Shown piece after piece: positions 1 through 64,000 of a stretch of DNA of 64,000 bases; position 1 is the first letter of the stretch; the number at the start of each line of letters is the position of its first letter. The notes under the pieces were generated by a model that saw only the letters and a list, made by a program, of their open reading frames with translations, was not told the origin of the DNA and made no database searches. Both the position numbers and the translations under genes were made by a program. The stretch lies in assembly GCA_942492065.1 (NCBI GenBank), contig CALODV010000013.1:20989-84988 (forward strand). The letters are read 5' to 3'. The DNA comes from Candidatus Cloacimonadales bacterium (GTDB lineage: Bacteria > Cloacimonadota > Cloacimonadia > Cloacimonadales > JAIOQZ01).

Positions 1-533
1 TTGATAAAGTCATAGAAAATGTTAAAAAGCTTGTTGCAGCAAAGAAAAAGAAAAACTCAATTTTCCCCAAAATACTCTGGCAGTTTATTGTGATGAAGCA
101 TAACGAACACGAAATTGAGCCTATCCGCAAGCTTGCGAAAGAGCTTGGAGTAGATTCACTTTCACTTAAAACAGTGCAGATTTATGAAAAAGATGATATA
201 AAGAATTTCCTGCCTGAAAATCCTAAATACAGACGCTATAAAATATCAGGGGATGATTTTGAATTGAAGTTCGGCATCAAAAACCGCTGCCGAAGAATCT
301 GGGATCAGCCTGTTATAAACTGGAATGGAGAAATGGCAGTATGCTGTTTTGACAAAGATATCGATTTTCCGGTTGGAAATGTCAGAACAAATTCTGTGAA
401 ATCCATCTTTAAGAATAAAAAATTCCAGAAAATGAGAAACACTATTCTGACAGACAGAAAATCCATAAAGATGTGCAGAAACTGCGGTGAAGGTGTTAAA
501 TTAACTTTCTCTGAAAAGTCTGTTAACAAGTAA
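1..533 (+). CDS. Radical SAM/SPASM-domain protein, C-terminal part. The ORF is open from the window edge.
   Basis: The frame stays open from nt 3 to the stop at 531-533. Cys-rich C-terminus (CRRIW…AVCCFD…CRNCGEG) typical of SPASM/twitch auxiliary cluster domains. Confidence 0.5.
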   Translation, partial: DKVIENVKKLVAAKKKKNSIFPKILWQFIVMKHNEHEIEPIRKLAKELGVDSLSLKTVQIYEKDDIKNFLPENPKYRRYKISGDDFELKFGIKNRCRRIWDQPVINWNGEMAVCCFDKDIDFPVGNVRTNSVKSIFKNKKFQKMRNTILTDRKSIKMCRNCGEGVKLTFSEKSVNK

Positions 534-646
534 AAATTTCTCTCAGGAAACGAAGAATTTGACAAAATTTATTTGTTTCATTTGATAGTACATGTAAAAT
601 AACTTATCATAAGTTTATATATTCTGAGATTACGGAAGGAGAATTA

Positions 647-2965
647 ATGTCCACTTATCCTGTTATACCCTTAAGAAATGCAATGATGGTGCCTTATGTG
701 ATAACACCAATTCTGGTTGGAAGACCTGCCTCTCTTGAAGCCCTTGAAACATCATATACTTCTAACAAGGAAATATTGTGTGTTACCCAGAAAGGGAATG
801 CCGAACTTGAAGAGGATCCCCGAGCATCTGATTTGTTCAGAATGGGAACGATCTGCAGAATTATGCAGATTTTCAGAATGCCTGACGGAAATATCCGAGC
901 ATTAATTGAAGGACAGTCAAGAGTGCTTATCGATAAGTTTAAACGAAAAAAAGGTATGCTTCAGGCTGAAGTAACTGAGTTTCCGCTGACTGTGGGAGCT
1001 ATCAGTTCCGAGACAGAAGCACTGTTCAGAACATTTAAAAAGACATTTCTGGACTACATCGAGTTAAACAAATCCATCCCGGAAGAATCCATGATTCCTT
1101 TCCAGGAAATAAGAAAACTGGATGAACTGTTTTACTTTGTTCTTGCAAACACGGATGTAGACATCAAGATAAAGCAGAAAGTCTTTGAAATAGAAGAATT
1201 CTCTCGTGCTCTCTTAAAAATATATAATATACTCAATAAAGAAATCGAGCTGTTAAAGCTTGAAAAGAAAATTGATGTCAAAGTAAAAACTAAGCTCAGT
1301 AAACTGCAGAAAGATTATTATCTTAACGAACAACTTAAGATTATACATAAAGAACTTGGTATTTCAAGTGAAGAATCCGATGATCTTCTGGAGTTTAACG
1401 AGCAGCTAAAAAATACTCCGTTAAATGATGAAGCCCATAAAAAAGCTCAGGAAGAGATCAAGAAAATGTCCAGGATTTCTACACATTCTCAGGAGTATAC
1501 AGTATTATACAATTATCTGAGCTGGCTTTTTGATATCCCATGGAAAGAACCGGAACAGGACGAGTTTGAAATGAAAACTGCCAAAGAGGTCCTGGATGAA
1601 GATCATTACGGATTGGAAAAAGTAAAAGACAGAATCATGGACTATCTGGCTGTTCTTAAAATGTCCAAAAAATCCAAAGGACAAATTCTCTGTTTCGTTG
1701 GGCCTCCGGGAGTTGGTAAAACCTCACTTGGAAAATCCATTGCAAAATCCCTGCATCGTGAATTCGTCAGACTTTCACTTGGTGGAGTAAGAGATGAAGC
1801 CGAGATTCGAGGGCATAGACGTACTTATATAGGAGCACTCCCAGGTATCATTATGCAGAGTATGAAGAAAGCCGGCACAATGAATCCCCTGATTATGATG
1901 GATGAGATTGATAAAATGAGTGTGGATTTCCGTGGTGATCCTTCTGCAGCACTTCTTGAAGTACTAGACGCAGAGCAGAATAACCAGTTCAGAGATCACT
2001 ATCTCGATTTTGGTTATGACCTGAGTAATGTGTTGTTCATTACAACAGCCAATTCCCTGTCTTCAATACCACAACCACTTCTAGACAGGATGGAAATCAT
2101 TCATATACCAGGTTATACATCTCTTGAAAAATTTAATATTGCCGTAGAACACCTTATCCCTAAGCAGATTGAGGAACATAGCATTAACGGCAACTACTCC
2201 ATAAATTTCCAGAAACCTGCAATACATAACATAATCACTTCTTACACAAGAGAAGCAGGAGTGAGAGAACTGGAAAGAAAAATTGCTGCAATTGTCAGGA
2301 AAACCGTAAGAGCTTACGTTGAAAAACCTTTTGAAGGAAAGAAAACTATTTCTACCGGTAACCTGAAAAAATATCTCGGGATTCCCAGATTTCTTGATTC
2401 AGAAGTACATCAGGAAAGTAAATCCGGTATTGTTACCGGACTTGCCTGGACTGCTTTTGGGGGAGAAACCCTTACCATAGAAGTCATTAAGATGAAAGGT
2501 GAAGGCAAAATCAAACTCACGGGTAAACTTGGTGACGTAATGCAGGAATCCGCACAGGCAGCATACAGTTATGCCAGACTTCATGCTGAAGATTACAATC
2601 TGCCTGAGAATTTCTATAAAGAATACGACATTCACCTGCATATCCCTGAGGGAGCAATTCCTAAGGATGGACCTTCCGCCGGCATTACGATTGCTACAGC
2701 ATTAATATCCTGTCTCAGCAACAGAAAAGTTGACCATACCTACGCTATGACAGGAGAGATAACTCTTTCCGGTGATGTTCTGCCAATTGGAGGATTAGAA
2801 GAAAAATTGATAGCAGCCAACCGAGCCGGAATCAAAAATGTTATTATCCCTGAAAAAAATAAACCGATTTTAGGTGAAATAAAACCTGAAGTACTGAAAG
2901 GCATAAATGTGGAATTTGTGAGGAGGATAGATCAGGTTCTTGATCTGGTCTTGTTAAAAGACTAA
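647..2965 (+). CDS. lon: ATP-dependent Lon protease
   Basis: 772 aa with an N-terminal LON substrate domain, Walker [10 protein letters not shown], and proteolytic-domain [10 protein letters not shown] with catalytic Ser. ATG start with GGAAGGA Shine-Dalgarno. Confidence 0.95.
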
Positions 2966-3201
2966 TGAATATTACGATTAGATCGCACAAAAAACTTGCA
3001 GGAGATATCGACAGATATATAGTCAAGGTACCATCCGAGGAACTGGTGTACTTTGGGTACATTATAGAAGCTTTCGAAGGATTCTGTAATTACTCTACAA
3101 TTACCCGGGGCAGTGAAAAACTGATTCAGGTGGATGCGTCTCCGGACTACAATGATATTGTCATGGAAATTATAGACTTCCTGAAAGGCTGGGAGCTGTA
3201 G
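2965..3201 (+). CDS. Small hypothetical protein overlapping the lon stop (TAATG junction)
   Basis: 78-aa ORF starting at ATG inside the lon stop context. No recognisable motif. Confidence 0.35.
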   Translation: MNITIRSHKKLAGDIDRYIVKVPSEELVYFGYIIEAFEGFCNYSTITRGSEKLIQVDASPDYNDIVMEIIDFLKGWEL

Positions 3202-3601
3202 ACATTCTACAAACCGCGTAGAGGCAACCGGACGGTTGTCTTAATAAATGCATGAAAAGTGATTGTCAGTATTCAAGAATTTCCTGCTTGTTATGGACTT
3301 ATGGGATATCACAGGTTACACCCGACAGATCTTATTTCTATTTTAATGGGGTTTGTCTGCAAACGGAACAGCTCCAATAGAGCTTTATACACACACGTCC
3401 ACCTTCGATATCCATCCCTCTTCTTTGAGGGGAATTTGCAATTCCTTTGCTTTGATTTGACTTTAGTACCTCCCTGTGAGAAATCCTCTATCGTAAGTAC
3501 GAAAAATCGACTTAATTCTTTCTTAAGATAATAATTCCGATGTAAGGTTTGAGCCTAACCCACATTTTGAACAGCAATTAGAATTCTTCCAACCAAATTT
3601 C

Positions 3602-3631
3602 AACATATTTATTGACAATCTCCTGAACAAA
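3602..3631 (+). promoter_or_regulatory. Sigma70-like promoter upstream of add (TTGACA, 17-nt spacer, gTAAAAT)
   Basis: Hexamers read directly in the sequence. Predicted leader of about 145 nt before the add ATG. Confidence 0.4.
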
Positions 3632-3783
3632 ACAGTAAAATTGTATGTTAAGCTGACTAAGCAGGATAAACTAATATTTTGCAATCCCAGCGTTATAGTT
3701 ATCTTATTATAATTAACTGAATCCCGGTTCTGACAACCAAAAAATACAACATAAAAAATATATGAATAATTAAGGAGGAAAAT

Positions 3784-4857
3784 ATGAAATTGACACGAGA
3801 ATTCATTCACAAGCTGCCTAAAGTAGATCTCCATGTACACCTTGACGGTTCACTGAGAATCCCGACTATTTTTGAACTGGCAAAAGAGCAGAAAGTCAAG
3901 CTGCCTGCAAATGATGAAAAAAGCTTAAAGAAAATTGTCTGCTGTGATAAAGAATGTAAAAGTCTTAACGAATACCTCAGAGGTTTCGGCGTAACTCTTT
4001 CCGTACTTCAAACTGAAGATGCTCTGGAAAGAACGGCTTACGAACTTGCCGAAGATGCTGCAGCAGAGAATATCAGATATATGGAAGTCAGATATTCACC
4101 TATCCTTCATACAGATAAAGGTCTTAAACTTACTCAGATTTCCGAAGCTGTAATCAGAGGACTGAGAAAAGCTGAGAGAAAATACAATATCAAAACTGGT
4201 GTTATTATCTGCGGAATCAGAAATATGGACCCGAAAATCTCCACAAAACTTGCAGAATTGGCTGTTGCATACAAACACAACGGTGTTCTGGGTTTCGATC
4301 TTGCCGGTGCAGAATACGACAATCCTGCTCTCGACCATAAAGAAGCATTCGATCTTGCGCTTAAGAACAACCTGAATGTTACTATTCATGCAGGAGAAGC
4401 TTACGGACCTGCCAGTATTCATCAGGCTCTGCAATATTGCGGTACACACAGAATCGGTCACGGTACCAGACTAAAAGAAGACGGTGACCTGCTTAACTTT
4501 GTGAATGACCACAGAATCCCTCTGGAAATCTGCGTAAAAAGCAATATGCACACAAAAGCCGTGCCGTCAATCAAAGAGCACCCACTTTCATTCTACCTCG
4601 AATATGGTTTAAGAGTAACCCTTAACACAGATAACAGATTAATTTCAGATACAACCTTGACAGATGAATACATGCTGGCAATCAATGAACTCGGAATTAA
4701 TTATCCGGAACTCAAGCTGCTTATAATAAACGGCTTCAAATCATCATTCTATCCTTACAATGAAAAAGTAAGAATATTGAATGAAGCATTGGCAGAAATG
4801 GCTGTTCTGGAAGAACAAAACATGAAAAAACCAATAATTCTGGAAGAAAAAATCTAA
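3784..4857 (+). CDS. add: Adenosine deaminase
   Basis: 357 aa with the N-terminal metal-binding motif LPKVDLHVHLDGS and a C-terminal TLNTDNRL/…HAGE pattern of the ADA family. AAGGAGG Shine-Dalgarno. Confidence 0.9.
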   Translation: MKLTREFIHKLPKVDLHVHLDGSLRIPTIFELAKEQKVKLPANDEKSLKKIVCCDKECKSLNEYLRGFGVTLSVLQTEDALERTAYELAEDAAAENIRYMEVRYSPILHTDKGLKLTQISEAVIRGLRKAERKYNIKTGVIICGIRNMDPKISTKLAELAVAYKHNGVLGFDLAGAEYDNPALDHKEAFDLALKNNLNVTIHAGEAYGPASIHQALQYCGTHRIGHGTRLKEDGDLLNFVNDHRIPLEICVKSNMHTKAVPSIKEHPLSFYLEYGLRVTLNTDNRLISDTTLTDEYMLAINELGINYPELKLLIINGFKSSFYPYNEKVRILNEALAEMAVLEEQNMKKPIILEEKI

Positions 4858-4867
4858 CGGAGGATTG

Positions 4868-5437
4868 ATGAGCACTGTTGAAAAATTGCTGATAGAAGCA
4901 AAAGCATTACTTAAAGGTCACTTTAAACTTACTTCAGGGAGACATTCCGATACTTACATTGAGAAGATCAAATTGATACACGATCCGGAAAAAGTATCTC
5001 AATTATGTGAACTGCTTGCCGAAAAACTGAAAGATGTTGAGGCAGACGTTATTGTTGGACCTGCAATGGGCGGAATTGTACTCGCTTATGAAGTAGCAAA
5101 GAAACTTGGTAAAAAATTTGTTTTTACTCAGCGTAAAGACGGTGAAATGACAATCCGCAGCGGTTTCCCAATCAGTGCCGGAGATAAGGCAGTTATCATT
5201 GAAGACATCGTTACAACCGGCGGTTCTGTATTTGAAGTACTCGAAGCACTCAAGAAAAGAGAAATAAACGTAACTGCTATAGGGCTGATTGTTGACAGAT
5301 CCGGCGGTAAAACAGATTTCGGACATCCTACCTATGCCCTGCATACTGTAGACATCCAGTCTTACCCACCGGAAGAATGTCCTCAATGCAAAGCCGGAGA
5401 TCCTATCACAACTCCGGGATCAAGCGATAAAAAGTAA
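4868..5437 (+). CDS. pyrE: Orotate phosphoribosyltransferase
   Basis: PRPP-binding motif VIIEDIVTTGGS. ATG at 4868 after GGAGGA. The track start at 4865 is a TTG. Confidence 0.9.
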   Translation: MSTVEKLLIEAKALLKGHFKLTSGRHSDTYIEKIKLIHDPEKVSQLCELLAEKLKDVEADVIVGPAMGGIVLAYEVAKKLGKKFVFTQRKDGEMTIRSGFPISAGDKAVIIEDIVTTGGSVFEVLEALKKREINVTAIGLIVDRSGGKTDFGHPTYALHTVDIQSYPPEECPQCKAGDPITTPGSSDKK

Positions 5438-5460
5438 TTCAATAATATCATATTATATAT

Positions 5461-5494
5461 GGGCTATCTATCTCAGATAGCCCTTTCTTTTTTA
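5461..5494 (+). terminator. Intrinsic terminator after pyrE
   Basis: Hairpin GGGCTATCTATCTCAGATAGCCC followed by a T-run. Confidence 0.6.
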
Positions 5495-5552
5495 TTTACA
5501 ATTTATACACCTGTATTTTGTTTGATTCTAATTAATAATCAGGAGCTTTTCG

Positions 5553-7271
5553 ATGAAGAGAATAGCTATCAGTACAGGTGATCCCTGCGGAGTCGGTCCG
5601 GAAATCACAGCAAAAGCTTTAGAGTTTTACAAACACGCCCCTAACACTGTTTATATCATTTATGGGGCTGCACAGGTATTCAGCAAGTTCAACCATAGAT
5701 TCACCATAATTTCCGATGTGAAGGATGCAGTTAACCAGGAGACAATCTACCTTTTAAATATAATCGCAGAAACAGAATTCACTCCGGGTAAGCCATCAGT
5801 GAAAAGCGGAGAATATTCCCTGAGGATTCTTAATAAAATTATGGCGGACATTGATTCAGGAATGATTGATGCCATTGTAACCTGCCCTGTTTCCAAGCAC
5901 GAAATACAGAAAACCAATCAGGATTTCATCGGACATACGGAGTATCTTGCTCAACATTACGGTGTAGAAGACCCGGTGATGACTTTCTGGGGAGACAAGT
6001 TTATTCTTGTTCTTCTTACAACGCACCTGGAAATAACCAAACTTTATGATCAGCTTACTCCTGATAAAATCCGAAGTAAAATAACGACAGCCTTCTCAAG
6101 TATTAATTCTGTGTATGCTGGCATGAAGTACGCCTTATTGGCAGTCAACCCCCATGCCGGAGAAAATGGAGCATTTGGAGAAATAGACTCTGAAATGAAA
6201 GCAGTAGCTCAAGATTTTGCAAAACTGGGAATCAGTATTGACGGTCCTTTTCCGGCAGATACTTTTTTTGCTTATCATGCAGATGATTACGATGTAGTAA
6301 TCTCCCCCTACCACGATCAGGGTTTGATTCCTTTTAAAATGCTGCATAAGAATTCAGGAGTAAACGTTACTCTCGGACTGCCGTTTTTGAGAACATCAGT
6401 TGACCATGGAACAGCTTTTGATATTGCAGGCAAAAATCAGGCATCTGAGATGAGTCTCATCTCTGCCTTGCACAAAGCAGAAATGCTGTCCGGATGTAAG
6501 ACCGGTAACGCGCCGTCTGCTTATAATGTATTTTCTGATATCTATGATAAATATATGGAACATGTGAACTATGAGAAATGGGTGAAGTTCATACTTGGCA
6601 GGTTCAACAAAATCCTGAAGAGAAGCCCCAGACTGATTCATGAGCTGGCTTGCGGAACTTGTAATGTCTCTTCGATATTCGTAAGCAAAGGTATTGAATG
6701 CCATGCTTCCGATAACTCTCCCGGAATGCTGAGAAATGCCAGGAAAAAGAAAGTCCATCCGGAGCTGTTCCTGCAGGATATGACAGCCCCTCTTCCCCGC
6801 ACTGATTATGATCTGATTCTTCTGCTGTTCGACAGTATTAACTACTTGGAAAATGAATTCGAAGTAATGAAACTTTTCTTTAATGTGTATGAATCGCTGG
6901 AAGATAACGGCTTATTCATATTTGATATTTCTACTGTTTTCAACTGTACTGAGCATTTCGATGGATTTGTAAATGTAGAAGAACATGGTGACGATGTATT
7001 TATCCATATGAGCGATTATTTTAAAGACGAAAGTGTTCAGGAGAACCATCTTAGAATTTTCCGACGTGAGTTTTACGGATATGAACTGCATGAAGAACTT
7101 CATCAGCAGGTGATATTCCCAGTTGAAACAATCAGGAGGCTCCTCAGTGAAGCCGGATTCTATCTCCACGGAATTCATTCTATGTCATCGGCAAGGAACT
7201 TGATTAACAACTTGCCCAAACAACTTGACAGCACTTATTCCAGACTCTTTTTTGTAGTACAGAAGCAATAA
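5553..7271 (+). CDS. pdxA: 4-hydroxythreonine-4-phosphate dehydrogenase (PdxA) fused to a C-terminal class I SAM-dependent methyltransferase domain
   Basis: Single 572-aa ORF. The N-terminal ~330 aa carry PdxA motifs (GDPCGVGPEI, GHTEYLA, VDHGTAFDIAGKN). The C-terminal ~240 aa carry the methyltransferase motif I-like hELACGTCNVS plus an acidic motif II. Confidence 0.85.
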   Translation: MKRIAISTGDPCGVGPEITAKALEFYKHAPNTVYIIYGAAQVFSKFNHRFTIISDVKDAVNQETIYLLNIIAETEFTPGKPSVKSGEYSLRILNKIMADIDSGMIDAIVTCPVSKHEIQKTNQDFIGHTEYLAQHYGVEDPVMTFWGDKFILVLLTTHLEITKLYDQLTPDKIRSKITTAFSSINSVYAGMKYALLAVNPHAGENGAFGEIDSEMKAVAQDFAKLGISIDGPFPADTFFAYHADDYDVVISPYHDQGLIPFKMLHKNSGVNVTLGLPFLRTSVDHGTAFDIAGKNQASEMSLISALHKAEMLSGCKTGNAPSAYNVFSDIYDKYMEHVNYEKWVKFILGRFNKILKRSPRLIHELACGTCNVSSIFVSKGIECHASDNSPGMLRNARKKKVHPELFLQDMTAPLPRTDYDLILLLFDSINYLENEFEVMKLFFNVYESLEDNGLFIFDISTVFNCTEHFDGFVNVEEHGDDVFIHMSDYFKDESVQENHLRIFRREFYGYELHEELHQQVIFPVETIRRLLSEAGFYLHGIHSMSSARNLINNLPKQLDSTYSRLFFVVQKQ

Positions 7272-7391
7272 TAACATCCAGGAATAAGCATTTCAAGATT
7301 ATGATTGTTATATAGACTGTCATTGAATTGCTATAGATAAAATTTGACAAAAAAGATCAAAATCTCATTTTCCAGTGTAATGGAGAAATTT

Positions 7392-8384
7392 ATGAAAATA
7401 GGTATTGTCGGAGCAACAGGGGCAGTAGGCAGAGCTATGATTGATCAGGTCAGTTCAATCAAAGACAGCAGTTTTAGTGAAATTGATCTTCATCTTTTCG
7501 CCTCCCAGAAGTCTGCCGGGCAGATATTGAAATTCAGAGACAGGAAAATTGTCGTGAAAACTCTAACCGAAGAATCAATGCTTGATAAGTTCGATTATCT
7601 TCTCTTCTCAGCCGGTGGATCAATCTCAAAACACTTTGCTCCCATTGCAGCACAAGCAGGAAACACAATAATTGACAACTCGTCTGCATTCAGAGCTGAG
7701 CATAGTATTCCTTTGGTTGTACCTGAAATTAATTATCATGTTTTAGATAATTACAAAGGAGTCATTGCCAATCCTAATTGTTCAACCATTCAAATGGTAA
7801 TGGCATTAGCAGATCTACATCAGATCTATTCAATTATGGAGATAGTTGTCAGCACATACCAAGCTGTTTCAGGTGCAGGAAACAACGGAATCATGAGCTT
7901 AAAAAATGAGGAAAACAATATTAAGTTCCAATCCACCTTTAGCCATACAATACGAAATAACGTAATACCTCAGATTGGAGATATCAACGAAGATGGATAT
8001 TGCAGTGAAGAGCTCAAAATGCTTAATGAAACGAGAAAGATTTTCAATTGTCAGGATATTAATATTTCAGCAACAACAATCAGAGTGCCTGTAATTCATG
8101 GTCATACATTATCAGTTCATGTAAGATTTAAGAAAAAAGTTGATATTTACGACTCAGCATGTATTCTATCTAAAACTAAACATGTGAAGCTACATAATGA
8201 AATTATTACTCCAAAGTACATTGAGAATAACCCTGAACGCGAGTATTCTCACGTTTGCAGACTAAGAAAAGGTCTGGATGATTACTCTCTTAATTTTGTT
8301 AACATCGCACATAATGTTTTTGTTGGCGCAGCTACAAACGCTGTAAGAATAATGATTGAACATGAAAAAATGAATAAAGGATAA
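7392..8384 (+). CDS. asd: Aspartate-semialdehyde dehydrogenase
   Basis: Begins MKIGIVGATGAVG (NAD-binding) and has the active-site NPNCSTI. The likely true start is the ATG at 7392 with GGAG Shine-Dalgarno. The track start at 7344 is a TTG. Confidence 0.9.
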   Translation: MKIGIVGATGAVGRAMIDQVSSIKDSSFSEIDLHLFASQKSAGQILKFRDRKIVVKTLTEESMLDKFDYLLFSAGGSISKHFAPIAAQAGNTIIDNSSAFRAEHSIPLVVPEINYHVLDNYKGVIANPNCSTIQMVMALADLHQIYSIMEIVVSTYQAVSGAGNNGIMSLKNEENNIKFQSTFSHTIRNNVIPQIGDINEDGYCSEELKMLNETRKIFNCQDINISATTIRVPVIHGHTLSVHVRFKKKVDIYDSACILSKTKHVKLHNEIITPKYIENNPEREYSHVCRLRKGLDDYSLNFVNIAHNVFVGAATNAVRIMIEHEKMNKG

Positions 8385-8387
8385 ATT

Positions 8388-8819
8388 ATGCCTATCTGGG
8401 ATAAGTTTGAACAAGCAGAAGAATCAGTATCCAGAGAAATAGTAATATATAAAAAACATAAAGTATTTCTATATAATGTAAGAATCAGCAATGAATCTAA
8501 AGTATTGAAGCAATGTTTGGATTTTGTGCAGAATGATGCTAAAAAAAGTGGAAGATACTTTATTGTCTTTAATGCCAAATTCGTTAAAACAGATACAACA
8601 AATCTAATGGGACTGCATAGCGTAATAAATGAATACAAAAAAATGTTATTCAGTTCAAGACTGGAAAAATTCGCATTGATTATAAAAAGTTTTACATCTC
8701 ACAGAAGAGTGATTACTCTCTTTGATGATATTTTTGATGAGAACAAAGTAAGCAGAAAAAAGTACAACTACTTTTCAATTGCAAAAAAGGATAATTATCT
8801 GGAATGGCTTCTGAAATAA
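8388..8819 (+). CDS. Hypothetical protein, co-operonic with radC
   Basis: 143-aa ORF with ATG plus AAAGGA. Its 3' end overlaps the radC start by 16 nt. Confidence 0.45.
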   Translation: MPIWDKFEQAEESVSREIVIYKKHKVFLYNVRISNESKVLKQCLDFVQNDAKKSGRYFIVFNAKFVKTDTTNLMGLHSVINEYKKMLFSSRLEKFALIIKSFTSHRRVITLFDDIFDENKVSRKKYNYFSIAKKDNYLEWLLK

Positions 8820-9493
8820 ACGGGAATGAAAATTCAAAGCATAAAGCTAGGTTGAGAGAAAGGTATCTTAAAGACGGGTTAGCAGGATTTCATGATTATG
8901 AAGTGCTGGAGATAATACTATCATACTCAATTATCAGAAAGGACACTAAACAGATTGCAAAAGATCTGTTGAAAAAATTTCATAACCTTAATAATGTATT
9001 TCAGGCTCCACCTCAACTGTTAGCAGAAATTGAAGGTGTGGGAGAAAGAACAGCCTCCTTAATCAAGCTTTTCAGAGATGTAAACGTTTTCAGATTACAG
9101 GAACATATAATAGGTAAAGATTTCTTCAAATCCTCTGATGACATTTTCAATTATGTACACTCCTATTACAAGGGACTCAAAAATGAAGAGTTCAAAATAA
9201 TATATCTCAGTGTAAAAAATACAATTCTGTTTGAGGAAACTCTCTTCAAAGGTACTGTAAACGAAGCAAAGATATATCTAAGAGTCATAATTGAGCATAT
9301 TATTCTATGTAATGCTGCTTCTATTGTGATCGTACACAACCATCCTGGGGGTACAACTCAACCCTCCAAAGAGGACATCCTTATAACTGAAAAGATTAAA
9401 ATGGCTATAAATATGATTAATGTCCACCTTCTTGATCATCTCATTATCAGCAACAATGAATACTATTCCTTCGTTGGAGCAGGTCTGATTTAG
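8804..9493 (+). CDS. radC: RadC-family JAB-domain protein
   Basis: N-terminal helix-hairpin-helix-like region and C-terminal JAMM motif HNHPGG…S…D. Confidence 0.85.
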   Translation: MASEINGNENSKHKARLRERYLKDGLAGFHDYEVLEIILSYSIIRKDTKQIAKDLLKKFHNLNNVFQAPPQLLAEIEGVGERTASLIKLFRDVNVFRLQEHIIGKDFFKSSDDIFNYVHSYYKGLKNEEFKIIYLSVKNTILFEETLFKGTVNEAKIYLRVIIEHIILCNAASIVIVHNHPGGTTQPSKEDILITEKIKMAINMINVHLLDHLIISNNEYYSFVGAGLI

Positions 9494-9804
9494 TTGAATC
9501 GATATTTTTTGCTATGTAAACAACCGAAACACTGTAACCAGTGTAGACAGACAGACTACAATGTTAACATGGTATACACCTTTTACAAAATGACTATTTG
9601 GTTTACAATAGAGTTTACAGTTATCGAAATCACCTGAATTACAGTGAATCAGCACCAAAATAACTGCCGAATTCACACTACACCTATCTGGATACTATTT
9701 TAGAGCCTGTAATTACTTGTATTTTAAGGTATTAGAGACTAATTCCCTCTAAATGTCATTATTATCAACTATAGATGTTCCACAAACTGGTCTGAGAATT
9801 GGAG

Positions 9805-9835
9805 AAAAAAAAATGGGACGCCGGGCGGCATCCCA
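9805..9835 (-). terminator. Intrinsic terminator downstream of the minus-strand lipoprotein gene
   Basis: On the minus strand, GGGATGCCGCCCGGCGTCCCA followed by a 9-nt T-run. Confidence 0.55.
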
Positions 9836-9899
9836 AGAAGCAAGGAAAGTATGTAAATAACTAGTTTCAGCAATATAATATGCAAATAGCGTGCCAAAA

Positions 9900-10325
9900 C
9901 TATTTATTTTTTATTAATGTAATATAATCTCCATTAAATCCACCGTTAACTTCTGCTTCAAGTTCGATTTTGGATGGAGAAACATGAGTACCTCTGAATC
10001 TGAATTTATTCTTGGTTCCTGATTCTTTAAATTCACCATCACCTTTAACTGTAATAATAAGAATACCCTTTTCGACTTTCCAATTAGCTCTTGATAGAAC
10101 CAAACCATATCCATCAGCAATATTTTCTCGAATTGGAGTAGAAAGAGAAAGACCACCACCACTGATAAACTCAATCTCAGCGTCTTGAGAGTCAACACCT
10201 GCCAGAATCCCTGATACATCTTCCTGAATAAACCAGATACCTCTGATGTTAGCTTTAAGATTTCCCGTGCAGGATGTTATCATAATTGTTGCCAGTAACA
10301 GAACAATAATACTTGTAATTTTCAT
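9900..10325 (-). CDS. Lipoprotein (signal peptide plus lipobox ITSC)
   Basis: N-terminal MKITSIIVLLLATIMITSC. Confidence 0.6.
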   Translation of the reverse strand: MKITSIIVLLLATIMITSCTGNLKANIRGIWFIQEDVSGILAGVDSQDAEIEFISGGGLSLSTPIRENIADGYGLVLSRANWKVEKGILIITVKGDGEFKESGTKNKFRFRGTHVSPSKIELEAEVNGGFNGDYITLIKNK

Positions 10326-10671
10326 AATATCTCCAGACTATTTTATTTTACTATAACAATAATTATTATTTACTTTTCCGTCAAGCTGAAAACTTATTTA
10401 TAGTTCTCAGTTTTCTCACCATAGATCAAACTTGGGAAACAACAGTCTTAATCCAATATTGTCAACAGATAGTAACTTGTGTGTAAACTTTATGTTACGG
10501 TTCATTTTTCCACGATGAAACAGATATTCTCATAATTTCTTTGTTATGTACAACATAATAGGTTGTTACCTTGCTTCATAATCTAATTTCCACCTCAACC
10601 CTAAAAAAAAGTGGACTTACTGGCTTTCATAATATTATTGTGGTTTCAGATACTTTAAGAGAAAGGTGAAA

Positions 10672-11604
10672 ATGAACAAATTAAAATTCATTACTATTCA
10701 GGGACCTACTGCATCCGGTAAATCATCGTTAGCAATGAAGCTTGCACAGGCGTTGTCAACAGAGATCATATCTGCTGATTCAAGGCAAATATACAGATAT
10801 ATGGATATTGGAACAGCGAAGCCTACTGAAGAAGAAATGAAAATAATTAAGCATCACATGATAGATATAGTTAATCCGGACGAAACTTACAATGCAGGCA
10901 GATACTATCAGGATGCTGAATATATTATTTCAAATCTGAATTCCAGAGGAATAACCCCTATAGTTGTTGGAGGAACCGGTTTCTATATTAAATCACTGAA
11001 AGAAGGTCTTTTTGATTCTCCCAAAATTCCAGAAGAAGTTATAACTCACTATGATGAAATACTAAGTGAAAAAGGAAGCATTTTTTTGTACAATCTTTTG
11101 AAACAGGAAGATCCGGAAGCAGCCGAAAGAATTCATCCTAACGACACATACAGAGTACAACGTGCTTTACATATCTGGAAATCCACCGGAATTACTCAGA
11201 CAGAACACTGGAGGAGACAGAAAGAAGATTCAGGATCAGATTCATTTGATATATTAATAAATATAGATAGAGAGAAACTTTATTCCAGAATCAACACAAG
11301 AATAACACTGATGTTGAATGATGGGTTAATAAAAGAGATAAAAAGTATTAAAAATTCAGGTTACGATTTCAACTGCCCCGGCTTTTCATCCATTGGTTAT
11401 AAGGAGTTCATTCCGTACATTAAGGGAGAATCCGAACTGAAAGAATGCGCTGAGCTTGCAAGTCAGCACACCAGAAACTATGCGAAAAGACAAATGACCT
11501 GGTTTAGAAAACTGGATTTTGATTTGACAATTTTATCTGAAGATTATAATTTTTATTCTATATTGGAACAAGTAAAATCGTTCGTTACGGAAAAGAACAT
11601 TTAG
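10672..11604 (+). CDS. miaA: tRNA dimethylallyltransferase
   Basis: P-loop GPTASGKSS with the typical MiaA length. ATG at 10672 after AGGTGA. The track start at 10666 is a GTG. Confidence 0.9.
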   Translation: MNKLKFITIQGPTASGKSSLAMKLAQALSTEIISADSRQIYRYMDIGTAKPTEEEMKIIKHHMIDIVNPDETYNAGRYYQDAEYIISNLNSRGITPIVVGGTGFYIKSLKEGLFDSPKIPEEVITHYDEILSEKGSIFLYNLLKQEDPEAAERIHPNDTYRVQRALHIWKSTGITQTEHWRRQKEDSGSDSFDILINIDREKLYSRINTRITLMLNDGLIKEIKSIKNSGYDFNCPGFSSIGYKEFIPYIKGESELKECAELASQHTRNYAKRQMTWFRKLDFDLTILSEDYNFYSILEQVKSFVTEKNI

Positions 11605-11613
11605 GAGTACTCA

Positions 11614-12474
11614 ATGATAATTGCAAGTGTGAACAGCTATGAAATAACTGATAAAGAATACAAGGTTGAATTGATACGAATGATGAAAAATATGCTGCTT
11701 GAGCAGCCAAGCCAGGAGTGCAAAAAAAGAGCGTTAGAATGCCTCATAGATGGCGTCCTCCTCCTTTCTGAAGCCAGAAAAGCAGATATAACTGTATCTC
11801 AGGATGAAATTGAAAACGAACTTCTCGACCTCATGTTGACTTTTGATTCGGAAGATGAGTTTCAATATATTCTGGAACAGCAGCAGCTAAACGAGGCGAC
11901 TCTCAGAAAGAGAATCAGAGACAATATTATTATTGAAAAATATATCTATGAGAAATTTAAAGAAAGCAATGAAACCTATACAGACGATATCCTCAGAGAT
12001 TTTTATGAAAAAAACAAAGATAAGTTTGCCACTAGAGAAATGGTAAAAGCTTCTCACATTCTTGTCAGAAACGAATCCGGTGATGCGGAGGAAAAAGCAA
12101 ACAAGATCAGAACACAACTCCATACTAAGGAAGACTTTAACAACTATGCTGTCTCCATCTCAGATTGTCCTTCATGTGATCAGGCAGGGGATCTTGGATA
12201 TTTTGGTAGAGGTAAAATGGTTAAAGAAATTGAAGATGCCGCTTTCAGCATGGCTATTGATGAAATAAGTGAACCTATAAAGACAACCTTCGGATACCAT
12301 ATAATCATGGTTACAGACAGAAAAGACAGTAAAACTGCTGACTTTGAGAATATAAAGGACGCACTCAGAAAAAGACTTCATCAGATTGATTCTGAATTGA
12401 ACCTCCTCAACCATTTGAAACAGCTCAGAGTTGATGCAGAAATCGACATTGAATCTGAAGCAATCTTCAATTAG
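11614..12474 (+). CDS. PpiC/parvulin-type peptidyl-prolyl cis-trans isomerase (SurA/PrsA-like)
   Basis: Parvulin domain signature (ASHILV…[20 protein letters not shown]). Confidence 0.8.
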
Positions 12475-12487
12475 CGATAAAGGAGAA

Positions 12488-13195
12488 ATGATGATAACTC
12501 TGGGAGTAAATATTGACCATATAGCAACTTTAAGACAAGCCAGGCTTGGCATTGAACCTGAGCCTGTACAGGCGGCTCTAATTGCTGAGCAGGCAGGGGC
12601 GGATCAGATAACCGTACATCTTCGGGAAGACAGAAGACATATCCAGCAGCGCGATGTTGAACTCCTGAGACAGGTTGTGCAGACAAAGCTCAACCTTGAA
12701 ATGGCTGCATCTCCTGAAATGATAACTATTGCAAAAGTAATAAAGCCGGATATTGTAACCCTTGTTCCGGAAAGAAGACAAGAACTTACAACTGAAGGCG
12801 GATTGAATATTACAAACCTTCAAACCAAAATCGAAGACTTGAAGTCTGCAGGTATCGAAGTAAGTGTCTTTATTGAAGCTGATCCTGATATGATCAAACT
12901 CGCTGATAAATACCAGTGCGATGCAGTTGAGCTACACACCGGTAAATACGCAAACTTGAAAAAACAGGAAGAAATTGAAGAAGAGCTGAAAAGGATTCAA
13001 AAAGCATGCAAGATGATAAGATCTGCCAGAATGCGTGTTGTTGCCGGGCATGGAATAAACTACAAAAACGTATCTGCACTGAAGGATATTGGAATTATTG
13101 AAGAATTTAACATAGGTCACAGCATTATCAGCCGATCTGTCTTCTTCGGACTGCATGAAGCAGTGGCAACAATGAAAAAGCTGATTAACAAATGA
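12488..13195 (+). CDS. pdxJ: Pyridoxine 5'-phosphate synthase
   Basis: N-terminus LGVNIDHIATLRQAR. ATG at 12488 after AAAGGAG. The track start at 12431 lies upstream in frame. Confidence 0.9.
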   Translation: MMITLGVNIDHIATLRQARLGIEPEPVQAALIAEQAGADQITVHLREDRRHIQQRDVELLRQVVQTKLNLEMAASPEMITIAKVIKPDIVTLVPERRQELTTEGGLNITNLQTKIEDLKSAGIEVSVFIEADPDMIKLADKYQCDAVELHTGKYANLKKQEEIEEELKRIQKACKMIRSARMRVVAGHGINYKNVSALKDIGIIEEFNIGHSIISRSVFFGLHEAVATMKKLINK

Positions 13196-14106
13196 ATAAG
13201 AAGCAAAAAAATTTTATCGAGTATGCAGGATTCAGAGCATTATATTCAGTATTATCCTTCGTACCATATGAAAAAGTCTGCACATTTATAGAGAATATTC
13301 TTGTTTTTGCCGGAACAGTCCTGAGAATCAGGCTTAAAGATACTAAAAAACACATATCTTATGCTTTTCCGGAATATTCCAAAAAAGAGATTAATGAACT
13401 GGTAATCAAAGTCTATAAACATGTAGGCAGAACAGCGGCTGAAACATATTTTTCCAATCCTTATGATTTTTATCAAAACACAGAAGTTGTTGGATTTGAA
13501 AATATGATGGAAGCCTATTCCAAAAACAGAGGAGTCATTCTTCTGGCAGCTCACCTCGGTAATTGGGAACTTGCAGGCCGATATCTGGCATACAAAGGGC
13601 TACCCGTCTGTGCAATAGCCAAAAGGCAGCGTAACAGATTATTTGATGCGTTCATGAATAAAATACGAGTCGGCAGCGGTGTTGAAATAATATTCAACAA
13701 GTTATCAATGAGAAATATAATTTCTGCCATCAAAAGAAAAAAAATTGTTACAATCGTTGCGGATCAGAATGCAGGTAAGGACGGTATATTGATGGATGTG
13801 TTCGGAAAACCGGCATCTGTTCATACCGGGCCAGCCCGTATTGCCATTAAAACGGGTACTCCAATTGTTTACGGGTTCGCTGTTCGAAACGAGAAAAAGC
13901 ACATGAAGCTGATTTTCCTCAAACCTGTTTATACCGATAAAATCCAATACTCAGATGAGGCTGTTTACAGACTTACTGCTGAGATATCTGATACTTATCA
14001 GGAATATATAAAAAAATATCCACAATACTGGCTATGGCTTCATAAAAGATGGAAAGGTGCAGCCAAAGCCAGAGTTATCAAAAAGGAAAAAGATGAGCTA
14101 CTTTAA
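13192..14106 (+). CDS. Lipid A biosynthesis (Kdo2-lipid IVA) lauroyl/myristoyl acyltransferase family protein (LpxL/HtrB-like)
   Basis: ATGA overlap with the pdxJ stop. AAHLGNWE acyltransferase motif region and LpxL-like length. Confidence 0.7.
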   Translation: MNKKQKNFIEYAGFRALYSVLSFVPYEKVCTFIENILVFAGTVLRIRLKDTKKHISYAFPEYSKKEINELVIKVYKHVGRTAAETYFSNPYDFYQNTEVVGFENMMEAYSKNRGVILLAAHLGNWELAGRYLAYKGLPVCAIAKRQRNRLFDAFMNKIRVGSGVEIIFNKLSMRNIISAIKRKKIVTIVADQNAGKDGILMDVFGKPASVHTGPARIAIKTGTPIVYGFAVRNEKKHMKLIFLKPVYTDKIQYSDEAVYRLTAEISDTYQEYIKKYPQYWLWLHKRWKGAAKARVIKKEKDELL

Positions 14107-14689
14107 AAAACTGCAGCAGCACTATGTTCCCCGCTTCAGTAAAGATGAAAATGCAGCTATTCTTGATTGGGAGAATAAATCGGCTCAGTATATGAGATTT
14201 AAAGCTGTTACAGATAACATAGAGCTTCAAAATAAACGATTTCTTGATGTTGGTTCCGGTCTCGGAGACTTCCTCACTCATTGTGAAAACCTAGATATAG
14301 ATATTGATTACACCGGAGTCGATATTCTTGATGAAATGACTGAATCTGCCAGAAAAAAACATCCCGATGCAAAATTTGTTACGGCAGATATATTCAAATC
14401 AGACATATTCGAAGATACAGCTTTTGATGTGGTTTACACATCAGGAATTTTTAATCTAAACTTAAACAATAATCACATTTTTTTCATGCAGGCTATCGAT
14501 AAGTTTATCAGGATTTCCGATGATGTTATTGTTTTTAATCTTTTGCATGAAAGATCAACAGCAAAAGAAAACAAATACTTTTATAATAATCCTGAAAAAA
14601 TTTATAATTTAATGATAGAAAAATTCCGTGAAGTTCAGATTGTTGATAACTATCTTGAGAACGATTTTACCGTGATCTGCAGAAAATAA
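14093..14689 (+). CDS. Class I SAM-dependent methyltransferase
   Basis: Glycine-rich motif I FLDVGSGLGDF. ATG at 14093 with AAAAGGAAAAAG. The track start at 14057 is a GTG lying inside the previous gene. Confidence 0.6.
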   Translation: MSYFKKLQQHYVPRFSKDENAAILDWENKSAQYMRFKAVTDNIELQNKRFLDVGSGLGDFLTHCENLDIDIDYTGVDILDEMTESARKKHPDAKFVTADIFKSDIFEDTAFDVVYTSGIFNLNLNNNHIFFMQAIDKFIRISDDVIVFNLLHERSTAKENKYFYNNPEKIYNLMIEKFREVQIVDNYLENDFTVICRK

Positions 14690-14700
14690 CAGGAGGAAAT

Positions 14701-16356
14701 GTGTTCACAATTAAAATTAAAATTGATGGTGTAAGGAAAAAGACCGTAGTCTACCCTAAACCGATGACTATTGCAGAAATTATTTTGGAAGAAGATTTTG
14801 CTCCATATATGATATACAAGATAGACAATGTATATGTTACATCAGACTATCTTATAGATCACAATACAATAATCGATTGTCTTACGCTCAGCTCTCTGGA
14901 TGGATACAGAATTTATCAAGATACGGCAATCTTCATAATGATGAAAGCCTTCTTCAACCTCTATGGAGTTAAATCAAAGCTGGTTGTGGAGCACTCAATT
15001 TCTGATGGAGTCTTTTGCGAAATTTTCGGGGAACACAAAATAACCGACAAAGATGCTGAGGCTATCCAAAAGGAAATGCACAAAGTTATCAGCACCAAAC
15101 TTCCTATTGAAAAACAGATAATAAGCCTGAGAGCTGCCGAAGATATATTTACAGAGCATGGTAGAACAGATATCCTGAAAAACCTTAAGTACAGGCGTAA
15201 AGACAATATGACAGTATATAAATGCGGTCAATACTTCGATTATTATATCAGACAGCTTGCAGAGAATACATCATTCATAAGTACATTTGGGGTTGAAACT
15301 TATAAAACGGGTCTGATACTGAGGATACCAAGATACGGTTCGACTGAGCTTTCTGAGTTCTGTATTCCGCAGAAACTGTTTGATATTCACCAGGAATATG
15401 ACAAATGGCTTAGAATTTTGAAAATGCATAATGTATTTGAATTGAACGAATATATTACTGACTACAAAATTCCTCAAATTATTCATGTTGAGGAAGCTCT
15501 CCAGGAAAAGAAAATTGCCAGGATTGCAGACTTAATCAAAGAGAAAGAAGCGGTTAAAATTATACTAATTGCGGGACCATCTTCCTCCGGGAAAACAACC
15601 TTTGCCAAAAGACTCGCCATTCAGTTGAGAGTTAATGGATTGGTTCCAAAAATAATTGGTATGGATGACTACTTCCTGGCGCGAACTAAAACTCCTCGAA
15701 CACCGGATGGAGAATATGACTTTGAGTCTATATATGCAATAGACATTGAACTTCTTAACTCACACCTTAATGCACTGCTGGCAGGAGAAGAAGTTGATGT
15801 TCCAAAATATAACTTCAAGTCAGGGGAGCCGGAGTACTCTAATGAAATTCTGAAACTTGAGGAAAATGACGTGCTAATTATGGAAGGTATTCACGGTTTG
15901 AATGATATCCTGACATCCAAAATTCCTGATGCATCTAAATTCAGAGTTTATATCAGTGCTCTCAACCAATTGAATATCGATTATCACAACAGAATCCCTA
16001 CTACAGATAGTAGAAAAATCCGGAGAATAGTAAGGGATGCACGTTACAGAGGATATGATGCAGAAGATACCCTTATGAGATGGGACTCCATTCGTAAAGG
16101 CGAAGAAAAAAATATATTCCCGTTCCAGGAAAATGCTGACATCATGTTTAACAGCAGCTTAACATATGAACTGGCTTTCCTTAAGAATCAGGCAGCCCCA
16201 CTCCTTCAGGCTGTGAGAAAAAAATCACCTGTTTACCCTGAAGCTCAAAGGCTTCTTAGACTGCTCAGATACTTCGAACCGATAACTGATCACTTCTATG
16301 TTCCGACTAATTCTATTGTCAGAGAATTTGCTTTCGGTTCAATATTCAAATACTAA
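14701..16356 (+). CDS. Uridine kinase/phosphoribulokinase-family nucleoside kinase with N-terminal TGS-like and ThrRS-like additional domains
   Basis: P-loop GPSSSGKTTFAKRL in the C-terminal half. GTG start 7 nt after AGGAGG. Confidence 0.7.
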   Translation: MFTIKIKIDGVRKKTVVYPKPMTIAEIILEEDFAPYMIYKIDNVYVTSDYLIDHNTIIDCLTLSSLDGYRIYQDTAIFIMMKAFFNLYGVKSKLVVEHSISDGVFCEIFGEHKITDKDAEAIQKEMHKVISTKLPIEKQIISLRAAEDIFTEHGRTDILKNLKYRRKDNMTVYKCGQYFDYYIRQLAENTSFISTFGVETYKTGLILRIPRYGSTELSEFCIPQKLFDIHQEYDKWLRILKMHNVFELNEYITDYKIPQIIHVEEALQEKKIARIADLIKEKEAVKIILIAGPSSSGKTTFAKRLAIQLRVNGLVPKIIGMDDYFLARTKTPRTPDGEYDFESIYAIDIELLNSHLNALLAGEEVDVPKYNFKSGEPEYSNEILKLEENDVLIMEGIHGLNDILTSKIPDASKFRVYISALNQLNIDYHNRIPTTDSRKIRRIVRDARYRGYDAEDTLMRWDSIRKGEEKNIFPFQENADIMFNSSLTYELAFLKNQAAPLLQAVRKKSPVYPEAQRLLRLLRYFEPITDHFYVPTNSIVREFAFGSIFKY

Positions 16357-16361
16357 ATAAC

Positions 16362-16712
16362 ATGTCACAAATACTGATAAAAGATATAAACACTCCGGCT
16401 GATTTCAGCTGGAGTGCCGTTTTTTGCGACACAACGGAAAAACTTAAAAACTATCTAAAGCAGGACAGTATAATCATTGTTTCCTATGAATCTTATATTG
16501 AAGACAAAACTTTGTACCATGCCATAAAGCTCACATTTCCACACACCGTGATCGGTGTTCTTGATCTGGACAAAGAGAATGCTTTTGTGCAACATTTTAC
16601 AAAAGACAACCTCGATGACTTTATTGCGTCCTGTATCAGAAAAAAGTACAAGATCACTGATAAAAGAAAACTACTGGATTCTTTCCTTGATTTCCTTAAT
16701 AGCCAATCCTGA
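16362..16712 (+). CDS. Hypothetical protein
   Basis: 116-aa ORF with an ATG start immediately after the kinase gene. Confidence 0.4.
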   Translation: MSQILIKDINTPADFSWSAVFCDTTEKLKNYLKQDSIIIVSYESYIEDKTLYHAIKLTFPHTVIGVLDLDKENAFVQHFTKDNLDDFIASCIRKKYKITDKRKLLDSFLDFLNSQS

Positions 16713-17008
16713 CACATCAGTAAATACTGATTGGAAAAACAGGTAGTGCAGGGTTCGGATTTCAATTTCATACCACTCTTCACAATACAAAACTGTAACA
16801 TTTCAGGTTACCTCCGTTACTACTTCATATGATTACACAAAGAGATTAATTACTTTTGCTTTAAACCGATTGCAAGTTGAAGGTGAGTTTATGGTCAGAT
16901 TGTTATATTGTCCTATACATTATATAGCACAAAAAAAACAGGTAATCATTGACAACAAGATAAACAACCTTCATTTGGGTTTGTATTTGAAAATGAGGAA
17001 AAAAATAT

Positions 17009-20000
17009 ATGCTTAAGAAAATATTGACTAAGGTGTTTGGAGACCAGCACGACAGAGCATTGAAGAAGATTCAACCTGTATTGAATCAAGTTCTGTCAGT
17101 GTACAAAACACTTTCATCCAAAACCGATGATGAAATCAGAAATAGAATAAATGAGATAAAAGAAGAGATACAATCCAGTATAAAACCGTACCAGGAAGAG
17201 ATTGAAGAAACTCACAAAGATTATATTCAAGAGCCTGATGAAAATAAGAAAGAACGAATTGGTGATAAACTGGATGATCAGAAAAAGAAACTGAAAGACC
17301 ATATTCAGAAAACACTTGATAACTATCTCCCCGAAGTCTATGCAATTGTAAAAGACACATGCCGCAGACTTGTGGGACACACTTATAGAGTGCGGGATTC
17401 TGAAGATACATGGCACATGGTTCCTTTTGATGTTCAGATTATCGGTGGAATAGCACTTCATCAGGGGTTTATTTCGGAAATGGCAACCGGTGAAGGTAAA
17501 ACTCTTGTTGCTACTTTCCCGCTGTTTCTCAATGCACTTACCGGAAAAGGAGTTCACCTGATCACTGTGAATGACTATCTGGCACAACGTGACTCTGAGT
17601 GGATGAAACCTGTGTTTGAGTTTCATGGAATTAGTGTAGGCTGTATTGTAAACGGTATGCGTCTCGATGTAAAACAGGATGCTTACAACTGTGATATTAC
17701 ATACGGTACAAACAGTGAATTCGGTTTTGATTACCTTAGAGACAATATGGCTCGTTCTAAAGAGGAGCTGGTTCAGCGTGACCTTTTCTTCTGTATCATT
17801 GATGAGGTTGACAGTGTGCTTATTGATGAAGCCAGAACACCGCTCATTATCAGTGGTCCTGTGGCAGAAAGTAAAAATTTCTATCCGGAACTCAAACCTT
17901 ATATTTCCAAACTTGTTAATTCACAGAATATGATGGCTAACAGATTGGTTTCGGATGCTAAGAAGCTTATTGAAAGTGGAGACTGGGATCCTCTGGAAGT
18001 AGGAGAAATACTTCTTAAGGTCAAAAGAGCTGCACCGAAAAACAAACAGCTCATGAAACTGACAAAAGACGGAGATATAAAAAAATCAATTCAAGACGTG
18101 GAAGGTTACTACCTGAGAGACAAAAAAATGCACATCTTGGATGAAGAACTGTTTTACGTAATAGATGAACATGCTCATTCTGCCGATTTATGCGAAAAAG
18201 GACAAAATGAGCTTCATAGATATGACAATAACCTGTTTGTTGTTGAGCAGCTGGATGATATGCTGGATGAAATTGATCAGCAGGAAAATCTACCGGAAGC
18301 AGATAAAGCAGAATTAAAAGAAGAAGCAACCCAGCGATTCCTCGATAAAAGCGAAAAGCTGCACAACATCTCACAGTTACTGAGATCATACTCACTCTTT
18401 GAAAAAGACGTAGATTATGTTGTACAGGACAACAAGGTCATGATCGTTGATGAGTTCACCGGAAGACTTATGCCGGGAAGACGCTTCAGTGAAGGACTCC
18501 ACCAGGCTCTGGAAGCTAAAGAAGGAGTTAAGATTGAAGGTGCAACCCAGACTCTGGCAACTATCACCTATCAGAACCTGTTCCGAATGTACGATAAACT
18601 GGCAGGGATGACCGGTACGGCAATAACCGAAGAAGCTGAGTTTGTAGAAATATATAACTTACCATGTATGCTTATCCCGACAAATCTACCTATTACCAGA
18701 ATAGACTACAATGATGTTATATTGATGACCAAGCTGGAAAAATACAAAGCTATTATATCTGAGATCGAATACTGGCATGAAAGAAAAAAACCGGTGCTCG
18801 TCGGTACGGTATCAGTTGAGGTTTCGGAAACATTAAGCAGATTGTTATCCCGAAAAGGCATTAAGCACAATGTTCTCAATGCTAAGCAGCATGAGAAAGA
18901 AGCAGATGTAGTCAAAAACGCCGGACAACCCGGTTCAGTGACAATCGCAACCAATATGGCTGGTCGGGGAACTGACATTAAATTAGGTGAATCGGTAGTT
19001 ACAAGAACTAAAGAAGATTATCAGAAGGTATCTGAGAAAATAAGTGAAGAGTTTCCGTTTGGGCAACCAATAGACGGTCTGCATGTTATAGGTACGGAAA
19101 GACACGAATCACGCCGTATTGACAGACAGCTCAGAGGTCGTGCAGGTCGACAGGGAGACCCCGGAACATCAAGATTTTATCTTTCTCTGGAGGACGACCT
19201 TATGAGGTTGTTCGGTTCAGAAAAAATAGCACCGATGCTGAAGAAATTCGGTATCCAGGAAGGCGAAAAAATTACTCACAGCTGGATGACCAGTACTGTT
19301 GAAAAAGCTCAGAAGCGAGTGGAGGGACATAACTTCAACATACGTAAACAACTGATTAAATATGATGAAGTAATGAATCAGCAGCGTGAGGTTATATACA
19401 ACTTCAGAAGAAATGTTCTTAAAGGATATGACCTTAAGAATATCATTCTGGAAATGATAAGAGACACAATAGACAATATTGTTATATCACTTACAGCAAA
19501 AACCACGTATGAAGAAGAATGGGATGTAAAGAAACTTCATCAGTGGGTAAATCATAATCTTAATCTTACGATGGACACAATCTCGACAGATGGGTTATCC
19601 CATGAAGGACTGTCTGAAAAAATGCAGGAATTCCTGATAGCGGAATATGATAATCGGGAAGAACAGCTTACAAGTGAAATCATGCGTAAGATTGAACATA
19701 GATCTCTGCTTGATGTAGTCGACAGTGAATGGAGAGACCATCTTCATGAAATGGACCTCCTTAAAGACGGTATTGGAATGCGTGCTTATGCAAACAAAGA
19801 CCCGTTGATTGAGTTCAAGAAAGAGAGTTTTAAGCTTTTTGAAACATTGATTGCAAGAATATATGAAAATGTAACTAAAAAAGTTTTTACAACATATATT
19901 GTATCTTCCAGAGAACAGCTTGAATCTCTGCTCAAAGATGTGTCCACATCTCATGCAAATATTACAGCATACTCAACAAGACCGTTAGATCAACCTGAAC

Positions 20001-20149
20001 AGAAAACTCAGACTAATCAGCAGTCCGGTCCACCTCCAAAAGTTGCACCTCGCAGAGTAGATCAGAAAGTTGGAAGGAATGATCCATGCCCATGCGGTTC
20101 TGGTAAAAAATTCAAGAAATGTTGTGGAGCATTGAGTAATCAAGAATAA
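17009..20149 (+). CDS. secA: Preprotein translocase ATPase SecA
   Basis: 1046 aa with DEAD-like motor motifs and the C-terminal zinc-binding CPCGSGKKFKKCCG. Confidence 0.95.
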   Translation: MLKKILTKVFGDQHDRALKKIQPVLNQVLSVYKTLSSKTDDEIRNRINEIKEEIQSSIKPYQEEIEETHKDYIQEPDENKKERIGDKLDDQKKKLKDHIQKTLDNYLPEVYAIVKDTCRRLVGHTYRVRDSEDTWHMVPFDVQIIGGIALHQGFISEMATGEGKTLVATFPLFLNALTGKGVHLITVNDYLAQRDSEWMKPVFEFHGISVGCIVNGMRLDVKQDAYNCDITYGTNSEFGFDYLRDNMARSKEELVQRDLFFCIIDEVDSVLIDEARTPLIISGPVAESKNFYPELKPYISKLVNSQNMMANRLVSDAKKLIESGDWDPLEVGEILLKVKRAAPKNKQLMKLTKDGDIKKSIQDVEGYYLRDKKMHILDEELFYVIDEHAHSADLCEKGQNELHRYDNNLFVVEQLDDMLDEIDQQENLPEADKAELKEEATQRFLDKSEKLHNISQLLRSYSLFEKDVDYVVQDNKVMIVDEFTGRLMPGRRFSEGLHQALEAKEGVKIEGATQTLATITYQNLFRMYDKLAGMTGTAITEEAEFVEIYNLPCMLIPTNLPITRIDYNDVILMTKLEKYKAIISEIEYWHERKKPVLVGTVSVEVSETLSRLLSRKGIKHNVLNAKQHEKEADVVKNAGQPGSVTIATNMAGRGTDIKLGESVVTRTKEDYQKVSEKISEEFPFGQPIDGLHVIGTERHESRRIDRQLRGRAGRQGDPGTSRFYLSLEDDLMRLFGSEKIAPMLKKFGIQEGEKITHSWMTSTVEKAQKRVEGHNFNIRKQLIKYDEVMNQQREVIYNFRRNVLKGYDLKNIILEMIRDTIDNIVISLTAKTTYEEEWDVKKLHQWVNHNLNLTMDTISTDGLSHEGLSEKMQEFLIAEYDNREEQLTSEIMRKIEHRSLLDVVDSEWRDHLHEMDLLKDGIGMRAYANKDPLIEFKKESFKLFETLIARIYENVTKKVFTTYIVSSREQLESLLKDVSTSHANITAYSTRPLDQPEQKTQTNQQSGPPPKVAPRRVDQKVGRNDPCPCGSGKKFKKCCGALSNQE

Positions 20150-20157
20150 GAGGATTT

Positions 20158-20598
20158 ATGAATCAAATTAAGAAAACTAAATATGATTCAAAAGCTGATA
20201 GATCAAAAAATAATAGAGAAGAAACTTTTGTTGAAAATTTCAAGGAAGAATCCGAACCGGCTTTAAGCAGACTACTGAAGGAAATTTTCAAAGAAGAACA
20301 TAAAAACAGCTATCATAGAATCGCTGCCAGTGACGAAAGAATTTTCCTGTCTCAGGAAGCCTTTGGATATCTGCTTGAACTTGTTCACAAAAAATCAATT
20401 GATGAATTTCTATTTGAGAAAATAGTGAACCTCTCTATGAATATCTATCAAATAATGAATAAAGAAATATCGAAAAGCGTAGTTCAGAAGATAACTAATG
20501 TAATGTTTTTTACAAGTCCTGACTCAGTTACAGTCAAGGATATAATCGATTGGGTAATTGATTCTGAAACTACAGATGATAAGTTAATAATTAATTAG
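20158..20598 (+). CDS. Hypothetical protein
   Basis: 146-aa ORF tightly packed between secA and topA. Confidence 0.45.
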   Translation: MNQIKKTKYDSKADRSKNNREETFVENFKEESEPALSRLLKEIFKEEHKNSYHRIAASDERIFLSQEAFGYLLELVHKKSIDEFLFEKIVNLSMNIYQIMNKEISKSVVQKITNVMFFTSPDSVTVKDIIDWVIDSETTDDKLIIN

Positions 20599-20611
20599 AA
20601 ACAGGTACATT

Positions 20612-22831
20612 ATGGGAAAAAACTTAATAATCGTCGAGTCTCCGGCAAAAGCAAAAACAATCAGTAAATTTTTAAACAATAAATTTATAGTGAAAGCATC
20701 AGCAGGTCATATCAGAGACCTGCCAAAAAAGACAATCGGTGTTGATATTGAAAACGGCTTCAAGGCTAAATACGTAACTGATCGATCGAAATCTAAAATT
20801 ATAAAAGAACTCAGAGAGAAAGCAAAGGATGCAGATGCAATATATCTGGCGTCTGACCATGACCGTGAAGGGGAAGCTATTGCATGGCATATACTGCATG
20901 TACTAAAGGCAGAAGCAAAAGGCAAAGATGTTTATAGAATAGTATTCAATGAAATCACTAAAAAAGCCATCCAGAAAGCAATGGATACTCCAGGTGATAT
21001 CGACATGAATAAAGTTGATGCACAACAGGCAAGAAGGATACTGGACAGGCTTGTGGGTTACTCAATCAGCCCGGTATTATGGAAGGTTATCACATCCAGC
21101 CTCAGTGCAGGAAGGGTACAGTCTGTTGCCTTAAGACTGATTTGCGAGAAAGAAGAGGCTATAAAAGCCTTCGTACCTGTAGAGTTCTGGTCTGTTGAGG
21201 CGGTTTTCTCCAAGGACACACTCAAGCCATTTAAAGCCAGCCTTGCAACATGGAAAGGTAAAGCTATCAGTAAAAATGTGGGATCAGAGAAAGATGCTCT
21301 TGAGATTTTCGATGCAATAAAAGAACAGCAATTCAACCTTGATAACATTGAGAAAAAGCAGAGAAAGATCCATCCCGGACCGGCATACATAACCAGTACT
21401 CTTCAGCAGGATGCATCACGCGTACTGAATTTTCCTCCCAAAAAAACAATGATGCTTGCCCAGCAGCTTTACGAAGGGATTCAGGTTAATAGCGAACACG
21501 TTGGTCTCATATCATACATGAGAACTGACTCAGTCAGAATCTCTAATGAAGCTATAGCCAGCTGTAGAGATCTGATTCAAAATACTTTAGGGTCATCTAA
21601 TCTAAGCAGTAAACCTCGTATTTTCAGCAATAAAAGTAAAGCACAGGATGCTCACGAAGCTATCAGACCTACTGATTGTAAAAGACTCCCTGCGGATGTA
21701 AAAGACTTTCTCGAAAATGATCAATACAGACTATATAACCTGATCTGGCAAAAATTCGTTGCCACACAAATGGCACCAATTGTTGTCGATTCTCTTCAAC
21801 TTTCTATTAACGGTGGTGAAGCAGTATTCAAAACCAGTGGATCAACTATAGCCTCACCTGGTTTCCTCAAGGTTTACCCCCATTACAGTGTATCTATGGG
21901 TGAAGAAATTGATGCTGGCTACAATGAAGGTAATTCATTGAAAACAAATGAAATGGAACCTCTACAGCATTTCACAAAACCTCCGGCACGATTCACTGAA
22001 GCGTCGCTGATTAAAGAGCTTGAATCAAAAGGTATAGGTCGTCCATCAACTTATGCATCAATACTGAATACAATCATCCAGAGAGCATATGTAGAGCTTA
22101 TTGCCAAACGACTGGCCCCAACCAATCTCGGGGATACAGTGAACAAGTTTCTTGTTAACAATTTTGACTCTTTTTTTAACAGTGAATTCACTGCGGAAAT
22201 GGAATCAGGACTGGATGAGATTGAGTATGGTAAGTTCAACTGGCAGGAACTGATTGGAAAATACTATTCTGCGATTAAAGATCTTATCGATAAAGTTGAT
22301 GTTAAAAAAGCAAAAGAAAAACTGATTCAAGAAACTGATATTGAGTGTGATAAGTGTCACTCCAAGATGGTTATTAAATGGGGTCGCAAAGGTGAATTTC
22401 TAGCATGTCCTAATTACCCTGAATGCTCTAACATTAAGAACTTCACCAGAGAGGAAGACGGAACAATTAAGATTAAGGAAGAACCAAAACTGGATGAGAA
22501 TTGTCCAGAATGTGGAAATGCACTCTTGATCAAAAACGGTAGATTCGGTAAATTCATTGCATGCTCTAATTATCCTAAGTGCAAGTTCACCAAACCATTC
22601 ACTACCGGCATCAAGTGCCCAGAATGTAAAGATGGTGATATTCTTGAGAAGAAAAGTAAGAAGCAGAAAGTCTTCTACTCTTGTTCAAAATATCCTGAAT
22701 GTAAATTCTCAACATGGAATAAACCGGTTAACATGTCCTGCCCTGAGTGTAATCACCCATACGTGGAAGAAGTAACCAAGAACGGAAAAACAACAAAGGT
22801 TTGCCCAAACTGTAAACAGGAAATTCATTAA
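20612..22831 (+). CDS. topA: DNA topoisomerase I
   Basis: Toprim N-terminus (LIIVESPAKAKTI…DHDREGE), a catalytic Tyr region, and three or four C-terminal C4 zinc ribbons. Confidence 0.95.
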   Translation: MGKNLIIVESPAKAKTISKFLNNKFIVKASAGHIRDLPKKTIGVDIENGFKAKYVTDRSKSKIIKELREKAKDADAIYLASDHDREGEAIAWHILHVLKAEAKGKDVYRIVFNEITKKAIQKAMDTPGDIDMNKVDAQQARRILDRLVGYSISPVLWKVITSSLSAGRVQSVALRLICEKEEAIKAFVPVEFWSVEAVFSKDTLKPFKASLATWKGKAISKNVGSEKDALEIFDAIKEQQFNLDNIEKKQRKIHPGPAYITSTLQQDASRVLNFPPKKTMMLAQQLYEGIQVNSEHVGLISYMRTDSVRISNEAIASCRDLIQNTLGSSNLSSKPRIFSNKSKAQDAHEAIRPTDCKRLPADVKDFLENDQYRLYNLIWQKFVATQMAPIVVDSLQLSINGGEAVFKTSGSTIASPGFLKVYPHYSVSMGEEIDAGYNEGNSLKTNEMEPLQHFTKPPARFTEASLIKELESKGIGRPSTYASILNTIIQRAYVELIAKRLAPTNLGDTVNKFLVNNFDSFFNSEFTAEMESGLDEIEYGKFNWQELIGKYYSAIKDLIDKVDVKKAKEKLIQETDIECDKCHSKMVIKWGRKGEFLACPNYPECSNIKNFTREEDGTIKIKEEPKLDENCPECGNALLIKNGRFGKFIACSNYPKCKFTKPFTTGIKCPECKDGDILEKKSKKQKVFYSCSKYPECKFSTWNKPVNMSCPECNHPYVEEVTKNGKTTKVCPNCKQEIH

Positions 22832-24096
22832 TGCACTTAGCCAACTCGTTCTTTAATGCCTTACAGAGTATCTGGTCTCATAAAATGCGATCATTTCTTA
22901 CTGTTCTCGGAATACTCATTGGAGTTGCTGCAGTTGTAAGTATGTTTGCCACTGTAAACGGGATTCAGAATAAAATTGCCTCGAACATTGAAAAAATGGG
23001 ACTGAATAATACGATTGTCATTACAAGAAATGAACAGAATCAAAACTTCCATCGCAGAAGACGACATAGATTCATGACAATTAATAGAGAAAATAAGCCT
23101 GTGACAGTCGATGATTATAATTTTCTTAAGAGTAAGGTTGATGCCAAAAATATGTATGCTGTTATTGATTCATGGGAAGTCAGCGTATCTCAAAATATGC
23201 AGAAATGGCATAGAATCAGAGCAACCAGTAATGATTTTTTTATCAATAAGTCATACTCTATTGGTAAAGGAAGATTGTTTAATGGATTTGAAGAAAAGAA
23301 CGGTGAAAATGTTTGTATACTAGGACCAAACTTCTCAACTGCAACAACCAAAGCAGATGAGTTTCTGGGCAAAATGATCAGCATCGGAAGATTCAGGCTC
23401 AGAGTTATAGGCATACTGGCTTCAGAGAACATTAAATTCGATATGTTCAGTAGTAACCCATGGGAAAGACAGTATGATCTGGAAGGTGTCTATATTCCAA
23501 TTGAAACAGGTGCTAAATATATGTCTGCTGATGGTGAAGTCCAGCAAATTAATATACAGGCTTACGATGCTGTGCATTATGAAAAAATGAAGGATACAGT
23601 ATATCAGGCGATGTTGGTAAACCATAATATGGCCCATGATTTTGCTTTTCAGGATATTGGAGAAGAAATACTGAAGAGCATGAAAGAAACAGAAGATATG
23701 ATTAAAAAGTGGCAGATTATTCTAATTTCAATAGCCTCAATTTCATTATTTGTAGGAGGTATTGGACTATTCAGTACTCTTCTGATATCAATCAATGAAA
23801 AAATGCTGGAAATAGGAATCAGAAAAAGCTGTGGAGCAACCGAGAAGGATATTTTTGGCTATTTTGTTGTAGAATCAGTAACCTTGTCAATTCTGGGAGC
23901 AGTGACAGGTATTATGCTTTCTCTTGGTATACTCCTCTTCTTCTCATGGAAAATGAAATTCACATTCCCTGTCCCTTCTGAAGGAGTCATGTTAGGACTG
24001 GGATTTTCGTTAGCTGTAGGAATTCTCTTCGGATTGTATCCTGCCTGGAAAGCTGCTAAGATTGACCCAATAAAAGCAATATTCTATTTTGAGTAA
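22831..24096 (+). CDS. ABC transporter permease of the FtsX/MacB family; no ATPase gene adjacent
   Basis: N-terminal transmembrane helix, a large periplasmic domain, and a C-terminal FtsX four-helix bundle. TAATG overlap with topA. Confidence 0.8.
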   Translation: MHLANSFFNALQSIWSHKMRSFLTVLGILIGVAAVVSMFATVNGIQNKIASNIEKMGLNNTIVITRNEQNQNFHRRRRHRFMTINRENKPVTVDDYNFLKSKVDAKNMYAVIDSWEVSVSQNMQKWHRIRATSNDFFINKSYSIGKGRLFNGFEEKNGENVCILGPNFSTATTKADEFLGKMISIGRFRLRVIGILASENIKFDMFSSNPWERQYDLEGVYIPIETGAKYMSADGEVQQINIQAYDAVHYEKMKDTVYQAMLVNHNMAHDFAFQDIGEEILKSMKETEDMIKKWQIILISIASISLFVGGIGLFSTLLISINEKMLEIGIRKSCGATEKDIFGYFVVESVTLSILGAVTGIMLSLGILLFFSWKMKFTFPVPSEGVMLGLGFSLAVGILFGLYPAWKAAKIDPIKAIFYFE

Positions 24097-24582
24097 ATGA
24101 GAAAAATAGTATCGAAGTATCAGGAAAAAGTCCTCGAAAGTGAAAATGATAACACTGCATATCAGATTATGAGATATGCATGTGCCGGATTTCTTGCGGT
24201 TATCATTGATTTTGTTCTACTGCATGCTTTAACAGAATTTCTGCACATTCATTATTGGTTTTCTTCAGGATTATCTTATATCGCCAGCACGTTAATTAAC
24301 TATTTTGTAACAACCAGATTTGTTTTTGCCAGACAGAACCATACTAAAGAAACAACCATGTTCCAGATTTTTTTTATCATAGGATTAATCGGGCTGGGGC
24401 TTAATCAGGTTCTTATGTATTCCATTACTGAATTCGTGAATCTGGATTACCTGACAAGAATCAGTTCAAGTTATGGACTTCATGTCAGAAAATACATTTG
24501 GGCAAAAGTTATTGCCGGAAGCACAGTTTTTCTCTGGAATTTCGTTGCTAAACGCCATGCCGTCCATAAAAAATTAATTTAA
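24097..24582 (+). CDS. GtrA-family small membrane protein
   Basis: 161 aa with four predicted transmembrane helices and GtrA-like N-terminal RYACAGF. Confidence 0.65.
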   Translation: MRKIVSKYQEKVLESENDNTAYQIMRYACAGFLAVIIDFVLLHALTEFLHIHYWFSSGLSYIASTLINYFVTTRFVFARQNHTKETTMFQIFFIIGLIGLGLNQVLMYSITEFVNLDYLTRISSSYGLHVRKYIWAKVIAGSTVFLWNFVAKRHAVHKKLI

Positions 24583-24863
24583 CATATAAGACTTTCCCTG
24601 CATTTTTCAAAGAAAGCATTTGTAACTAAGCTGCATCAAGTGCAGGAGTTATTATTCAAAATCAGGCAATAATTCCTTATTACTATTTTTGATAGCATTT
24701 AATCCCCTCAAAAAAAATCAGTCTTTCCCCATCAACCTTTGACGTTATGTACTATATAACTTCCTATTAATTAATTTTTTGATTGACTATATTTAAAAAA
24801 AAAAACATATATTGCATAAAGGAAAGAAAAAAATACCAATTCTATAAACAGAAGGAGAAAAGT

Positions 24864-27800
24864 ATGAATAAGAAACTAGTTGTAGTCTTATTTTTTCTGT
24901 TATCCATCATGTTTATGTATGCGCAAACTTCAGGAGGACCTGATGCGTATGGATACTCATGGATAAACAGTAACGACCCAAGCGGTCCTGCATTCAGCTG
25001 GATTACTCCAGATACTGTCAATGCAAACACAATAACTTCATTAACAGATGATTCGATTGACGGACCTTTCTCAATCGGATTCAGTTTCCCTTTTTACGAT
25101 CAATCTTATACGGATTTCTATTTAAGCTCAAACGGATTCATTTCATTTTCTGGTGACACAAACAGTTTAACAAACTATACTATCCCTACTTCAGGTTCTC
25201 CAGATAATATGATTGCCTGGTTCTGGGATGATCTTGACCCTGTAAGTACAACTGTTCCGGCAAATAATGCAGGAATATATTATGAGAATATTACTTACGA
25301 TGGTTCTAATGCATTACTGATTTCTTTCCTGAATTACCACGAGTACTCAGGAGAAGGAACAGGTTATGTTGATGCTCAAGTGATACTCAGACCTAACGGT
25401 CAGATCATTATGCAGTACGATTCTTTCAATGGTGGTATGCTTTTGAATGAAGCGACTATTGGTATTGAAAACTCCGATGGAACTATTGGTCTTGAGTATT
25501 GCTTCAATGATGCATCCAACATTTCTGACCAACTTGCTGTTAAATACTATACAGTAGAAGCTGGTTACCCTGAGTTTGCTCAAAATCCAAATCCTCCGTC
25601 CGGAGCTACAGGTGTACTGATAAACGGAACACTTTCCTGGGGTTTTGGTGCTGATACAGACACTTACGATTTGTGGTTTGGGGAAGCAGGGAACATGACT
25701 CAAGTTGTATCAGGAGCAGTTGCCGGTGCATCAGGTACATATACCTACAGTGGACTGAATACTCTTACAGATTATGAGTGGAGAGTCGATACTCACAACT
25801 CAGCTACAAGACTTTCTACTACAGGTGCAATCTGGACTTTCGAAACACAATGTGGTACAATTACTACATTCCCTTGGAGTGAAGACTTTGAAGGTGGAGT
25901 ACTTCCATCTTGCTGGGTAGAAGATACCAATAACCTTGACCCATGGGCATTTGGAACTGCGACATCATCAACTAATACCGGTCCACAATCAGGTGACCAC
26001 ACTACAGGTGCAGGATACTTCATGTATACTGAAGCTTCCGGAAACCTTAATCAGGTATTTAAAGTATCATCTCCTATATATAACACATCAGCTCTTACCG
26101 CACCAGTAATGGAATTCTGGTATCATATGTATGGGCAAACAATGGGTAGCCTTCAGGTTAATATTTATGAACCTGCAACAGCTACATTGCATTCAGATGT
26201 TATTGCTCCTATCTCAGGAGATCAGGGAGATGTTTGGAACAGCGTATCTATCGATTTATCTTCATACACAGGTGAGTTTCAGGTAGAATTTATAGGAACC
26301 ACTGGAACAGACTACTATAGTGATATATGTATTGATGATATTGGAATATATGATAATACTACAGCTCCTGCCTGCTCTAGCGTTGGAATTCCAACCGACA
26401 TGTCTGTAGATATCCTGGAAACAGGTACATTGATGTGGGGCGGTGCTCAAGGTGCTACAGATTATAAAATCTCACTTGGTACTGACAATCCTCCAACCAA
26501 CATAGTTGACCATTTTGATGTTGGTCCTGCTCTTTCATACGATTATGCAGGTCTTGCATACGGTACAACATATTACTGGATGGTAACACCTTACAATAGT
26601 AATGGAGATGCAACAGGCTGTCCTGTATGGTCATTTACTACCAGAGCAGATCCAATCATTTCAACTTTCCCATATGGTGAAGACTTTGAAACAGGTGCAA
26701 TGCCAATGAACTGGATTGATGATGCCACAAATATGGATCCATGGTCATACGGTACTTCAACGTCATCCGTAAACACAGGTCCTCAAAGTGGAGACCATAC
26801 TTCAGGAGCAGGTTTCTTCATGTATACCGAAGCTTCAGGAAACCTTAATCAGCCGTTCAAAATGAAGACTAACCCCTTCAACGTTTCCGGTCTTACAGCA
26901 CCAACATTTGAATTCTGGTATCACATGTATGGACAATCAATGGGAACTTTACAGGTTAACGTTATAGATAACGTTACAGGCGTAATTACAGCAGATGTAA
27001 TAACTCCTATCAGTGGAGATCAAGGTGATACATGGTACAATGTATCAATTGACCTGACACCATTCAACACAAATCCATTCATGATTGAATTTGTTGGAAC
27101 AACAGGTGATAACTATTATAGTGACATCTGTATTGATGATCTGGCAATCTATGACAATGACGCTCCACCAGTTTGTACAACTCTTCAAAACCCACAAGAT
27201 GCTGACACTGATATCCTCGAAAGAGGCCGAATCAGCTGGATGGGAACTCAAGGAGCTACAGGTTACAAATTATTTATGGGAACAGATAATCCTCCAACAA
27301 ATATGGAAGATGGTCTTGATCTTGGAGCATCATACTACTATTCATTTGAAGGACTTAGCTACAGTACTACATACTACTGGACAATTGTACCTTACAACAC
27401 AATAGGCGATGCAACAGGTTGTCCTGTCTGGTCTTTCACTACAAGAGCAGACCCAACAGTCACAACATTCCCATATGTAATGGCTTTTGAAGATACAACC
27501 CTACTTGCTGACTGGCATAACGAAATCTATCTTGATAATGATGACTGGAATCTTGCTACATCTTCCACATATGGTGCAACATTTGATAACACTTCCGGTA
27601 CAGGAAACTTCATTCATTTCACAGATAGTGGAACCGGTGTTGATTCAGCATGGGCTACATCAACCATTTATGATATCACAGCTTTGACAAATCCCGTAGT
27701 TGAATTTAACTACTGGATTGGACACCCTGACCAATCTGCTCAGGAACAGTCAACATTCTACATAGACATTTACAGTAACGGTTCATGGAACATGGGAGTT

Positions 27801-30425
27801 GCAAGCTACACTTACAGCCCTGCCTGGACTTTGGGATCTATTGATCTTTCAACTTATAGCTCAACAGACCTGCAATTCAGATTCAGAGCTATCGGTTCTT
27901 CAAGCTTCTATAGTGATATATCTGTAGATGATTTCACAATATTCGATAATAACGTAGCACCTTCATGCACACTTCCAAATTCACCAATGGATGCTGAAAA
28001 TCCTGTTATGGAAGGCGGAACAATGAGCTGGCGTGGAGCTCCCGGAGCTACAGGTTACAAAATCTTCTTCGGAACAGACAACCCTCCTACAAACATGGAA
28101 GATGGAACAGATCTTGGCAATGTATTAACATATGATTACAACGGTCTTTCTTTCTCTACTACATACTACTGGACTATCGTACCTTACAACACACTTGGAG
28201 AAGCAACAGGATGTCCTGTCTGGTCATATACAACCAGACCTGACCCAACCGTAGCTAACTTCCCATGGACTGAAGATTTCAGTGTATGGCCTCTTGATCC
28301 AAGGGGATGGTATATGGCAGGAACAAGAACCTGGGCAGAAGATACAGGTTCCGGTAGTGCGTATTGTAACTTCTGGGGATGGCCTGAACCAAATAACGCT
28401 GAACTTTATTCCCCACCAATAGCACTCACAGGAAATGCTGATCTTGTATTCAAATGGTCTCATGCATATAATGCAAGTTATCCTAATGATGCATTTGAAG
28501 TATCTGTTTCCACAGACCAGACAACATGGAATGTTGTATGGTCCAGAGCCGGAGATCAATTCGAATCCGGAGATGGTGCAGGAAATACCAATCCTGGTAC
28601 TTTTATACAGGAAACAGTAAATATTGACCAATACAGTGGTCAGACAATTTACCTTAAGTTTGATGGTATTTCAGGATATGGTCCTAACCTTTATCTTGAT
28701 GATGTTGGTGTTAACATTACAACTCCACCAAATGATGATCTTACAGTAATTACTGTTGTTGGTAACACAACTCCAATGGTTGGATCACCTTCAGATTACA
28801 CAATCTCTGTAAGAAATAACGGTCTTAACACACAATCTACATATGATGTAAAACTGATGCTTGCTCCTGATACTGAACTCGGAACTGTTACAGGTACAAC
28901 AATTGCACACGATCAAATTCTTGATTACGTGATTACCTGGACTCCGCAAGCAGGAATGGAAGGTACACAGAATATCTTCGGTAAAGTTGTTCTTGCTAAC
29001 GATGAAGGTCCTGGCAATGATGCTTCAGCTCCACTTCCAGTAGATGTTCAACCATCACAAACAGGTATTCAGGGATACGTTCGCGACATTAATGGTAACC
29101 CTCTGTTTAATGCTCAAGTACTGATTGAAGAACTCCAGACTGTTCAGTATACTGCTAACAATGGATTCTATCAATTCCTTAATGTTCCTGTAAATACTTA
29201 CTCAGTCACAGCAAGCCTGACTAACTATGATGACAACACTCAAACCGGTGTCGTCGTGACTCAGGACAACCTTACAAACGTTGATTTCACAATGACTCAA
29301 GGTGCTATCCTCATGGGTACAGTTTACGATCATGCAAACGTTGAAGTTGCCGGTGCTCTGGTTGAAATCGAACAGCTTGCTCTTACAACAACAACAGATG
29401 CTCAAGGTAACTACACATTCGTACAGGTTACACCTGGAACATACACAGTTAACGCAACTAAAGACGGTTATATCGATCAATCAGAAGCAAATGTTGTTAT
29501 CGCAGCAGATGCTACAGTTGATCTTGATATCATCCTCAGCGAATACGGTCATTTCACAGTTAACGTAACAACTAACCTCAGTTCTCCTGCAGGTGCGATT
29601 GTGGAACTTACAGATGGAACAGAAACCTATCAGGAAACTGCAGATGATACAGGTGTTGTACTTCTCAACGAAGTTCTTCCGGGTACATACTCACTTACAG
29701 TTTCACTTACAGACTGTAACACTGTAGAACAACAAAATGTTGTTATCGTTAACGGTGACAATACTCCTGTTGATGTTACTCTTAATGAAGTTCTTATTGC
29801 TCCTACAAACGTTCAGTGGCTTAACAATCAACGTCTTCTTGTATGGCAGCATGGAGATAGACTGTATGGTACAAGAGCCGGTGAAGAAACTACACTTGTT
29901 GATGGATCATCCTATACTGATAAAGATGGAAAGCCTCAAACTGAAGAACGTCAGTTCATGTACTTCAGAGTTGAAGTTGATATCATCAACCAGACTACTC
30001 AAGATACATCTTACAGTATTACAGGTTTCACAATTGGTGAACAACTTACTGCAAGAGTAACAGCAGTTTATGAAACAGGTACAGCAGCAGCTCCTGATTA
30101 TGATTTCACATTTGGTGAAGTTGCAGTAGATCCTGAAGATGTTAACCTTATAACAGAACTTAAAGGAAACTATCCTAACCCATTTAACCCAACAACACAT
30201 ATTGACTTCTCACTTAAGAAAGCCGGTAAAGTAGAACTTGTTATCTACAATATCAATGGCCAAAAAGTAAGAACACTTGTTGATGGTGAAATGGAAGCAG
30301 ATAATCACAGTGTTATCTGGAATGGTAAAGATGACAGAGGAAACTCAGTTTCAAGTGGAACATACTTCTACAGACTGCAGACTTCTGAAACCAGCCAAAC
30401 CAGGAAAATGCTGATGCTTAAATAA
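24864..30425 (+). CDS. Giant secreted multidomain protein (~1850 aa). It has a signal peptide, repeated Fn3-like plus MAM-like modules, a CARDB-like domain, three carboxypeptidase-regulatory-like beta-sandwich domains, an Fn3 domain, and a T9SS-type C-terminal sorting domain.
   Basis: Signal peptide MNKKLVVVLFFLLSIMFMYAQ after GAAGGAG (ATG at 24864). MAM-like units repeat three to four times and contain GPQSGDHT…FMYTEAS…FWYHMYGQ…ICIDD. The C-terminal ~80 aa (NYPNPFNPTT…GTYFYRLQT…) match T9SS/Por C-terminal sorting domains. Confidence 0.85.
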   Translation: MNKKLVVVLFFLLSIMFMYAQTSGGPDAYGYSWINSNDPSGPAFSWITPDTVNANTITSLTDDSIDGPFSIGFSFPFYDQSYTDFYLSSNGFISFSGDTNSLTNYTIPTSGSPDNMIAWFWDDLDPVSTTVPANNAGIYYENITYDGSNALLISFLNYHEYSGEGTGYVDAQVILRPNGQIIMQYDSFNGGMLLNEATIGIENSDGTIGLEYCFNDASNISDQLAVKYYTVEAGYPEFAQNPNPPSGATGVLINGTLSWGFGADTDTYDLWFGEAGNMTQVVSGAVAGASGTYTYSGLNTLTDYEWRVDTHNSATRLSTTGAIWTFETQCGTITTFPWSEDFEGGVLPSCWVEDTNNLDPWAFGTATSSTNTGPQSGDHTTGAGYFMYTEASGNLNQVFKVSSPIYNTSALTAPVMEFWYHMYGQTMGSLQVNIYEPATATLHSDVIAPISGDQGDVWNSVSIDLSSYTGEFQVEFIGTTGTDYYSDICIDDIGIYDNTTAPACSSVGIPTDMSVDILETGTLMWGGAQGATDYKISLGTDNPPTNIVDHFDVGPALSYDYAGLAYGTTYYWMVTPYNSNGDATGCPVWSFTTRADPIISTFPYGEDFETGAMPMNWIDDATNMDPWSYGTSTSSVNTGPQSGDHTSGAGFFMYTEASGNLNQPFKMKTNPFNVSGLTAPTFEFWYHMYGQSMGTLQVNVIDNVTGVITADVITPISGDQGDTWYNVSIDLTPFNTNPFMIEFVGTTGDNYYSDICIDDLAIYDNDAPPVCTTLQNPQDADTDILERGRISWMGTQGATGYKLFMGTDNPPTNMEDGLDLGASYYYSFEGLSYSTTYYWTIVPYNTIGDATGCPVWSFTTRADPTVTTFPYVMAFEDTTLLADWHNEIYLDNDDWNLATSSTYGATFDNTSGTGNFIHFTDSGTGVDSAWATSTIYDITALTNPVVEFNYWIGHPDQSAQEQSTFYIDIYSNGSWNMGVASYTYSPAWTLGSIDLSTYSSTDLQFRFRAIGSSSFYSDISVDDFTIFDNNVAPSCTLPNSPMDAENPVMEGGTMSWRGAPGATGYKIFFGTDNPPTNMEDGTDLGNVLTYDYNGLSFSTTYYWTIVPYNTLGEATGCPVWSYTTRPDPTVANFPWTEDFSVWPLDPRGWYMAGTRTWAEDTGSGSAYCNFWGWPEPNNAELYSPPIALTGNADLVFKWSHAYNASYPNDAFEVSVSTDQTTWNVVWSRAGDQFESGDGAGNTNPGTFIQETVNIDQYSGQTIYLKFDGISGYGPNLYLDDVGVNITTPPNDDLTVITVVGNTTPMVGSPSDYTISVRNNGLNTQSTYDVKLMLAPDTELGTVTGTTIAHDQILDYVITWTPQAGMEGTQNIFGKVVLANDEGPGNDASAPLPVDVQPSQTGIQGYVRDINGNPLFNAQVLIEELQTVQYTANNGFYQFLNVPVNTYSVTASLTNYDDNTQTGVVVTQDNLTNVDFTMTQGAILMGTVYDHANVEVAGALVEIEQLALTTTTDAQGNYTFVQVTPGTYTVNATKDGYIDQSEANVVIAADATVDLDIILSEYGHFTVNVTTNLSSPAGAIVELTDGTETYQETADDTGVVLLNEVLPGTYSLTVSLTDCNTVEQQNVVIVNGDNTPVDVTLNEVLIAPTNVQWLNNQRLLVWQHGDRLYGTRAGEETTLVDGSSYTDKDGKPQTEERQFMYFRVEVDIINQTTQDTSYSITGFTIGEQLTARVTAVYETGTAAAPDYDFTFGEVAVDPEDVNLITELKGNYPNPFNPTTHIDFSLKKAGKVELVIYNINGQKVRTLVDGEMEADNHSVIWNGKDDRGNSVSSGTYFYRLQTSETSQTRKMLMLK
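25840..28300 (+). repeat. Intragenic tandem duplication of ~800-bp MAM/Fn3 units (about three copies) inside the giant gene
   Basis: Near-identical DNA stretches recur, for example GATGCAACAGG(C/T)TGTCCTGT(A/C)TGGTC at 26611, 27411 and 28201. Confidence 0.6.
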
Positions 30426-30471
30426 CTTAGATGTTTCAGACCATCAAAATGGTCTAACAACATAAAACTTA

Positions 30472-30503
30472 AACCAGCCTTCTATCAGAGGGCTGGTTTT
30501 TTA
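30472..30503 (+). terminator. Intrinsic terminator after the giant gene
   Basis: Hairpin AACCAGCCttctatcagagGGCTGGTT followed by a T-run. Confidence 0.65.
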
Positions 30504-30621
30504 TTTACCACCTGCAGAATAGCATTTGCAAAATCACATATATTCTTTGATAAACTTGATATTTTTTTGTTGACATATATTTTAAATGTACCATACTTAA
30601 GAAAAATATCGAGGGGGATTT

Positions 30622-31167
30622 ATGATATTAGCATTCTGGGTTGCAGCAATAGCAGGCTCTCTTGCAGTGTTAACTCAAATGATACTTCTTATGTTCGGAA
30701 TTGGAGAATCTGACGGTGATGTAGATGCAGATACAGATTTTGATGGTGACGGTTTTGATTTTCCAATATTTACTGTTAAATCACTAATTGGATTTATTGG
30801 CGGCTTTGGGTGGGGAGGATTGATTGCAGTCGATAAGGAACTTTCCACATCCATGCAACTTTTGTATGCAGTAGTAGCCGGTATTGTTCTGGCACTGCTT
30901 GTTTCAACAATTCTTTACCTGTTATCTAAACTCAAACATACCGGAAATCTAAGGATTTCCAATGCAATCGGAAAAATTGGTGACGTATATTTACATATTC
31001 CGGCGAAAAGAAAAGGAACCGGAATTGTCCACGTTATAGTTCAGGACTCAATGCAGGAACTGAAAGCACTGACAGATGGTGAAGAAATAGCCACAGGTGA
31101 AAAAATTCAGGTAACCGGAGTTCTGGATAACACTTTAATTGTAAAATCTCTGGCAACAGAAGAATAA
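30622..31167 (+). CDS. NfeD-family membrane protein (partner of SPFH/flotillin)
   Basis: N-terminal transmembrane helices and a C-terminal OB-fold region. Sits directly upstream of the flotillin gene. Confidence 0.7.
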   Translation: MILAFWVAAIAGSLAVLTQMILLMFGIGESDGDVDADTDFDGDGFDFPIFTVKSLIGFIGGFGWGGLIAVDKELSTSMQLLYAVVAGIVLALLVSTILYLLSKLKHTGNLRISNAIGKIGDVYLHIPAKRKGTGIVHVIVQDSMQELKALTDGEEIATGEKIQVTGVLDNTLIVKSLATEE

Positions 31168-31186
31168 CAAATTAGAAGGAGTAATT

Positions 31187-32815
31187 ATGGGGGAAAACAT
31201 CCCGATGATGGAAATTGGTCTTTTACTCTTCGGAGTAATACTGATTGTAATCGTTTTTGTCAGTGCACTGACAAGATACAAAAAATGTCCGTCAGACAAG
31301 GTTCTTGTAATTTACGGTAAAGTTAGAAAAGAAGCTTCAGCAAAATGTATACACGGTGGAGCGGCCTTTGTATGGCCGTTGATTCAATCACATCAATATC
31401 TTGATCTTACACCTATGGCAATCGAAGTAAACCTTACAAACGCTTTGAGTAAGCAAAACATTCGTGTAGATGTTCCATCCAGATTTACTATTGGTATTTC
31501 TACAGAACGCGGTATTATGGAAAAGGCAGCTGAAAGACTTCTTGGCTTAAAGCACCACGACATTATTGAGCTTTCTAAGGATATCTTATTCGGACAATTA
31601 AGACTTGTAATTGCTACAATGGATATTGAAGAAATCAATACTGACAGAGATAAGTTCCTGGAGAATGTGAGTAAGAATGTTGAAGCTGAGCTGAATAAAA
31701 TCGGTTTAAAGCTTATCAACGTTAACGTCACGGATATCAGAGATGAGTCCGGCTACATCGAAGCACTTGGTAAAGAAGCTGCTGCGAAAGCTATTAACGA
31801 TGCAAAAGTTTCTGTTGCCCAAAGAGACAGAGACGGTGCTATCGGTGAATCAACAGCAAACAAAGAGAAGAATATTCAGGTTGCAGAAGCAGAAACACTT
31901 GCTGAACAGGGTGTTGCAGAAGCCGAATCTCGCAAACGGATCAAAGTTGCCGCTGCGAACGCTTTAGCTGTTACCGGGGAAGCTGATGCTGATAGGCAAC
32001 AAAAAATCAAGGTTGCAGAAGCAAATGCTGAAGCAGATAAAGGTATGGCTGCTGCGGACAGTCAGAGACGTATCCGCGTTTCAGATCTTAATGCTAAGGC
32101 TGTAGACGGTGAGAACACAGCGAAAATTGCAATCGCCGAATCAGAATCTCTGAAAAACATTAAAGAAACACAAGCTGAGAACAGAGCTATTGCAGCAAGA
32201 AAAATTGCTGTTTCCGAAGCTGAAAAACAAGGCTACGAAGCCAAAAAAATTGCAGAGGAATCCAGAGCTCAAATGGTTAAGGCTCAACAGGAAGCAGATA
32301 TTATTGTTTCAGCTCAGATTGCTAAGCAAAAACTTGAAATTGAAGCAGAAGCTCAAGCTGAAAGGGAAAGAAGAATTGCTCAGGGGCTTGCTGATGCTAA
32401 GTTAAAGAAAATGCAGGCAGAAGCTCAGGGTCTCTATGAAATCCTTAACAAAAAAGCGGAAGGTTTCCAGAATCTTGTTTCATCAGCAGGTAAAAGTCCT
32501 GATATGGCGATCAAACTTCTTCTGGCAGAACAGATGTCTGATCTTCTTAAAATCCAGGCTGGTGCAATTGAAGGACTCAAACTTGATAACGTCACTGTCT
32601 GGAGTAATGGAGGAACAGAAGGAAATAACTCTTCCGTTTCAGGATTTGTTCATGATCTGTTCAAAACTCTGCCTCCGATGAAAGATGTTCTGTCCATGAA
32701 AGGAATCGGAATCCCGGACTTCCTTATCAAGGATCTGAAAGACAATAATGAAACTCAGGACAGCCCTCCCGTTGCTAAAGCTCCGATAGTTGAGGATAAT
32801 CCTGTTGAATCTTAG
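31187..32815 (+). CDS. Flotillin-like SPFH/band-7 protein with a long Ala/Glu-rich coiled-coil
   Basis: An N-terminal transmembrane helix and SPFH domain, then roughly 250 aa of A/E/K heptad repeats. Confidence 0.85.
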   Translation: MGENIPMMEIGLLLFGVILIVIVFVSALTRYKKCPSDKVLVIYGKVRKEASAKCIHGGAAFVWPLIQSHQYLDLTPMAIEVNLTNALSKQNIRVDVPSRFTIGISTERGIMEKAAERLLGLKHHDIIELSKDILFGQLRLVIATMDIEEINTDRDKFLENVSKNVEAELNKIGLKLINVNVTDIRDESGYIEALGKEAAAKAINDAKVSVAQRDRDGAIGESTANKEKNIQVAEAETLAEQGVAEAESRKRIKVAAANALAVTGEADADRQQKIKVAEANAEADKGMAAADSQRRIRVSDLNAKAVDGENTAKIAIAESESLKNIKETQAENRAIAARKIAVSEAEKQGYEAKKIAEESRAQMVKAQQEADIIVSAQIAKQKLEIEAEAQAERERRIAQGLADAKLKKMQAEAQGLYEILNKKAEGFQNLVSSAGKSPDMAIKLLLAEQMSDLLKIQAGAIEGLKLDNVTVWSNGGTEGNNSSVSGFVHDLFKTLPPMKDVLSMKGIGIPDFLIKDLKDNNETQDSPPVAKAPIVEDNPVES

Positions 32816-32846
32816 TAACAAATTACATATCATTTAATAAAATATA

Positions 32847-32876
32847 GGCTGTTGACGAATGTCAGCAGCCTTTTTA
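32847..32876. terminator. Bidirectional terminator between the convergent flotillin and hydF genes
   Basis: Hairpin GGCTGTTGACgaatGTCAGCAGCC flanked by T/A runs on both strands. Confidence 0.5.
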
Positions 32877-32921
32877 TGTTTCATGTAAACCTGCCGTCAC
32901 CGACAGGTTTACAGATTATAT

Positions 32922-34121
32922 CTACTTGTAAAATGGTTTGATTACTCTTTCCAGCACTCCATGGAGCTTGGATATTGCAACCCCGTAGTTGGTTATCGGA
33001 ACTCCTCGTCGATTACACTCACGCATTCGTCGGATCATCTCCATTCTGTTTGTCATACAGGCCCCACAATGAAGCACAAGCTTATACTCCTCCAGATTAT
33101 CCGGGAAATCATGACCTGAGTATACATCAAACTTAATATCCTTACCGGTATACTGTCTCAGCCAACGTGGAATCTTTACTCTGCCAATATCGTCAGCCTG
33201 AACATGATGGGAACAGGACTCAGCTATAACAACCTTGTCTCCGTCCTCAAGCTTATCTATCGCAGATGCTCCATCTACAAGCATACCCAGTTCACCTTTA
33301 TATCTAGCGAACAGTGTTGAGAATGTTGTCAGAGGAATCTCTTCAGGTACATCTCCGTCAACCTTAAGAATCACCTGAGAGTCAGTAATAATTAGATCTG
33401 GTGGATTTTTCAGCTTCATAAGCGAGTCTTCCAGCTCACGTTCTTTAACCATAATACCGATGGCATCATTATCGAGAATTTCTCTCAACACCTGAACCTG
33501 CGGCATAATCAGTCTACCCTTAGGTGCAGCTAAGTCAATTGGTACAACCAGCACAACCTGATCTCCGGGGTTAACCAGATCACCCACAAGAACTCTTTCA
33601 GCAAGAAATTCCGTCGGAACCAGATCAGCCATTTTCTCTTTCATATCTCTGATGTTCTTCCCCGATTTACTCGAAACTGAGATATAAGGCAAACCAATTA
33701 ATCTGCAATAATCCTTGTTGGATTTATCAACTTCTGATATATCATTCTTGTTAAACACAACCATGGTAGTTATACTCAGATTTCGCACTTCCTCAATGAT
33801 TGCTTTGACATCATCTGTTATACCGTGTTCATCTGTTACGATAAGAGCAATATCTGTACGCCAGAGGACTTTACGTGTTGACTTCACTCGCTTCTCCCCC
33901 AACTCACCAAGGTCATCTATTCCGGCTGTATCTATTATAGAAACCGGGCCGATGGGCAACAGCTCATAGTTCTTTTTAACCGGATCTGTAGTTGTTCCGG
34001 GAGTATTGGATACAATCGATATATCCTGACTGGTCATGGCGTTTATCAGGGAGGACTTCCCTGCGTTACGCTTACCGATAATAGCTATATTGCAACGTTC
34101 ACCTTTAGGAATTGCCGGCAT
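32922..34121 (-). CDS. hydF: [FeFe]-hydrogenase maturation GTPase HydF
   Basis: G1 motif GKRNAGKSS and the C-terminal CxHx(n)HCxxC motif (CSHH…HCGAC). ATG at 34121 after AAGGAG. The track start at 34166 is further upstream. Confidence 0.9.
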   Translation of the reverse strand: MPAIPKGERCNIAIIGKRNAGKSSLINAMTSQDISIVSNTPGTTTDPVKKNYELLPIGPVSIIDTAGIDDLGELGEKRVKSTRKVLWRTDIALIVTDEHGITDDVKAIIEEVRNLSITTMVVFNKNDISEVDKSNKDYCRLIGLPYISVSSKSGKNIRDMKEKMADLVPTEFLAERVLVGDLVNPGDQVVLVVPIDLAAPKGRLIMPQVQVLREILDNDAIGIMVKERELEDSLMKLKNPPDLIITDSQVILKVDGDVPEEIPLTTFSTLFARYKGELGMLVDGASAIDKLEDGDKVVIAESCSHHVQADDIGRVKIPRWLRQYTGKDIKFDVYSGHDFPDNLEEYKLVLHCGACMTNRMEMIRRMRECNRRGVPITNYGVAISKLHGVLERVIKPFYK

Positions 34122-35184
34122 CTTTACTCCTTGCCTTAAAGTGAGGAGAATCACCAAGTTCCCCATAGCCTATTGTTTCACCAACAGATTCTATTCTGTT
34201 CTCCAGACATGCTCTGCACATGCTGGCATTTTCATCTACACATGGTTTATCATCATATAAGAGGTATTTTTCTCTGTATTTAGTATCTGTAAGAACAGGC
34301 ATGATAATATTTGCCCCGGCCTTTAATCCGTACTCTCTACCAAGCGGATCAAGTGCCTGCAATGCCGTTGTTGAGGCTATGTTAACATCCTTCAGGAAAA
34401 GACGAGTCAGGGAAATCATTTTGAGTGCTTTTCCCAGCTGAACTTTCTTGTCATAATCGGGCATGGAGTTTGCCATAGGAGTATCCTGATGCACAACATA
34501 AGGTCCCATTCCTATCATATCAATATCGTGCTCCTTGAAGAACATGATATCGTTCACCAGATCCTCGTAAGTCTGGTTCGGTAGCCCGATCATTACACCT
34601 GTTCCAACCTGATAACCTGTTTCACGCAGATATTCCAGGCATCTCAATCTCTCTGTATGATCGTGCGTTGCAGGATGAAGGCTTTTATACAGTTCCTCAT
34701 TGCTGGACTCAATTCTCAGCAGGTATCTTGTCGCACCTGCTTCGAACCATCTTCTGTAGGTTTCTTTTGATTGTTCACCCAGAGAAAGTGTGATTCCCAG
34801 CTCCTGATTAGAAAGCTTTTTGATGTTGATCAGCAGATCCTCTATGTAATCTACAAATTCTTTGTCACAGCGTTCTCCGGATTGTAGTACAACAGAACCG
34901 TATTTCATCTTCCAGGACCATTCTGCTGCTTCCAGAATCTCTTCCTTCTTCATGAAATATCTGTTTACTTTGCTGTTGCTCTTTCTGATCCCGCAATAAA
35001 AACAGTCTTTATCGCAGATGTTACTAAGCTCGATTATTCCTCTGAAATATACTTTATTGCCTACATTCTGCTCTTTTACAGCGTAAGCCTGCTTGTAGAG
35101 CTCTTCTATAAGAGCCTGATCTTCGGATTGAAAAACCTCGATCATTTGTTGTTTGGTAAGATTTTTAAAATCGTAATTCATCAT
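34105..35184 (-). CDS. hydE: [FeFe]-hydrogenase maturase HydE (radical SAM)
   Basis: CDKDCFYCG radical-SAM motif. Biotin-synthase-like length. Sits between aspA and hydF. Confidence 0.9.
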   Translation of the reverse strand: MMNYDFKNLTKQQMIEVFQSEDQALIEELYKQAYAVKEQNVGNKVYFRGIIELSNICDKDCFYCGIRKSNSKVNRYFMKKEEILEAAEWSWKMKYGSVVLQSGERCDKEFVDYIEDLLINIKKLSNQELGITLSLGEQSKETYRRWFEAGATRYLLRIESSNEELYKSLHPATHDHTERLRCLEYLRETGYQVGTGVMIGLPNQTYEDLVNDIMFFKEHDIDMIGMGPYVVHQDTPMANSMPDYDKKVQLGKALKMISLTRLFLKDVNIASTTALQALDPLGREYGLKAGANIIMPVLTDTKYREKYLLYDDKPCVDENASMCRACLENRIESVGETIGYGELGDSPHFKARSKDAGNS

Positions 35185-36619
35185 CCGTATATCCTAATTT
35201 GTACATTTTTGTAGGAGACAGAATCTCCTGGATTTTTTCTTCACTAATTATATTGTTTTCTATGAGATATTCACTTATTGACTGCCCCTTCTTCCCTGCT
35301 TCGATCACGATTTCTTCTACTTTATCGTAACCAAGAACCGGAACCAGCACAGTTGCAATTATTGGAGAATTAAACAGTTTCTGTCTGCATACATCCTTAT
35401 TGGCTGTTATGCCGTCTATACAATGAGTTCTGAACTTAATTGAAGCTGTGTTGAGCAGTTCCAGCGACTGCATGATGTTATGTGTAAGTAATGGCAGAAA
35501 CTGGTTCAGCTCAAGATTCCCCAGAGCTGTAACCTGAGTTATAACTGCATCATTTCCCATTACCTGTAAGGCTGATTGTGCGACAAACTCCGGAATCACA
35601 GGGTTTACTTTGGTTGGCATGATTGTTGATCCCTTCTGAACTTTGGGGAGGTTGATCTCCCCCAGTCCTCCCTGAGGTCCACTGCTCAGCAGTCGAAGAT
35701 CGTTAGCAATCTTGAACAGATTGGCAGCAAAAGCTTTGAGCATGCCTGAAACCTCTGCGAAAGCATCTACATTCTGGGTTGCATCAATCAGGTTTTCACC
35801 TCTGGCAAGATTCAGTCCCGTCAGCCTTCTCAGTACTTCAGTAACCTTGAAGATATACTTGCGTGGAGCACCAAGTCCTGTACCGATAGCGGTTCCTCCA
35901 AGATTAACAACCTTGATACGTTCTCTGGACTTGAATATACGCCATCTGTCACGAGCTATAGCATCGGAATATGCACTGAACTCCATCCCAAGGGTCAACG
36001 GTACAGCATCCTGAAGCTGTGTTCTGCCTGTCTTGACAACATTTTGAAACTCACGCTCCTTTTCCTGTAGTGACTCCTGCAAAAATGTTATGCTCTTTTC
36101 CAGCTCTTTAAGATACAGCAGTATAGCAACCTTGAGAGAAGTGGGATAAACATCATTCGTTGACTGATGCATATTCACATCTTTCAGAGGATGGATATAA
36201 CTGAAATCTCCTACAGCATGTCCGGCTTTCACATTAGCAAGATTCGCTATAACCTCGTTGAAATTCATGTTTGTTGAAGTACCGGCACCACCCTGGAAAG
36301 GTGACACAACAAACTCATCATGATGTTCACCTGCAATAATCTCCTTGCACACAGCTTCGATCAGGTCAGCTTTCTCCTGATCCATATAGCCAAGCAGACT
36401 GTTAGTTCTGGCACATGCCTGTTTCACATAAGCAAAAGCTTTTATGAACATGCCGTGCATCTTCTCAGGGGATTCCCCGAAATTATCCACAGCTCTGCAG
36501 GTTTGTGCCCCGTACATCACATTTGACGGTACTTCGCATTCATCTGTTATATTAGTTCTTATCTCTTTAGAAGTATAAGTCTCTTTCACCGTTTTTAATC
36601 CTCTGGATTCTTTTTTCAA
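35165..36619 (-). CDS. aspA: Aspartate ammonia-lyase (aspartase/fumarase class II family) embedded in the hyd maturase operon
   Basis: Signature GSTIMPTKVNP. N-terminus aligns to AspA (IRxxxDxxGxxEVPxxxxYG). Probably a TTG start. Confidence 0.85.
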   Translation of the reverse strand: MKKESRGLKTVKETYTSKEIRTNITDECEVPSNVMYGAQTCRAVDNFGESPEKMHGMFIKAFAYVKQACARTNSLLGYMDQEKADLIEAVCKEIIAGEHHDEFVVSPFQGGAGTSTNMNFNEVIANLANVKAGHAVGDFSYIHPLKDVNMHQSTNDVYPTSLKVAILLYLKELEKSITFLQESLQEKEREFQNVVKTGRTQLQDAVPLTLGMEFSAYSDAIARDRWRIFKSRERIKVVNLGGTAIGTGLGAPRKYIFKVTEVLRRLTGLNLARGENLIDATQNVDAFAEVSGMLKAFAANLFKIANDLRLLSSGPQGGLGEINLPKVQKGSTIMPTKVNPVIPEFVAQSALQVMGNDAVITQVTALGNLELNQFLPLLTHNIMQSLELLNTASIKFRTHCIDGITANKDVCRQKLFNSPIIATVLVPVLGYDKVEEIVIEAGKKGQSISEYLIENNIISEEKIQEILSPTKMYKLGYTDDELRF

Positions 36620-37973
36620 CTTCAGCTTTCATTTTGCTGTCATCAAGCTTTTCAAGTTCTCTTTCAATAAGTTTGATTCCTGAAGCTCTTGTCTCAGGAG
36701 TAGCATAGTCTTCCACATATTCGAGGAATGTAAGTATAGCATTTGGTGAGCAGTAACGTTTAACAAATCCGGGAATAGCAAATTCCATGAAGTGTTCACC
36801 GGTTCTGCCAAGTCTGTAGCAGCCTGTGCAGAAACTAGGAATAAAATTGTGATCTGCAAGCTCTTTGATAACTTCGTCCAGAGTTCTGGAGTCGGATAGT
36901 GTGAACTGCTCTTTCTTGCTTGTATGATCTTCTGAAGAATAATCACCTATACCAATTGCTGATCCTGCATCGATCTGGGATACGCCGTAATTGATAACTT
37001 CATTACGAATATCAATCGGTTCACGAGCAGTGAGAATCAGTCCGGTGTATGGTACCGCAAGTCGAAGAATAGCAACCAGTTTTTTGAAGTCATCATCAGA
37101 TACAAGGTGAGGAGGTCGTTTTGTGAAATCTGTATTGAAGGCAGGCTCTATCCGTGGGAATGAAATAGTATGAGGTCCAATGTTAAAGCGTTCTTCCAGA
37201 TGCATAGTGTGATAAAGCAATCCCATTACTTCAAAACGCCAGTCATACAAGCCCATGAGAGCTCCGATGCCGAGGTCATCGATTCCTGCTTCCATTGCTC
37301 TGTCCAGACCGTGAAGTCTCCACAGATAGTTACTCTTAGGTCCGCGAGGGTGAACTTGTTTATAGGTTTCTTCGTGGTATGTTTCCTGGAATATCTGGTA
37401 AGTTCCGATTCCTGCTTTCTTTACGATTTTGTAACCTTCTACATCAAGTGGAGCTGCGTTGATATTAACGCGACGGATTTCCCCGTTTCCTTTCTTAGTA
37501 GCATAGACTTTCATTACTGTGTCATGAATAAACTGTGCATCATATTTAGGGTGTTCTCCATATACCATAATCAGGCGTTTGTGACCGTTATCCACGAGTG
37601 ATTCTACTTCCATGCCGAGTTTCTGCATAGTGAGAGTATTTCTCTCCGCTTCGGTATTGGAAGATCGGAATCCGCAGTACACACAATCGTTAATGCAGTC
37701 GTTTCCAACGTAAAGAGGAGCAAAAAGCACGATTCTGTTACCGTATACTCTTTCTTTAAGAGTACGAGCTCCCTGTTTGATTTCTTCAACCAGATCTTCG
37801 TCTGTTGCGTTTATAAGACATGCCATTTCATAAGGATCAAGGCGGTTTTTATCCAGTGATTTCTGAATAATATCCTTAATTTGAGCTCTGTCAGGATTCT
37901 TTGTTTTAGTAAGATCCTCAAAGATTTTGTCATTCGGAATGAATGATTTGAGACCTGTTGTATCTAGTACCAT
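36567..37973 (-). CDS. hydG: [FeFe]-hydrogenase maturase HydG (radical SAM tyrosine lyase)
   Basis: CINDCVYCGF radical-SAM motif and a C-terminal CTGCYRLG…H auxiliary-cluster motif. ATG after AGAGG. Confidence 0.9.
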   Translation of the reverse strand: MVLDTTGLKSFIPNDKIFEDLTKTKNPDRAQIKDIIQKSLDKNRLDPYEMACLINATDEDLVEEIKQGARTLKERVYGNRIVLFAPLYVGNDCINDCVYCGFRSSNTEAERNTLTMQKLGMEVESLVDNGHKRLIMVYGEHPKYDAQFIHDTVMKVYATKKGNGEIRRVNINAAPLDVEGYKIVKKAGIGTYQIFQETYHEETYKQVHPRGPKSNYLWRLHGLDRAMEAGIDDLGIGALMGLYDWRFEVMGLLYHTMHLEERFNIGPHTISFPRIEPAFNTDFTKRPPHLVSDDDFKKLVAILRLAVPYTGLILTAREPIDIRNEVINYGVSQIDAGSAIGIGDYSSEDHTSKKEQFTLSDSRTLDEVIKELADHNFIPSFCTGCYRLGRTGEHFMEFAIPGFVKRYCSPNAILTFLEYVEDYATPETRASGIKLIERELEKLDDSKMKAEVEKRIQRIKNGERDLYF

Positions 37974-37989
37974 AATTACCTCTGTATTT

Positions 37990-38238
37990 TTAATCTGTTT
38001 TTAATGTTGTGGATTTGACTTTTACGGATTTGATCTGACCCAATTTTCCTGTCAGTGCTCCGAGTTCGTCAGTTGTCATTTCTGCAACTAGAAAAATAAT
38101 TGCAATATCACGGTCTTTCACCGGATACCCTACCCGCAGTAATAGTTCATCTGCGTAGTCATGTAAAATTGTATTAACCTGTTTATACGCTTCTTCGCGT
38201 TTATATACTGTTATAGAAACATTATGTATTCTTTTCAT
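37990..38238 (-). CDS. TM1266-like small ACT-fold protein (so-called iron-only hydrogenase system regulator family)
   Basis: 82 aa starting at the ATG at 38238 (MKRIHNVSITVYKREEAY…). Sits immediately upstream of hydG as in many hyd loci. The track start at 38268 is a GTG. Confidence 0.7.
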   Translation of the reverse strand: MKRIHNVSITVYKREEAYKQVNTILHDYADELLLRVGYPVKDRDIAIIFLVAEMTTDELGALTGKLGQIKSVKVKSTTLKTD

Positions 38239-38239
38239 G

Positions 38240-38275
38240 AAAAAAACCTCCGGTCCACACAGGGACACGGAGGTT
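38240..38275 (-). terminator. Strong intrinsic terminator hairpin whose 3' arm contains the GGAGG Shine-Dalgarno of the TM1266-like gene
   Basis: Minus strand reads ACCTCCGTGTCCctgtgtGGACCGGAGGT, then TTTTTTT, then C-ATG. Confidence 0.6.
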
Positions 38276-38355
38276 ATAATAGTATCTATCTCCCTATCCC
38301 TGAATGTTAGACTTACTCCTTCATCTCAGGACAGTTTATAAATTCTTTTTTCTAT

Positions 38356-38383
38356 ATTATACTAAATTATTACAGTCAGACAA
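38356..38383 (-). promoter_or_regulatory. Candidate internal promoter (TTGTCT, 16-nt spacer, TATAAT) for the TM1266-hydG-aspA-hydE-hydF unit
   Basis: Hexamers read on the minus strand about 110 nt upstream of the TM1266 ATG. Confidence 0.35.
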
Positions 38384-38437
38384 CATTTAATTATATAAAT
38401 TTTTAATATTAAATTTTGTCCTTCGCAAAATTTCTAT

Positions 38438-40231
38438 TTAGTGATGATCTTTACCTGTAACTTGCTCAACTACATGACCCTTGAATTTTTCTCTTGAGTA
38501 GTAGTGAGTGTGAAGCAGATGGTGAGCTTTATGTCCACCAGGACCTTCAGGAAGGAAGTTACCTTCGCCATAGAGTCCCATTACAGCTTCGTTATGGTGT
38601 GAGCATCTTGCAGGAAGATTTCTATCATCTTCATACAGTCTTTCACCACGGCGTGCACGGTCAGCCATTGAGTTACCGAATGGTTGTCCACCACCGCCAA
38701 CACATCCACCAGGGCAAGCCATGATTTCAATGAATGTATATTCGCTCTTACCTGTTTCTTTGATTTGCTTTTGAACTTTTTCCATGAGTTTTCTTGCATT
38801 TCCAAGTCCGTGAGCAACAGCAACTTTAACAGTAAGGTCTGGTGTGAGAGCAACTTCAGCTTCTTTGATACCTTTAAGACCACGAACAGGTGTTATTTCT
38901 ACATCACCAAGGTCTTTTTTATTTACAAGCCAGTATACTGAACGCAGTGCAGCTTCCATAACACCACCTGTAGCACCAAAAATAGTTCCGGCACCGGTGT
39001 GATGTGAAAGTTCATAATATGGTTCTTCTTCAGGAAGGTTTTTGAAATCCATACCTGCTTCGTGAATCATTCTGATTAATTCTCTGGTTGTAAGAACGTA
39101 ATCTACGTCTTGATATTTAGAATCAGACATTTCATCTCTTTGAGCTTCGAATTTTTTAGCTGTACAAGGCATGATTGATACAGATACTATATCTTTTGCA
39201 TCAATACTTTTTTGTTCAGCATAGTATGTTTTTGCAAGTGTACCCATCATTTGCTGAGGTGACTTTGCAGTTGATACATGGTGTGCAAGATCAGGGAAGA
39301 ATGTTTCCATGAACTTAACCCAACCAGGTGAACATGATGTTATACATGGTAACGGACCGCCATTAACAACACGATCAACAACTTCTGAACCTTCTTCGAT
39401 GATTGTAAGGTCAGCAGTAAAGTTTGTATCAAATACACCGTCGAAACCAAGTCTCTTAAGTGCTGCATACATTTTACCAATATTTACTTCACCAAATTCC
39501 ATTCCGAATTCTTCACCGAGTGAAGCGCGGATAGATGGAGCTTCCTGTACAACAACGTGTTTTGTAGGATCAAGAAGAGCATCCCATACTTTTGCTGTAT
39601 CGTCTTTTTCATGTAATGCGCCTGTTGGGCAGTATACTGTACACTGACCACAATTAACACATACAGAGTTAGCCATACCAAGACTTAAAGCTGTATCGAT
39701 TTTTGTTTCGAATCCACGGTTTGAGAATGTCAGTGCATTAACTGTCTGACCATCTGAACAAACCTGAACACAGCGTCCACAGTTGATACATTTATTAACG
39801 TCTCTAACTATAGAAACTGAAGAATAATCAACTGGAACTTTTTTAAGCATGCTTGGAACAGCTTCAGGATCGATATCTAATGTATACGCGATTTCCTGTA
39901 ATTCACATTTACCGTTCGCAACACATGTAGGACATGTAACATCGTGATTTGCAAGTATAAGTTCGATGAGAGTTTTTCTTGCTTCACGGAGTTTTTTGCT
40001 GTTTGTGGTTACTTTCATTCCTTCCCAAACTTCTGTTGAACAAGCTCTTTTTGGGACTGGAGAGCCTTCGATATCTACAATACAAACACCACATGCTGAA
40101 GTTGGTTTCCAGTCAGGGTGGTAGCATAATGTAGGAACGTTGTAACCTGCTTTCTTCGCAGCCTGGATTAACGTTGTACCTTGAGGTACTTCTACCTCAA
40201 TTTTGTTAATCGTAAGTTTAACATTACTCAT
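38438..40231 (-). CDS. hydA: [FeFe] hydrogenase catalytic subunit HydA (M3-type: 2Fe-2S, His-ligated 4Fe-4S, two ferredoxin-like 4Fe-4S, H-domain)
   Basis: The N-terminal 2Fe-2S Cys pattern, the His-ligated HDVTCPTCVANGKC, and two CxxCxxCxxxCP motifs precede the H-cluster motifs. L1 reads TSCSPGW, L2 reads MPCTAKKFE, and L3 reads EIMACPGGCVGGGGQP. Confidence 0.92.
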   Translation of the reverse strand: MSNVKLTINKIEVEVPQGTTLIQAAKKAGYNVPTLCYHPDWKPTSACGVCIVDIEGSPVPKRACSTEVWEGMKVTTNSKKLREARKTLIELILANHDVTCPTCVANGKCELQEIAYTLDIDPEAVPSMLKKVPVDYSSVSIVRDVNKCINCGRCVQVCSDGQTVNALTFSNRGFETKIDTALSLGMANSVCVNCGQCTVYCPTGALHEKDDTAKVWDALLDPTKHVVVQEAPSIRASLGEEFGMEFGEVNIGKMYAALKRLGFDGVFDTNFTADLTIIEEGSEVVDRVVNGGPLPCITSCSPGWVKFMETFFPDLAHHVSTAKSPQQMMGTLAKTYYAEQKSIDAKDIVSVSIMPCTAKKFEAQRDEMSDSKYQDVDYVLTTRELIRMIHEAGMDFKNLPEEEPYYELSHHTGAGTIFGATGGVMEAALRSVYWLVNKKDLGDVEITPVRGLKGIKEAEVALTPDLTVKVAVAHGLGNARKLMEKVQKQIKETGKSEYTFIEIMACPGGCVGGGGQPFGNSMADRARRGERLYEDDRNLPARCSHHNEAVMGLYGEGNFLPEGPGGHKAHHLLHTHYYSREKFKGHVVEQVTGKDHH

Positions 40232-40248
40232 TTATAACCTCCGTATTA

Positions 40249-41811
40249 CTATTTTTCAATTCTTGCTAAAAATTCATCCCGGAAGTTCTCAATAGCGCTT
40301 TTTACCGGCATGATTAATGATTGACCTAATGCACAGAAGGAAGACTGCTGCATTATCTCTGAAAGAGTAATCATGTAGTCTAAATCTTCAACTGTAGCTT
40401 CACCTTTCTGAACTTTCTTGATCAGTTTTTCGAGCTGTTTTGTACCAAGAGCACATGGACGGCATTTACCGCATGACTCATGCTCGAAGAAATGAATGAT
40501 AGATGCAAGCATTTCTACCATTGGAACATCTTCATTCATAACAAGAATAGCTCCGGAACCAAGAACAGCCGCGTTGTCACCAAGACTTTCATAGTCCATC
40601 TTAACGTTGACAAGATCTTCGTTAAGGATAACGCCTGCACTACCACCGATAAGAGCGGCTTTAAATTTCTTGCCGTCTTTCATTCCACCGCCGTACTCGT
40701 TGATGATTTTACGTAATGGTGTACCCATTTCTACTTCCGTAAGACCTGGCATTTCGACATCACCGAGTATGGTGTATACTTTTGTACCGGTTGATTTTTC
40801 GGTTCCGAGTTTAGCATACCACTCGCCGCCATTGTTAATGATCGCAGGAACATTAGCTATAGTTTCAACGTTGTTGACAACTGTAGGCTTTTGCCAAGCA
40901 CCTTTAACACCTGGGAAAGGTGGCTTGGAACGTGGGTTTCCACGATTTCCTTCCATAGATTCAATCAATGCAGTTTCTTCACCGCATACATAAGCACCTG
41001 CGCCAATCATCACTTCTATGTCAAGATTAAATCCTGAATCGAAGATATTTTCTCCAAGGAGACCATACTCACGAGCCTGCTCGATCGCTTTATTCAAACG
41101 GTTTATACATAATTTGTATTCACCGCGAATATATATGTAAGCTTTGGTTGCGCCAACAGCATATGATCCGATCATAATACCTTCGAGAAGTTTATGAGGA
41201 TCACCTTCCATAATAAGACGATCTTTGAAAGTTCCAGGTTCACCTTCGTCAGCATTGATAACAAATAATTTTTGTTCAGCTTCGATTGGTGCTGTGAAAC
41301 TCCATTTGAGTCCGGCAGGGAATCCTGCTCCACCACGTCCTCTCAGACCTGATTTCTTAACTTCGTCAATGATAGCCATTGGCTTCATGTTAAGAAGTGC
41401 TTTTTCCCATGCTATGTAACCGCCTGCTCCAAGATATTCTTCAATGTTTTCAGGATCGATAACACCTGAGTTTTTGAGAACGATTCTTGTGTCGTAGTTC
41501 ATGTCAATCTGAACTTTTTCAGGAGCTGTCATAAGCAGTCTTTTTACAGGACGGCCTTTTACAAAGTGCTCGTTAACAAGTTCTGCAGCATCTTCTACTT
41601 TGAGGTTAATATATGTAACGTTGTCAGGATAAACAACACAGTTCACGCCTTTATCAAAGAAATTAAGTGAACCGGTTTCAAGTACTTCTACTTCTTCCTG
41701 AAGACCGTTTTTTTCTATTTCAGCTTTGATTGCAGCTTGAACAGCACTTGTTCCTGCAGCAATACTAGCATCGTCCATACCGAATAAAATGTGAGTGCGT
41801 GTAGTTTTCAT
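40249..41811 (-). CDS. hydB: NuoF-like flavoprotein subunit HydB (FMN/NADH-binding)
   Basis: GRGGAGFPAGLKW FMN site and ESCGKCRPCALG 4Fe-4S motif. The N-terminal ~110 aa have a thioredoxin-like fold without Cys. Confidence 0.9.
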   Translation of the reverse strand: MKTTRTHILFGMDDASIAAGTSAVQAAIKAEIEKNGLQEEVEVLETGSLNFFDKGVNCVVYPDNVTYINLKVEDAAELVNEHFVKGRPVKRLLMTAPEKVQIDMNYDTRIVLKNSGVIDPENIEEYLGAGGYIAWEKALLNMKPMAIIDEVKKSGLRGRGGAGFPAGLKWSFTAPIEAEQKLFVINADEGEPGTFKDRLIMEGDPHKLLEGIMIGSYAVGATKAYIYIRGEYKLCINRLNKAIEQAREYGLLGENIFDSGFNLDIEVMIGAGAYVCGEETALIESMEGNRGNPRSKPPFPGVKGAWQKPTVVNNVETIANVPAIINNGGEWYAKLGTEKSTGTKVYTILGDVEMPGLTEVEMGTPLRKIINEYGGGMKDGKKFKAALIGGSAGVILNEDLVNVKMDYESLGDNAAVLGSGAILVMNEDVPMVEMLASIIHFFEHESCGKCRPCALGTKQLEKLIKKVQKGEATVEDLDYMITLSEIMQQSSFCALGQSLIMPVKSAIENFRDEFLARIEK

Positions 41812-42266
41812 TATTCGCCTCCTCTGATTTCATCGATGATCTTTTTAACTCTGTCAGGAGTAAGGTCACCGTAAACATCTTCGTTCACCATCATTACAGG
41901 AGCGTTACCGCAAACACCGAGGCATGCGCAGAGTTCAAGAGTAAATTCACCGTCTTGAGTTGTTTCGCCTGTTTTTACTCCAAGATAATCTTTGAGTGTT
42001 TTGTGAACAGCGTCTGAACCTTTAAGCCAGCATGGAGGAGATTCACACAAACGGATAATGTTCTTTCCTCTTGGTTTTGTTGAGTACATTGTGTAGAATG
42101 TAAGAACACCGAAAATGTGACTTTCCGGTACATTGAGATAGTTAGATACAGCAGCAACAGCTTCTTCAGAGATATAATGCTGAGGATGCTGATCCTGAAT
42201 ATCATGCAGGATGTAAATCAGATTAGATTTTACAGCTTCGTACTTTTCGAAAATCTTATCGTACAT
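41811..42266 (-). CDS. hydC: NuoE-like [2Fe-2S] subunit HydC
   Basis: Four Cys in CESPPCW…CACLGVCGNAP. TAATG coupling with hydB. Confidence 0.88.
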   Translation of the reverse strand: MYDKIFEKYEAVKSNLIYILHDIQDQHPQHYISEEAVAAVSNYLNVPESHIFGVLTFYTMYSTKPRGKNIIRLCESPPCWLKGSDAVHKTLKDYLGVKTGETTQDGEFTLELCACLGVCGNAPVMMVNEDVYGDLTPDRVKKIIDEIRGGE

Positions 42267-42300
42267 AATTTCTCCTTATATTATTTTTTTGAGTTCTTTC

Positions 42301-42663
42301 TTATTCTGCTGCAGCAACGTATTCTGCTACAACTTCTCCACCGATGATGTGTTTTTCCATTACTTCGGCAACTTTTTCAGGATTCATGTATCCGTATGTA
42401 ACTTGAGGCATGTCTTTTACGTATACATCTACTACAGGTTCCATTGAGGAAATTCCTTTTTCTCCTGTTTGTGTTACAACAACATCAGTAAGCCCTTTTG
42501 CCTGGATTGCTTCCAGGAATGCTTTCATTACCTGACGGGCACCCATTGCGATTCCGGATGTTCCCATGGAAACAACAATCTTTACACGGTGATCAGCATT
42601 TCTTAAAGCCATGTTTTGCTGAGCTTTTTCTCTGATCTTACGTAATTCTTCGAGTTTTTTCAT
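42301..42663 (-). CDS. Small thioredoxin-like (NuoE/HndB-fold) protein lacking all cluster-ligating cysteines
   Basis: 120 aa with the pattern KIVVSMGTSG…VVVTQTGEKGISSMEPVVDVYV…Y…PE, which matches the Trx-like 2Fe-2S ferredoxin fold with Cys replaced. GGAGG Shine-Dalgarno. Confidence 0.55.
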   Translation of the reverse strand: MKKLEELRKIREKAQQNMALRNADHRVKIVVSMGTSGIAMGARQVMKAFLEAIQAKGLTDVVVTQTGEKGISSMEPVVDVYVKDMPQVTYGYMNPEKVAEVMEKHIIGGEVVAEYVAAAE

Positions 42664-42697
42664 CCAATTCCTCCAAATAATTTTGGTTTAGTTTTTT

Positions 42698-43342
42698 TTA
42701 TTTGTATTCTATCAAATTTCTTTTGTTATGGTGGTAGGTTACCACTGCCATGTTGCAGTACAGACAAGTCTGCTCCACAAACACATATTCAGGCACTTTA
42801 ATGCGGACGGTAGTAAAGTTCCACAAAGTAGTAATCTTGTTATCGACAAGCATATCCGCCGCATTCTGTGCTTCTGAAGCAGGGGTTGCAATGATTCCAA
42901 CCTGAATATCAAATTCATCACGGATTTTTTCGAGGTCTTCATTTGAATAGACTTTGAGTCCTTTTACATGTGTTCCGAATTTTGCAGGATCGTTATCTGT
43001 TAGAGCTTTAATACTTAAGCCTGTAACATTCATATCGTGATAACGCAGCAGCGCTCTGGCGAGGTTTCCTGCCCCAACCACGATTGTATTGAGGGAATGA
43101 TCCCAGCCTAAGAATTCTTCGATTAAAATGATTGACTCGTCAACTTTGTGACCGACTCTTGGTTTCCCTGTGAGTCCTGCGATAGTAAGGTCTTTTCTGA
43201 CCTGAGTAGGATATATTTTTAAATTGCGTGCTATTTCTGAAGCCGAAGTAAATTCCACATCGGCTGCTTTGAGTTCTTTTAAAAATTCAAGGTATAACGG
43301 TAAACGACGTATAGTATACAATGAAACAGAATCATTCATCAT
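42698..43342 (-). CDS. rex: Redox-sensing transcriptional repressor Rex
   Basis: N-terminal winged helix (YTIRRLPLYLEFL) and a Rossmann GxGxxG region (VVGAGNLARAL). ATG at 43342 after GGAAGGA. The track start at 43360 is a TTG. Confidence 0.85.
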   Translation of the reverse strand: MMNDSVSLYTIRRLPLYLEFLKELKAADVEFTSASEIARNLKIYPTQVRKDLTIAGLTGKPRVGHKVDESIILIEEFLGWDHSLNTIVVGAGNLARALLRYHDMNVTGLSIKALTDNDPAKFGTHVKGLKVYSNEDLEKIRDEFDIQVGIIATPASEAQNAADMLVDNKITTLWNFTTVRIKVPEYVFVEQTCLYCNMAVVTYHHNKRNLIEYK

Positions 43343-43699
43343 TAATTCAGTTCCTTCCAATTCAATATTTTTATATCAATATTTTTGGGTCGATTTTAAA
43401 GTCAAGCTAAATATTAGTTTTTTTACACCTTTTTTCGGGGTATAAATCAATGGCTATTATAAAGTGTGTTATGGCTGTATTTTGGCTTGAGATAAGGGCT
43501 GAATGTTAGCCAAGGGTAACTTGGGGGAAAGGTATTTCAGAAGGAGGATTTAGCGATTAACAGTTAAGTTTTCACTACTAGGATTCAAAAAGGATTGACA
43601 GACTTATCTTTGATCTTAGCATTGTCCTATAATTCATTATAGGAGTGACCATTATGATTCGTGAGCTTACAGAAAAAATGAAAAAGGAAAGATATATCC

Positions 43700-43947
43700 C
43701 GCCACCGAGTTTGGCGAAAACAGTCACTAAATTGGCGAAAACGCACTTTTCAGCCCAAAATGACCGTTTGAAATGAACATCTGACCTTCACGAGTTTGGC
43801 GAAAATCAAAACCACCCGAAAAAACTTGCACGAGTTTGGCAGTAAATTCAACAAAAAATGCCAATCTTGTGCAAGTCGAACAGTCACAAGATTGGCAAAA
43901 ATTCAGAGTTATGAACCTATAAACGATCACTAATTTGGCGAAAAATC
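43700..43947 (+). repeat. Array of six direct, imperfect ~19-bp repeats (core TTCAC-N-AG/AA-TTTGGC(G/A)AAAA) at the prophage/host junction
   Basis: Copies at about 43703, 43725, 43787, 43828, 43883 and 43926, all in the same orientation. Spacing is irregular (22 to 62 bp). Confidence 0.7.
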
Positions 43948-44694
43948 CCAGTTACCTATCAGCAATTCCTTATAAATTAGATCACCGGTACGCACAATTC
44001 CCTTCTGTCTGGAGAGTGGAATCATAGGAAATTCAGCGAATAACTCCCGGGCTTCCGGGCAGTCATCAAGTGAAAGCAGCCATTTACCTTTGATCGTCCT
44101 CAGACAATCCCGAAACGCCTTATGATCAAACTCTCTGGCATTATCATATCTGGCACCGGTAACATAAGGCGGATCAAAGTAAAAGAAGGCTGAAGGGCTG
44201 TCATAGTACTTAATCAAGTCTTTATAGTCCTTACCCTCGATCTGTACATGGTCAAGCCTTTTAGACAGCGCTCGTATCGCATCCAGCTTGTTTCTCAGAC
44301 TCTTCTGAGCTCCTTCTCTTCTTGCACCAAACGAGTCCCCCTGAGCTCCAAAACTGAAGGTAATCACATAGAAAAAACGAGCAGCCTTTTGCAGCTCAGT
44401 AAGCCCTTCCCATTGCATCATCTTGCCGAACATGATCCTGCCGGCAGGTAGTTTCTCAAGTTCGATTATAAGGGCTTCAGGATGATACTTCACCTGAAGA
44501 AACAGGTTAGTCAACCGCTCATCCAGATCATTATAAACCTCGGTTTTAGCCCATCTGTCTTTATACAGTAAAAGCCAGCCGGCACCACCGAACGGCTCTA
44601 TGTACTTTCCAATGTTATCAGGCACAAATTGTGCAATAGTTTTACGTAGTAGACGCTTGCTTCCCATCCATGGAATAATTGAATTTGTAGGCAT
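43930..44694 (-). CDS. dam: Orphan DNA adenine methyltransferase (Dam, D12 class)
   Basis: Motifs PWMGSKR, EPFGGAGW and catalytic DPPY. ATG at 44694 overlaps the upstream ORF stop (TAATG). The track start at 44730 is a GTG. Confidence 0.85.
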   Translation of the reverse strand: MPTNSIIPWMGSKRLLRKTIAQFVPDNIGKYIEPFGGAGWLLLYKDRWAKTEVYNDLDERLTNLFLQVKYHPEALIIELEKLPAGRIMFGKMMQWEGLTELQKAARFFYVITFSFGAQGDSFGARREGAQKSLRNKLDAIRALSKRLDHVQIEGKDYKDLIKYYDSPSAFFYFDPPYVTGARYDNAREFDHKAFRDCLRTIKGKWLLSLDDCPEARELFAEFPMIPLSRQKGIVRTGDLIYKELLIGNWDFSPN

Positions 44695-44894
44695 TAAATT
44701 GTTGCTCCTGAAGTAGAAAAAGCGTCGCACCCTCGACCAAGAACACTCCTATTCAAGTGCTTGGGCATAAACCCAAAGATGCGACGCAATATATCAGTTT
44801 TAATTGATTTATCGGTCGCTTGAATAGGTCTCAGCTCTTGGTCGAAGCTAATAACAAGGTTTGATTTTGAAATTAAATTGTCAACTGTAATCAT
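44694..44894 (-). CDS. Small hypothetical phage protein between the endolysin and dam
   Basis: 66-aa ORF translationally coupled at both ends. Confidence 0.4.
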   Translation of the reverse strand: MITVDNLISKSNLVISFDQELRPIQATDKSIKTDILRRIFGFMPKHLNRSVLGRGCDAFSTSGATI

Positions 44895-44900
44895 ACTAAA

Positions 44901-45488
44901 TTACACTCTCTTCAACCAGCCACGCACATATTTCCTCTGACTCGGTTTCATACTCGCTATAACTATATAATGATATCCCTGCATAATACGCATCATCTCA
45001 TTCAAATATGCAATATCACCGCATTTAATGCAGGTCTGCACTCGTTTATAAGTCTGCCTGCCGGCAATCCCATCCTTAATAAGATCTTCACCATACTCCC
45101 GACTGCCGTCCTTCATTTTCCTGTTTAAAAGATTAAGGCAGATCTGCAAGAATTCAGCAGCAGTCTCCTGACCGCAATTCACATTAATATCAAACATCCG
45201 ATGTGCCAATTCTTCATCCGTTATATTGTCATAACCCGGTTTCTCCCAGTACTTGAGCCTGAACAGAGCTTTTGCAGCCTGTCGTAAAGCCGGATCGTTG
45301 TTCAATACTTCAACATATTTATTTGGAAAAGTCTCCTTAATTTCATCAACGTATTTCCACCATTCCCAGTCTCCGTTAAACATTCTGGCAATACCAAAAA
45401 CAGTCTCACCGCCTGCATCATCCGGATCACATGAATAACCGGCTTCAATCAAAGCTAATTTAGGGTACATCTTATCAAAATAGTCCAT
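44901..45488 (-). CDS. Endolysin, glycoside hydrolase family 108 lysozyme-like with a peptidoglycan-binding C-terminus
   Basis: N-terminal MDYFDKMYPKLALIEAGYS…DDAGGETVFGI matches the GH108 N-terminus. ATG at 45488 after AAGGAG. Confidence 0.75.
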   Translation of the reverse strand: MDYFDKMYPKLALIEAGYSCDPDDAGGETVFGIARMFNGDWEWWKYVDEIKETFPNKYVEVLNNDPALRQAAKALFRLKYWEKPGYDNITDEELAHRMFDINVNCGQETAAEFLQICLNLLNRKMKDGSREYGEDLIKDGIAGRQTYKRVQTCIKCGDIAYLNEMMRIMQGYHYIVIASMKPSQRKYVRGWLKRV

Positions 45489-45502
45489 TCTAACTCCTTT
45501 GC

Positions 45503-46150
45503 TTATATAAATGTAAAGCCAGATCCACCCACAACCATCCATGCATGGTCGCTGTTGGATACAAGCATTACGCAATCTCCAAGACTATCAAATTCTATCG
45601 TTCCTTCGTTTCCTTCGCCTCCCGGATATATAACACATTTATCTGCACTATTAGCTGTTAGCGTTGCTTTATTACCAGTCTTCAGTTTGGTGTATGTTGC
45701 AATAACGAATTTACCTGCTTTTCCTGCAATTGCCGGTAATACTACAGCAACATCCTTATCATTGGTATCAGTATCAAATTCAAGGACTTGCAGATCAGAA
45801 TCAGTTAGAACAACCGTTGATATCGAATTGATAACCGTCTTGGCTGTCATACCGTCGCATTGCATAAATCTCCCGGGATTAAGCCCAAGCCAGCCGGTAT
45901 GTAGAAATCCACCTGTAGGATTATCTTTACTGACCACTATGCCATTATTACCCTGACTCAGCGAATAACCATCTAATGTATCGGCATCGATACCGGCAGC
46001 AGTTAATTCAGCTATTACCTTATTTACAATCGTCTCTATCAGAACCGTTCTGACTCTATCATCTGAAGAGCTGTCTGCTCCTTTATCTACAATCAGTACA
46101 TCCTTATCATCAGGATTACTATCTAATGGATATGTATTAGGTCGTGGCAT
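45503..46150 (-). CDS. Phage tail fibre or receptor-binding-like protein
   Basis: 215 aa, Gly/Thr/Asn-rich and beta-rich. Lies last in the tail module before lysis. GGAGG Shine-Dalgarno. Confidence 0.4.
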   Translation of the reverse strand: MPRPNTYPLDSNPDDKDVLIVDKGADSSSDDRVRTVLIETIVNKVIAELTAAGIDADTLDGYSLSQGNNGIVVSKDNPTGGFLHTGWLGLNPGRFMQCDGMTAKTVINSISTVVLTDSDLQVLEFDTDTNDKDVAVVLPAIAGKAGKFVIATYTKLKTGNKATLTANSADKCVIYPGGEGNEGTIEFDSLGDCVMLVSNSDHAWMVVGGSGFTFI

Positions 46151-46703
46151 GTGTTTCTCCTCCTGAATTAACGGTTACTGAAGGGTTAGGATTCTCATAT
46201 CCAAGCACATCAGCACCATTCTCATCTATTATATGGTTACCGGTTTCATCTATAACAAAACTGAAGTTATCCGGTAGTGTTAAAATTGTATTTAGCTCAT
46301 AGTAGCCAACTGATTCCAAAGTCATTTTATAAGCATCAATTTGCAGTGAATCTTTATAATGATAAGGCGTAAATTCAGTAACAAAGCACCATACTTTCTG
46401 ATATGAATCTGTCTCAGGTATCACATAAACACAGCTTCCAACAGGGCAATTGTTTTGAAGATCTGTCAGTTGCGTATTGAATACCAGTGAACTGCTGGGG
46501 TCATCCACCACAACCAGTTCAAATTTTGCATAATGCCCTTTTGTAATAAGTGTTCTCCTGCCTGTTAATACCGACTTATGCATTATCTGATCAGGCACCT
46601 GTAAATTGCTTTTAAACTGGCAAATCGCTTCCAGATTATTGAAATCAATGTTGATATCACTATTGTATATTCTTGGTAATTTAGAACCTAATATAACGCC
46701 CAT
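46137..46703 (-). CDS. Phage tail protein (hypothetical)
   Basis: Position between the Dit-like and fibre-like genes. TAATG coupling. Confidence 0.4.
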   Translation of the reverse strand: MGVILGSKLPRIYNSDINIDFNNLEAICQFKSNLQVPDQIMHKSVLTGRRTLITKGHYAKFELVVVDDPSSSLVFNTQLTDLQNNCPVGSCVYVIPETDSYQKVWCFVTEFTPYHYKDSLQIDAYKMTLESVGYYELNTILTLPDNFSFVIDETGNHIIDENGADVLGYENPNPSVTVNSGGETHATT

Positions 46704-47794
46704 TATACCGCCCTCTCATATGTCATAGTACAGTTCCTAACATCAAATTTGAGCGAGTAACAGAAACAGGTATAATCGTATTCAGATAGAAGAGTTGTAA
46801 CCTCTTTTGTATCGGCTAAACCTTGAAAATATGCCAGAAATACCTGTGCAATCTGCTCCTGCAAATCATTTATCCTGTGGATCCTGTAACTGGTCGGTGC
46901 ACTCAAGTAATACAGCTCCAGATTATCAATTATAGAAAGACTCCTGTTTGCCGTATCTGTTGGAGAATCAGTGCGGTAATCAGCTTCAGAAACATCTTCA
47001 TCAATCCATGTAAGATCAAACAGTTTACTCAGCTCAACATTACTTTGAGATACGCTGAAACTGCTGATAGTAGTCTGTTTCTTATCACCAATCTTAAATA
47101 TCAGATCTGCATCAGTAAAATATCGATAATGCACCGGTAGCAGGTAGTATTTGTTGTCATGAAATACAAGCTGAACCTGTAACAATTGCAGCAAACCAAC
47201 CACCACATCATATAGATTGCTAAATGTTCTGTCCTCATTATCTGTACATCCGTAAAATTCAATCTGCTTCAACTGCAAACCAATATTGCGATATCTCATT
47301 ATTGAATTATTGTAATTGTAAGGACTTGCCAGATCTCCAACCGAATCAATTACATCCACATTCAAACACTGCTTCATAACTGATTTAATAAAGTGAATAA
47401 CCGACACATAGCTCTCATCCCAGTATTCATAAGTATATCCAAAAGCCTTATAATCAGCCATTGTATTGTTTATGTCTGTAAACCAGAATCGGCGTACATC
47501 CTGTACACTGTAATCAGATAACTTTGACAGATAGTTAACCGCTTTTATATTATATAAATACTTGTCATAATCATACTCAACACTCTCAATTATCAGACGA
47601 AAAATAGAAGTCCCGTTTAGCTTGATAATCAGGATATCTCCCGGAACAGGTACAACTCCACAGATACTGATACTTGTAGTAGTATTAACCATTGAATAAT
47701 CATAGTTAACTCGTCTCGATAACCCATTAATTTTTATCACAGTATCGGAGATGTCAGCATTGTTCAGATACACCCTAATCATACTGATCTCCAC
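46703..47794 (-). CDS. Phage distal tail or baseplate-like protein (hypothetical)
   Basis: 363 aa immediately downstream of the tape measure gene. Confidence 0.4.
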   Translation of the reverse strand: MEISMIRVYLNNADISDTVIKINGLSRRVNYDYSMVNTTTSISICGVVPVPGDILIIKLNGTSIFRLIIESVEYDYDKYLYNIKAVNYLSKLSDYSVQDVRRFWFTDINNTMADYKAFGYTYEYWDESYVSVIHFIKSVMKQCLNVDVIDSVGDLASPYNYNNSIMRYRNIGLQLKQIEFYGCTDNEDRTFSNLYDVVVGLLQLLQVQLVFHDNKYYLLPVHYRYFTDADLIFKIGDKKQTTISSFSVSQSNVELSKLFDLTWIDEDVSEADYRTDSPTDTANRSLSIIDNLELYYLSAPTSYRIHRINDLQEQIAQVFLAYFQGLADTKEVTTLLSEYDYTCFCYSLKFDVRNCTMTYERAV

Positions 47795-50744
47795 CTCTAT
47801 CCATGCGATTCATGACTTGCCTGTCTTTACGGATTCGCACTTCCGGATCCGAAGTCTCAACCACGATAACCGGCTGCTGCTGACTAACCAGATTCATGTT
47901 AATTACTTCTAATTGCTGCTTTATCTCTGCTAATTCATTACTTCCGGTATTAACCACTCCACCGTTCGCATAAGCCAGTTTCGGTATTGGAATAGAAACA
48001 GCCTGTCTAATATCAAATCCGGTGAATGCCTCTCTTACCTTAGAAAGAGGTGCAAAATTGATAAAGTCCAGTAGTGGTTGAAAAGTCCTTGTCTTTTCTT
48101 CATTCACAATGTATTCACCGTTTGAAATTTTAATAACATTAGCATCATCTCTGCCCCCGCCAACACCACGGAAAAGTCCTCCGTCAGCGAACTCCTGAGC
48201 CTCTATCTGTGCCACATTAGCCAGTCCGGCAGCAATTGCCGCCGCAGCTGCTGCAACACCCAGTCCGGGACCCACTACAGGGATTCCTGCCATAGCTTTA
48301 TAAGCCGCAGTTGCAGCCGCATATGTATCAACTATCGCTTGAGCCTCAGCCGATCTCTTCCAGAATGTAAAACCCTCTTTCCCGAATTGCTTCATGTTTT
48401 CACCCATCTCCATCAAGGTGTTCCATGCAAGCTTGACTTCGGCTATCTTCTTAGCTTTATCAATCTTCGCCAGCTCTTTGTTTTGCTGTTTAATAATCTC
48501 TTTTTCGCTCAACCCATAAGCAAGAAGCATGTCCTTTTTCTCAGTGTAAAATTCGTTTATCTTTACTCTTTCCCTCTCATACATGTCTTCAATGCTTGCA
48601 ATCTTCCTGTCATTGAACTCCTCAAACGCTGCTAACTGCTCAGCCTGATTCTGCTTTTCCTCAGCCTTCCTTTCAGCCTTAATCCTTTTCTCTTCTGCTT
48701 CTTTAACTTTCTGTTGAGAATCCTTTTCATCCTGAATTGCTTTCTCAATTTCATATACTTCTTTAATTGCCTTAATATGCTCTTCCGAATTCTCTTTTGT
48801 CAGTTCTCCAAGGCTCTCATAATGCTTTTTAGCCTTCTCAAGTTCGTTTTCTAATAATTGTAATTTCGAGAGAGTTTTTGTTTTATCAAGCTCTTTCACA
48901 AGCTCGTTAAATTCTTTCTGAGCCTGTATATCTTCTTCTTTAGCTTTTTGCTTTAATAACTCTTCTTTGATATAGTATTCGTTAAGCTTATCAAGATCTT
49001 CCTGAGATAAAAATGTCAGAACCTTGGTCGATCTGTCAGCATTGTATTTTGCAAGAATCTCATCAATAAGCCTTGATACTTCCTTCATCTCTTCTCGAGC
49101 ACTCGAAGCACTGATTTTATCGGTGTACTTTGCATACTCTCTTGTCAGCTCATTCAACTTCTCTTGGTTCACAACCAGATCTTCAATACCCTTATTTGTC
49201 TCATATATGAACTCGATAAACTCACCTTGATTCTCAATCATTCTTTCTGTTTTTTCATTGTATTCTAATAATTCATGAATCACAGTTGTAATCCCAATAC
49301 CCAAAGCAGTTAGCCCAATAATCACCTGTGCAACCGGGTTTGCCAGCATAGCCGCATTAGCCGATATTACAGCCCATTTTAGCTGTATAATCTTTGCAGT
49401 AACCACACCAACAGTAACACCAAGTCCAATGAGTACATCATTGTTCTCAGCTAGAAACTGGATGAATTTAGTCGTATTTTCTGTGATAGTTTTCAATATT
49501 GGCAGAAAATTATCCATTAAGGTGATGTTCAATGCTTCCTGAGCAGATTGAAACTCAAGGATCTTCCCCTGAAGAGTATCCATTTGAGTTTTAGCCATCC
49601 TTTCCGCAGCTCCACCGGCATCATCAAGACTTGTCTTCAGGTCATTAAGGCTATAGGAAGCGTTTACCAGTGTTAAAAAGGAAGCAGCAGATCGCTTATC
49701 AAGATACTCTGTAGCATCTGCCAGATCAAAGTTACTGTCTTTCAGCTCTTGCAGTTTATCTACTACTTGTTCAAATGTCTTAACATTCTCACCCATCAAC
49801 TCAGAAACTCCGGAACTCTCATCTTGTAATTCCATCATGATGTTCTTCAAACCCATTCCGGCAATAGAACCATTAAGACCGGCATCAGCAAGCTTGCCAA
49901 GCATAGCTGTAGTTTCTTCTAATGAGAATCCGGCAGCACTCGCAATCGGAGCTAATGTCTTCATTGATTCCTTGAACTTAAACAAGTCCAGTGCAGATTT
50001 GGAAAAACTCAGAGCCATTACATCCGATACTCTATTCATCTCACTTGCTTCTAAGCGAAACCCTCTCAACGTTGCACCGGCAACCGCAGTTGATCCCTGA
50101 AGATCTTCATTAACAGCAGCTGAAAGCTTCACAATTCCATCAGTAGCATTCAGGATCTCTGTCGTACTGAAGCCAAGCTTAACTAACTCAACCTGTAGAT
50201 TAGCCACTTCAGTAGCAGTGAATTTAGTAGATGCTCCAAGGCTTTTAGAAACATCAGAGAGCTTCTCCATTTCTTGCTCGGTAGCACCGGATAAAGCTAA
50301 GATGTTCTTATTTGCCTGCTCGTAATCCATTGCTGGATTAGCAACCTTTTCAGCCTTATTCTGCACCTGATCAATCAATGTCATAAGACCCTGATAAGCC
50401 ATAGCCAGATGAGCAATGTTCTCCAACGCTGCACCAACATCTACATTGATGCTGCTTTCTTTATTATCCGGGACTTCTTCAATAGCTTTGCCGGCTCCTT
50501 CAGCAGTCTGCTCAGCTTCAGATCCATCTACATTAATACTGGCTTCGGCATCAGGAATACTGTCCATCTTACTGGTAACATCATCAACAGCTTTTTTAGC
50601 AGAGCTTGCATCAAGATTAACAGACATCTCAGCGGGAGTTTCAGCCGCTTTTATCACATCCTGAACACCTTTCTTTACCTCATTGACTTTCTTGTCAGCA
50701 TTACCGCCAAAGATCAGTTTAATGTAATATTCAAGCGTTGCCAT
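47775..50744 (-). CDS. Tail tape measure protein
   Basis: 989 aa. Extensive coiled-coil and low-complexity A/E/K segments. Gly-rich hydrophobic stretches (GLGVTVGVV, GPGLGVAAAAAAIAAGL). AGGAG Shine-Dalgarno. Confidence 0.8.
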   Translation of the reverse strand: MATLEYYIKLIFGGNADKKVNEVKKGVQDVIKAAETPAEMSVNLDASSAKKAVDDVTSKMDSIPDAEASINVDGSEAEQTAEGAGKAIEEVPDNKESSINVDVGAALENIAHLAMAYQGLMTLIDQVQNKAEKVANPAMDYEQANKNILALSGATEQEMEKLSDVSKSLGASTKFTATEVANLQVELVKLGFSTTEILNATDGIVKLSAAVNEDLQGSTAVAGATLRGFRLEASEMNRVSDVMALSFSKSALDLFKFKESMKTLAPIASAAGFSLEETTAMLGKLADAGLNGSIAGMGLKNIMMELQDESSGVSELMGENVKTFEQVVDKLQELKDSNFDLADATEYLDKRSAASFLTLVNASYSLNDLKTSLDDAGGAAERMAKTQMDTLQGKILEFQSAQEALNITLMDNFLPILKTITENTTKFIQFLAENNDVLIGLGVTVGVVTAKIIQLKWAVISANAAMLANPVAQVIIGLTALGIGITTVIHELLEYNEKTERMIENQGEFIEFIYETNKGIEDLVVNQEKLNELTREYAKYTDKISASSAREEMKEVSRLIDEILAKYNADRSTKVLTFLSQEDLDKLNEYYIKEELLKQKAKEEDIQAQKEFNELVKELDKTKTLSKLQLLENELEKAKKHYESLGELTKENSEEHIKAIKEVYEIEKAIQDEKDSQQKVKEAEEKRIKAERKAEEKQNQAEQLAAFEEFNDRKIASIEDMYERERVKINEFYTEKKDMLLAYGLSEKEIIKQQNKELAKIDKAKKIAEVKLAWNTLMEMGENMKQFGKEGFTFWKRSAEAQAIVDTYAAATAAYKAMAGIPVVGPGLGVAAAAAAIAAGLANVAQIEAQEFADGGLFRGVGGGRDDANVIKISNGEYIVNEEKTRTFQPLLDFINFAPLSKVREAFTGFDIRQAVSIPIPKLAYANGGVVNTGSNELAEIKQQLEVINMNLVSQQQPVIVVETSDPEVRIRKDRQVMNRMDRGGDQYD

Positions 50745-50858
50745 TGTGTTTTTCTCCTAAAGCCAAGTACATTCTTAACAGGTTCTTAATGCTCATTTTA
50801 GAACGTAAACTCGTGTAATCTGTTGAAGTGTGAACAGCCATAAATGCAACTAAATCCT

Positions 50859-51203
50859 CTAATGTATCCCTTGTTGAGTCTTCATGCCGGTTGCAGCCGT
50901 CTGAAATACCGAAGTTAGATCGGATATAATCTTGAAGACATCGTTGATAGTAAAAAAATCAGATACAATCTCCTGAAGTTGTTTGAAGCTTAATCCGGAT
51001 TCACTGCTCAATTCATCTTTGCCTTTTACTATTGTGTTTAGTACTGGATAAAGCTTGCCAGAATCCTTGATTGCCTTAATCACTTTTATAGGATTTTTAC
51101 CTTTGAAATCTACTTCAGAAATCAAATCCATTAAATCAATTGCATCCTCAGCCGTAATTTCTTTCTGTGTGTATACATTGCCGTCTATATTGTATGTTTT
51201 CAT
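50859..51203 (-). CDS. Possible tail assembly chaperone
   Basis: Small acidic ORF immediately upstream of the tape measure gene. Confidence 0.35.
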   Translation of the reverse strand: MKTYNIDGNVYTQKEITAEDAIDLMDLISEVDFKGKNPIKVIKAIKDSGKLYPVLNTIVKGKDELSSESGLSFKQLQEIVSDFFTINDVFKIISDLTSVFQTAATGMKTQQGIH

Positions 51204-51274
51204 TCGTGCTCCTTTAAATATTGTGTAGGAAAGAAACCGCCCGAATTAACGAGCGGTAACAGGAGGGTATTATG

Positions 51275-51520
51275 TCAGATCGTTGAATTTGCCTTCCCCG
51301 GTACACCATTTGCACCGGGAACACCGGTTAACTCTGAAAGTTGTTCGTGATCCTCTTTGAATGCTGACAGTAGTATCATTTTAACAATAGCTACCGCCTT
51401 ATCATCCAACTTATTACTTGTTTTCTTGACCATCTCATCAAGAAAATCGCAGAATACATTTATTATGTATTCTAGAGACATAATACTGAGGATATAGTGT
51501 AAAATTCCTGTCCAATTCAT
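51275..51520 (-). CDS. Hypothetical phage protein
   Basis: 81-aa ORF in the tail module. Confidence 0.3.
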   Translation of the reverse strand: MNWTGILHYILSIMSLEYIINVFCDFLDEMVKKTSNKLDDKAVAIVKMILLSAFKEDHEQLSELTGVPGANGVPGKANSTI

Positions 51521-51834
51521 TTCTTTAACTCCTTGATATTGATTGTTATGAAATCTAATTTCATGTTTATCTGTTTGAACTTTTCATCCACCAGCTCTCT
51601 CGTGATGAATGTAGAAAATAGGTTTTCATGATTTACCTGACATGAGCTCTTGTGTTTCTTGATATCGTTTCTCATTTCATTGATAAGTTTTGTATTCTCA
51701 GCAATTTGCGACTGCATTTTGCCAAACACATTAGCATAGGCAATGACTGCGATTATTATTGGTACAAGAGCTGTAATAATTGACGTTAAAACTGATATTT
51801 GCACAACCGACATTATACTGGCTCCCTTTGCCAT
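51517..51834 (-). CDS. Small single-pass membrane protein followed by a coiled-coil; holin-like candidate
   Basis: Transmembrane helix VLTSIITALVPIIIAVIAYANVF, then a charged coiled-coil. Confidence 0.35.
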   Translation of the reverse strand: MAKGASIMSVVQISVLTSIITALVPIIIAVIAYANVFGKMQSQIAENTKLINEMRNDIKKHKSSCQVNHENLFSTFITRELVDEKFKQINMKLDFITINIKELKK

Positions 51835-52022
51835 TCAGGCTTAATTAGCTCATTTAGTATGTCATTAACTTCATACTCCTCAAGTCCTTCAGGAATAGCC
51901 GAAAACTTGAGAACTACATCGTTATTACTTGATTTTCGAATTGTATCAATCGAGGTTTCTGCTGACTTCTCAAGCAGCTCATCTGTTAATATTGTTAATG
52001 GAATTATCACATATTTATACAT
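51813..52022 (-). CDS. Hypothetical phage protein
   Basis: 69-aa acidic ORF overlapping its neighbours. Confidence 0.3.
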   Translation of the reverse strand: MYKYVIIPLTILTDELLEKSAETSIDTIRKSSNNDVVLKFSAIPEGLEEYEVNDILNELIKPEWQREPV

Positions 52023-52788
52023 TCAAATGCTCCGGTGAGTTATAGAGTTGTACCTTATTACCGTTTACACCATAACAGTATTCACCACTGATTTTATTCA
52101 TATCGAAGTAATCAATTAAACCGTGAACATTATGTGGATTAACCGGTTTCTTGTAATTTCCGGTACCATAAAGTAACTGAGCCAGCTCCACCGGATCTGC
52201 ACTGTTTTCGATATTGTAAAAAGCTAGAGAACTCAAACCAGAAGCTGTATGCTGATAAGGTGTTCCTTCATAATAAATCGACACTGCTAATCCGTTTTGG
52301 TATGCATAGGCAACCGGAGCACTGTAGTTATTGGCAGTAATTGTTGCAGCTAAGACACCATCAATATACAGATACAATGTAATGTCTGTTCCCTCAATCT
52401 TCTCATAAGCAAAAACATGAGTCCATTTAAAACGGTAATCTCCCTGTGCAATACAGCTGATGAAGTTATTTGACTTGGATGAACCATCTTCATCGTAGCA
52501 CGTTCCCAGCATGAACCTTCCGGATTCATCTGGAACTGCTGATAATGTCAAAGGTGAAACGTTCCTTGCATAAATAAGTAAGTTCCGACCTCCAATCATA
52601 GTATCCGGATACTGAGTTATTCCATTGTCTCCCAGTAGAACCCATGCAGAAAAAGCATTGTAATCCCACAGAGGTTCACCTATAGAATTAGTGACAGATC
52701 CATAACTGTCCACACCGTCAAACCGCAGGAATTTGGCTAATATCCTGCGTTTAGCTCTGTTCAGTGCTAACTTCAAACCGAGTAACAT
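52015..52788 (-). CDS. Phage structural protein with a lectin/LamG-like beta-sandwich character
   Basis: 257 aa with Gly/Tyr/Asn-rich beta-strand composition. Confidence 0.35.
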   Translation of the reverse strand: MLLGLKLALNRAKRRILAKFLRFDGVDSYGSVTNSIGEPLWDYNAFSAWVLLGDNGITQYPDTMIGGRNLLIYARNVSPLTLSAVPDESGRFMLGTCYDEDGSSKSNNFISCIAQGDYRFKWTHVFAYEKIEGTDITLYLYIDGVLAATITANNYSAPVAYAYQNGLAVSIYYEGTPYQHTASGLSSLAFYNIENSADPVELAQLLYGTGNYKKPVNPHNVHGLIDYFDMNKISGEYCYGVNGNKVQLYNSPEHLNV

Positions 52789-53069
52789 TACACAATGCTC
52801 CAGACGATGTTAAGAACCTGTCCATCAGCACCTTTCACATAGATATTCGCCATCTTGCTTATCCCGTGTTGAAAGTAATCTGCTGGGAATCCGTCACCTG
52901 TTGCCGACTCAGCAATTGTAAACTCGGATAGGGAACTCACGATAACCTCATGAGCTCCCTCTGGTTTGCTTATCTCATGAAAATCTGTACCTGAAAGAGT
53001 TTTGTTTTCAGTTTCAAATCTTGTCGAAGTTGGTATTACTTTGCGATTATCATCTATTGAAAAAGCCAT
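52788..53069 (-). CDS. Hypothetical phage protein
   Basis: 93-aa ORF with an ATG start. Confidence 0.3.
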   Translation of the reverse strand: MAFSIDDNRKVIPTSTRFETENKTLSGTDFHEISKPEGAHEVIVSSLSEFTIAESATGDGFPADYFQHGISKMANIYVKGADGQVLNIVWSIV

Positions 53070-53077
53070 CTTACTGC

Positions 53078-53557
53078 CTATGTGGTTGGGATTGCTGCCA
53101 GTGTTCTGAATTGAGTAACAGTTGGAGTTTCCTTCTCAACATTAATCTGTAGAGTTTGTGCTTCTCCACCCGGGTACTCTTCTTCAAAATTATAAAGAAT
53201 ATCCGGAATCAGATAGTAAAAATCACCAACTGTACTCTCAAGAAGAATATCCACATTAGTTCCGCTGATATTCTGTAAAGCAATGATATTTTCAACACTT
53301 AAATGTAACAATTGACAACTGAATGTGCCTGTTCCGCCAACAGCTTTTTTACCTTCAAGCGATCCCTCAACAAACTTACTTGGTTTGTAAGTTGGCTTAA
53401 CACCTTTTTGAGTCATCCCAACCTGTTGATAAGTAGCTCTTTCGGTTTCATAAGCCGTTTTTGTATTCATATCTCCGATTGCTGCCTGTTCACGCATGAA
53501 AACTTTGAAGTTTCTTGCTACAGCTCCGGAAGTACCGTATTCTAAAACAAATGCCAT
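53078..53557 (-). CDS. Candidate major tail (tube) protein
   Basis: 159 aa. Lies between head genes and tail chaperones. AGGAGG Shine-Dalgarno. Confidence 0.4.
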   Translation of the reverse strand: MAFVLEYGTSGAVARNFKVFMREQAAIGDMNTKTAYETERATYQQVGMTQKGVKPTYKPSKFVEGSLEGKKAVGGTGTFSCQLLHLSVENIIALQNISGTNVDILLESTVGDFYYLIPDILYNFEEEYPGGEAQTLQINVEKETPTVTQFRTLAAIPTT

Positions 53558-53565
53558 CTGTCCTC

Positions 53566-53970
53566 CTATACTTTCCAGACAAGGAATGCTGTGATTGTGT
53601 TAGCTGACAGATCTGTGTTACCTGTGACTTGCAGTCTGAGATATCCTCTGAAGTGATCTCTGGATATACCGAAACGAGTCATACGCTCATGCTTAGCAAT
53701 AGACATCGCTGCACCGGCTGCCTTGATAAATGGTTTAAACTTGGCTTTTGGTAAAGTCCAGTCAGTTCCATTTTCAGAAGCCTGTACTTCTATCTCGAGT
53801 GTGTTTGCATCTGCCAGAGATATTGCATTATCTGCGACAACTACTACCTCAAGACGATTGTTATTATTACCAATTTTAACAGCATCTGAAAGCTTTGGAG
53901 TCGTATTAGCCGGCAGAGTTGTCTTCTTGAAAAAATAGCTGTTTGGAGTTACGTTAAATCCATATGGCAT
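53566..53970 (-). CDS. Phage head-proximal structural protein (hypothetical)
   Basis: 134 aa directly after the capsid gene. AGGAGG Shine-Dalgarno. Confidence 0.4.
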   Translation of the reverse strand: MPYGFNVTPNSYFFKKTTLPANTTPKLSDAVKIGNNNNRLEVVVVADNAISLADANTLEIEVQASENGTDWTLPKAKFKPFIKAAGAAMSIAKHERMTRFGISRDHFRGYLRLQVTGNTDLSANTITAFLVWKV

Positions 53971-53979
53971 AAATACCTC

Positions 53980-54921
53980 CTAATGTGTTCTTTCTTCTGT
54001 TTTCTTGATATTGTTTTCAGTTTCTACAGGAATACCATCCCAGTCTCTGACTGTTCTGATTACTTTTCCGCCGTGATCTTTTACATCAATTGTTGCACCA
54101 TTGAGAGAGGATATCAGTCTTCTAGCTGTTCCGTTTGCATAAATAACTGTATTACCCGGTGTTGCATTGATTGCTTCGAGCATCTTATCAATTTGCTTTG
54201 CAGTTGGAATATAGCCCTCAGCTTCTTTAATTCCAGATAGAACGTAAATATTGCAGCGAGAAAGCACTTTCAAACCGAAGTCATTACCATACTTGTACTG
54301 GAATACAGTAAGCTTCTTCCCGTCCTTATCGACAATCACTGCTTTTCCACCATTGAGAATTGTTGGTTTAAACATCCCTTTTGCAAATTGCTGTTCGTTG
54401 TAAAGTCCTGTGCACTGTGCAGCATCCCAAGTTACAGCAACTAATGAGGTATAATCAGAACCGGTTCCTGTATTGTTAACAGGAATACACATTCCGAAAT
54501 TTTTTGCATAATCTATCAGACCCATGAAGCCATCTTCGTTGTTAGCCAAGCCATAAAGATATTGACGAGCCATACCTTGCCCATAACCTTCAATGATTGC
54601 AGGAGATTTGTCTCGGATATACTTCGGAAGTCCTCCATACTGCTTTATCAGCTTTTCAGGAGGTTCGAAGACATTACCGAATTCCATCAGATCAATTTCA
54701 TCTGAGGATGTATTTGTAGACCCGTTAGGTAAGCCTTCTCCCATAGAAGCAAAACCACCTTGAGCAAGTTCGTCAAACTGAGTGTAAAGGTCTTTAATCC
54801 CGTTAGAGCTTTTATTGAATTCCATCGTTCTTATCAATGCAGACTTCTTTGCCAGATGTGCAGCCACGACTGCATTCTTACCGTTGTAAGTACTGTTAGT
54901 TAGATTAATTATATCAGGCAT
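53980..54921 (-). CDS. Major capsid protein, Mu gpT-like
   Basis: 313 aa following the gpI-like gene with TAATG coupling. Size and position fit Mu T. Confidence 0.6.
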   Translation of the reverse strand: MPDIINLTNSTYNGKNAVVAAHLAKKSALIRTMEFNKSSNGIKDLYTQFDELAQGGFASMGEGLPNGSTNTSSDEIDLMEFGNVFEPPEKLIKQYGGLPKYIRDKSPAIIEGYGQGMARQYLYGLANNEDGFMGLIDYAKNFGMCIPVNNTGTGSDYTSLVAVTWDAAQCTGLYNEQQFAKGMFKPTILNGGKAVIVDKDGKKLTVFQYKYGNDFGLKVLSRCNIYVLSGIKEAEGYIPTAKQIDKMLEAINATPGNTVIYANGTARRLISSLNGATIDVKDHGGKVIRTVRDWDGIPVETENNIKKTEERTH

Positions 54922-55874
54922 TAGTCCTCCACATCAGGCAAGAATGGATCATAGTCTCCACCATGCTTACCTTCTTCGATAACATAATTCTTTCTCAAGT
55001 TTTCTACAGGATGACTGTTAACATAAGCTTCGAGTTGTTCATCAGTTAATGATAGTGCAAATTCCTTCTGAGCAGGATAGATTTTACTCTCAGTAATGTA
55101 CTGTTGCACTTTTGCTGCTACACTATTTGTGATGGTTTTCTGCTTCATGTTGTCTGCGAATTTTCTAAATGCATCAAGATCAACTGATGCAAGAGCAATT
55201 GATGTCTCTCGCTGATCTGCCTCAATCACACCGGAGTTAATATATTTATCAACTTCAGCCTGAATAACAGAATCTTTAAGAGCCTTAACCTCTTTTGACA
55301 AAGCATCGTTCTGGTTGGATAAGGTCTTGTTTTCCCCTTCCAGCTCTTTTATTAACGCTTTGAGTTGTTCTTCATTCATAGAGCTCTCCTCTTTATTTAT
55401 TTGTGAGTTGTTTACAATCGGATCTAATTCTGTGAGAAATGGCTGATTGGTTAATGCCACACTGTGTAGTCTTGTACCCACATTCTTGTAAGTACCTGGA
55501 ATTTTATAGTCAAATTGAAATACAGGAGAAACATAGCGATACTCCTTGTTATCAATTGCCAATTGACCTGATGCTGTCCACTTAACCGTTGCATAGAGCT
55601 TCCCTTCTTCAATTTCAAGAGACTGAATCCAGCCGGCTGCTTTTGTGTTTCCCCAGATACAATTGTGGTCATAATCAAATTGAACATCCCGCTCTTCATT
55701 ACTGAAGTTTGCAACCATCTGCTCCATATCCTGTAAGGTTATTTTGAATGCACCTTGATGATGATGCTCCCATTCACCTTGCACAGCAACACATATCCGT
55801 TTAGTATCTTCTACTCCATCCAAGCTTATTTCAACAGAACAGATTTTAATGTTATCAGGTATTTTTTTCGGCAT
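54921..55874 (-). CDS. Mu gpI-like prohead protease/scaffold
   Basis: Mu-I family pattern (…DYDH…GWIQSLE…YRYVSPVF…HSVALTNQPFL) followed by a coiled-coil scaffold-like C-terminus. ATG at 55874 after AAAGGAG. Confidence 0.7.
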   Translation of the reverse strand: MPKKIPDNIKICSVEISLDGVEDTKRICVAVQGEWEHHHQGAFKITLQDMEQMVANFSNEERDVQFDYDHNCIWGNTKAAGWIQSLEIEEGKLYATVKWTASGQLAIDNKEYRYVSPVFQFDYKIPGTYKNVGTRLHSVALTNQPFLTELDPIVNNSQINKEESSMNEEQLKALIKELEGENKTLSNQNDALSKEVKALKDSVIQAEVDKYINSGVIEADQRETSIALASVDLDAFRKFADNMKQKTITNSVAAKVQQYITESKIYPAQKEFALSLTDEQLEAYVNSHPVENLRKNYVIEEGKHGGDYDPFLPDVED

Positions 55875-55983
55875 ATCAGCTCCTTTAACTTTCGGAGGCA
55901 TTATACCATAGTAATCATATTCCAATTTAAAAAGTGGTGCTCACCACCACAAAAAAAAGCAAATAAGGTATTCGTGTGTACAA

Positions 55984-55997
55984 TTGAACCAGTTCAA
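55984..55997. promoter_or_regulatory. Perfect palindrome TTGAACcaGTTCAA in the divergent head/packaging control region. A GTGGTGctcACCACCAC hairpin lies nearby.
   Basis: Read directly in the sequence. Lies in the 140-bp gap between divergently transcribed modules. Confidence 0.3.
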
Positions 55998-56017
55998 AAA
56001 TACTACAGGAGTCATTG

Positions 56018-56401
56018 ATGTTCGAAGCAATAATGAACGCACTGATAAAAGAACTGGCAGACACAAAGCTGTTTAAACAAGTGGAGCCATACGAAGGTCA
56101 ATTCGAGGATCTCAAACAGTTTACAATCTTAATGCCGGCAGTATTCTCCGAGTTTGTTAACTTTCAGGAGGAACCCGGACTTGTAGTTAATGCAAGGCTG
56201 ATTATAGCAGCACCGACAATCAAAGGACGCAAAAACTTAAGCATGCTCTCACTTATGGACAAGCTCAGAGATCTGCTTAAAAACAGGAACTTAGAAGATG
56301 AATCGGGCTATCTGTGTCGCATCGAGTTTACCGGCTTTGACCGACTCGCTATTTTTCCCGGATTTAACACTTATCAACTCTACGCCAAACTAGTGAGGTA
56401 A
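56018..56401 (+). CDS. Phage head-completion or connector protein (hypothetical; Mu gp36/37-like position)
   Basis: 128-aa ORF with ATG after AGGAG. Confidence 0.35.
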   Translation: MFEAIMNALIKELADTKLFKQVEPYEGQFEDLKQFTILMPAVFSEFVNFQEEPGLVVNARLIIAAPTIKGRKNLSMLSLMDKLRDLLKNRNLEDESGYLCRIEFTGFDRLAIFPGFNTYQLYAKLVR

Positions 56402-56403
56402 TT

Positions 56404-56775
56404 ATGTACGTGAGTGTAGTATCAGTAAAAGAATCAATTGGAGCCAACAGCGAGCTCATTTGCAGCGAAATCACCGACGAACAAATCGAGCAGATAATCA
56501 CAGATCAGTCAGCCTATATCGACAGCTATATCAGCAGCGTTACATCAGTGCCGGTTACAGACAACGAAGTCATCAGACGTATCTGCAAATCATTATCAGT
56601 TTACGAGATACACAAGCAAGTCTCACTGGTAGACATCCCGGATCACATCAATAACGAATACAGACACGTCAACGGACTCCTCAACAAGATCCTCAAGAGA
56701 GAGATTGTTATCGGAACTGAGTCACTCGCAATTGACTTTGTTGCTGAAGAACAGTTCTTCAAAGGATTTTTCTAA
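56404..56775 (+). CDS. Phage hypothetical protein (head-tail joining position)
   Basis: 123-aa ORF with overlapping stop and start signals. Confidence 0.35.
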   Translation: MYVSVVSVKESIGANSELICSEITDEQIEQIITDQSAYIDSYISSVTSVPVTDNEVIRRICKSLSVYEIHKQVSLVDIPDHINNEYRHVNGLLNKILKREIVIGTESLAIDFVAEEQFFKGFF

Positions 56776-57269
56776 TGTCTAAGCAAATCCTTTTAGATCA
56801 TGTTGCTGCACGTGTAATAAACCAGATCAAAAAACGCATGGAAGCGAACCGGTTCGCTAATGGACGCAAGAAAGATGGTGGTCGTAAATCCCTGATTGAG
56901 TCGAGAAAGCTATTTAATTCTATTACCTATCAAATTGAAGGTAACTCTGTCAAAATCGGCTCTAATCAGAAATATGCTAAAATCCAGAACGAGGGTGGAG
57001 TTATCAAGCCGGTTAATGCCAAGTATCTCGCTATCCCAATCCATAAAGCTGCAAAAGCCAAAAGACCTGAAGAGTTCGAGAATACCTTTATTGCAAAAGG
57101 TGTGATATTCCTAAAAAGAAGCAATGGCAAAGATCCGCTTCCTCTTTACGTCCTGAAGAAGCAGGTTACTATTCCTAAAACCAGTTTTTTAAGCATCCAG
57201 CCGGAAGACAGAACACCGATCAAGCATGTCATAGAAACATACTACGAACAACAATTGAGGGCAGAATAA
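56775..57269 (+). CDS. Virion morphogenesis protein, Mu G / P2 S-like family
   Basis: Pattern …KIQNEGGVIKPVNAKYLAIP… typical of the phage virion morphogenesis family. Confidence 0.55.
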   Translation: MSKQILLDHVAARVINQIKKRMEANRFANGRKKDGGRKSLIESRKLFNSITYQIEGNSVKIGSNQKYAKIQNEGGVIKPVNAKYLAIPIHKAAKAKRPEEFENTFIAKGVIFLKRSNGKDPLPLYVLKKQVTIPKTSFLSIQPEDRTPIKHVIETYYEQQLRAE

Positions 57270-57721
57270 TGGCATATAAAAAAGCAACCAAAGCAATAGC
57301 ACGTAACCTGTTTATGGAAGGTAAACCGGTTGAGAAAATTGCCGAGATCATGAACATCCCCCCAAAGACTATTTACAACTGGAAAAATAAAGAGGGTTGG
57401 GATACGGAATTCACAAATGCAAGCTCTATCAGTATTGTAAATGAGTTGTTCATAGGAATCATGGAACAGCTTCAGGAGATGCTTGCGAGCAAAGAATTGT
57501 TCAATTCCAAGAAAGCTGATGCAGTAAACAAAATACTCAACGCTATGAAGCGGATTGCTCCGGAAAAAGCACTGCTATCCAACATGCTCACTATGTTTCA
57601 GGACATTCTGAGCTATGCCAACAACAACATTGAAGACAGGGACTTTGTGGATAAGCTGACTGATTATGCAGAGGAGTTTTCTAATCACCTCAAGGACAAA
57701 TATGGCATCTCAAGAAGCTAA
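57269..57721 (+). CDS. Terminase small subunit candidate (helix-turn-helix)
   Basis: N-terminal helix-turn-helix-like LFMEGKPVEKIAEIMNIPPKTIYNW. Sits directly upstream of the large terminase gene. Confidence 0.5.
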   Translation: MAYKKATKAIARNLFMEGKPVEKIAEIMNIPPKTIYNWKNKEGWDTEFTNASSISIVNELFIGIMEQLQEMLASKELFNSKKADAVNKILNAMKRIAPEKALLSNMLTMFQDILSYANNNIEDRDFVDKLTDYAEEFSNHLKDKYGISRS

Positions 57722-59228
57722 TAACAAACCCTTAACCCTCAAGGAATATAATAAGCTGTTTGAGGACTTAATCGTAAATATAAAGTCTTCCACTCCTGCT
57801 TTTATTAATGACACTCCTGAGAAGCAGAAAAAGCGTATTGAGAGAGCTAAAAGAGATATCTTCTTTGCTGCAAAAACCTACTTTCCTCACCTTTGCGAAT
57901 CCGAGTTCGGAGATATTCATGTCGAAATGCATGCTGAAACTGAAGTCATGGGATCAGTCATTGGTGTGGCTGGTTTTAGAGGCATGGCTAAAACAACATT
58001 GCTCAGTGAGATAAAAACGACTTGGCAGGCAATGTTCAAGAAGATCAAGTACTGCTGTCAGGTTGCAATTGATGAGAAGTCAGCCATAGACAGATCTGCT
58101 GCTATATTCTACGAATTCAAGCACAATAAAAGGATTATTCACGACTTTGGCTACATGCTGAAAAGAGGATCCCAAAACCCGGGTAAATTCGTACTGAAGA
58201 ACGGAGTCAAAATCCATGCACTTGGCTATGGACAAGCTATCAGGGGTAAAAAACACATCGGAGCACGTCCGGACTGGATTGTGATAGATGACCTTGAAGC
58301 TCATGAAACTTATAATCCTGATATAGCAAAGAAAAAGCTGCAATACGTACTGGAAGAAGCCTATGGAGCTCTTGATAGAGGTCGTGGTCGTGTTGTCTGG
58401 CTTGGTAACCTTACTCACCGTAAATCAGCTTTAAATCTGTTCAAGAACAAATCAGATGAAAAACCTTCAAAATATAGAAAACTGCTTATTTACAAGCTGC
58501 TCATAGAGAAAAACGGCAAGCCATGTTCTGCGTGGAAAGAGCGTTTCACCATGGAGGATATCGAACGAATCCGGGAAGTCATGGGAGAACTTGGATTCCA
58601 GCGTCACATGCAGATGAATCCGATAGTCGAAGGGAACCTGATTAAGGAAAAATGGCTCAAATATTGGACTGTGCTTCCCACATTCGACAGACTCGTTACC
58701 TACTGCGATCCATCTTGGAAGGGAACTAAAACAAGCGACTTTAAGGCTATTGTCACAATTGGGTTATTCGAAGGACATTACTATATTGTGGATTTATGGG
58801 TAAGAAAGGCAACAATCTTGGATATGCTGCATCAAATGTATGACATACACAGGAGATTCCCACAGACAACGCTATTCATGGAAGCAAACTTCAACCAAGG
58901 TATGATCTGGGATGAAATTCCAAAGATATCAGATCAATATGGTTATCTGTTACCGGTTAACGAGGTTCTGAATATGGTTAATAAAGAAATACGAATCTCA
59001 AACCTTCAGCCTACATTCCAACGAGGATGGATCTATCTTCCGGATAAAATGACTGATGACAGAGAAGAACTCAGAGATGAGCTGCTTGCCTTCCCTTCAA
59101 CCGGCTTCCATGACGATGCTATAGATGCTCTTGCCGGTGCTATAACAGAGATGCCTTTACCAATTCAATCAAATGGAGACTTCAGGTCTGAAGGCTTGGA
59201 ATCAGAAAATCAATGCTATGTTGCATAA
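57702..59228 (+). CDS. Terminase large subunit (Mu gp28-like)
   Basis: Walker A AGFRGMAKTT, Walker B DWIVIDDLE, and C-terminal nuclease acidic residues (HDDAIDAL). ATG at 57702 after AAGGA. The track start at 57666 is upstream in frame. Confidence 0.8.
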   Translation: MASQEANNKPLTLKEYNKLFEDLIVNIKSSTPAFINDTPEKQKKRIERAKRDIFFAAKTYFPHLCESEFGDIHVEMHAETEVMGSVIGVAGFRGMAKTTLLSEIKTTWQAMFKKIKYCCQVAIDEKSAIDRSAAIFYEFKHNKRIIHDFGYMLKRGSQNPGKFVLKNGVKIHALGYGQAIRGKKHIGARPDWIVIDDLEAHETYNPDIAKKKLQYVLEEAYGALDRGRGRVVWLGNLTHRKSALNLFKNKSDEKPSKYRKLLIYKLLIEKNGKPCSAWKERFTMEDIERIREVMGELGFQRHMQMNPIVEGNLIKEKWLKYWTVLPTFDRLVTYCDPSWKGTKTSDFKAIVTIGLFEGHYYIVDLWVRKATILDMLHQMYDIHRRFPQTTLFMEANFNQGMIWDEIPKISDQYGYLLPVNEVLNMVNKEIRISNLQPTFQRGWIYLPDKMTDDREELRDELLAFPSTGFHDDAIDALAGAITEMPLPIQSNGDFRSEGLESENQCYVA

Positions 59229-59238
59229 GGAGACATAA

Positions 59239-61692
59239 ATGTTTAATAAATTATTCAACTTCAGAGCTAATAAATCAGAACCGATATCGGTGAAACCGGA
59301 CAAGATATCATACACAACTATCAAAGACGGTGAAGATCCTTATCTCGATACACCGATCACACCGGAGATTATTAAAAATGCTGTTCGTATGATGAAAGAA
59401 GGTGAACTGCTTGATATTCTGGCTTTGTACGACCTGATTATCGACAACAACGATAACCTCGCATCCTGTCTCGATATTCGCACTGAAGCATTAAAGTCTG
59501 TCAAATTCACAGTAGACAGTGATCTCCCGGATGCTCAGAAAGAATACTTTGATGATATCCTGAAGAAGTTCGGATCCGATCTTTGCGAGATGACTATAGA
59601 CATGAAAACCATGGGAATTGCCTTCAGACAAATGAAGTTCGAGCAGGATGGAAATCTCTGGCTTCCTTCCGAATTTACGACTTACAAAAACATAGATCTC
59701 AGGCTGGAAAACAAAAAACTTGTATTATATGACTCCTCAGGTAAGAAAAGCCTCGACAACCTGCAATTTGCCGTTTTTACAAAAAATAGATCTATTTTTC
59801 AATCTCTGCTGAAATACTATTCAATCAAGTATTTTGTGCTAACAAAATGGGTACAGATGACAGAACGTTACGGTCAACCTATGCGAGTTGGGAAATATCG
59901 CAATGGAGCTCCTGACAAAGAAAGAAATCAGCTTTGGAATATGCTGACTCAGATGGGATCTAAACTCGCTGCTATGGTTCCGGAAGGCACTGTAATCGAT
60001 TTTCAGGACTATGCAGATAAAAAAGGATCTGCTGACATCTATAAAATAGCAATGGACTACTGCGAAGAAAAAGAGACAAAACGAGTGCTCGGGCAAACCT
60101 TAACAACCACAGCCGAAAAATCCGGAACATACGCACAGGCAAAAGTCCACGACTTAGTCCGTAAAGACATTTTGAAAGGTGATATCCGGGACGCTGAACA
60201 TGTGATATCCAACATCCTGACAAAGCTCAACCGGCTCAATTTTAACGGTGAAGTTATACAAGTTGAAGGGAAAATTGACGAGCCTCTGAACAGAACGCAG
60301 GAGGTTGATATCGATGTCAAACTGAACGGCATCGGAGTTCAGCCGCCAGTCGAGTACTACATAGAAAAATACAATCTCCCGGAGGACACTGTCCTCGAAA
60401 AAAAAAACTCCATAATTCCGAACTCGAGTCCGGAACTCAGGCAGATAACTAACCTTATTGCAAATCGTAACAATCCACAAACTACTGGAGATAAACAACT
60501 TGATCAGGCTGTCAGAAATTACAAAACCCAGGTTCTCAAATCTGACAGCCCCGAAGATCTGAAATTCCCTTTTGAAATAGAAAAAGCCTTCGCAAATGCA
60601 CTTCTCCGGAAGATCAAAACCGGTTATCTTAAAGGCAAAAATAACACCAGAGCCAATGCCGGCAATCACTCAGTCAGCTATGACATTTATGATATCCAAG
60701 CTCTGCACGCCTTCCGGGCAGAAGCCTTCCAAGTCGCAGGAGTCCACAGCCAGAACATTCTGAAGGATCTCAAAGAAAGTGCATCCAAAGCCATCTCAGA
60801 AGGTGCAACATTCCACGACTGGCGTAAAGACGCACAAATAAAAGGTTTTGAGCTTCAAAATCCTTACTATGCACGAACTAACTTTAACACAGCAGTAAAT
60901 AACGCTTATCTTGCCGGGCAGTGGATAAATATTGAGAAACAGCAGGATATCTTCCCATACTTAGAATATAACTCTGCTATGATGGAGACAACTCGTCAAA
61001 GCCATGCAGATCTTCACGGTACAATTTTACCGGTTAACCATCCATTCTGGAACACACATTATCCGATAAACGACTGGAACTGTCACTGTTGGGTATCTCA
61101 ACTCACAAGGAAAGAAGCTGAAGAACATCAGAACTTTGGTAAAGCTGTTCCTGATATCGAGATCCCGGACGATTTTAAGAGAAATTCAGGCAAAGATCTC
61201 TGTTTGTGGGGGAAATGGATCGAGAGACAGAACATTCAGCCTAAAACGTGGCAGGATCACGGTTTGAAGCCAGCAAAAGAGTTATCTCAAAGCAGTAAAA
61301 CCAAAGCTCCCGAACTCCTCAAGCTTCCGGACGAAAAAGCATACAAAGATTATTACAACGAGCATCTCAAAGGCATTCATGAAGATGTAACCGGACATCC
61401 GGTTGAGTTGGGAGACTACTTCATAGATCATATCAGAGATAAGGATACAAAAGCAAGGACTGAAAGATTTGAGAAGTTCAGCAGGTTGTTACCTACAATC
61501 AAAAACGCTGATGAAGTGTGGTTGGGTAGAAATTCAGCAAATAAGGATATCGTTTATTACATCAAATATTTTGATAATGCTAAACCGGGTTTCTCTGTTG
61601 TTCTGGTTGAGAAAGGATCACTCACAACTTTCTATCAGGCAAAAGAAAACTACATTGATAAACAGAGAAAAGGCATCCTGATTCATGAATAA
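59239..61692 (+). CDS. Portal protein (Mu gp29/DUF935-like) fused to a C-terminal MuF-like head morphogenesis domain
   Basis: 817 aa. The C-terminal region has the MuF signature …TRQSHADLHGT…PP.H.NCHCW. The N-terminal ~430 aa have portal-like composition. Confidence 0.75.
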   Translation: MFNKLFNFRANKSEPISVKPDKISYTTIKDGEDPYLDTPITPEIIKNAVRMMKEGELLDILALYDLIIDNNDNLASCLDIRTEALKSVKFTVDSDLPDAQKEYFDDILKKFGSDLCEMTIDMKTMGIAFRQMKFEQDGNLWLPSEFTTYKNIDLRLENKKLVLYDSSGKKSLDNLQFAVFTKNRSIFQSLLKYYSIKYFVLTKWVQMTERYGQPMRVGKYRNGAPDKERNQLWNMLTQMGSKLAAMVPEGTVIDFQDYADKKGSADIYKIAMDYCEEKETKRVLGQTLTTTAEKSGTYAQAKVHDLVRKDILKGDIRDAEHVISNILTKLNRLNFNGEVIQVEGKIDEPLNRTQEVDIDVKLNGIGVQPPVEYYIEKYNLPEDTVLEKKNSIIPNSSPELRQITNLIANRNNPQTTGDKQLDQAVRNYKTQVLKSDSPEDLKFPFEIEKAFANALLRKIKTGYLKGKNNTRANAGNHSVSYDIYDIQALHAFRAEAFQVAGVHSQNILKDLKESASKAISEGATFHDWRKDAQIKGFELQNPYYARTNFNTAVNNAYLAGQWINIEKQQDIFPYLEYNSAMMETTRQSHADLHGTILPVNHPFWNTHYPINDWNCHCWVSQLTRKEAEEHQNFGKAVPDIEIPDDFKRNSGKDLCLWGKWIERQNIQPKTWQDHGLKPAKELSQSSKTKAPELLKLPDEKAYKDYYNEHLKGIHEDVTGHPVELGDYFIDHIRDKDTKARTERFEKFSRLLPTIKNADEVWLGRNSANKDIVYYIKYFDNAKPGFSVVLVEKGSLTTFYQAKENYIDKQRKGILIHE

Positions 61693-61807
61693 AAAAATGA
61701 GTGTTTAGGTCTGACTGCCTCACTTATCCTCGTATAGGTTTCCCATATAGTTAGTGACAGTCAAAAACCTTGCACTCATTTATAAAATATATTGCAGCAG
61801 TTATTTG

Positions 61808-62005
61808 TCAATTTGTTTTGAAGTAAATCTTGCGTACCCAGTCAAAACTCAATGCCCATTCTTCAGCAACCATACTGAAGGCTTCTTCTTTAGTGTATCC
61901 TCTGCCTTTATAATCATCAACAGCTATCCGGATTTTGCTATTGCGAATCTCTCTTCGCTGCTCTTTAGTTTTTCGTAGTCGTTTAATTCTCTTTGGCACT
62001 TTCAT
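61808..62005 (-). CDS. Small basic phage protein (possible regulator)
   Basis: 65 aa with an Arg/Lys-rich N-terminus. GAGAGG Shine-Dalgarno. Confidence 0.35.
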   Translation of the reverse strand: MKVPKRIKRLRKTKEQRREIRNSKIRIAVDDYKGRGYTKEEAFSMVAEEWALSFDWVRKIYFKTN

Positions 62006-62204
62006 ACCTCTCTAATTTATCTGTTATAATCTGTTTATTGTCTTCATCCTGATGTCTGAGCAAATCCTGCTCCAGCTCTGCCAACTCAAGCAGATAGTAC
62101 TTCCTCAAAGCACAAATCCTGTACTTCGCACTATCGCACCAGTTATGCCTGCAAAGCGGCACAGGACAGCCCATTTTTGCTCTATCAGGATTATTGTTTG
62201 CCAT
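61983..62204 (-). CDS. Small C4 zinc-finger protein
   Basis: 73 aa with CPVPLCRHNWC…C. AAGGAAG Shine-Dalgarno. Confidence 0.4.
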   Translation of the reverse strand: MANNNPDRAKMGCPVPLCRHNWCDSAKYRICALRKYYLLELAELEQDLLRHQDEDNKQIITDKLERYESAKEN

Positions 62205-62850
62205 GTTCTTCCTTCAGCTTCCTGTAAGCATAACTAAATTTGACCGGTGCTTGCGGATCCTTCATTTTTGCAAGAAACCATTGTGCCTGCATTTCAACCA
62301 ACTTCTGAGGCATTGGATACTTGTCATACTCCTTCTCATTCATACCGGCTACATAGTCCCGGAATGCTCCATAACTTGGAAACGCATACCATGGCTTTAA
62401 TTCTTCACGTACAGCCTTATTTTCCTTTGCCAGTTCTGCTGTCTTCTTGCGTTGTTCTTCGGCTTTCTCAGCCTTGATCTGCTCCTCCTGACGAAGAGCT
62501 TCAGCCAGATATCCACCGAACTTCTCAGAATTATAAAGCGTAGAAGGTCGCAGGTATTTAGACCATTCTGGAGTATTCAGCCACCGGTCGCACATGATAT
62601 TATTAACCTTCTTGAAATCCTCTACAGTGTAGCCTTCTGCCAATCTTGCCTTGATGTGACTTACTGCTTCCTTGGATTTAGGACTGAATCGGCTCTTACT
62701 TCTCACATTGAGATGCTGAATTACTTCTGCAACAACAGCAGGGAGTTTCAGCAGCAGTTTATAATGAGCTCGGAGAGAGTCTTTAACAGACTTCTCCCCG
62801 TGTATTGCTACCGCCTCATTATGTAGTTGTTTAAGCGTTTTCTGGCTCAT
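62191..62850 (-). CDS. Phage replication-associated protein with a Phg_2220_C (DnaD-like) domain
   Basis: Conserved block …SKEAVSHIKARLAEGYTVEDFKKV…WSKYLRPSTLYN.EKF.GYL.E. ATG at 62850 after GAGGTG. Confidence 0.55.
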   Translation of the reverse strand: MSQKTLKQLHNEAVAIHGEKSVKDSLRAHYKLLLKLPAVVAEVIQHLNVRSKSRFSPKSKEAVSHIKARLAEGYTVEDFKKVNNIMCDRWLNTPEWSKYLRPSTLYNSEKFGGYLAEALRQEEQIKAEKAEEQRKKTAELAKENKAVREELKPWYAFPSYGAFRDYVAGMNEKEYDKYPMPQKLVEMQAQWFLAKMKDPQAPVKFSYAYRKLKEEHGKQ

Positions 62851-63295
62851 CCTGCACCTCAAGATCATTGAAGTCTATTACAATTGCCTTACAGAAGATT
62901 TCACCGTCTTCCATGATGTTAAATTTGTGATGTTTAACCTTGGTTTGAATTTCCCAACTGCAAGAGCTGTCCGGACACCAGAGAGCGTCAATTTTGAGAG
63001 CATTTTTCTTGCGTTCTAAATACTTCTCGAACTCAATGTCGTACTCATCAAGTTCAAATTCGTACCTTTCAAAATCTGGACGCTGAATTAGTCCGGATTT
63101 ATCAAAAGGAATATCTGTTTTTCCATTATCTGCATAAGTTTCATCATGAAAGAGACCATCGTATTCCACAATATCATCAGAATAACCATAGACAACAAGC
63201 CAATTGTTTGCTTTGCAAATCTCTCTTTGTTCACCGGTCAACACAAATGGATATTCATCTACATTAAGCTGCTTTACAAATTCCTCTATTTTCAT
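62831..63295 (-). CDS. Highly acidic hypothetical protein
   Basis: 154 aa, about 25% Asp plus Glu. AGGAGG Shine-Dalgarno. Confidence 0.4.
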   Translation of the reverse strand: MKIEEFVKQLNVDEYPFVLTGEQREICKANNWLVVYGYSDDIVEYDGLFHDETYADNGKTDIPFDKSGLIQRPDFERYEFELDEYDIEFEKYLERKKNALKIDALWCPDSSCSWEIQTKVKHHKFNIMEDGEIFCKAIVIDFNDLEVQDEPENA

Positions 63296-63303
63296 TGTTC
63301 CTC

Positions 63304-63903
63304 CTATATTGCTGAAAAGTTAAGCGTTACAAGCTTGAATTGTTTGTTTGGGGCAGGTCTCTGATAGAAGGCTATGTATTGTTTTGTAGATGTAACCTGA
63401 ATAGCTTCATCAATCAAGTTCATAGCTTTTTCCCATTCCTCATCCTTAATCTTATACTTGCGAAGTCCGAGGATTTTGCTCTTAGCAATCAAGCCTTTTG
63501 TATCGACTTGAAAGGCTTCTTTTATTATCGACTGAAGATTGATGTTCGTGTCTTTGCTCCATCTTGTCAGACAATTATCAATTTTTTGCTTGGCAATCTG
63601 GAGCTCTGCACCAAATTGAATATGTTCACGGTAGCGGATTTCTATCTTGTATTGACCATCAAAGCTCAGGAGTTCGGTGTTGCCCTTCCAAGACTCACCA
63701 TACTGCTCTGCTAATTCGGTCAAATAAGCTTCAATTTCCGCTACCATCTTTTGCTTTTCTTTCTCAATCCGATCGTGCAGCTTAAGTGCTCTTCCCATTG
63801 CACGACTAACTATCCTATCTCGGCTGATGATGTTAGGATCAAGAATCTTTACCGGGTATTCTCTACCATGTTCATCAACCAGTGTTTTCTCTTTTCTAGC
63901 CAT
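63304..63903 (-). CDS. DUF3164-like protein (family common in Mu-like prophage early regions)
   Basis: 199 aa with family resemblance by overall pattern. AAAAGGAGAA Shine-Dalgarno. Confidence 0.45.
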   Translation of the reverse strand: MARKEKTLVDEHGREYPVKILDPNIISRDRIVSRAMGRALKLHDRIEKEKQKMVAEIEAYLTELAEQYGESWKGNTELLSFDGQYKIEIRYREHIQFGAELQIAKQKIDNCLTRWSKDTNINLQSIIKEAFQVDTKGLIAKSKILGLRKYKIKDEEWEKAMNLIDEAIQVTSTKQYIAFYQRPAPNKQFKLVTLNFSAI

Positions 63904-63940
63904 TTGTTCTCCTTTTACTTATAATCTTTGATCTTTTGTC

Positions 63941-64000
63941 TCAAGAATGTAATTTTAGCTTCCTGTTCGTCATAAAACTCAAGTGAACTCTCAAGATATA
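63941..64000 (-). CDS. 3' end of a further minus-strand phage ORF entering from beyond the window
   Basis: Open frame …YILRVHLSFMTNRKLKLHS* ending at a TGA at 63941, followed by the Shine-Dalgarno of the next gene. Confidence 0.25.
   Translation of the reverse strand, partial: YILRVHLSFMTNRKLKLHS

What the first reader, a model, noticed from the sequence alone, without database searches (positions are those of the whole stretch)
43700..43947. Six direct repeats resembling Mu-type transposase end-binding sites at the prophage boundary
A ~19-bp motif recurs six times in one orientation within 250 bp. The copies are ccaCCGAGTTTGGCGAAAA, gTCACTAAATTGGCGAAAA, TTCACGAGTTTGGCGAAAA, TGCACGAGTTTGGCAGTAAA, GTCACAAGATTGGCAAAAA and ATCACTAATTTGGCGAAAAA. 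The array lies exactly where phage genes (dam) meet host genes (rex/hyd). As I recall it, the phage Mu end-site consensus is 5'-TGNTTCAYTNNAARYRCGAAAR-3'. Both conserved blocks (TTCAC… and …RCGAAAA) match with the same 19-nt spacing, and the prophage head and packaging genes are Mu-type. Together these point to a transposable (Mu/D3112/B3-like) siphophage whose end is defined by multiple transposase-binding sites, not a tRNA-targeting integrase att site. The alternative reading is iterons of a phage origin or repressor operators. The irregular spacing and absence of cas genes exclude CRISPR.
Basis: partly seen in the sequence, partly recalled or inferred. Interest (0 to 1): 0.75.

Follow-up and report, generated by a model that had tools for sequence, protein, structure and literature searches.

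The report
Mu-type prophage right-end transposase sites

Summary
The six direct 19-bp repeats are real (6 hits in the array against 0.9 expected window-wide; leave-one-out 14-27 bits each). The repeats lie between the last phage gene (dam, whose last codons overlap copy 6) and host rex. The prophage is Mu-type: portal_Mu, Mu F, Mu I protease and DUF3164 are in the window. A MuB-like ATPase and a 777-aa MuA-family DDE transposase lie about 2.6-5.6 kb past the window edge, on the same 1.39-Mb contig as the host genes. Each copy is TCAC-N8-CGAAAA, the same two blocks, spacing and outside-in polarity as genuine Mu sites. The transposase family profile reaches MuA's end-binding domains in the solved transpososome. 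A 42%-identical relative carries a related motif in inverted orientation at both ends of its MuA-MuB element. Related strains lack the prophage here. Assembly-graph break-points bracket the phage tip to 43621-43694, best guess 43694. Not shown: the left end, a target duplication, the exact tip (no 5'-TG at the expected place), and binding itself. Verdict: interpretation supported; new member of a known kind; modest interest.

The parts
43702..43720 (+). Copy 1 (CCACCGAGTTTGGCGAAAA), the outermost recognisable site; R1-like
   Evidence: Leave-one-out 15.6 bits. No + strand site of 2 bits or more lies further out in 43600-43700.
43723..43741 (+). Copy 2 (GTCACTAAATTGGCGAAAA), 21 bp from copy 1; R2-like
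   Evidence: Leave-one-out 22.7 bits. Mu R1-R2 spacing is 22 bp.
43787..43805 (+). Copy 3 (TTCACGAGTTTGGCGAAAA), the consensus copy
   Evidence: Leave-one-out 27.3 bits. 14/19 identical to Mu R2 TTCACGATAAATGCGAAAA by hand comparison of the sequences.
43827..43845 (+). Copy 4 (TGCACGAGTTTGGCAGTAA), with a degenerate distal block
   Evidence: Leave-one-out 14.3 bits. Forms an 18-bp palindrome with the inverted copy (I1).
43855..43876 (-). Inverted partial copy (ACTTGCACAAGATTGGCATTTT on the minus strand); R3-like and/or a terminator arm
   Evidence: (I1, I3). 8.5 bits. 17/20 identical to the end site TTGCAGCAGTTTGGCATTTT of the relative element in L006.
43883..43901 (+). Copy 5 (GTCACAAGATTGGCAAAAA)
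   Evidence: Leave-one-out 20.6 bits.
43926..43944 (+). Copy 6 (ATCACTAATTTGGCGAAAA), the innermost copy; overlaps the dam stop codon and last five codons
   Evidence: Leave-one-out 24.0 bits.
43853..43897 (-). Terminator-like hairpin (13-bp stem, 43859-43871 paired with 43885-43897) followed by U6, downstream of dam
   Evidence: RNA fold of the minus strand, present in both the MFE and centroid structures; arms, I3. The simple terminator scan did not list it because its loop is longer than 8 nt.
43621..43694 (.). Bracket for the phage/host junction (right tip of the prophage); best guess 43694
   Evidence: Host-side Logan contigs from two samples end at 43650 and the phage-side contig starts at 43664, all 100% identical to the window. 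Logan uses k=31 and does not report contigs under 150 bp (PMC12424806). This implies an unreported 73-nt node, 43621-43693, with branches at both sides.
43930..44694 (-). Phage dam (D12-class N6-adenine methyltransferase), last gene before the end
   Evidence: Pfam PF02086 6.6e-21 and phrog_56 3e-65. The 254-aa product from ATG 44694 is on record in a Logan contig.
43694..64000 (-). Part of the Mu-type prophage inside the window: lysis, tail, capsid, Mu I protease, terminase, portal_Mu-MuF, Phg_2220_C and DUF3164 genes
   Evidence: MuB-like and MuA-like genes follow at about 66.6-69.6 kb in window-equivalent coordinates (L001).
56379..56396 (-). Single internal near-consensus site (TCACTAGTTTGGCGTAGA); significance unknown
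   Evidence: 19.3 bits against 0.007 hits of that strength expected per window.

Best explanation
The array is the right-end attachment region (attR-like) of a Mu-type transposable, probably siphoviral, prophage integrated upstream of rex in a Cloacimonadota genome. Each 19-bp copy is a bipartite site (TCAC, 8 bp, CGAAAA). I infer that the sites are bound by the phage's 777-aa MuA-family DDE transposase through domains homologous to MuA I-beta and I-gamma. Several transposase subunits bound at this end and at the unseen left end would pair the ends into a transpososome, which cuts at the tips and joins them to a target chosen with the MuB-like ATPase. The copy 5 / inverted-copy pair probably also acts as the intrinsic terminator of the dam operon. 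Shown: the repeats, their position, the Mu-type gene set, the transposase and ATPase, and the shared site grammar and polarity. Inferred: binding, end pairing and activity.
For: Repeats: 6 direct copies plus 1 inverted copy, confined to 250 bp. Position: between dam and host rex. Two related strains (94-97% identity across rex-hyd) lack the prophage here. Assembly graphs of two metagenomes branch at 43621-43694, that is 8-81 bp outside copy 1. Phage type: Portal_Mu 2e-55, Phage_Mu_F 4e-15, Mu-like_Pro 4e-38, DUF3164 1e-52. Contig L001 is about 99.7% identical to window 62248-64000 and continues into a weak GemA-like ORF, a MuB-like AAA_22/TniB ATPase and a transposase with Mu-transpos_C 4e-15 plus a sub-threshold rve hit. 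The full-length transposase P0001 is on the same 1,385,748-bp contig as the window's host proteins. Protein-to-DNA logic: a profile of 36 homologs hits the MuA transpososome 4FCY at 4.9e-21, with the match starting at chain residue 42, which I place inside I-beta from my knowledge of the 4FCY construct, and isolated I-gamma 2EZH at 0.0026. Site grammar: real Mu L1, L3, R2 and inverted R3 are TTCAY-N8-CGAAAR, with the TTCAY block nearer the tip, R1-R2 22 bp apart and R3 inverted. Here the copies are TCAC-N8-CGAAAA with the same polarity, copies 1-2 are 21 bp apart, and one copy is inverted. If the tip is 43694, copies 1 and 2 lie at nt 9-27 and 30-48, against Mu R1 9-27 and R2 31-49. Family test: in L006 (transposase 42% identical) the related motif TTGCAGCAGTTTGKCATTTT lies at 3072(+) and at 13412-13543(-, four copies plus an inverted partial), 3 hits against 0.02 expected. 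These sites bracket repressor-ner-MuA-MuB with the same outside-in polarity.
Against: The left end of this prophage could not be read, so neither the inverted copies nor a 5-bp duplication were seen. There is no 5'-TG within a few bp of the predicted tip (43692-94 reads ATA); the candidate TG dinucleotides (43623, 43655, 43662, 43679) have no recognisable site beside them. Seven sites over 245 bp is more than Mu's three per end. The head and packaging genes are split into two divergent blocks at 55.9-56.0 kb, so the prophage may be rearranged. One strong near-site lies inside the phage (56379). A second relative (L025) shows no comparable array. A single-sequence search of the transposase against PDB hits TnsB, not MuA. 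Binding has not been tested.
Confidence: 0.8

Rival explanations
1. The sites are a relic: this is the former attR of a Mu-type prophage that is now rearranged or tip-eroded and can no longer transpose. The array would be historical rather than functional, apart from the terminator hairpin.
For: There is no 5'-TG at the expected tip and no site at the alternative tips. The head and packaging module is split into divergent blocks. The same insertion junction is present in the genome and in a metagenome sample, which fits a fixed prophage.
Against: All checked phage ORFs are intact, including the full 777-aa transposase. Six copies keep 14-27 bits. Phage variants differ between samples (L001 against the window), and the graph branches at the junction, which suggests more than one context. 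KS10 is an active transposable phage without TG..CA tips (PMC2628397).
Confidence: 0.12
2. The repeats are binding sites for another phage DNA-binding protein: iterons for the Phg_2220_C replication-initiator-like protein, operators of a repressor, or a pac site for the small terminase. On this reading they are not transposase sites.
For: The prophage encodes a Phg_2220_C / phrog_428 'replication initiation' protein (62191-62868) and a DNA-binding small terminase (57269-57721). Irregularly spaced direct repeats are also typical of iterons.
Against: The array is 18 kb from the initiator-like gene and 13 kb from terS, at the extreme edge of the element. In Mu-type phages pac and the operators are at the left end (established Mu biology). 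The site grammar and polarity match MuA sites. A relative with no structural or replication genes carries the related motif inverted at both ends of a MuA-MuB element.
Confidence: 0.05
3. The prophage integrated by site-specific recombination. The 73-nt segment 43621-43693, which behaves as a two-context node in the assembly graphs, would be an att core repeated at both prophage ends, and the repeat array would be arm-type sites for an integrase or excisionase.
For: A sequence present in two contexts would by itself explain both graph break-points (43650 and 43664) without population heterogeneity.
Against: None of the ORFs checked in the 20 kb of prophage in the window or in the 4.8 kb beyond it matched an integrase, whereas MuA and MuB are present. 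There is no tRNA. No second copy of the 73-mer occurs in any sequence held. The same graph pattern is also produced by a terminal inverted repeat, or by a lysogen/non-lysogen mixture plus one SNP.
Confidence: 0.03

Closest known systems
Phage Mu attR (MuA-binding sites R1, R2, R3) and attL (L1-L3)
   Same: Several ~19-22-bp sites lie in the terminal region next to the last gene, which is a DNA-modification gene in both (mom in Mu, dam here). The sites share the bipartite grammar TTCAY-N8-CGAAAR against TCAC-N8-CGAAAA, with the TCAC block nearer the tip. The two outermost sites are 21-22 bp apart, and one site is inverted. The element encodes a MuA-family transposase, a MuB-like ATPase, Mu-type portal, F and I proteins, plus a weak GemA-like match (E=0.0067, below the Pfam cut-off).
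   Different: There are seven sites over 245 bp rather than three over about 75 bp. The centre of the site is TTTGG rather than AARYR. There is no 5'-TG at the Mu-equivalent tip position. The transposase is too diverged for a single-sequence match to MuA, and it has an HTH_17 N-terminus and a low-complexity SQMD-repeat linker. The tail is probably siphovirus-type (tape-measure gene, no sheath or baseplate hits), and the host is Cloacimonadota.
Other transposable phages with predicted end sites (BcepMu, KS10, D3112/B3, FluMu; Bacteroides hankyphage)
   Same: These have A-rich imperfect direct repeats at each end, inverted between the ends, plus MuA/MuB-type genes. KS10 shows that TG..CA tips and a visible target duplication are not universal (PMC2628397). 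Hankyphage shows transposable siphophages in the FCB group (PMC12135933).
   Different: The site sequence is different and there are more copies. No member from Cloacimonadota was found in the searchable literature.
Tn7-like / CAST TnsB end-binding sites
   Same: The transposase family profile hits TnsB about as well as MuA (5e-24 against 5e-21). Tn7-type ends also carry 3-4 direct TnsB sites per end with irregular spacing, together with an AAA+ partner of the TniB/TnsC type.
   Different: No TnsA, TniQ or CRISPR components are present. The element carries a complete phage structural module. The site grammar matches Mu, not Tn7.
MuA-MuB cargo element in Cloacimonadota MAGs (L006-L009, transposase P0003)
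   Same: Its transposase is 42% identical with the same architecture, and a MuB-like gene is adjacent. The end motif is related (17/20 to the window's inverted copy), with the same polarity, a 22-bp tandem pair and an adjacent inverted partial copy.
   Different: It is only about 10.5 kb and has no virion genes. It carries QueC, nucleoside deoxyribosyltransferase and AAA_13 cargo, and only one recognisable site at its left end.

Membership tests
Mu-type transposable phage end (att) region | The element encodes a MuA-family DDE transposase (rve/DDE core plus Mu-transpos_C) | tested here: met
   L001 2-1513: Mu-transpos_C 4.3e-15 and rve 2.1e-6, the latter below its Pfam cut-off. Full-length P0001 (777 aa) is on the same contig as the window's host proteins. 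The family profile hits MuA 4FCY at 4.9e-21. The gene lies outside the window.
Mu-type transposable phage end (att) region | A MuB-like AAA+ target-selection ATPase lies next to the transposase | tested here: met
   L001 1518-2225: AAA_22 1.9e-15, AAA 2.2e-12, TniB 2.9e-7, immediately downstream of the transposase.
Mu-type transposable phage end (att) region | Several ~19-22-bp transposase-binding repeats within the terminal few hundred bp | tested here: met
   Six direct copies plus one inverted copy in 43702-43944, starting 8-81 bp from the bracketed junction.
Mu-type transposable phage end (att) region | The same sites occur in inverted orientation at the other end | not testable with these tools
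   The left end lies beyond 64 kb. The source contig was not retrievable and L001 stops inside the transposase gene. The feature is met in a 42%-identical relative (L006).
Mu-type transposable phage end (att) region | 5'-TG...CA-3' terminal dinucleotides | tested here: inconclusive
   There is no TG at 43692-43694. TG occurs at 43623, 43655, 43662 and 43679 inside the junction bracket, but without an adjacent site. KS10 lacks TG..CA.
Mu-type transposable phage end (att) region | A 5-bp target-site duplication flanks the element | not testable with these tools
   This needs the left junction. No clean empty site is available, because related strains diverge at 43526 into different islands.
Mu-type transposable phage end (att) region | Insertion is not at a tRNA or conserved att site, and is absent from related strains | tested here: met
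   No tRNA in the window. L014 and L015 carry rex-hyd without the prophage.
Mu-type transposable phage end (att) region | The transposase physically binds the repeats | not testable with these tools
   This needs footprinting or EMSA. Only homology of the I-beta/I-gamma region and the shared site grammar support it.
Phage Mu consensus site itself (TTCAY-N8-CGAAAR) | The two conserved blocks have the same spacing and the same polarity relative to the tip | tested here: met
   Real Mu L1, L3, R2 and R3 were extracted from AF083977. Window copies 2, 3, 5 and 6 carry TCAC-N8-(C/A)GAAAA. Overall similarity is only moderate: the window PWM scores Mu R2 at 9.9 bits and L1 at 4.2 bits.
Integrase-type prophage att site | A tyrosine or serine integrase gene and an identical core at both ends | tested here: inconclusive
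   No ORF submitted to Pfam or PHROGs, in the window's prophage part or in L001, matched an integrase. The other end was not seen. The 73-nt graph node could in principle be a repeat.
CRISPR array | Regularly spaced identical repeats with unique spacers, and cas genes | tested here: not met
   Spacing is irregular (21-64 bp), the repeats are imperfect and one is inverted. No ORF submitted to Pfam or PHROGs matched a cas family.

The most novel reading that the evidence does not exclude
The bipartite MuA recognition grammar (TCAC-N8-CGAAAA, with the same polarity and the same R1/R2 geometry) has been conserved from E. coli Mu to a Cloacimonadota phage even though the transposases are no longer alignable by single-sequence search. 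In this phylum the same transposase/site family also drives non-viral MuA-MuB cargo transposons (the L006 type, which carries defence-like or DNA-modification genes). That would make the site a portable end signal shared by phages and transposons.
Probability: 0.25. Interest if true: 0.5.

Novelty: new member of a known kind. Interest (0 to 1): 0.3.

Why it matters
The finding correctly classifies a prophage in a phylum with few or no cultured members as a transposable (Mu-type) phage and marks one of its ends. This matters for delimiting the prophage, for interpreting strain variation next to rex-hyd, and for recognising that such phages mutate and rearrange their hosts by random insertion. 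It adds a clear example that Mu-like end architecture (multiple bipartite sites, one of them inverted, next to a DNA-modification gene) extends to Cloacimonadota. It also gives a concrete DNA motif and a partner protein for anyone who wants to build a mini-Mu-style tool for these organisms. It does not reveal a new mechanism.

Tried and rejected
1. Retrieving the left end. The transposase (P0001 or its C-terminal fragment from L001) was searched in viral, GTDB-genome and JGI-metagenome contigs with no relatives found. P0001 and the 40-aa junction ORF are not on record for contig look-up.

2. A clean empty site. Related strains L014 and L015 share sequence only up to 43526 and then carry different islands.

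3. Looking for an intact or alternative gene beginning with MIRELTEKMKKER, to fix the junction. Only the window's own 40-aa ORF exists in the database.

4. Paired-site pattern scans. One ambiguous Mu-type contig was found (L010; the array is at a contig end but its polarity points off the contig). The rest were unrelated tandem or coding repeats (L011-L013, L018-L024). The single-site IMG/VR scan gave 40 isolated hits and no clusters.

5. A degenerate terminal site at 43658-43676 (TTCGT-N8-AGAAAA), which I first favoured. It is rejected because nothing in 43600-43700 scores 2 bits or more.

6. An L006-type site at 61792. It is not above chance when indels are allowed (6 hits against about 2 expected).

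7. Inverted repeats at the borders of the oddly oriented terminase-portal block. None were found.

8. A second relative, L025 (P0015). It has no array upstream of its transposase.

9. Rex operator. The palindrome made by the inverted copy has 13-nt spacing, unlike the Rex box as I recall it, so this was rejected by inspection.

Full report
**Observation**

They are at 43702-20, 43723-41, 43787-805, 43827-45, 43883-901 and 43926-44. The degenerate pattern CACNARNTTGGCRAAAA with up to 2 mismatches hits 7 times in the 64-kb window against 0.91 expected (no shuffle reaches 7), and six of the hits are in the array. In a leave-one-out PWM test each copy scores 14.3-27.3 bits.

- An inverted partial copy lies at 43855-43876 and forms palindromes with copies 4 and 5.
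- Copy 6 overlaps the last codons and the stop of dam.
- On the minus strand, copy 5 and the inverted copy fold into a 13-bp hairpin followed by U6, about 33 nt after the dam stop. This is a plausible terminator.

**Surroundings**

To the left are host genes: rex (42698-43342, minus strand) and a HydABC-type hydrogenase operon.

To the right is a prophage:
- minus strand: dam, GH108 endolysin, tape-measure protein, GP7-type capsid, Mu I protease;
- plus strand: adaptor, neck, small and large terminase, and a Portal_Mu-MuF-PBECR2 fusion;
- then Phg_2220_C and DUF3164.

There is no tRNA in the window, and none of the ORFs submitted to Pfam or PHROGs matched an integrase.

**Is it a transposable phage?**

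The window ends inside the prophage. A Logan metagenome contig (L001) carries the identical DUF3164 protein and is about 99.7% identical to window 62248-64000. It continues through a weak GemA-like ORF, a MuB-like AAA_22/TniB ATPase and a transposase with Mu-transpos_C and rve domains. The full-length 777-aa transposase (P0001, 100% identical to that fragment) is recorded on one NCBI contig of 1,385,748 bp. The window's own host proteins are recorded on the same contig, so the transposase belongs to this prophage. In window-equivalent coordinates MuB is at about 66.6-67.3 kb and the transposase at about 67.3-69.6 kb.

**Protein-DNA logic**

A single-sequence search of P0001 against PDB finds only TnsB. 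A profile of 36 homologs does better:
- the MuA transpososome structure 4FCY at E=4.9e-21, with the match starting at chain residue 42, which I place inside I-beta from my knowledge of the 4FCY construct;
- the isolated I-gamma domain 2EZH at E=0.0026;
- marginally, I-alpha 1TNS at E=0.0046.

The bipartite end-binding module of MuA is therefore conserved in this family, which fits a two-block DNA site.

**Test of the remembered Mu consensus**

I extracted the real Mu ends from AF083977.
- L1 is TTCACTTGAAGTACGAAAA (nt 9-27).
- L3 is TTCATTGAAAATACGAAAA.
- R1 is CGCACGAAAAACGCGAAAG (nt 9-27).
- R2 is TTCACGATAAATGCGAAAA (nt 31-49).
- R3 is inverted.

The window copies read (T)TCAC-N8-CGAAAA. 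They have the same two blocks and the same spacing, and the same polarity, with TCAC toward the host side. Copy 3 is 14/19 identical to Mu R2 by hand comparison. Copies 1-2 are 21 bp apart, against 22 bp for R1-R2. Overall similarity is only moderate: the window PWM gives Mu R2 9.9 bits.

**Where is the tip?**

Two related strains (L014 from a 3.96-Mb contig, and L015) share rex-hyd at 94-97% identity and have no prophage here. Their similarity to the window stops at 43526, and each then carries a different island: DUF3800/DUF559 in one, HNH/DUF559/Band_7 in the other. The region upstream of rex is thus a strain-variable hotspot, and no clean empty site is available.

Logan contigs that are 100% identical to the window give finer information. 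Host-side contigs from two samples both end at 43650, and the phage-side contig begins at 43664. Logan contigs are k=31 de Bruijn products in which all 31-mers are distinct, and contigs under 150 bp are not reported (PMC12424806). The two contigs must therefore be joined through an unreported 73-nt node, 43621-43693, with extra branches on both sides. The tip lies within 43621-43694.

My best guess is 43694, for three reasons.
- The phage contig's first base is exactly 43694 minus 30, as expected if the host sequence forks into phage and non-phage continuations there.
- Copy 1 is the outermost recognisable site; nothing reaches 2 bits in 43600-43700.
- With that tip, copies 1 and 2 occupy nt 9-27 and 30-48, which almost reproduces Mu R1 and R2.

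There are two weaknesses. There is no 5'-TG at that position, although KS10 is a precedent for a transposable phage without TG..CA (PMC2628397). And the second branch point, near 43650, remains unexplained. A terminal repeat or an att-like repeat of the 73-mer would also fit the graph. No second copy was found in any sequence I could read.

The segment 43595-43693 looks like a gene start: TTGACA-16-TAGCAT, a 9-bp palindrome, AGGAG, and ATG at 43654. The 40-aa ORF that begins there is annotated on the source contig but has no relatives. It may be a host gene cut at codon 13.

**Family-level test of the two-ended prediction**

The nearest relatives of the transposase with the same architecture are about 42% identical and come from Cloacimonadota MAGs. 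In L006 the gene order is CI-like repressor, ner-like gene, MuA, MuB and a 108-aa gene. These are followed at 13412-13543 by four copies of GTTGCA(GCAG/AGAGG)TTTG(T/G)CATTTT on the minus strand, two of them in 22-bp tandem, plus an adjacent inverted partial copy. One copy lies on the plus strand at 3072-3091. That is 3 hits against 0.02 expected. Read from outside inward, both ends present the same motif, and they bracket a roughly 10.5-kb MuA-MuB element. The window's inverted copy is 17/20 identical to this site, and the polarity is the same as in the window and in Mu.

**Host and literature**

Named homologs of the host NuoF-like protein (65-70% identity) are all Cloacimonadota. No paper in the searchable library links Cloacimonadota with Mu-like phages. 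Transposable phages with predicted end sites are well known, and one siphoviral example exists in the FCB group, the hankyphage.

**Rivals**

- A relic or defective end is possible (about 0.12), given the missing TG and the split head module.
- Iterons, operators or a pac site are unlikely (about 0.05), because of position, site grammar and the relative's two-ended arrangement.
- An integrase-type att site is unlikely (about 0.03), because MuA and MuB are present and no integrase was found.
- CRISPR is excluded by the irregular, imperfect and partly inverted repeats.

**Verdict**

The interpretation, the right-end transposase-binding array of a Mu-type transposable prophage, is supported at about 0.8 confidence. 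It is a new member of a known kind, of modest interest.

Noticed in passing
window 55925-56015 and 56015-61692: The head and packaging genes form two divergent blocks. Protease, capsid, tail, lysis and dam run on the minus strand from 55925. A 128-aa ORF, adaptor, neck, terS, terL and portal-MuF run on the plus strand from 56015. This is unusual for Mu-type phages, where these genes are collinear. No inverted repeats mark the block borders.
   Followed up: partly
window 56379-56396 (-): A single strong near-consensus end site (TCACTAGTTTGGCGTAGA, 19.3 bits, 0.007 expected per window) lies inside the prophage near the divergent junction, within the 3' end of ORF 56015-56401. Its meaning is unknown.
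   Followed up: partly
L006 about 3072-13543 (also L007-L009): A roughly 10.5-kb MuA-MuB element without virion genes occurs in Cloacimonadota MAGs. It is flanked by inverted end sites and carries QueC, a nucleoside 2-deoxyribosyltransferase, an AAA_13 ATPase and a CI-like repressor. It is a possible Mu-derived cargo transposon with DNA-modification or defence-like genes.
   Followed up: partly
window 43527-43693; L014 7301-8743; L015 6512-8536: The region upstream of rex is a strain-variable hotspot. Three strains share sequence exactly up to window 43526 and then carry different content: DUF3800 and DUF559 genes; HNH, DUF559 and Band_7 genes; or 167 bp of unique DNA followed by the prophage.
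   Followed up: partly
window 43595-43776: There is a promoter-like TTGACA-16-TAGCAT, the palindrome TCCTATAAT-TC-ATTATAGGA (43625-43644), an AGGAG and an ATG at 43654. Together they start a 40-aa ORF that runs into copies 1-2. The ORF is annotated on the source contig (P0137) but has no homolog among 5.8 billion clusters. It is possibly the stump of a host gene cut by the phage.
   Followed up: partly
window 59239-61692 (+): Portal_Mu, Phage_Mu_F and a C-terminal PBECR2 (barnase/EndoU/colicin-like nuclease) domain are fused in one 817-aa ORF. From my own knowledge, this recalls the known MuF-linked toxin domains.
   Followed up: no
P0001 residues about 50-170 (gene outside the window, about 69.1-69.5 kb equivalent): The transposase has a long low-complexity insert with SQMD/GQMDTS-type repeats between its HTH_17 N-terminus and the I-beta/I-gamma-like region. 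Contig L001 starts at about residue 275 of the gene, downstream of this repeat region; the cause of that break was not examined.
   Followed up: no
L010 5440-5583 (IMGVR_UViG_3300037786_000031): Five tandem CCACC-N3-TTGGCGAAAA-like sites (21-22-bp period) lie at the end of a viral contig next to Mu-type baseplate genes (GpP, Gp45, Gp46, J). Their polarity points off the contig, so it is unclear which element they belong to.
   Followed up: partly
L011 2801-2884 and L021 11435-11518: A conserved 33-bp tandem repeat (TTTGGCGAAAAGCGGACCCAC...) lies upstream of an AAA_14/DUF4143 ATPase gene in L011, a Bacilli MAG, and recurs in a low-GC (25%) metagenome contig, L021. It is probably unrelated to the finding.
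   Followed up: no
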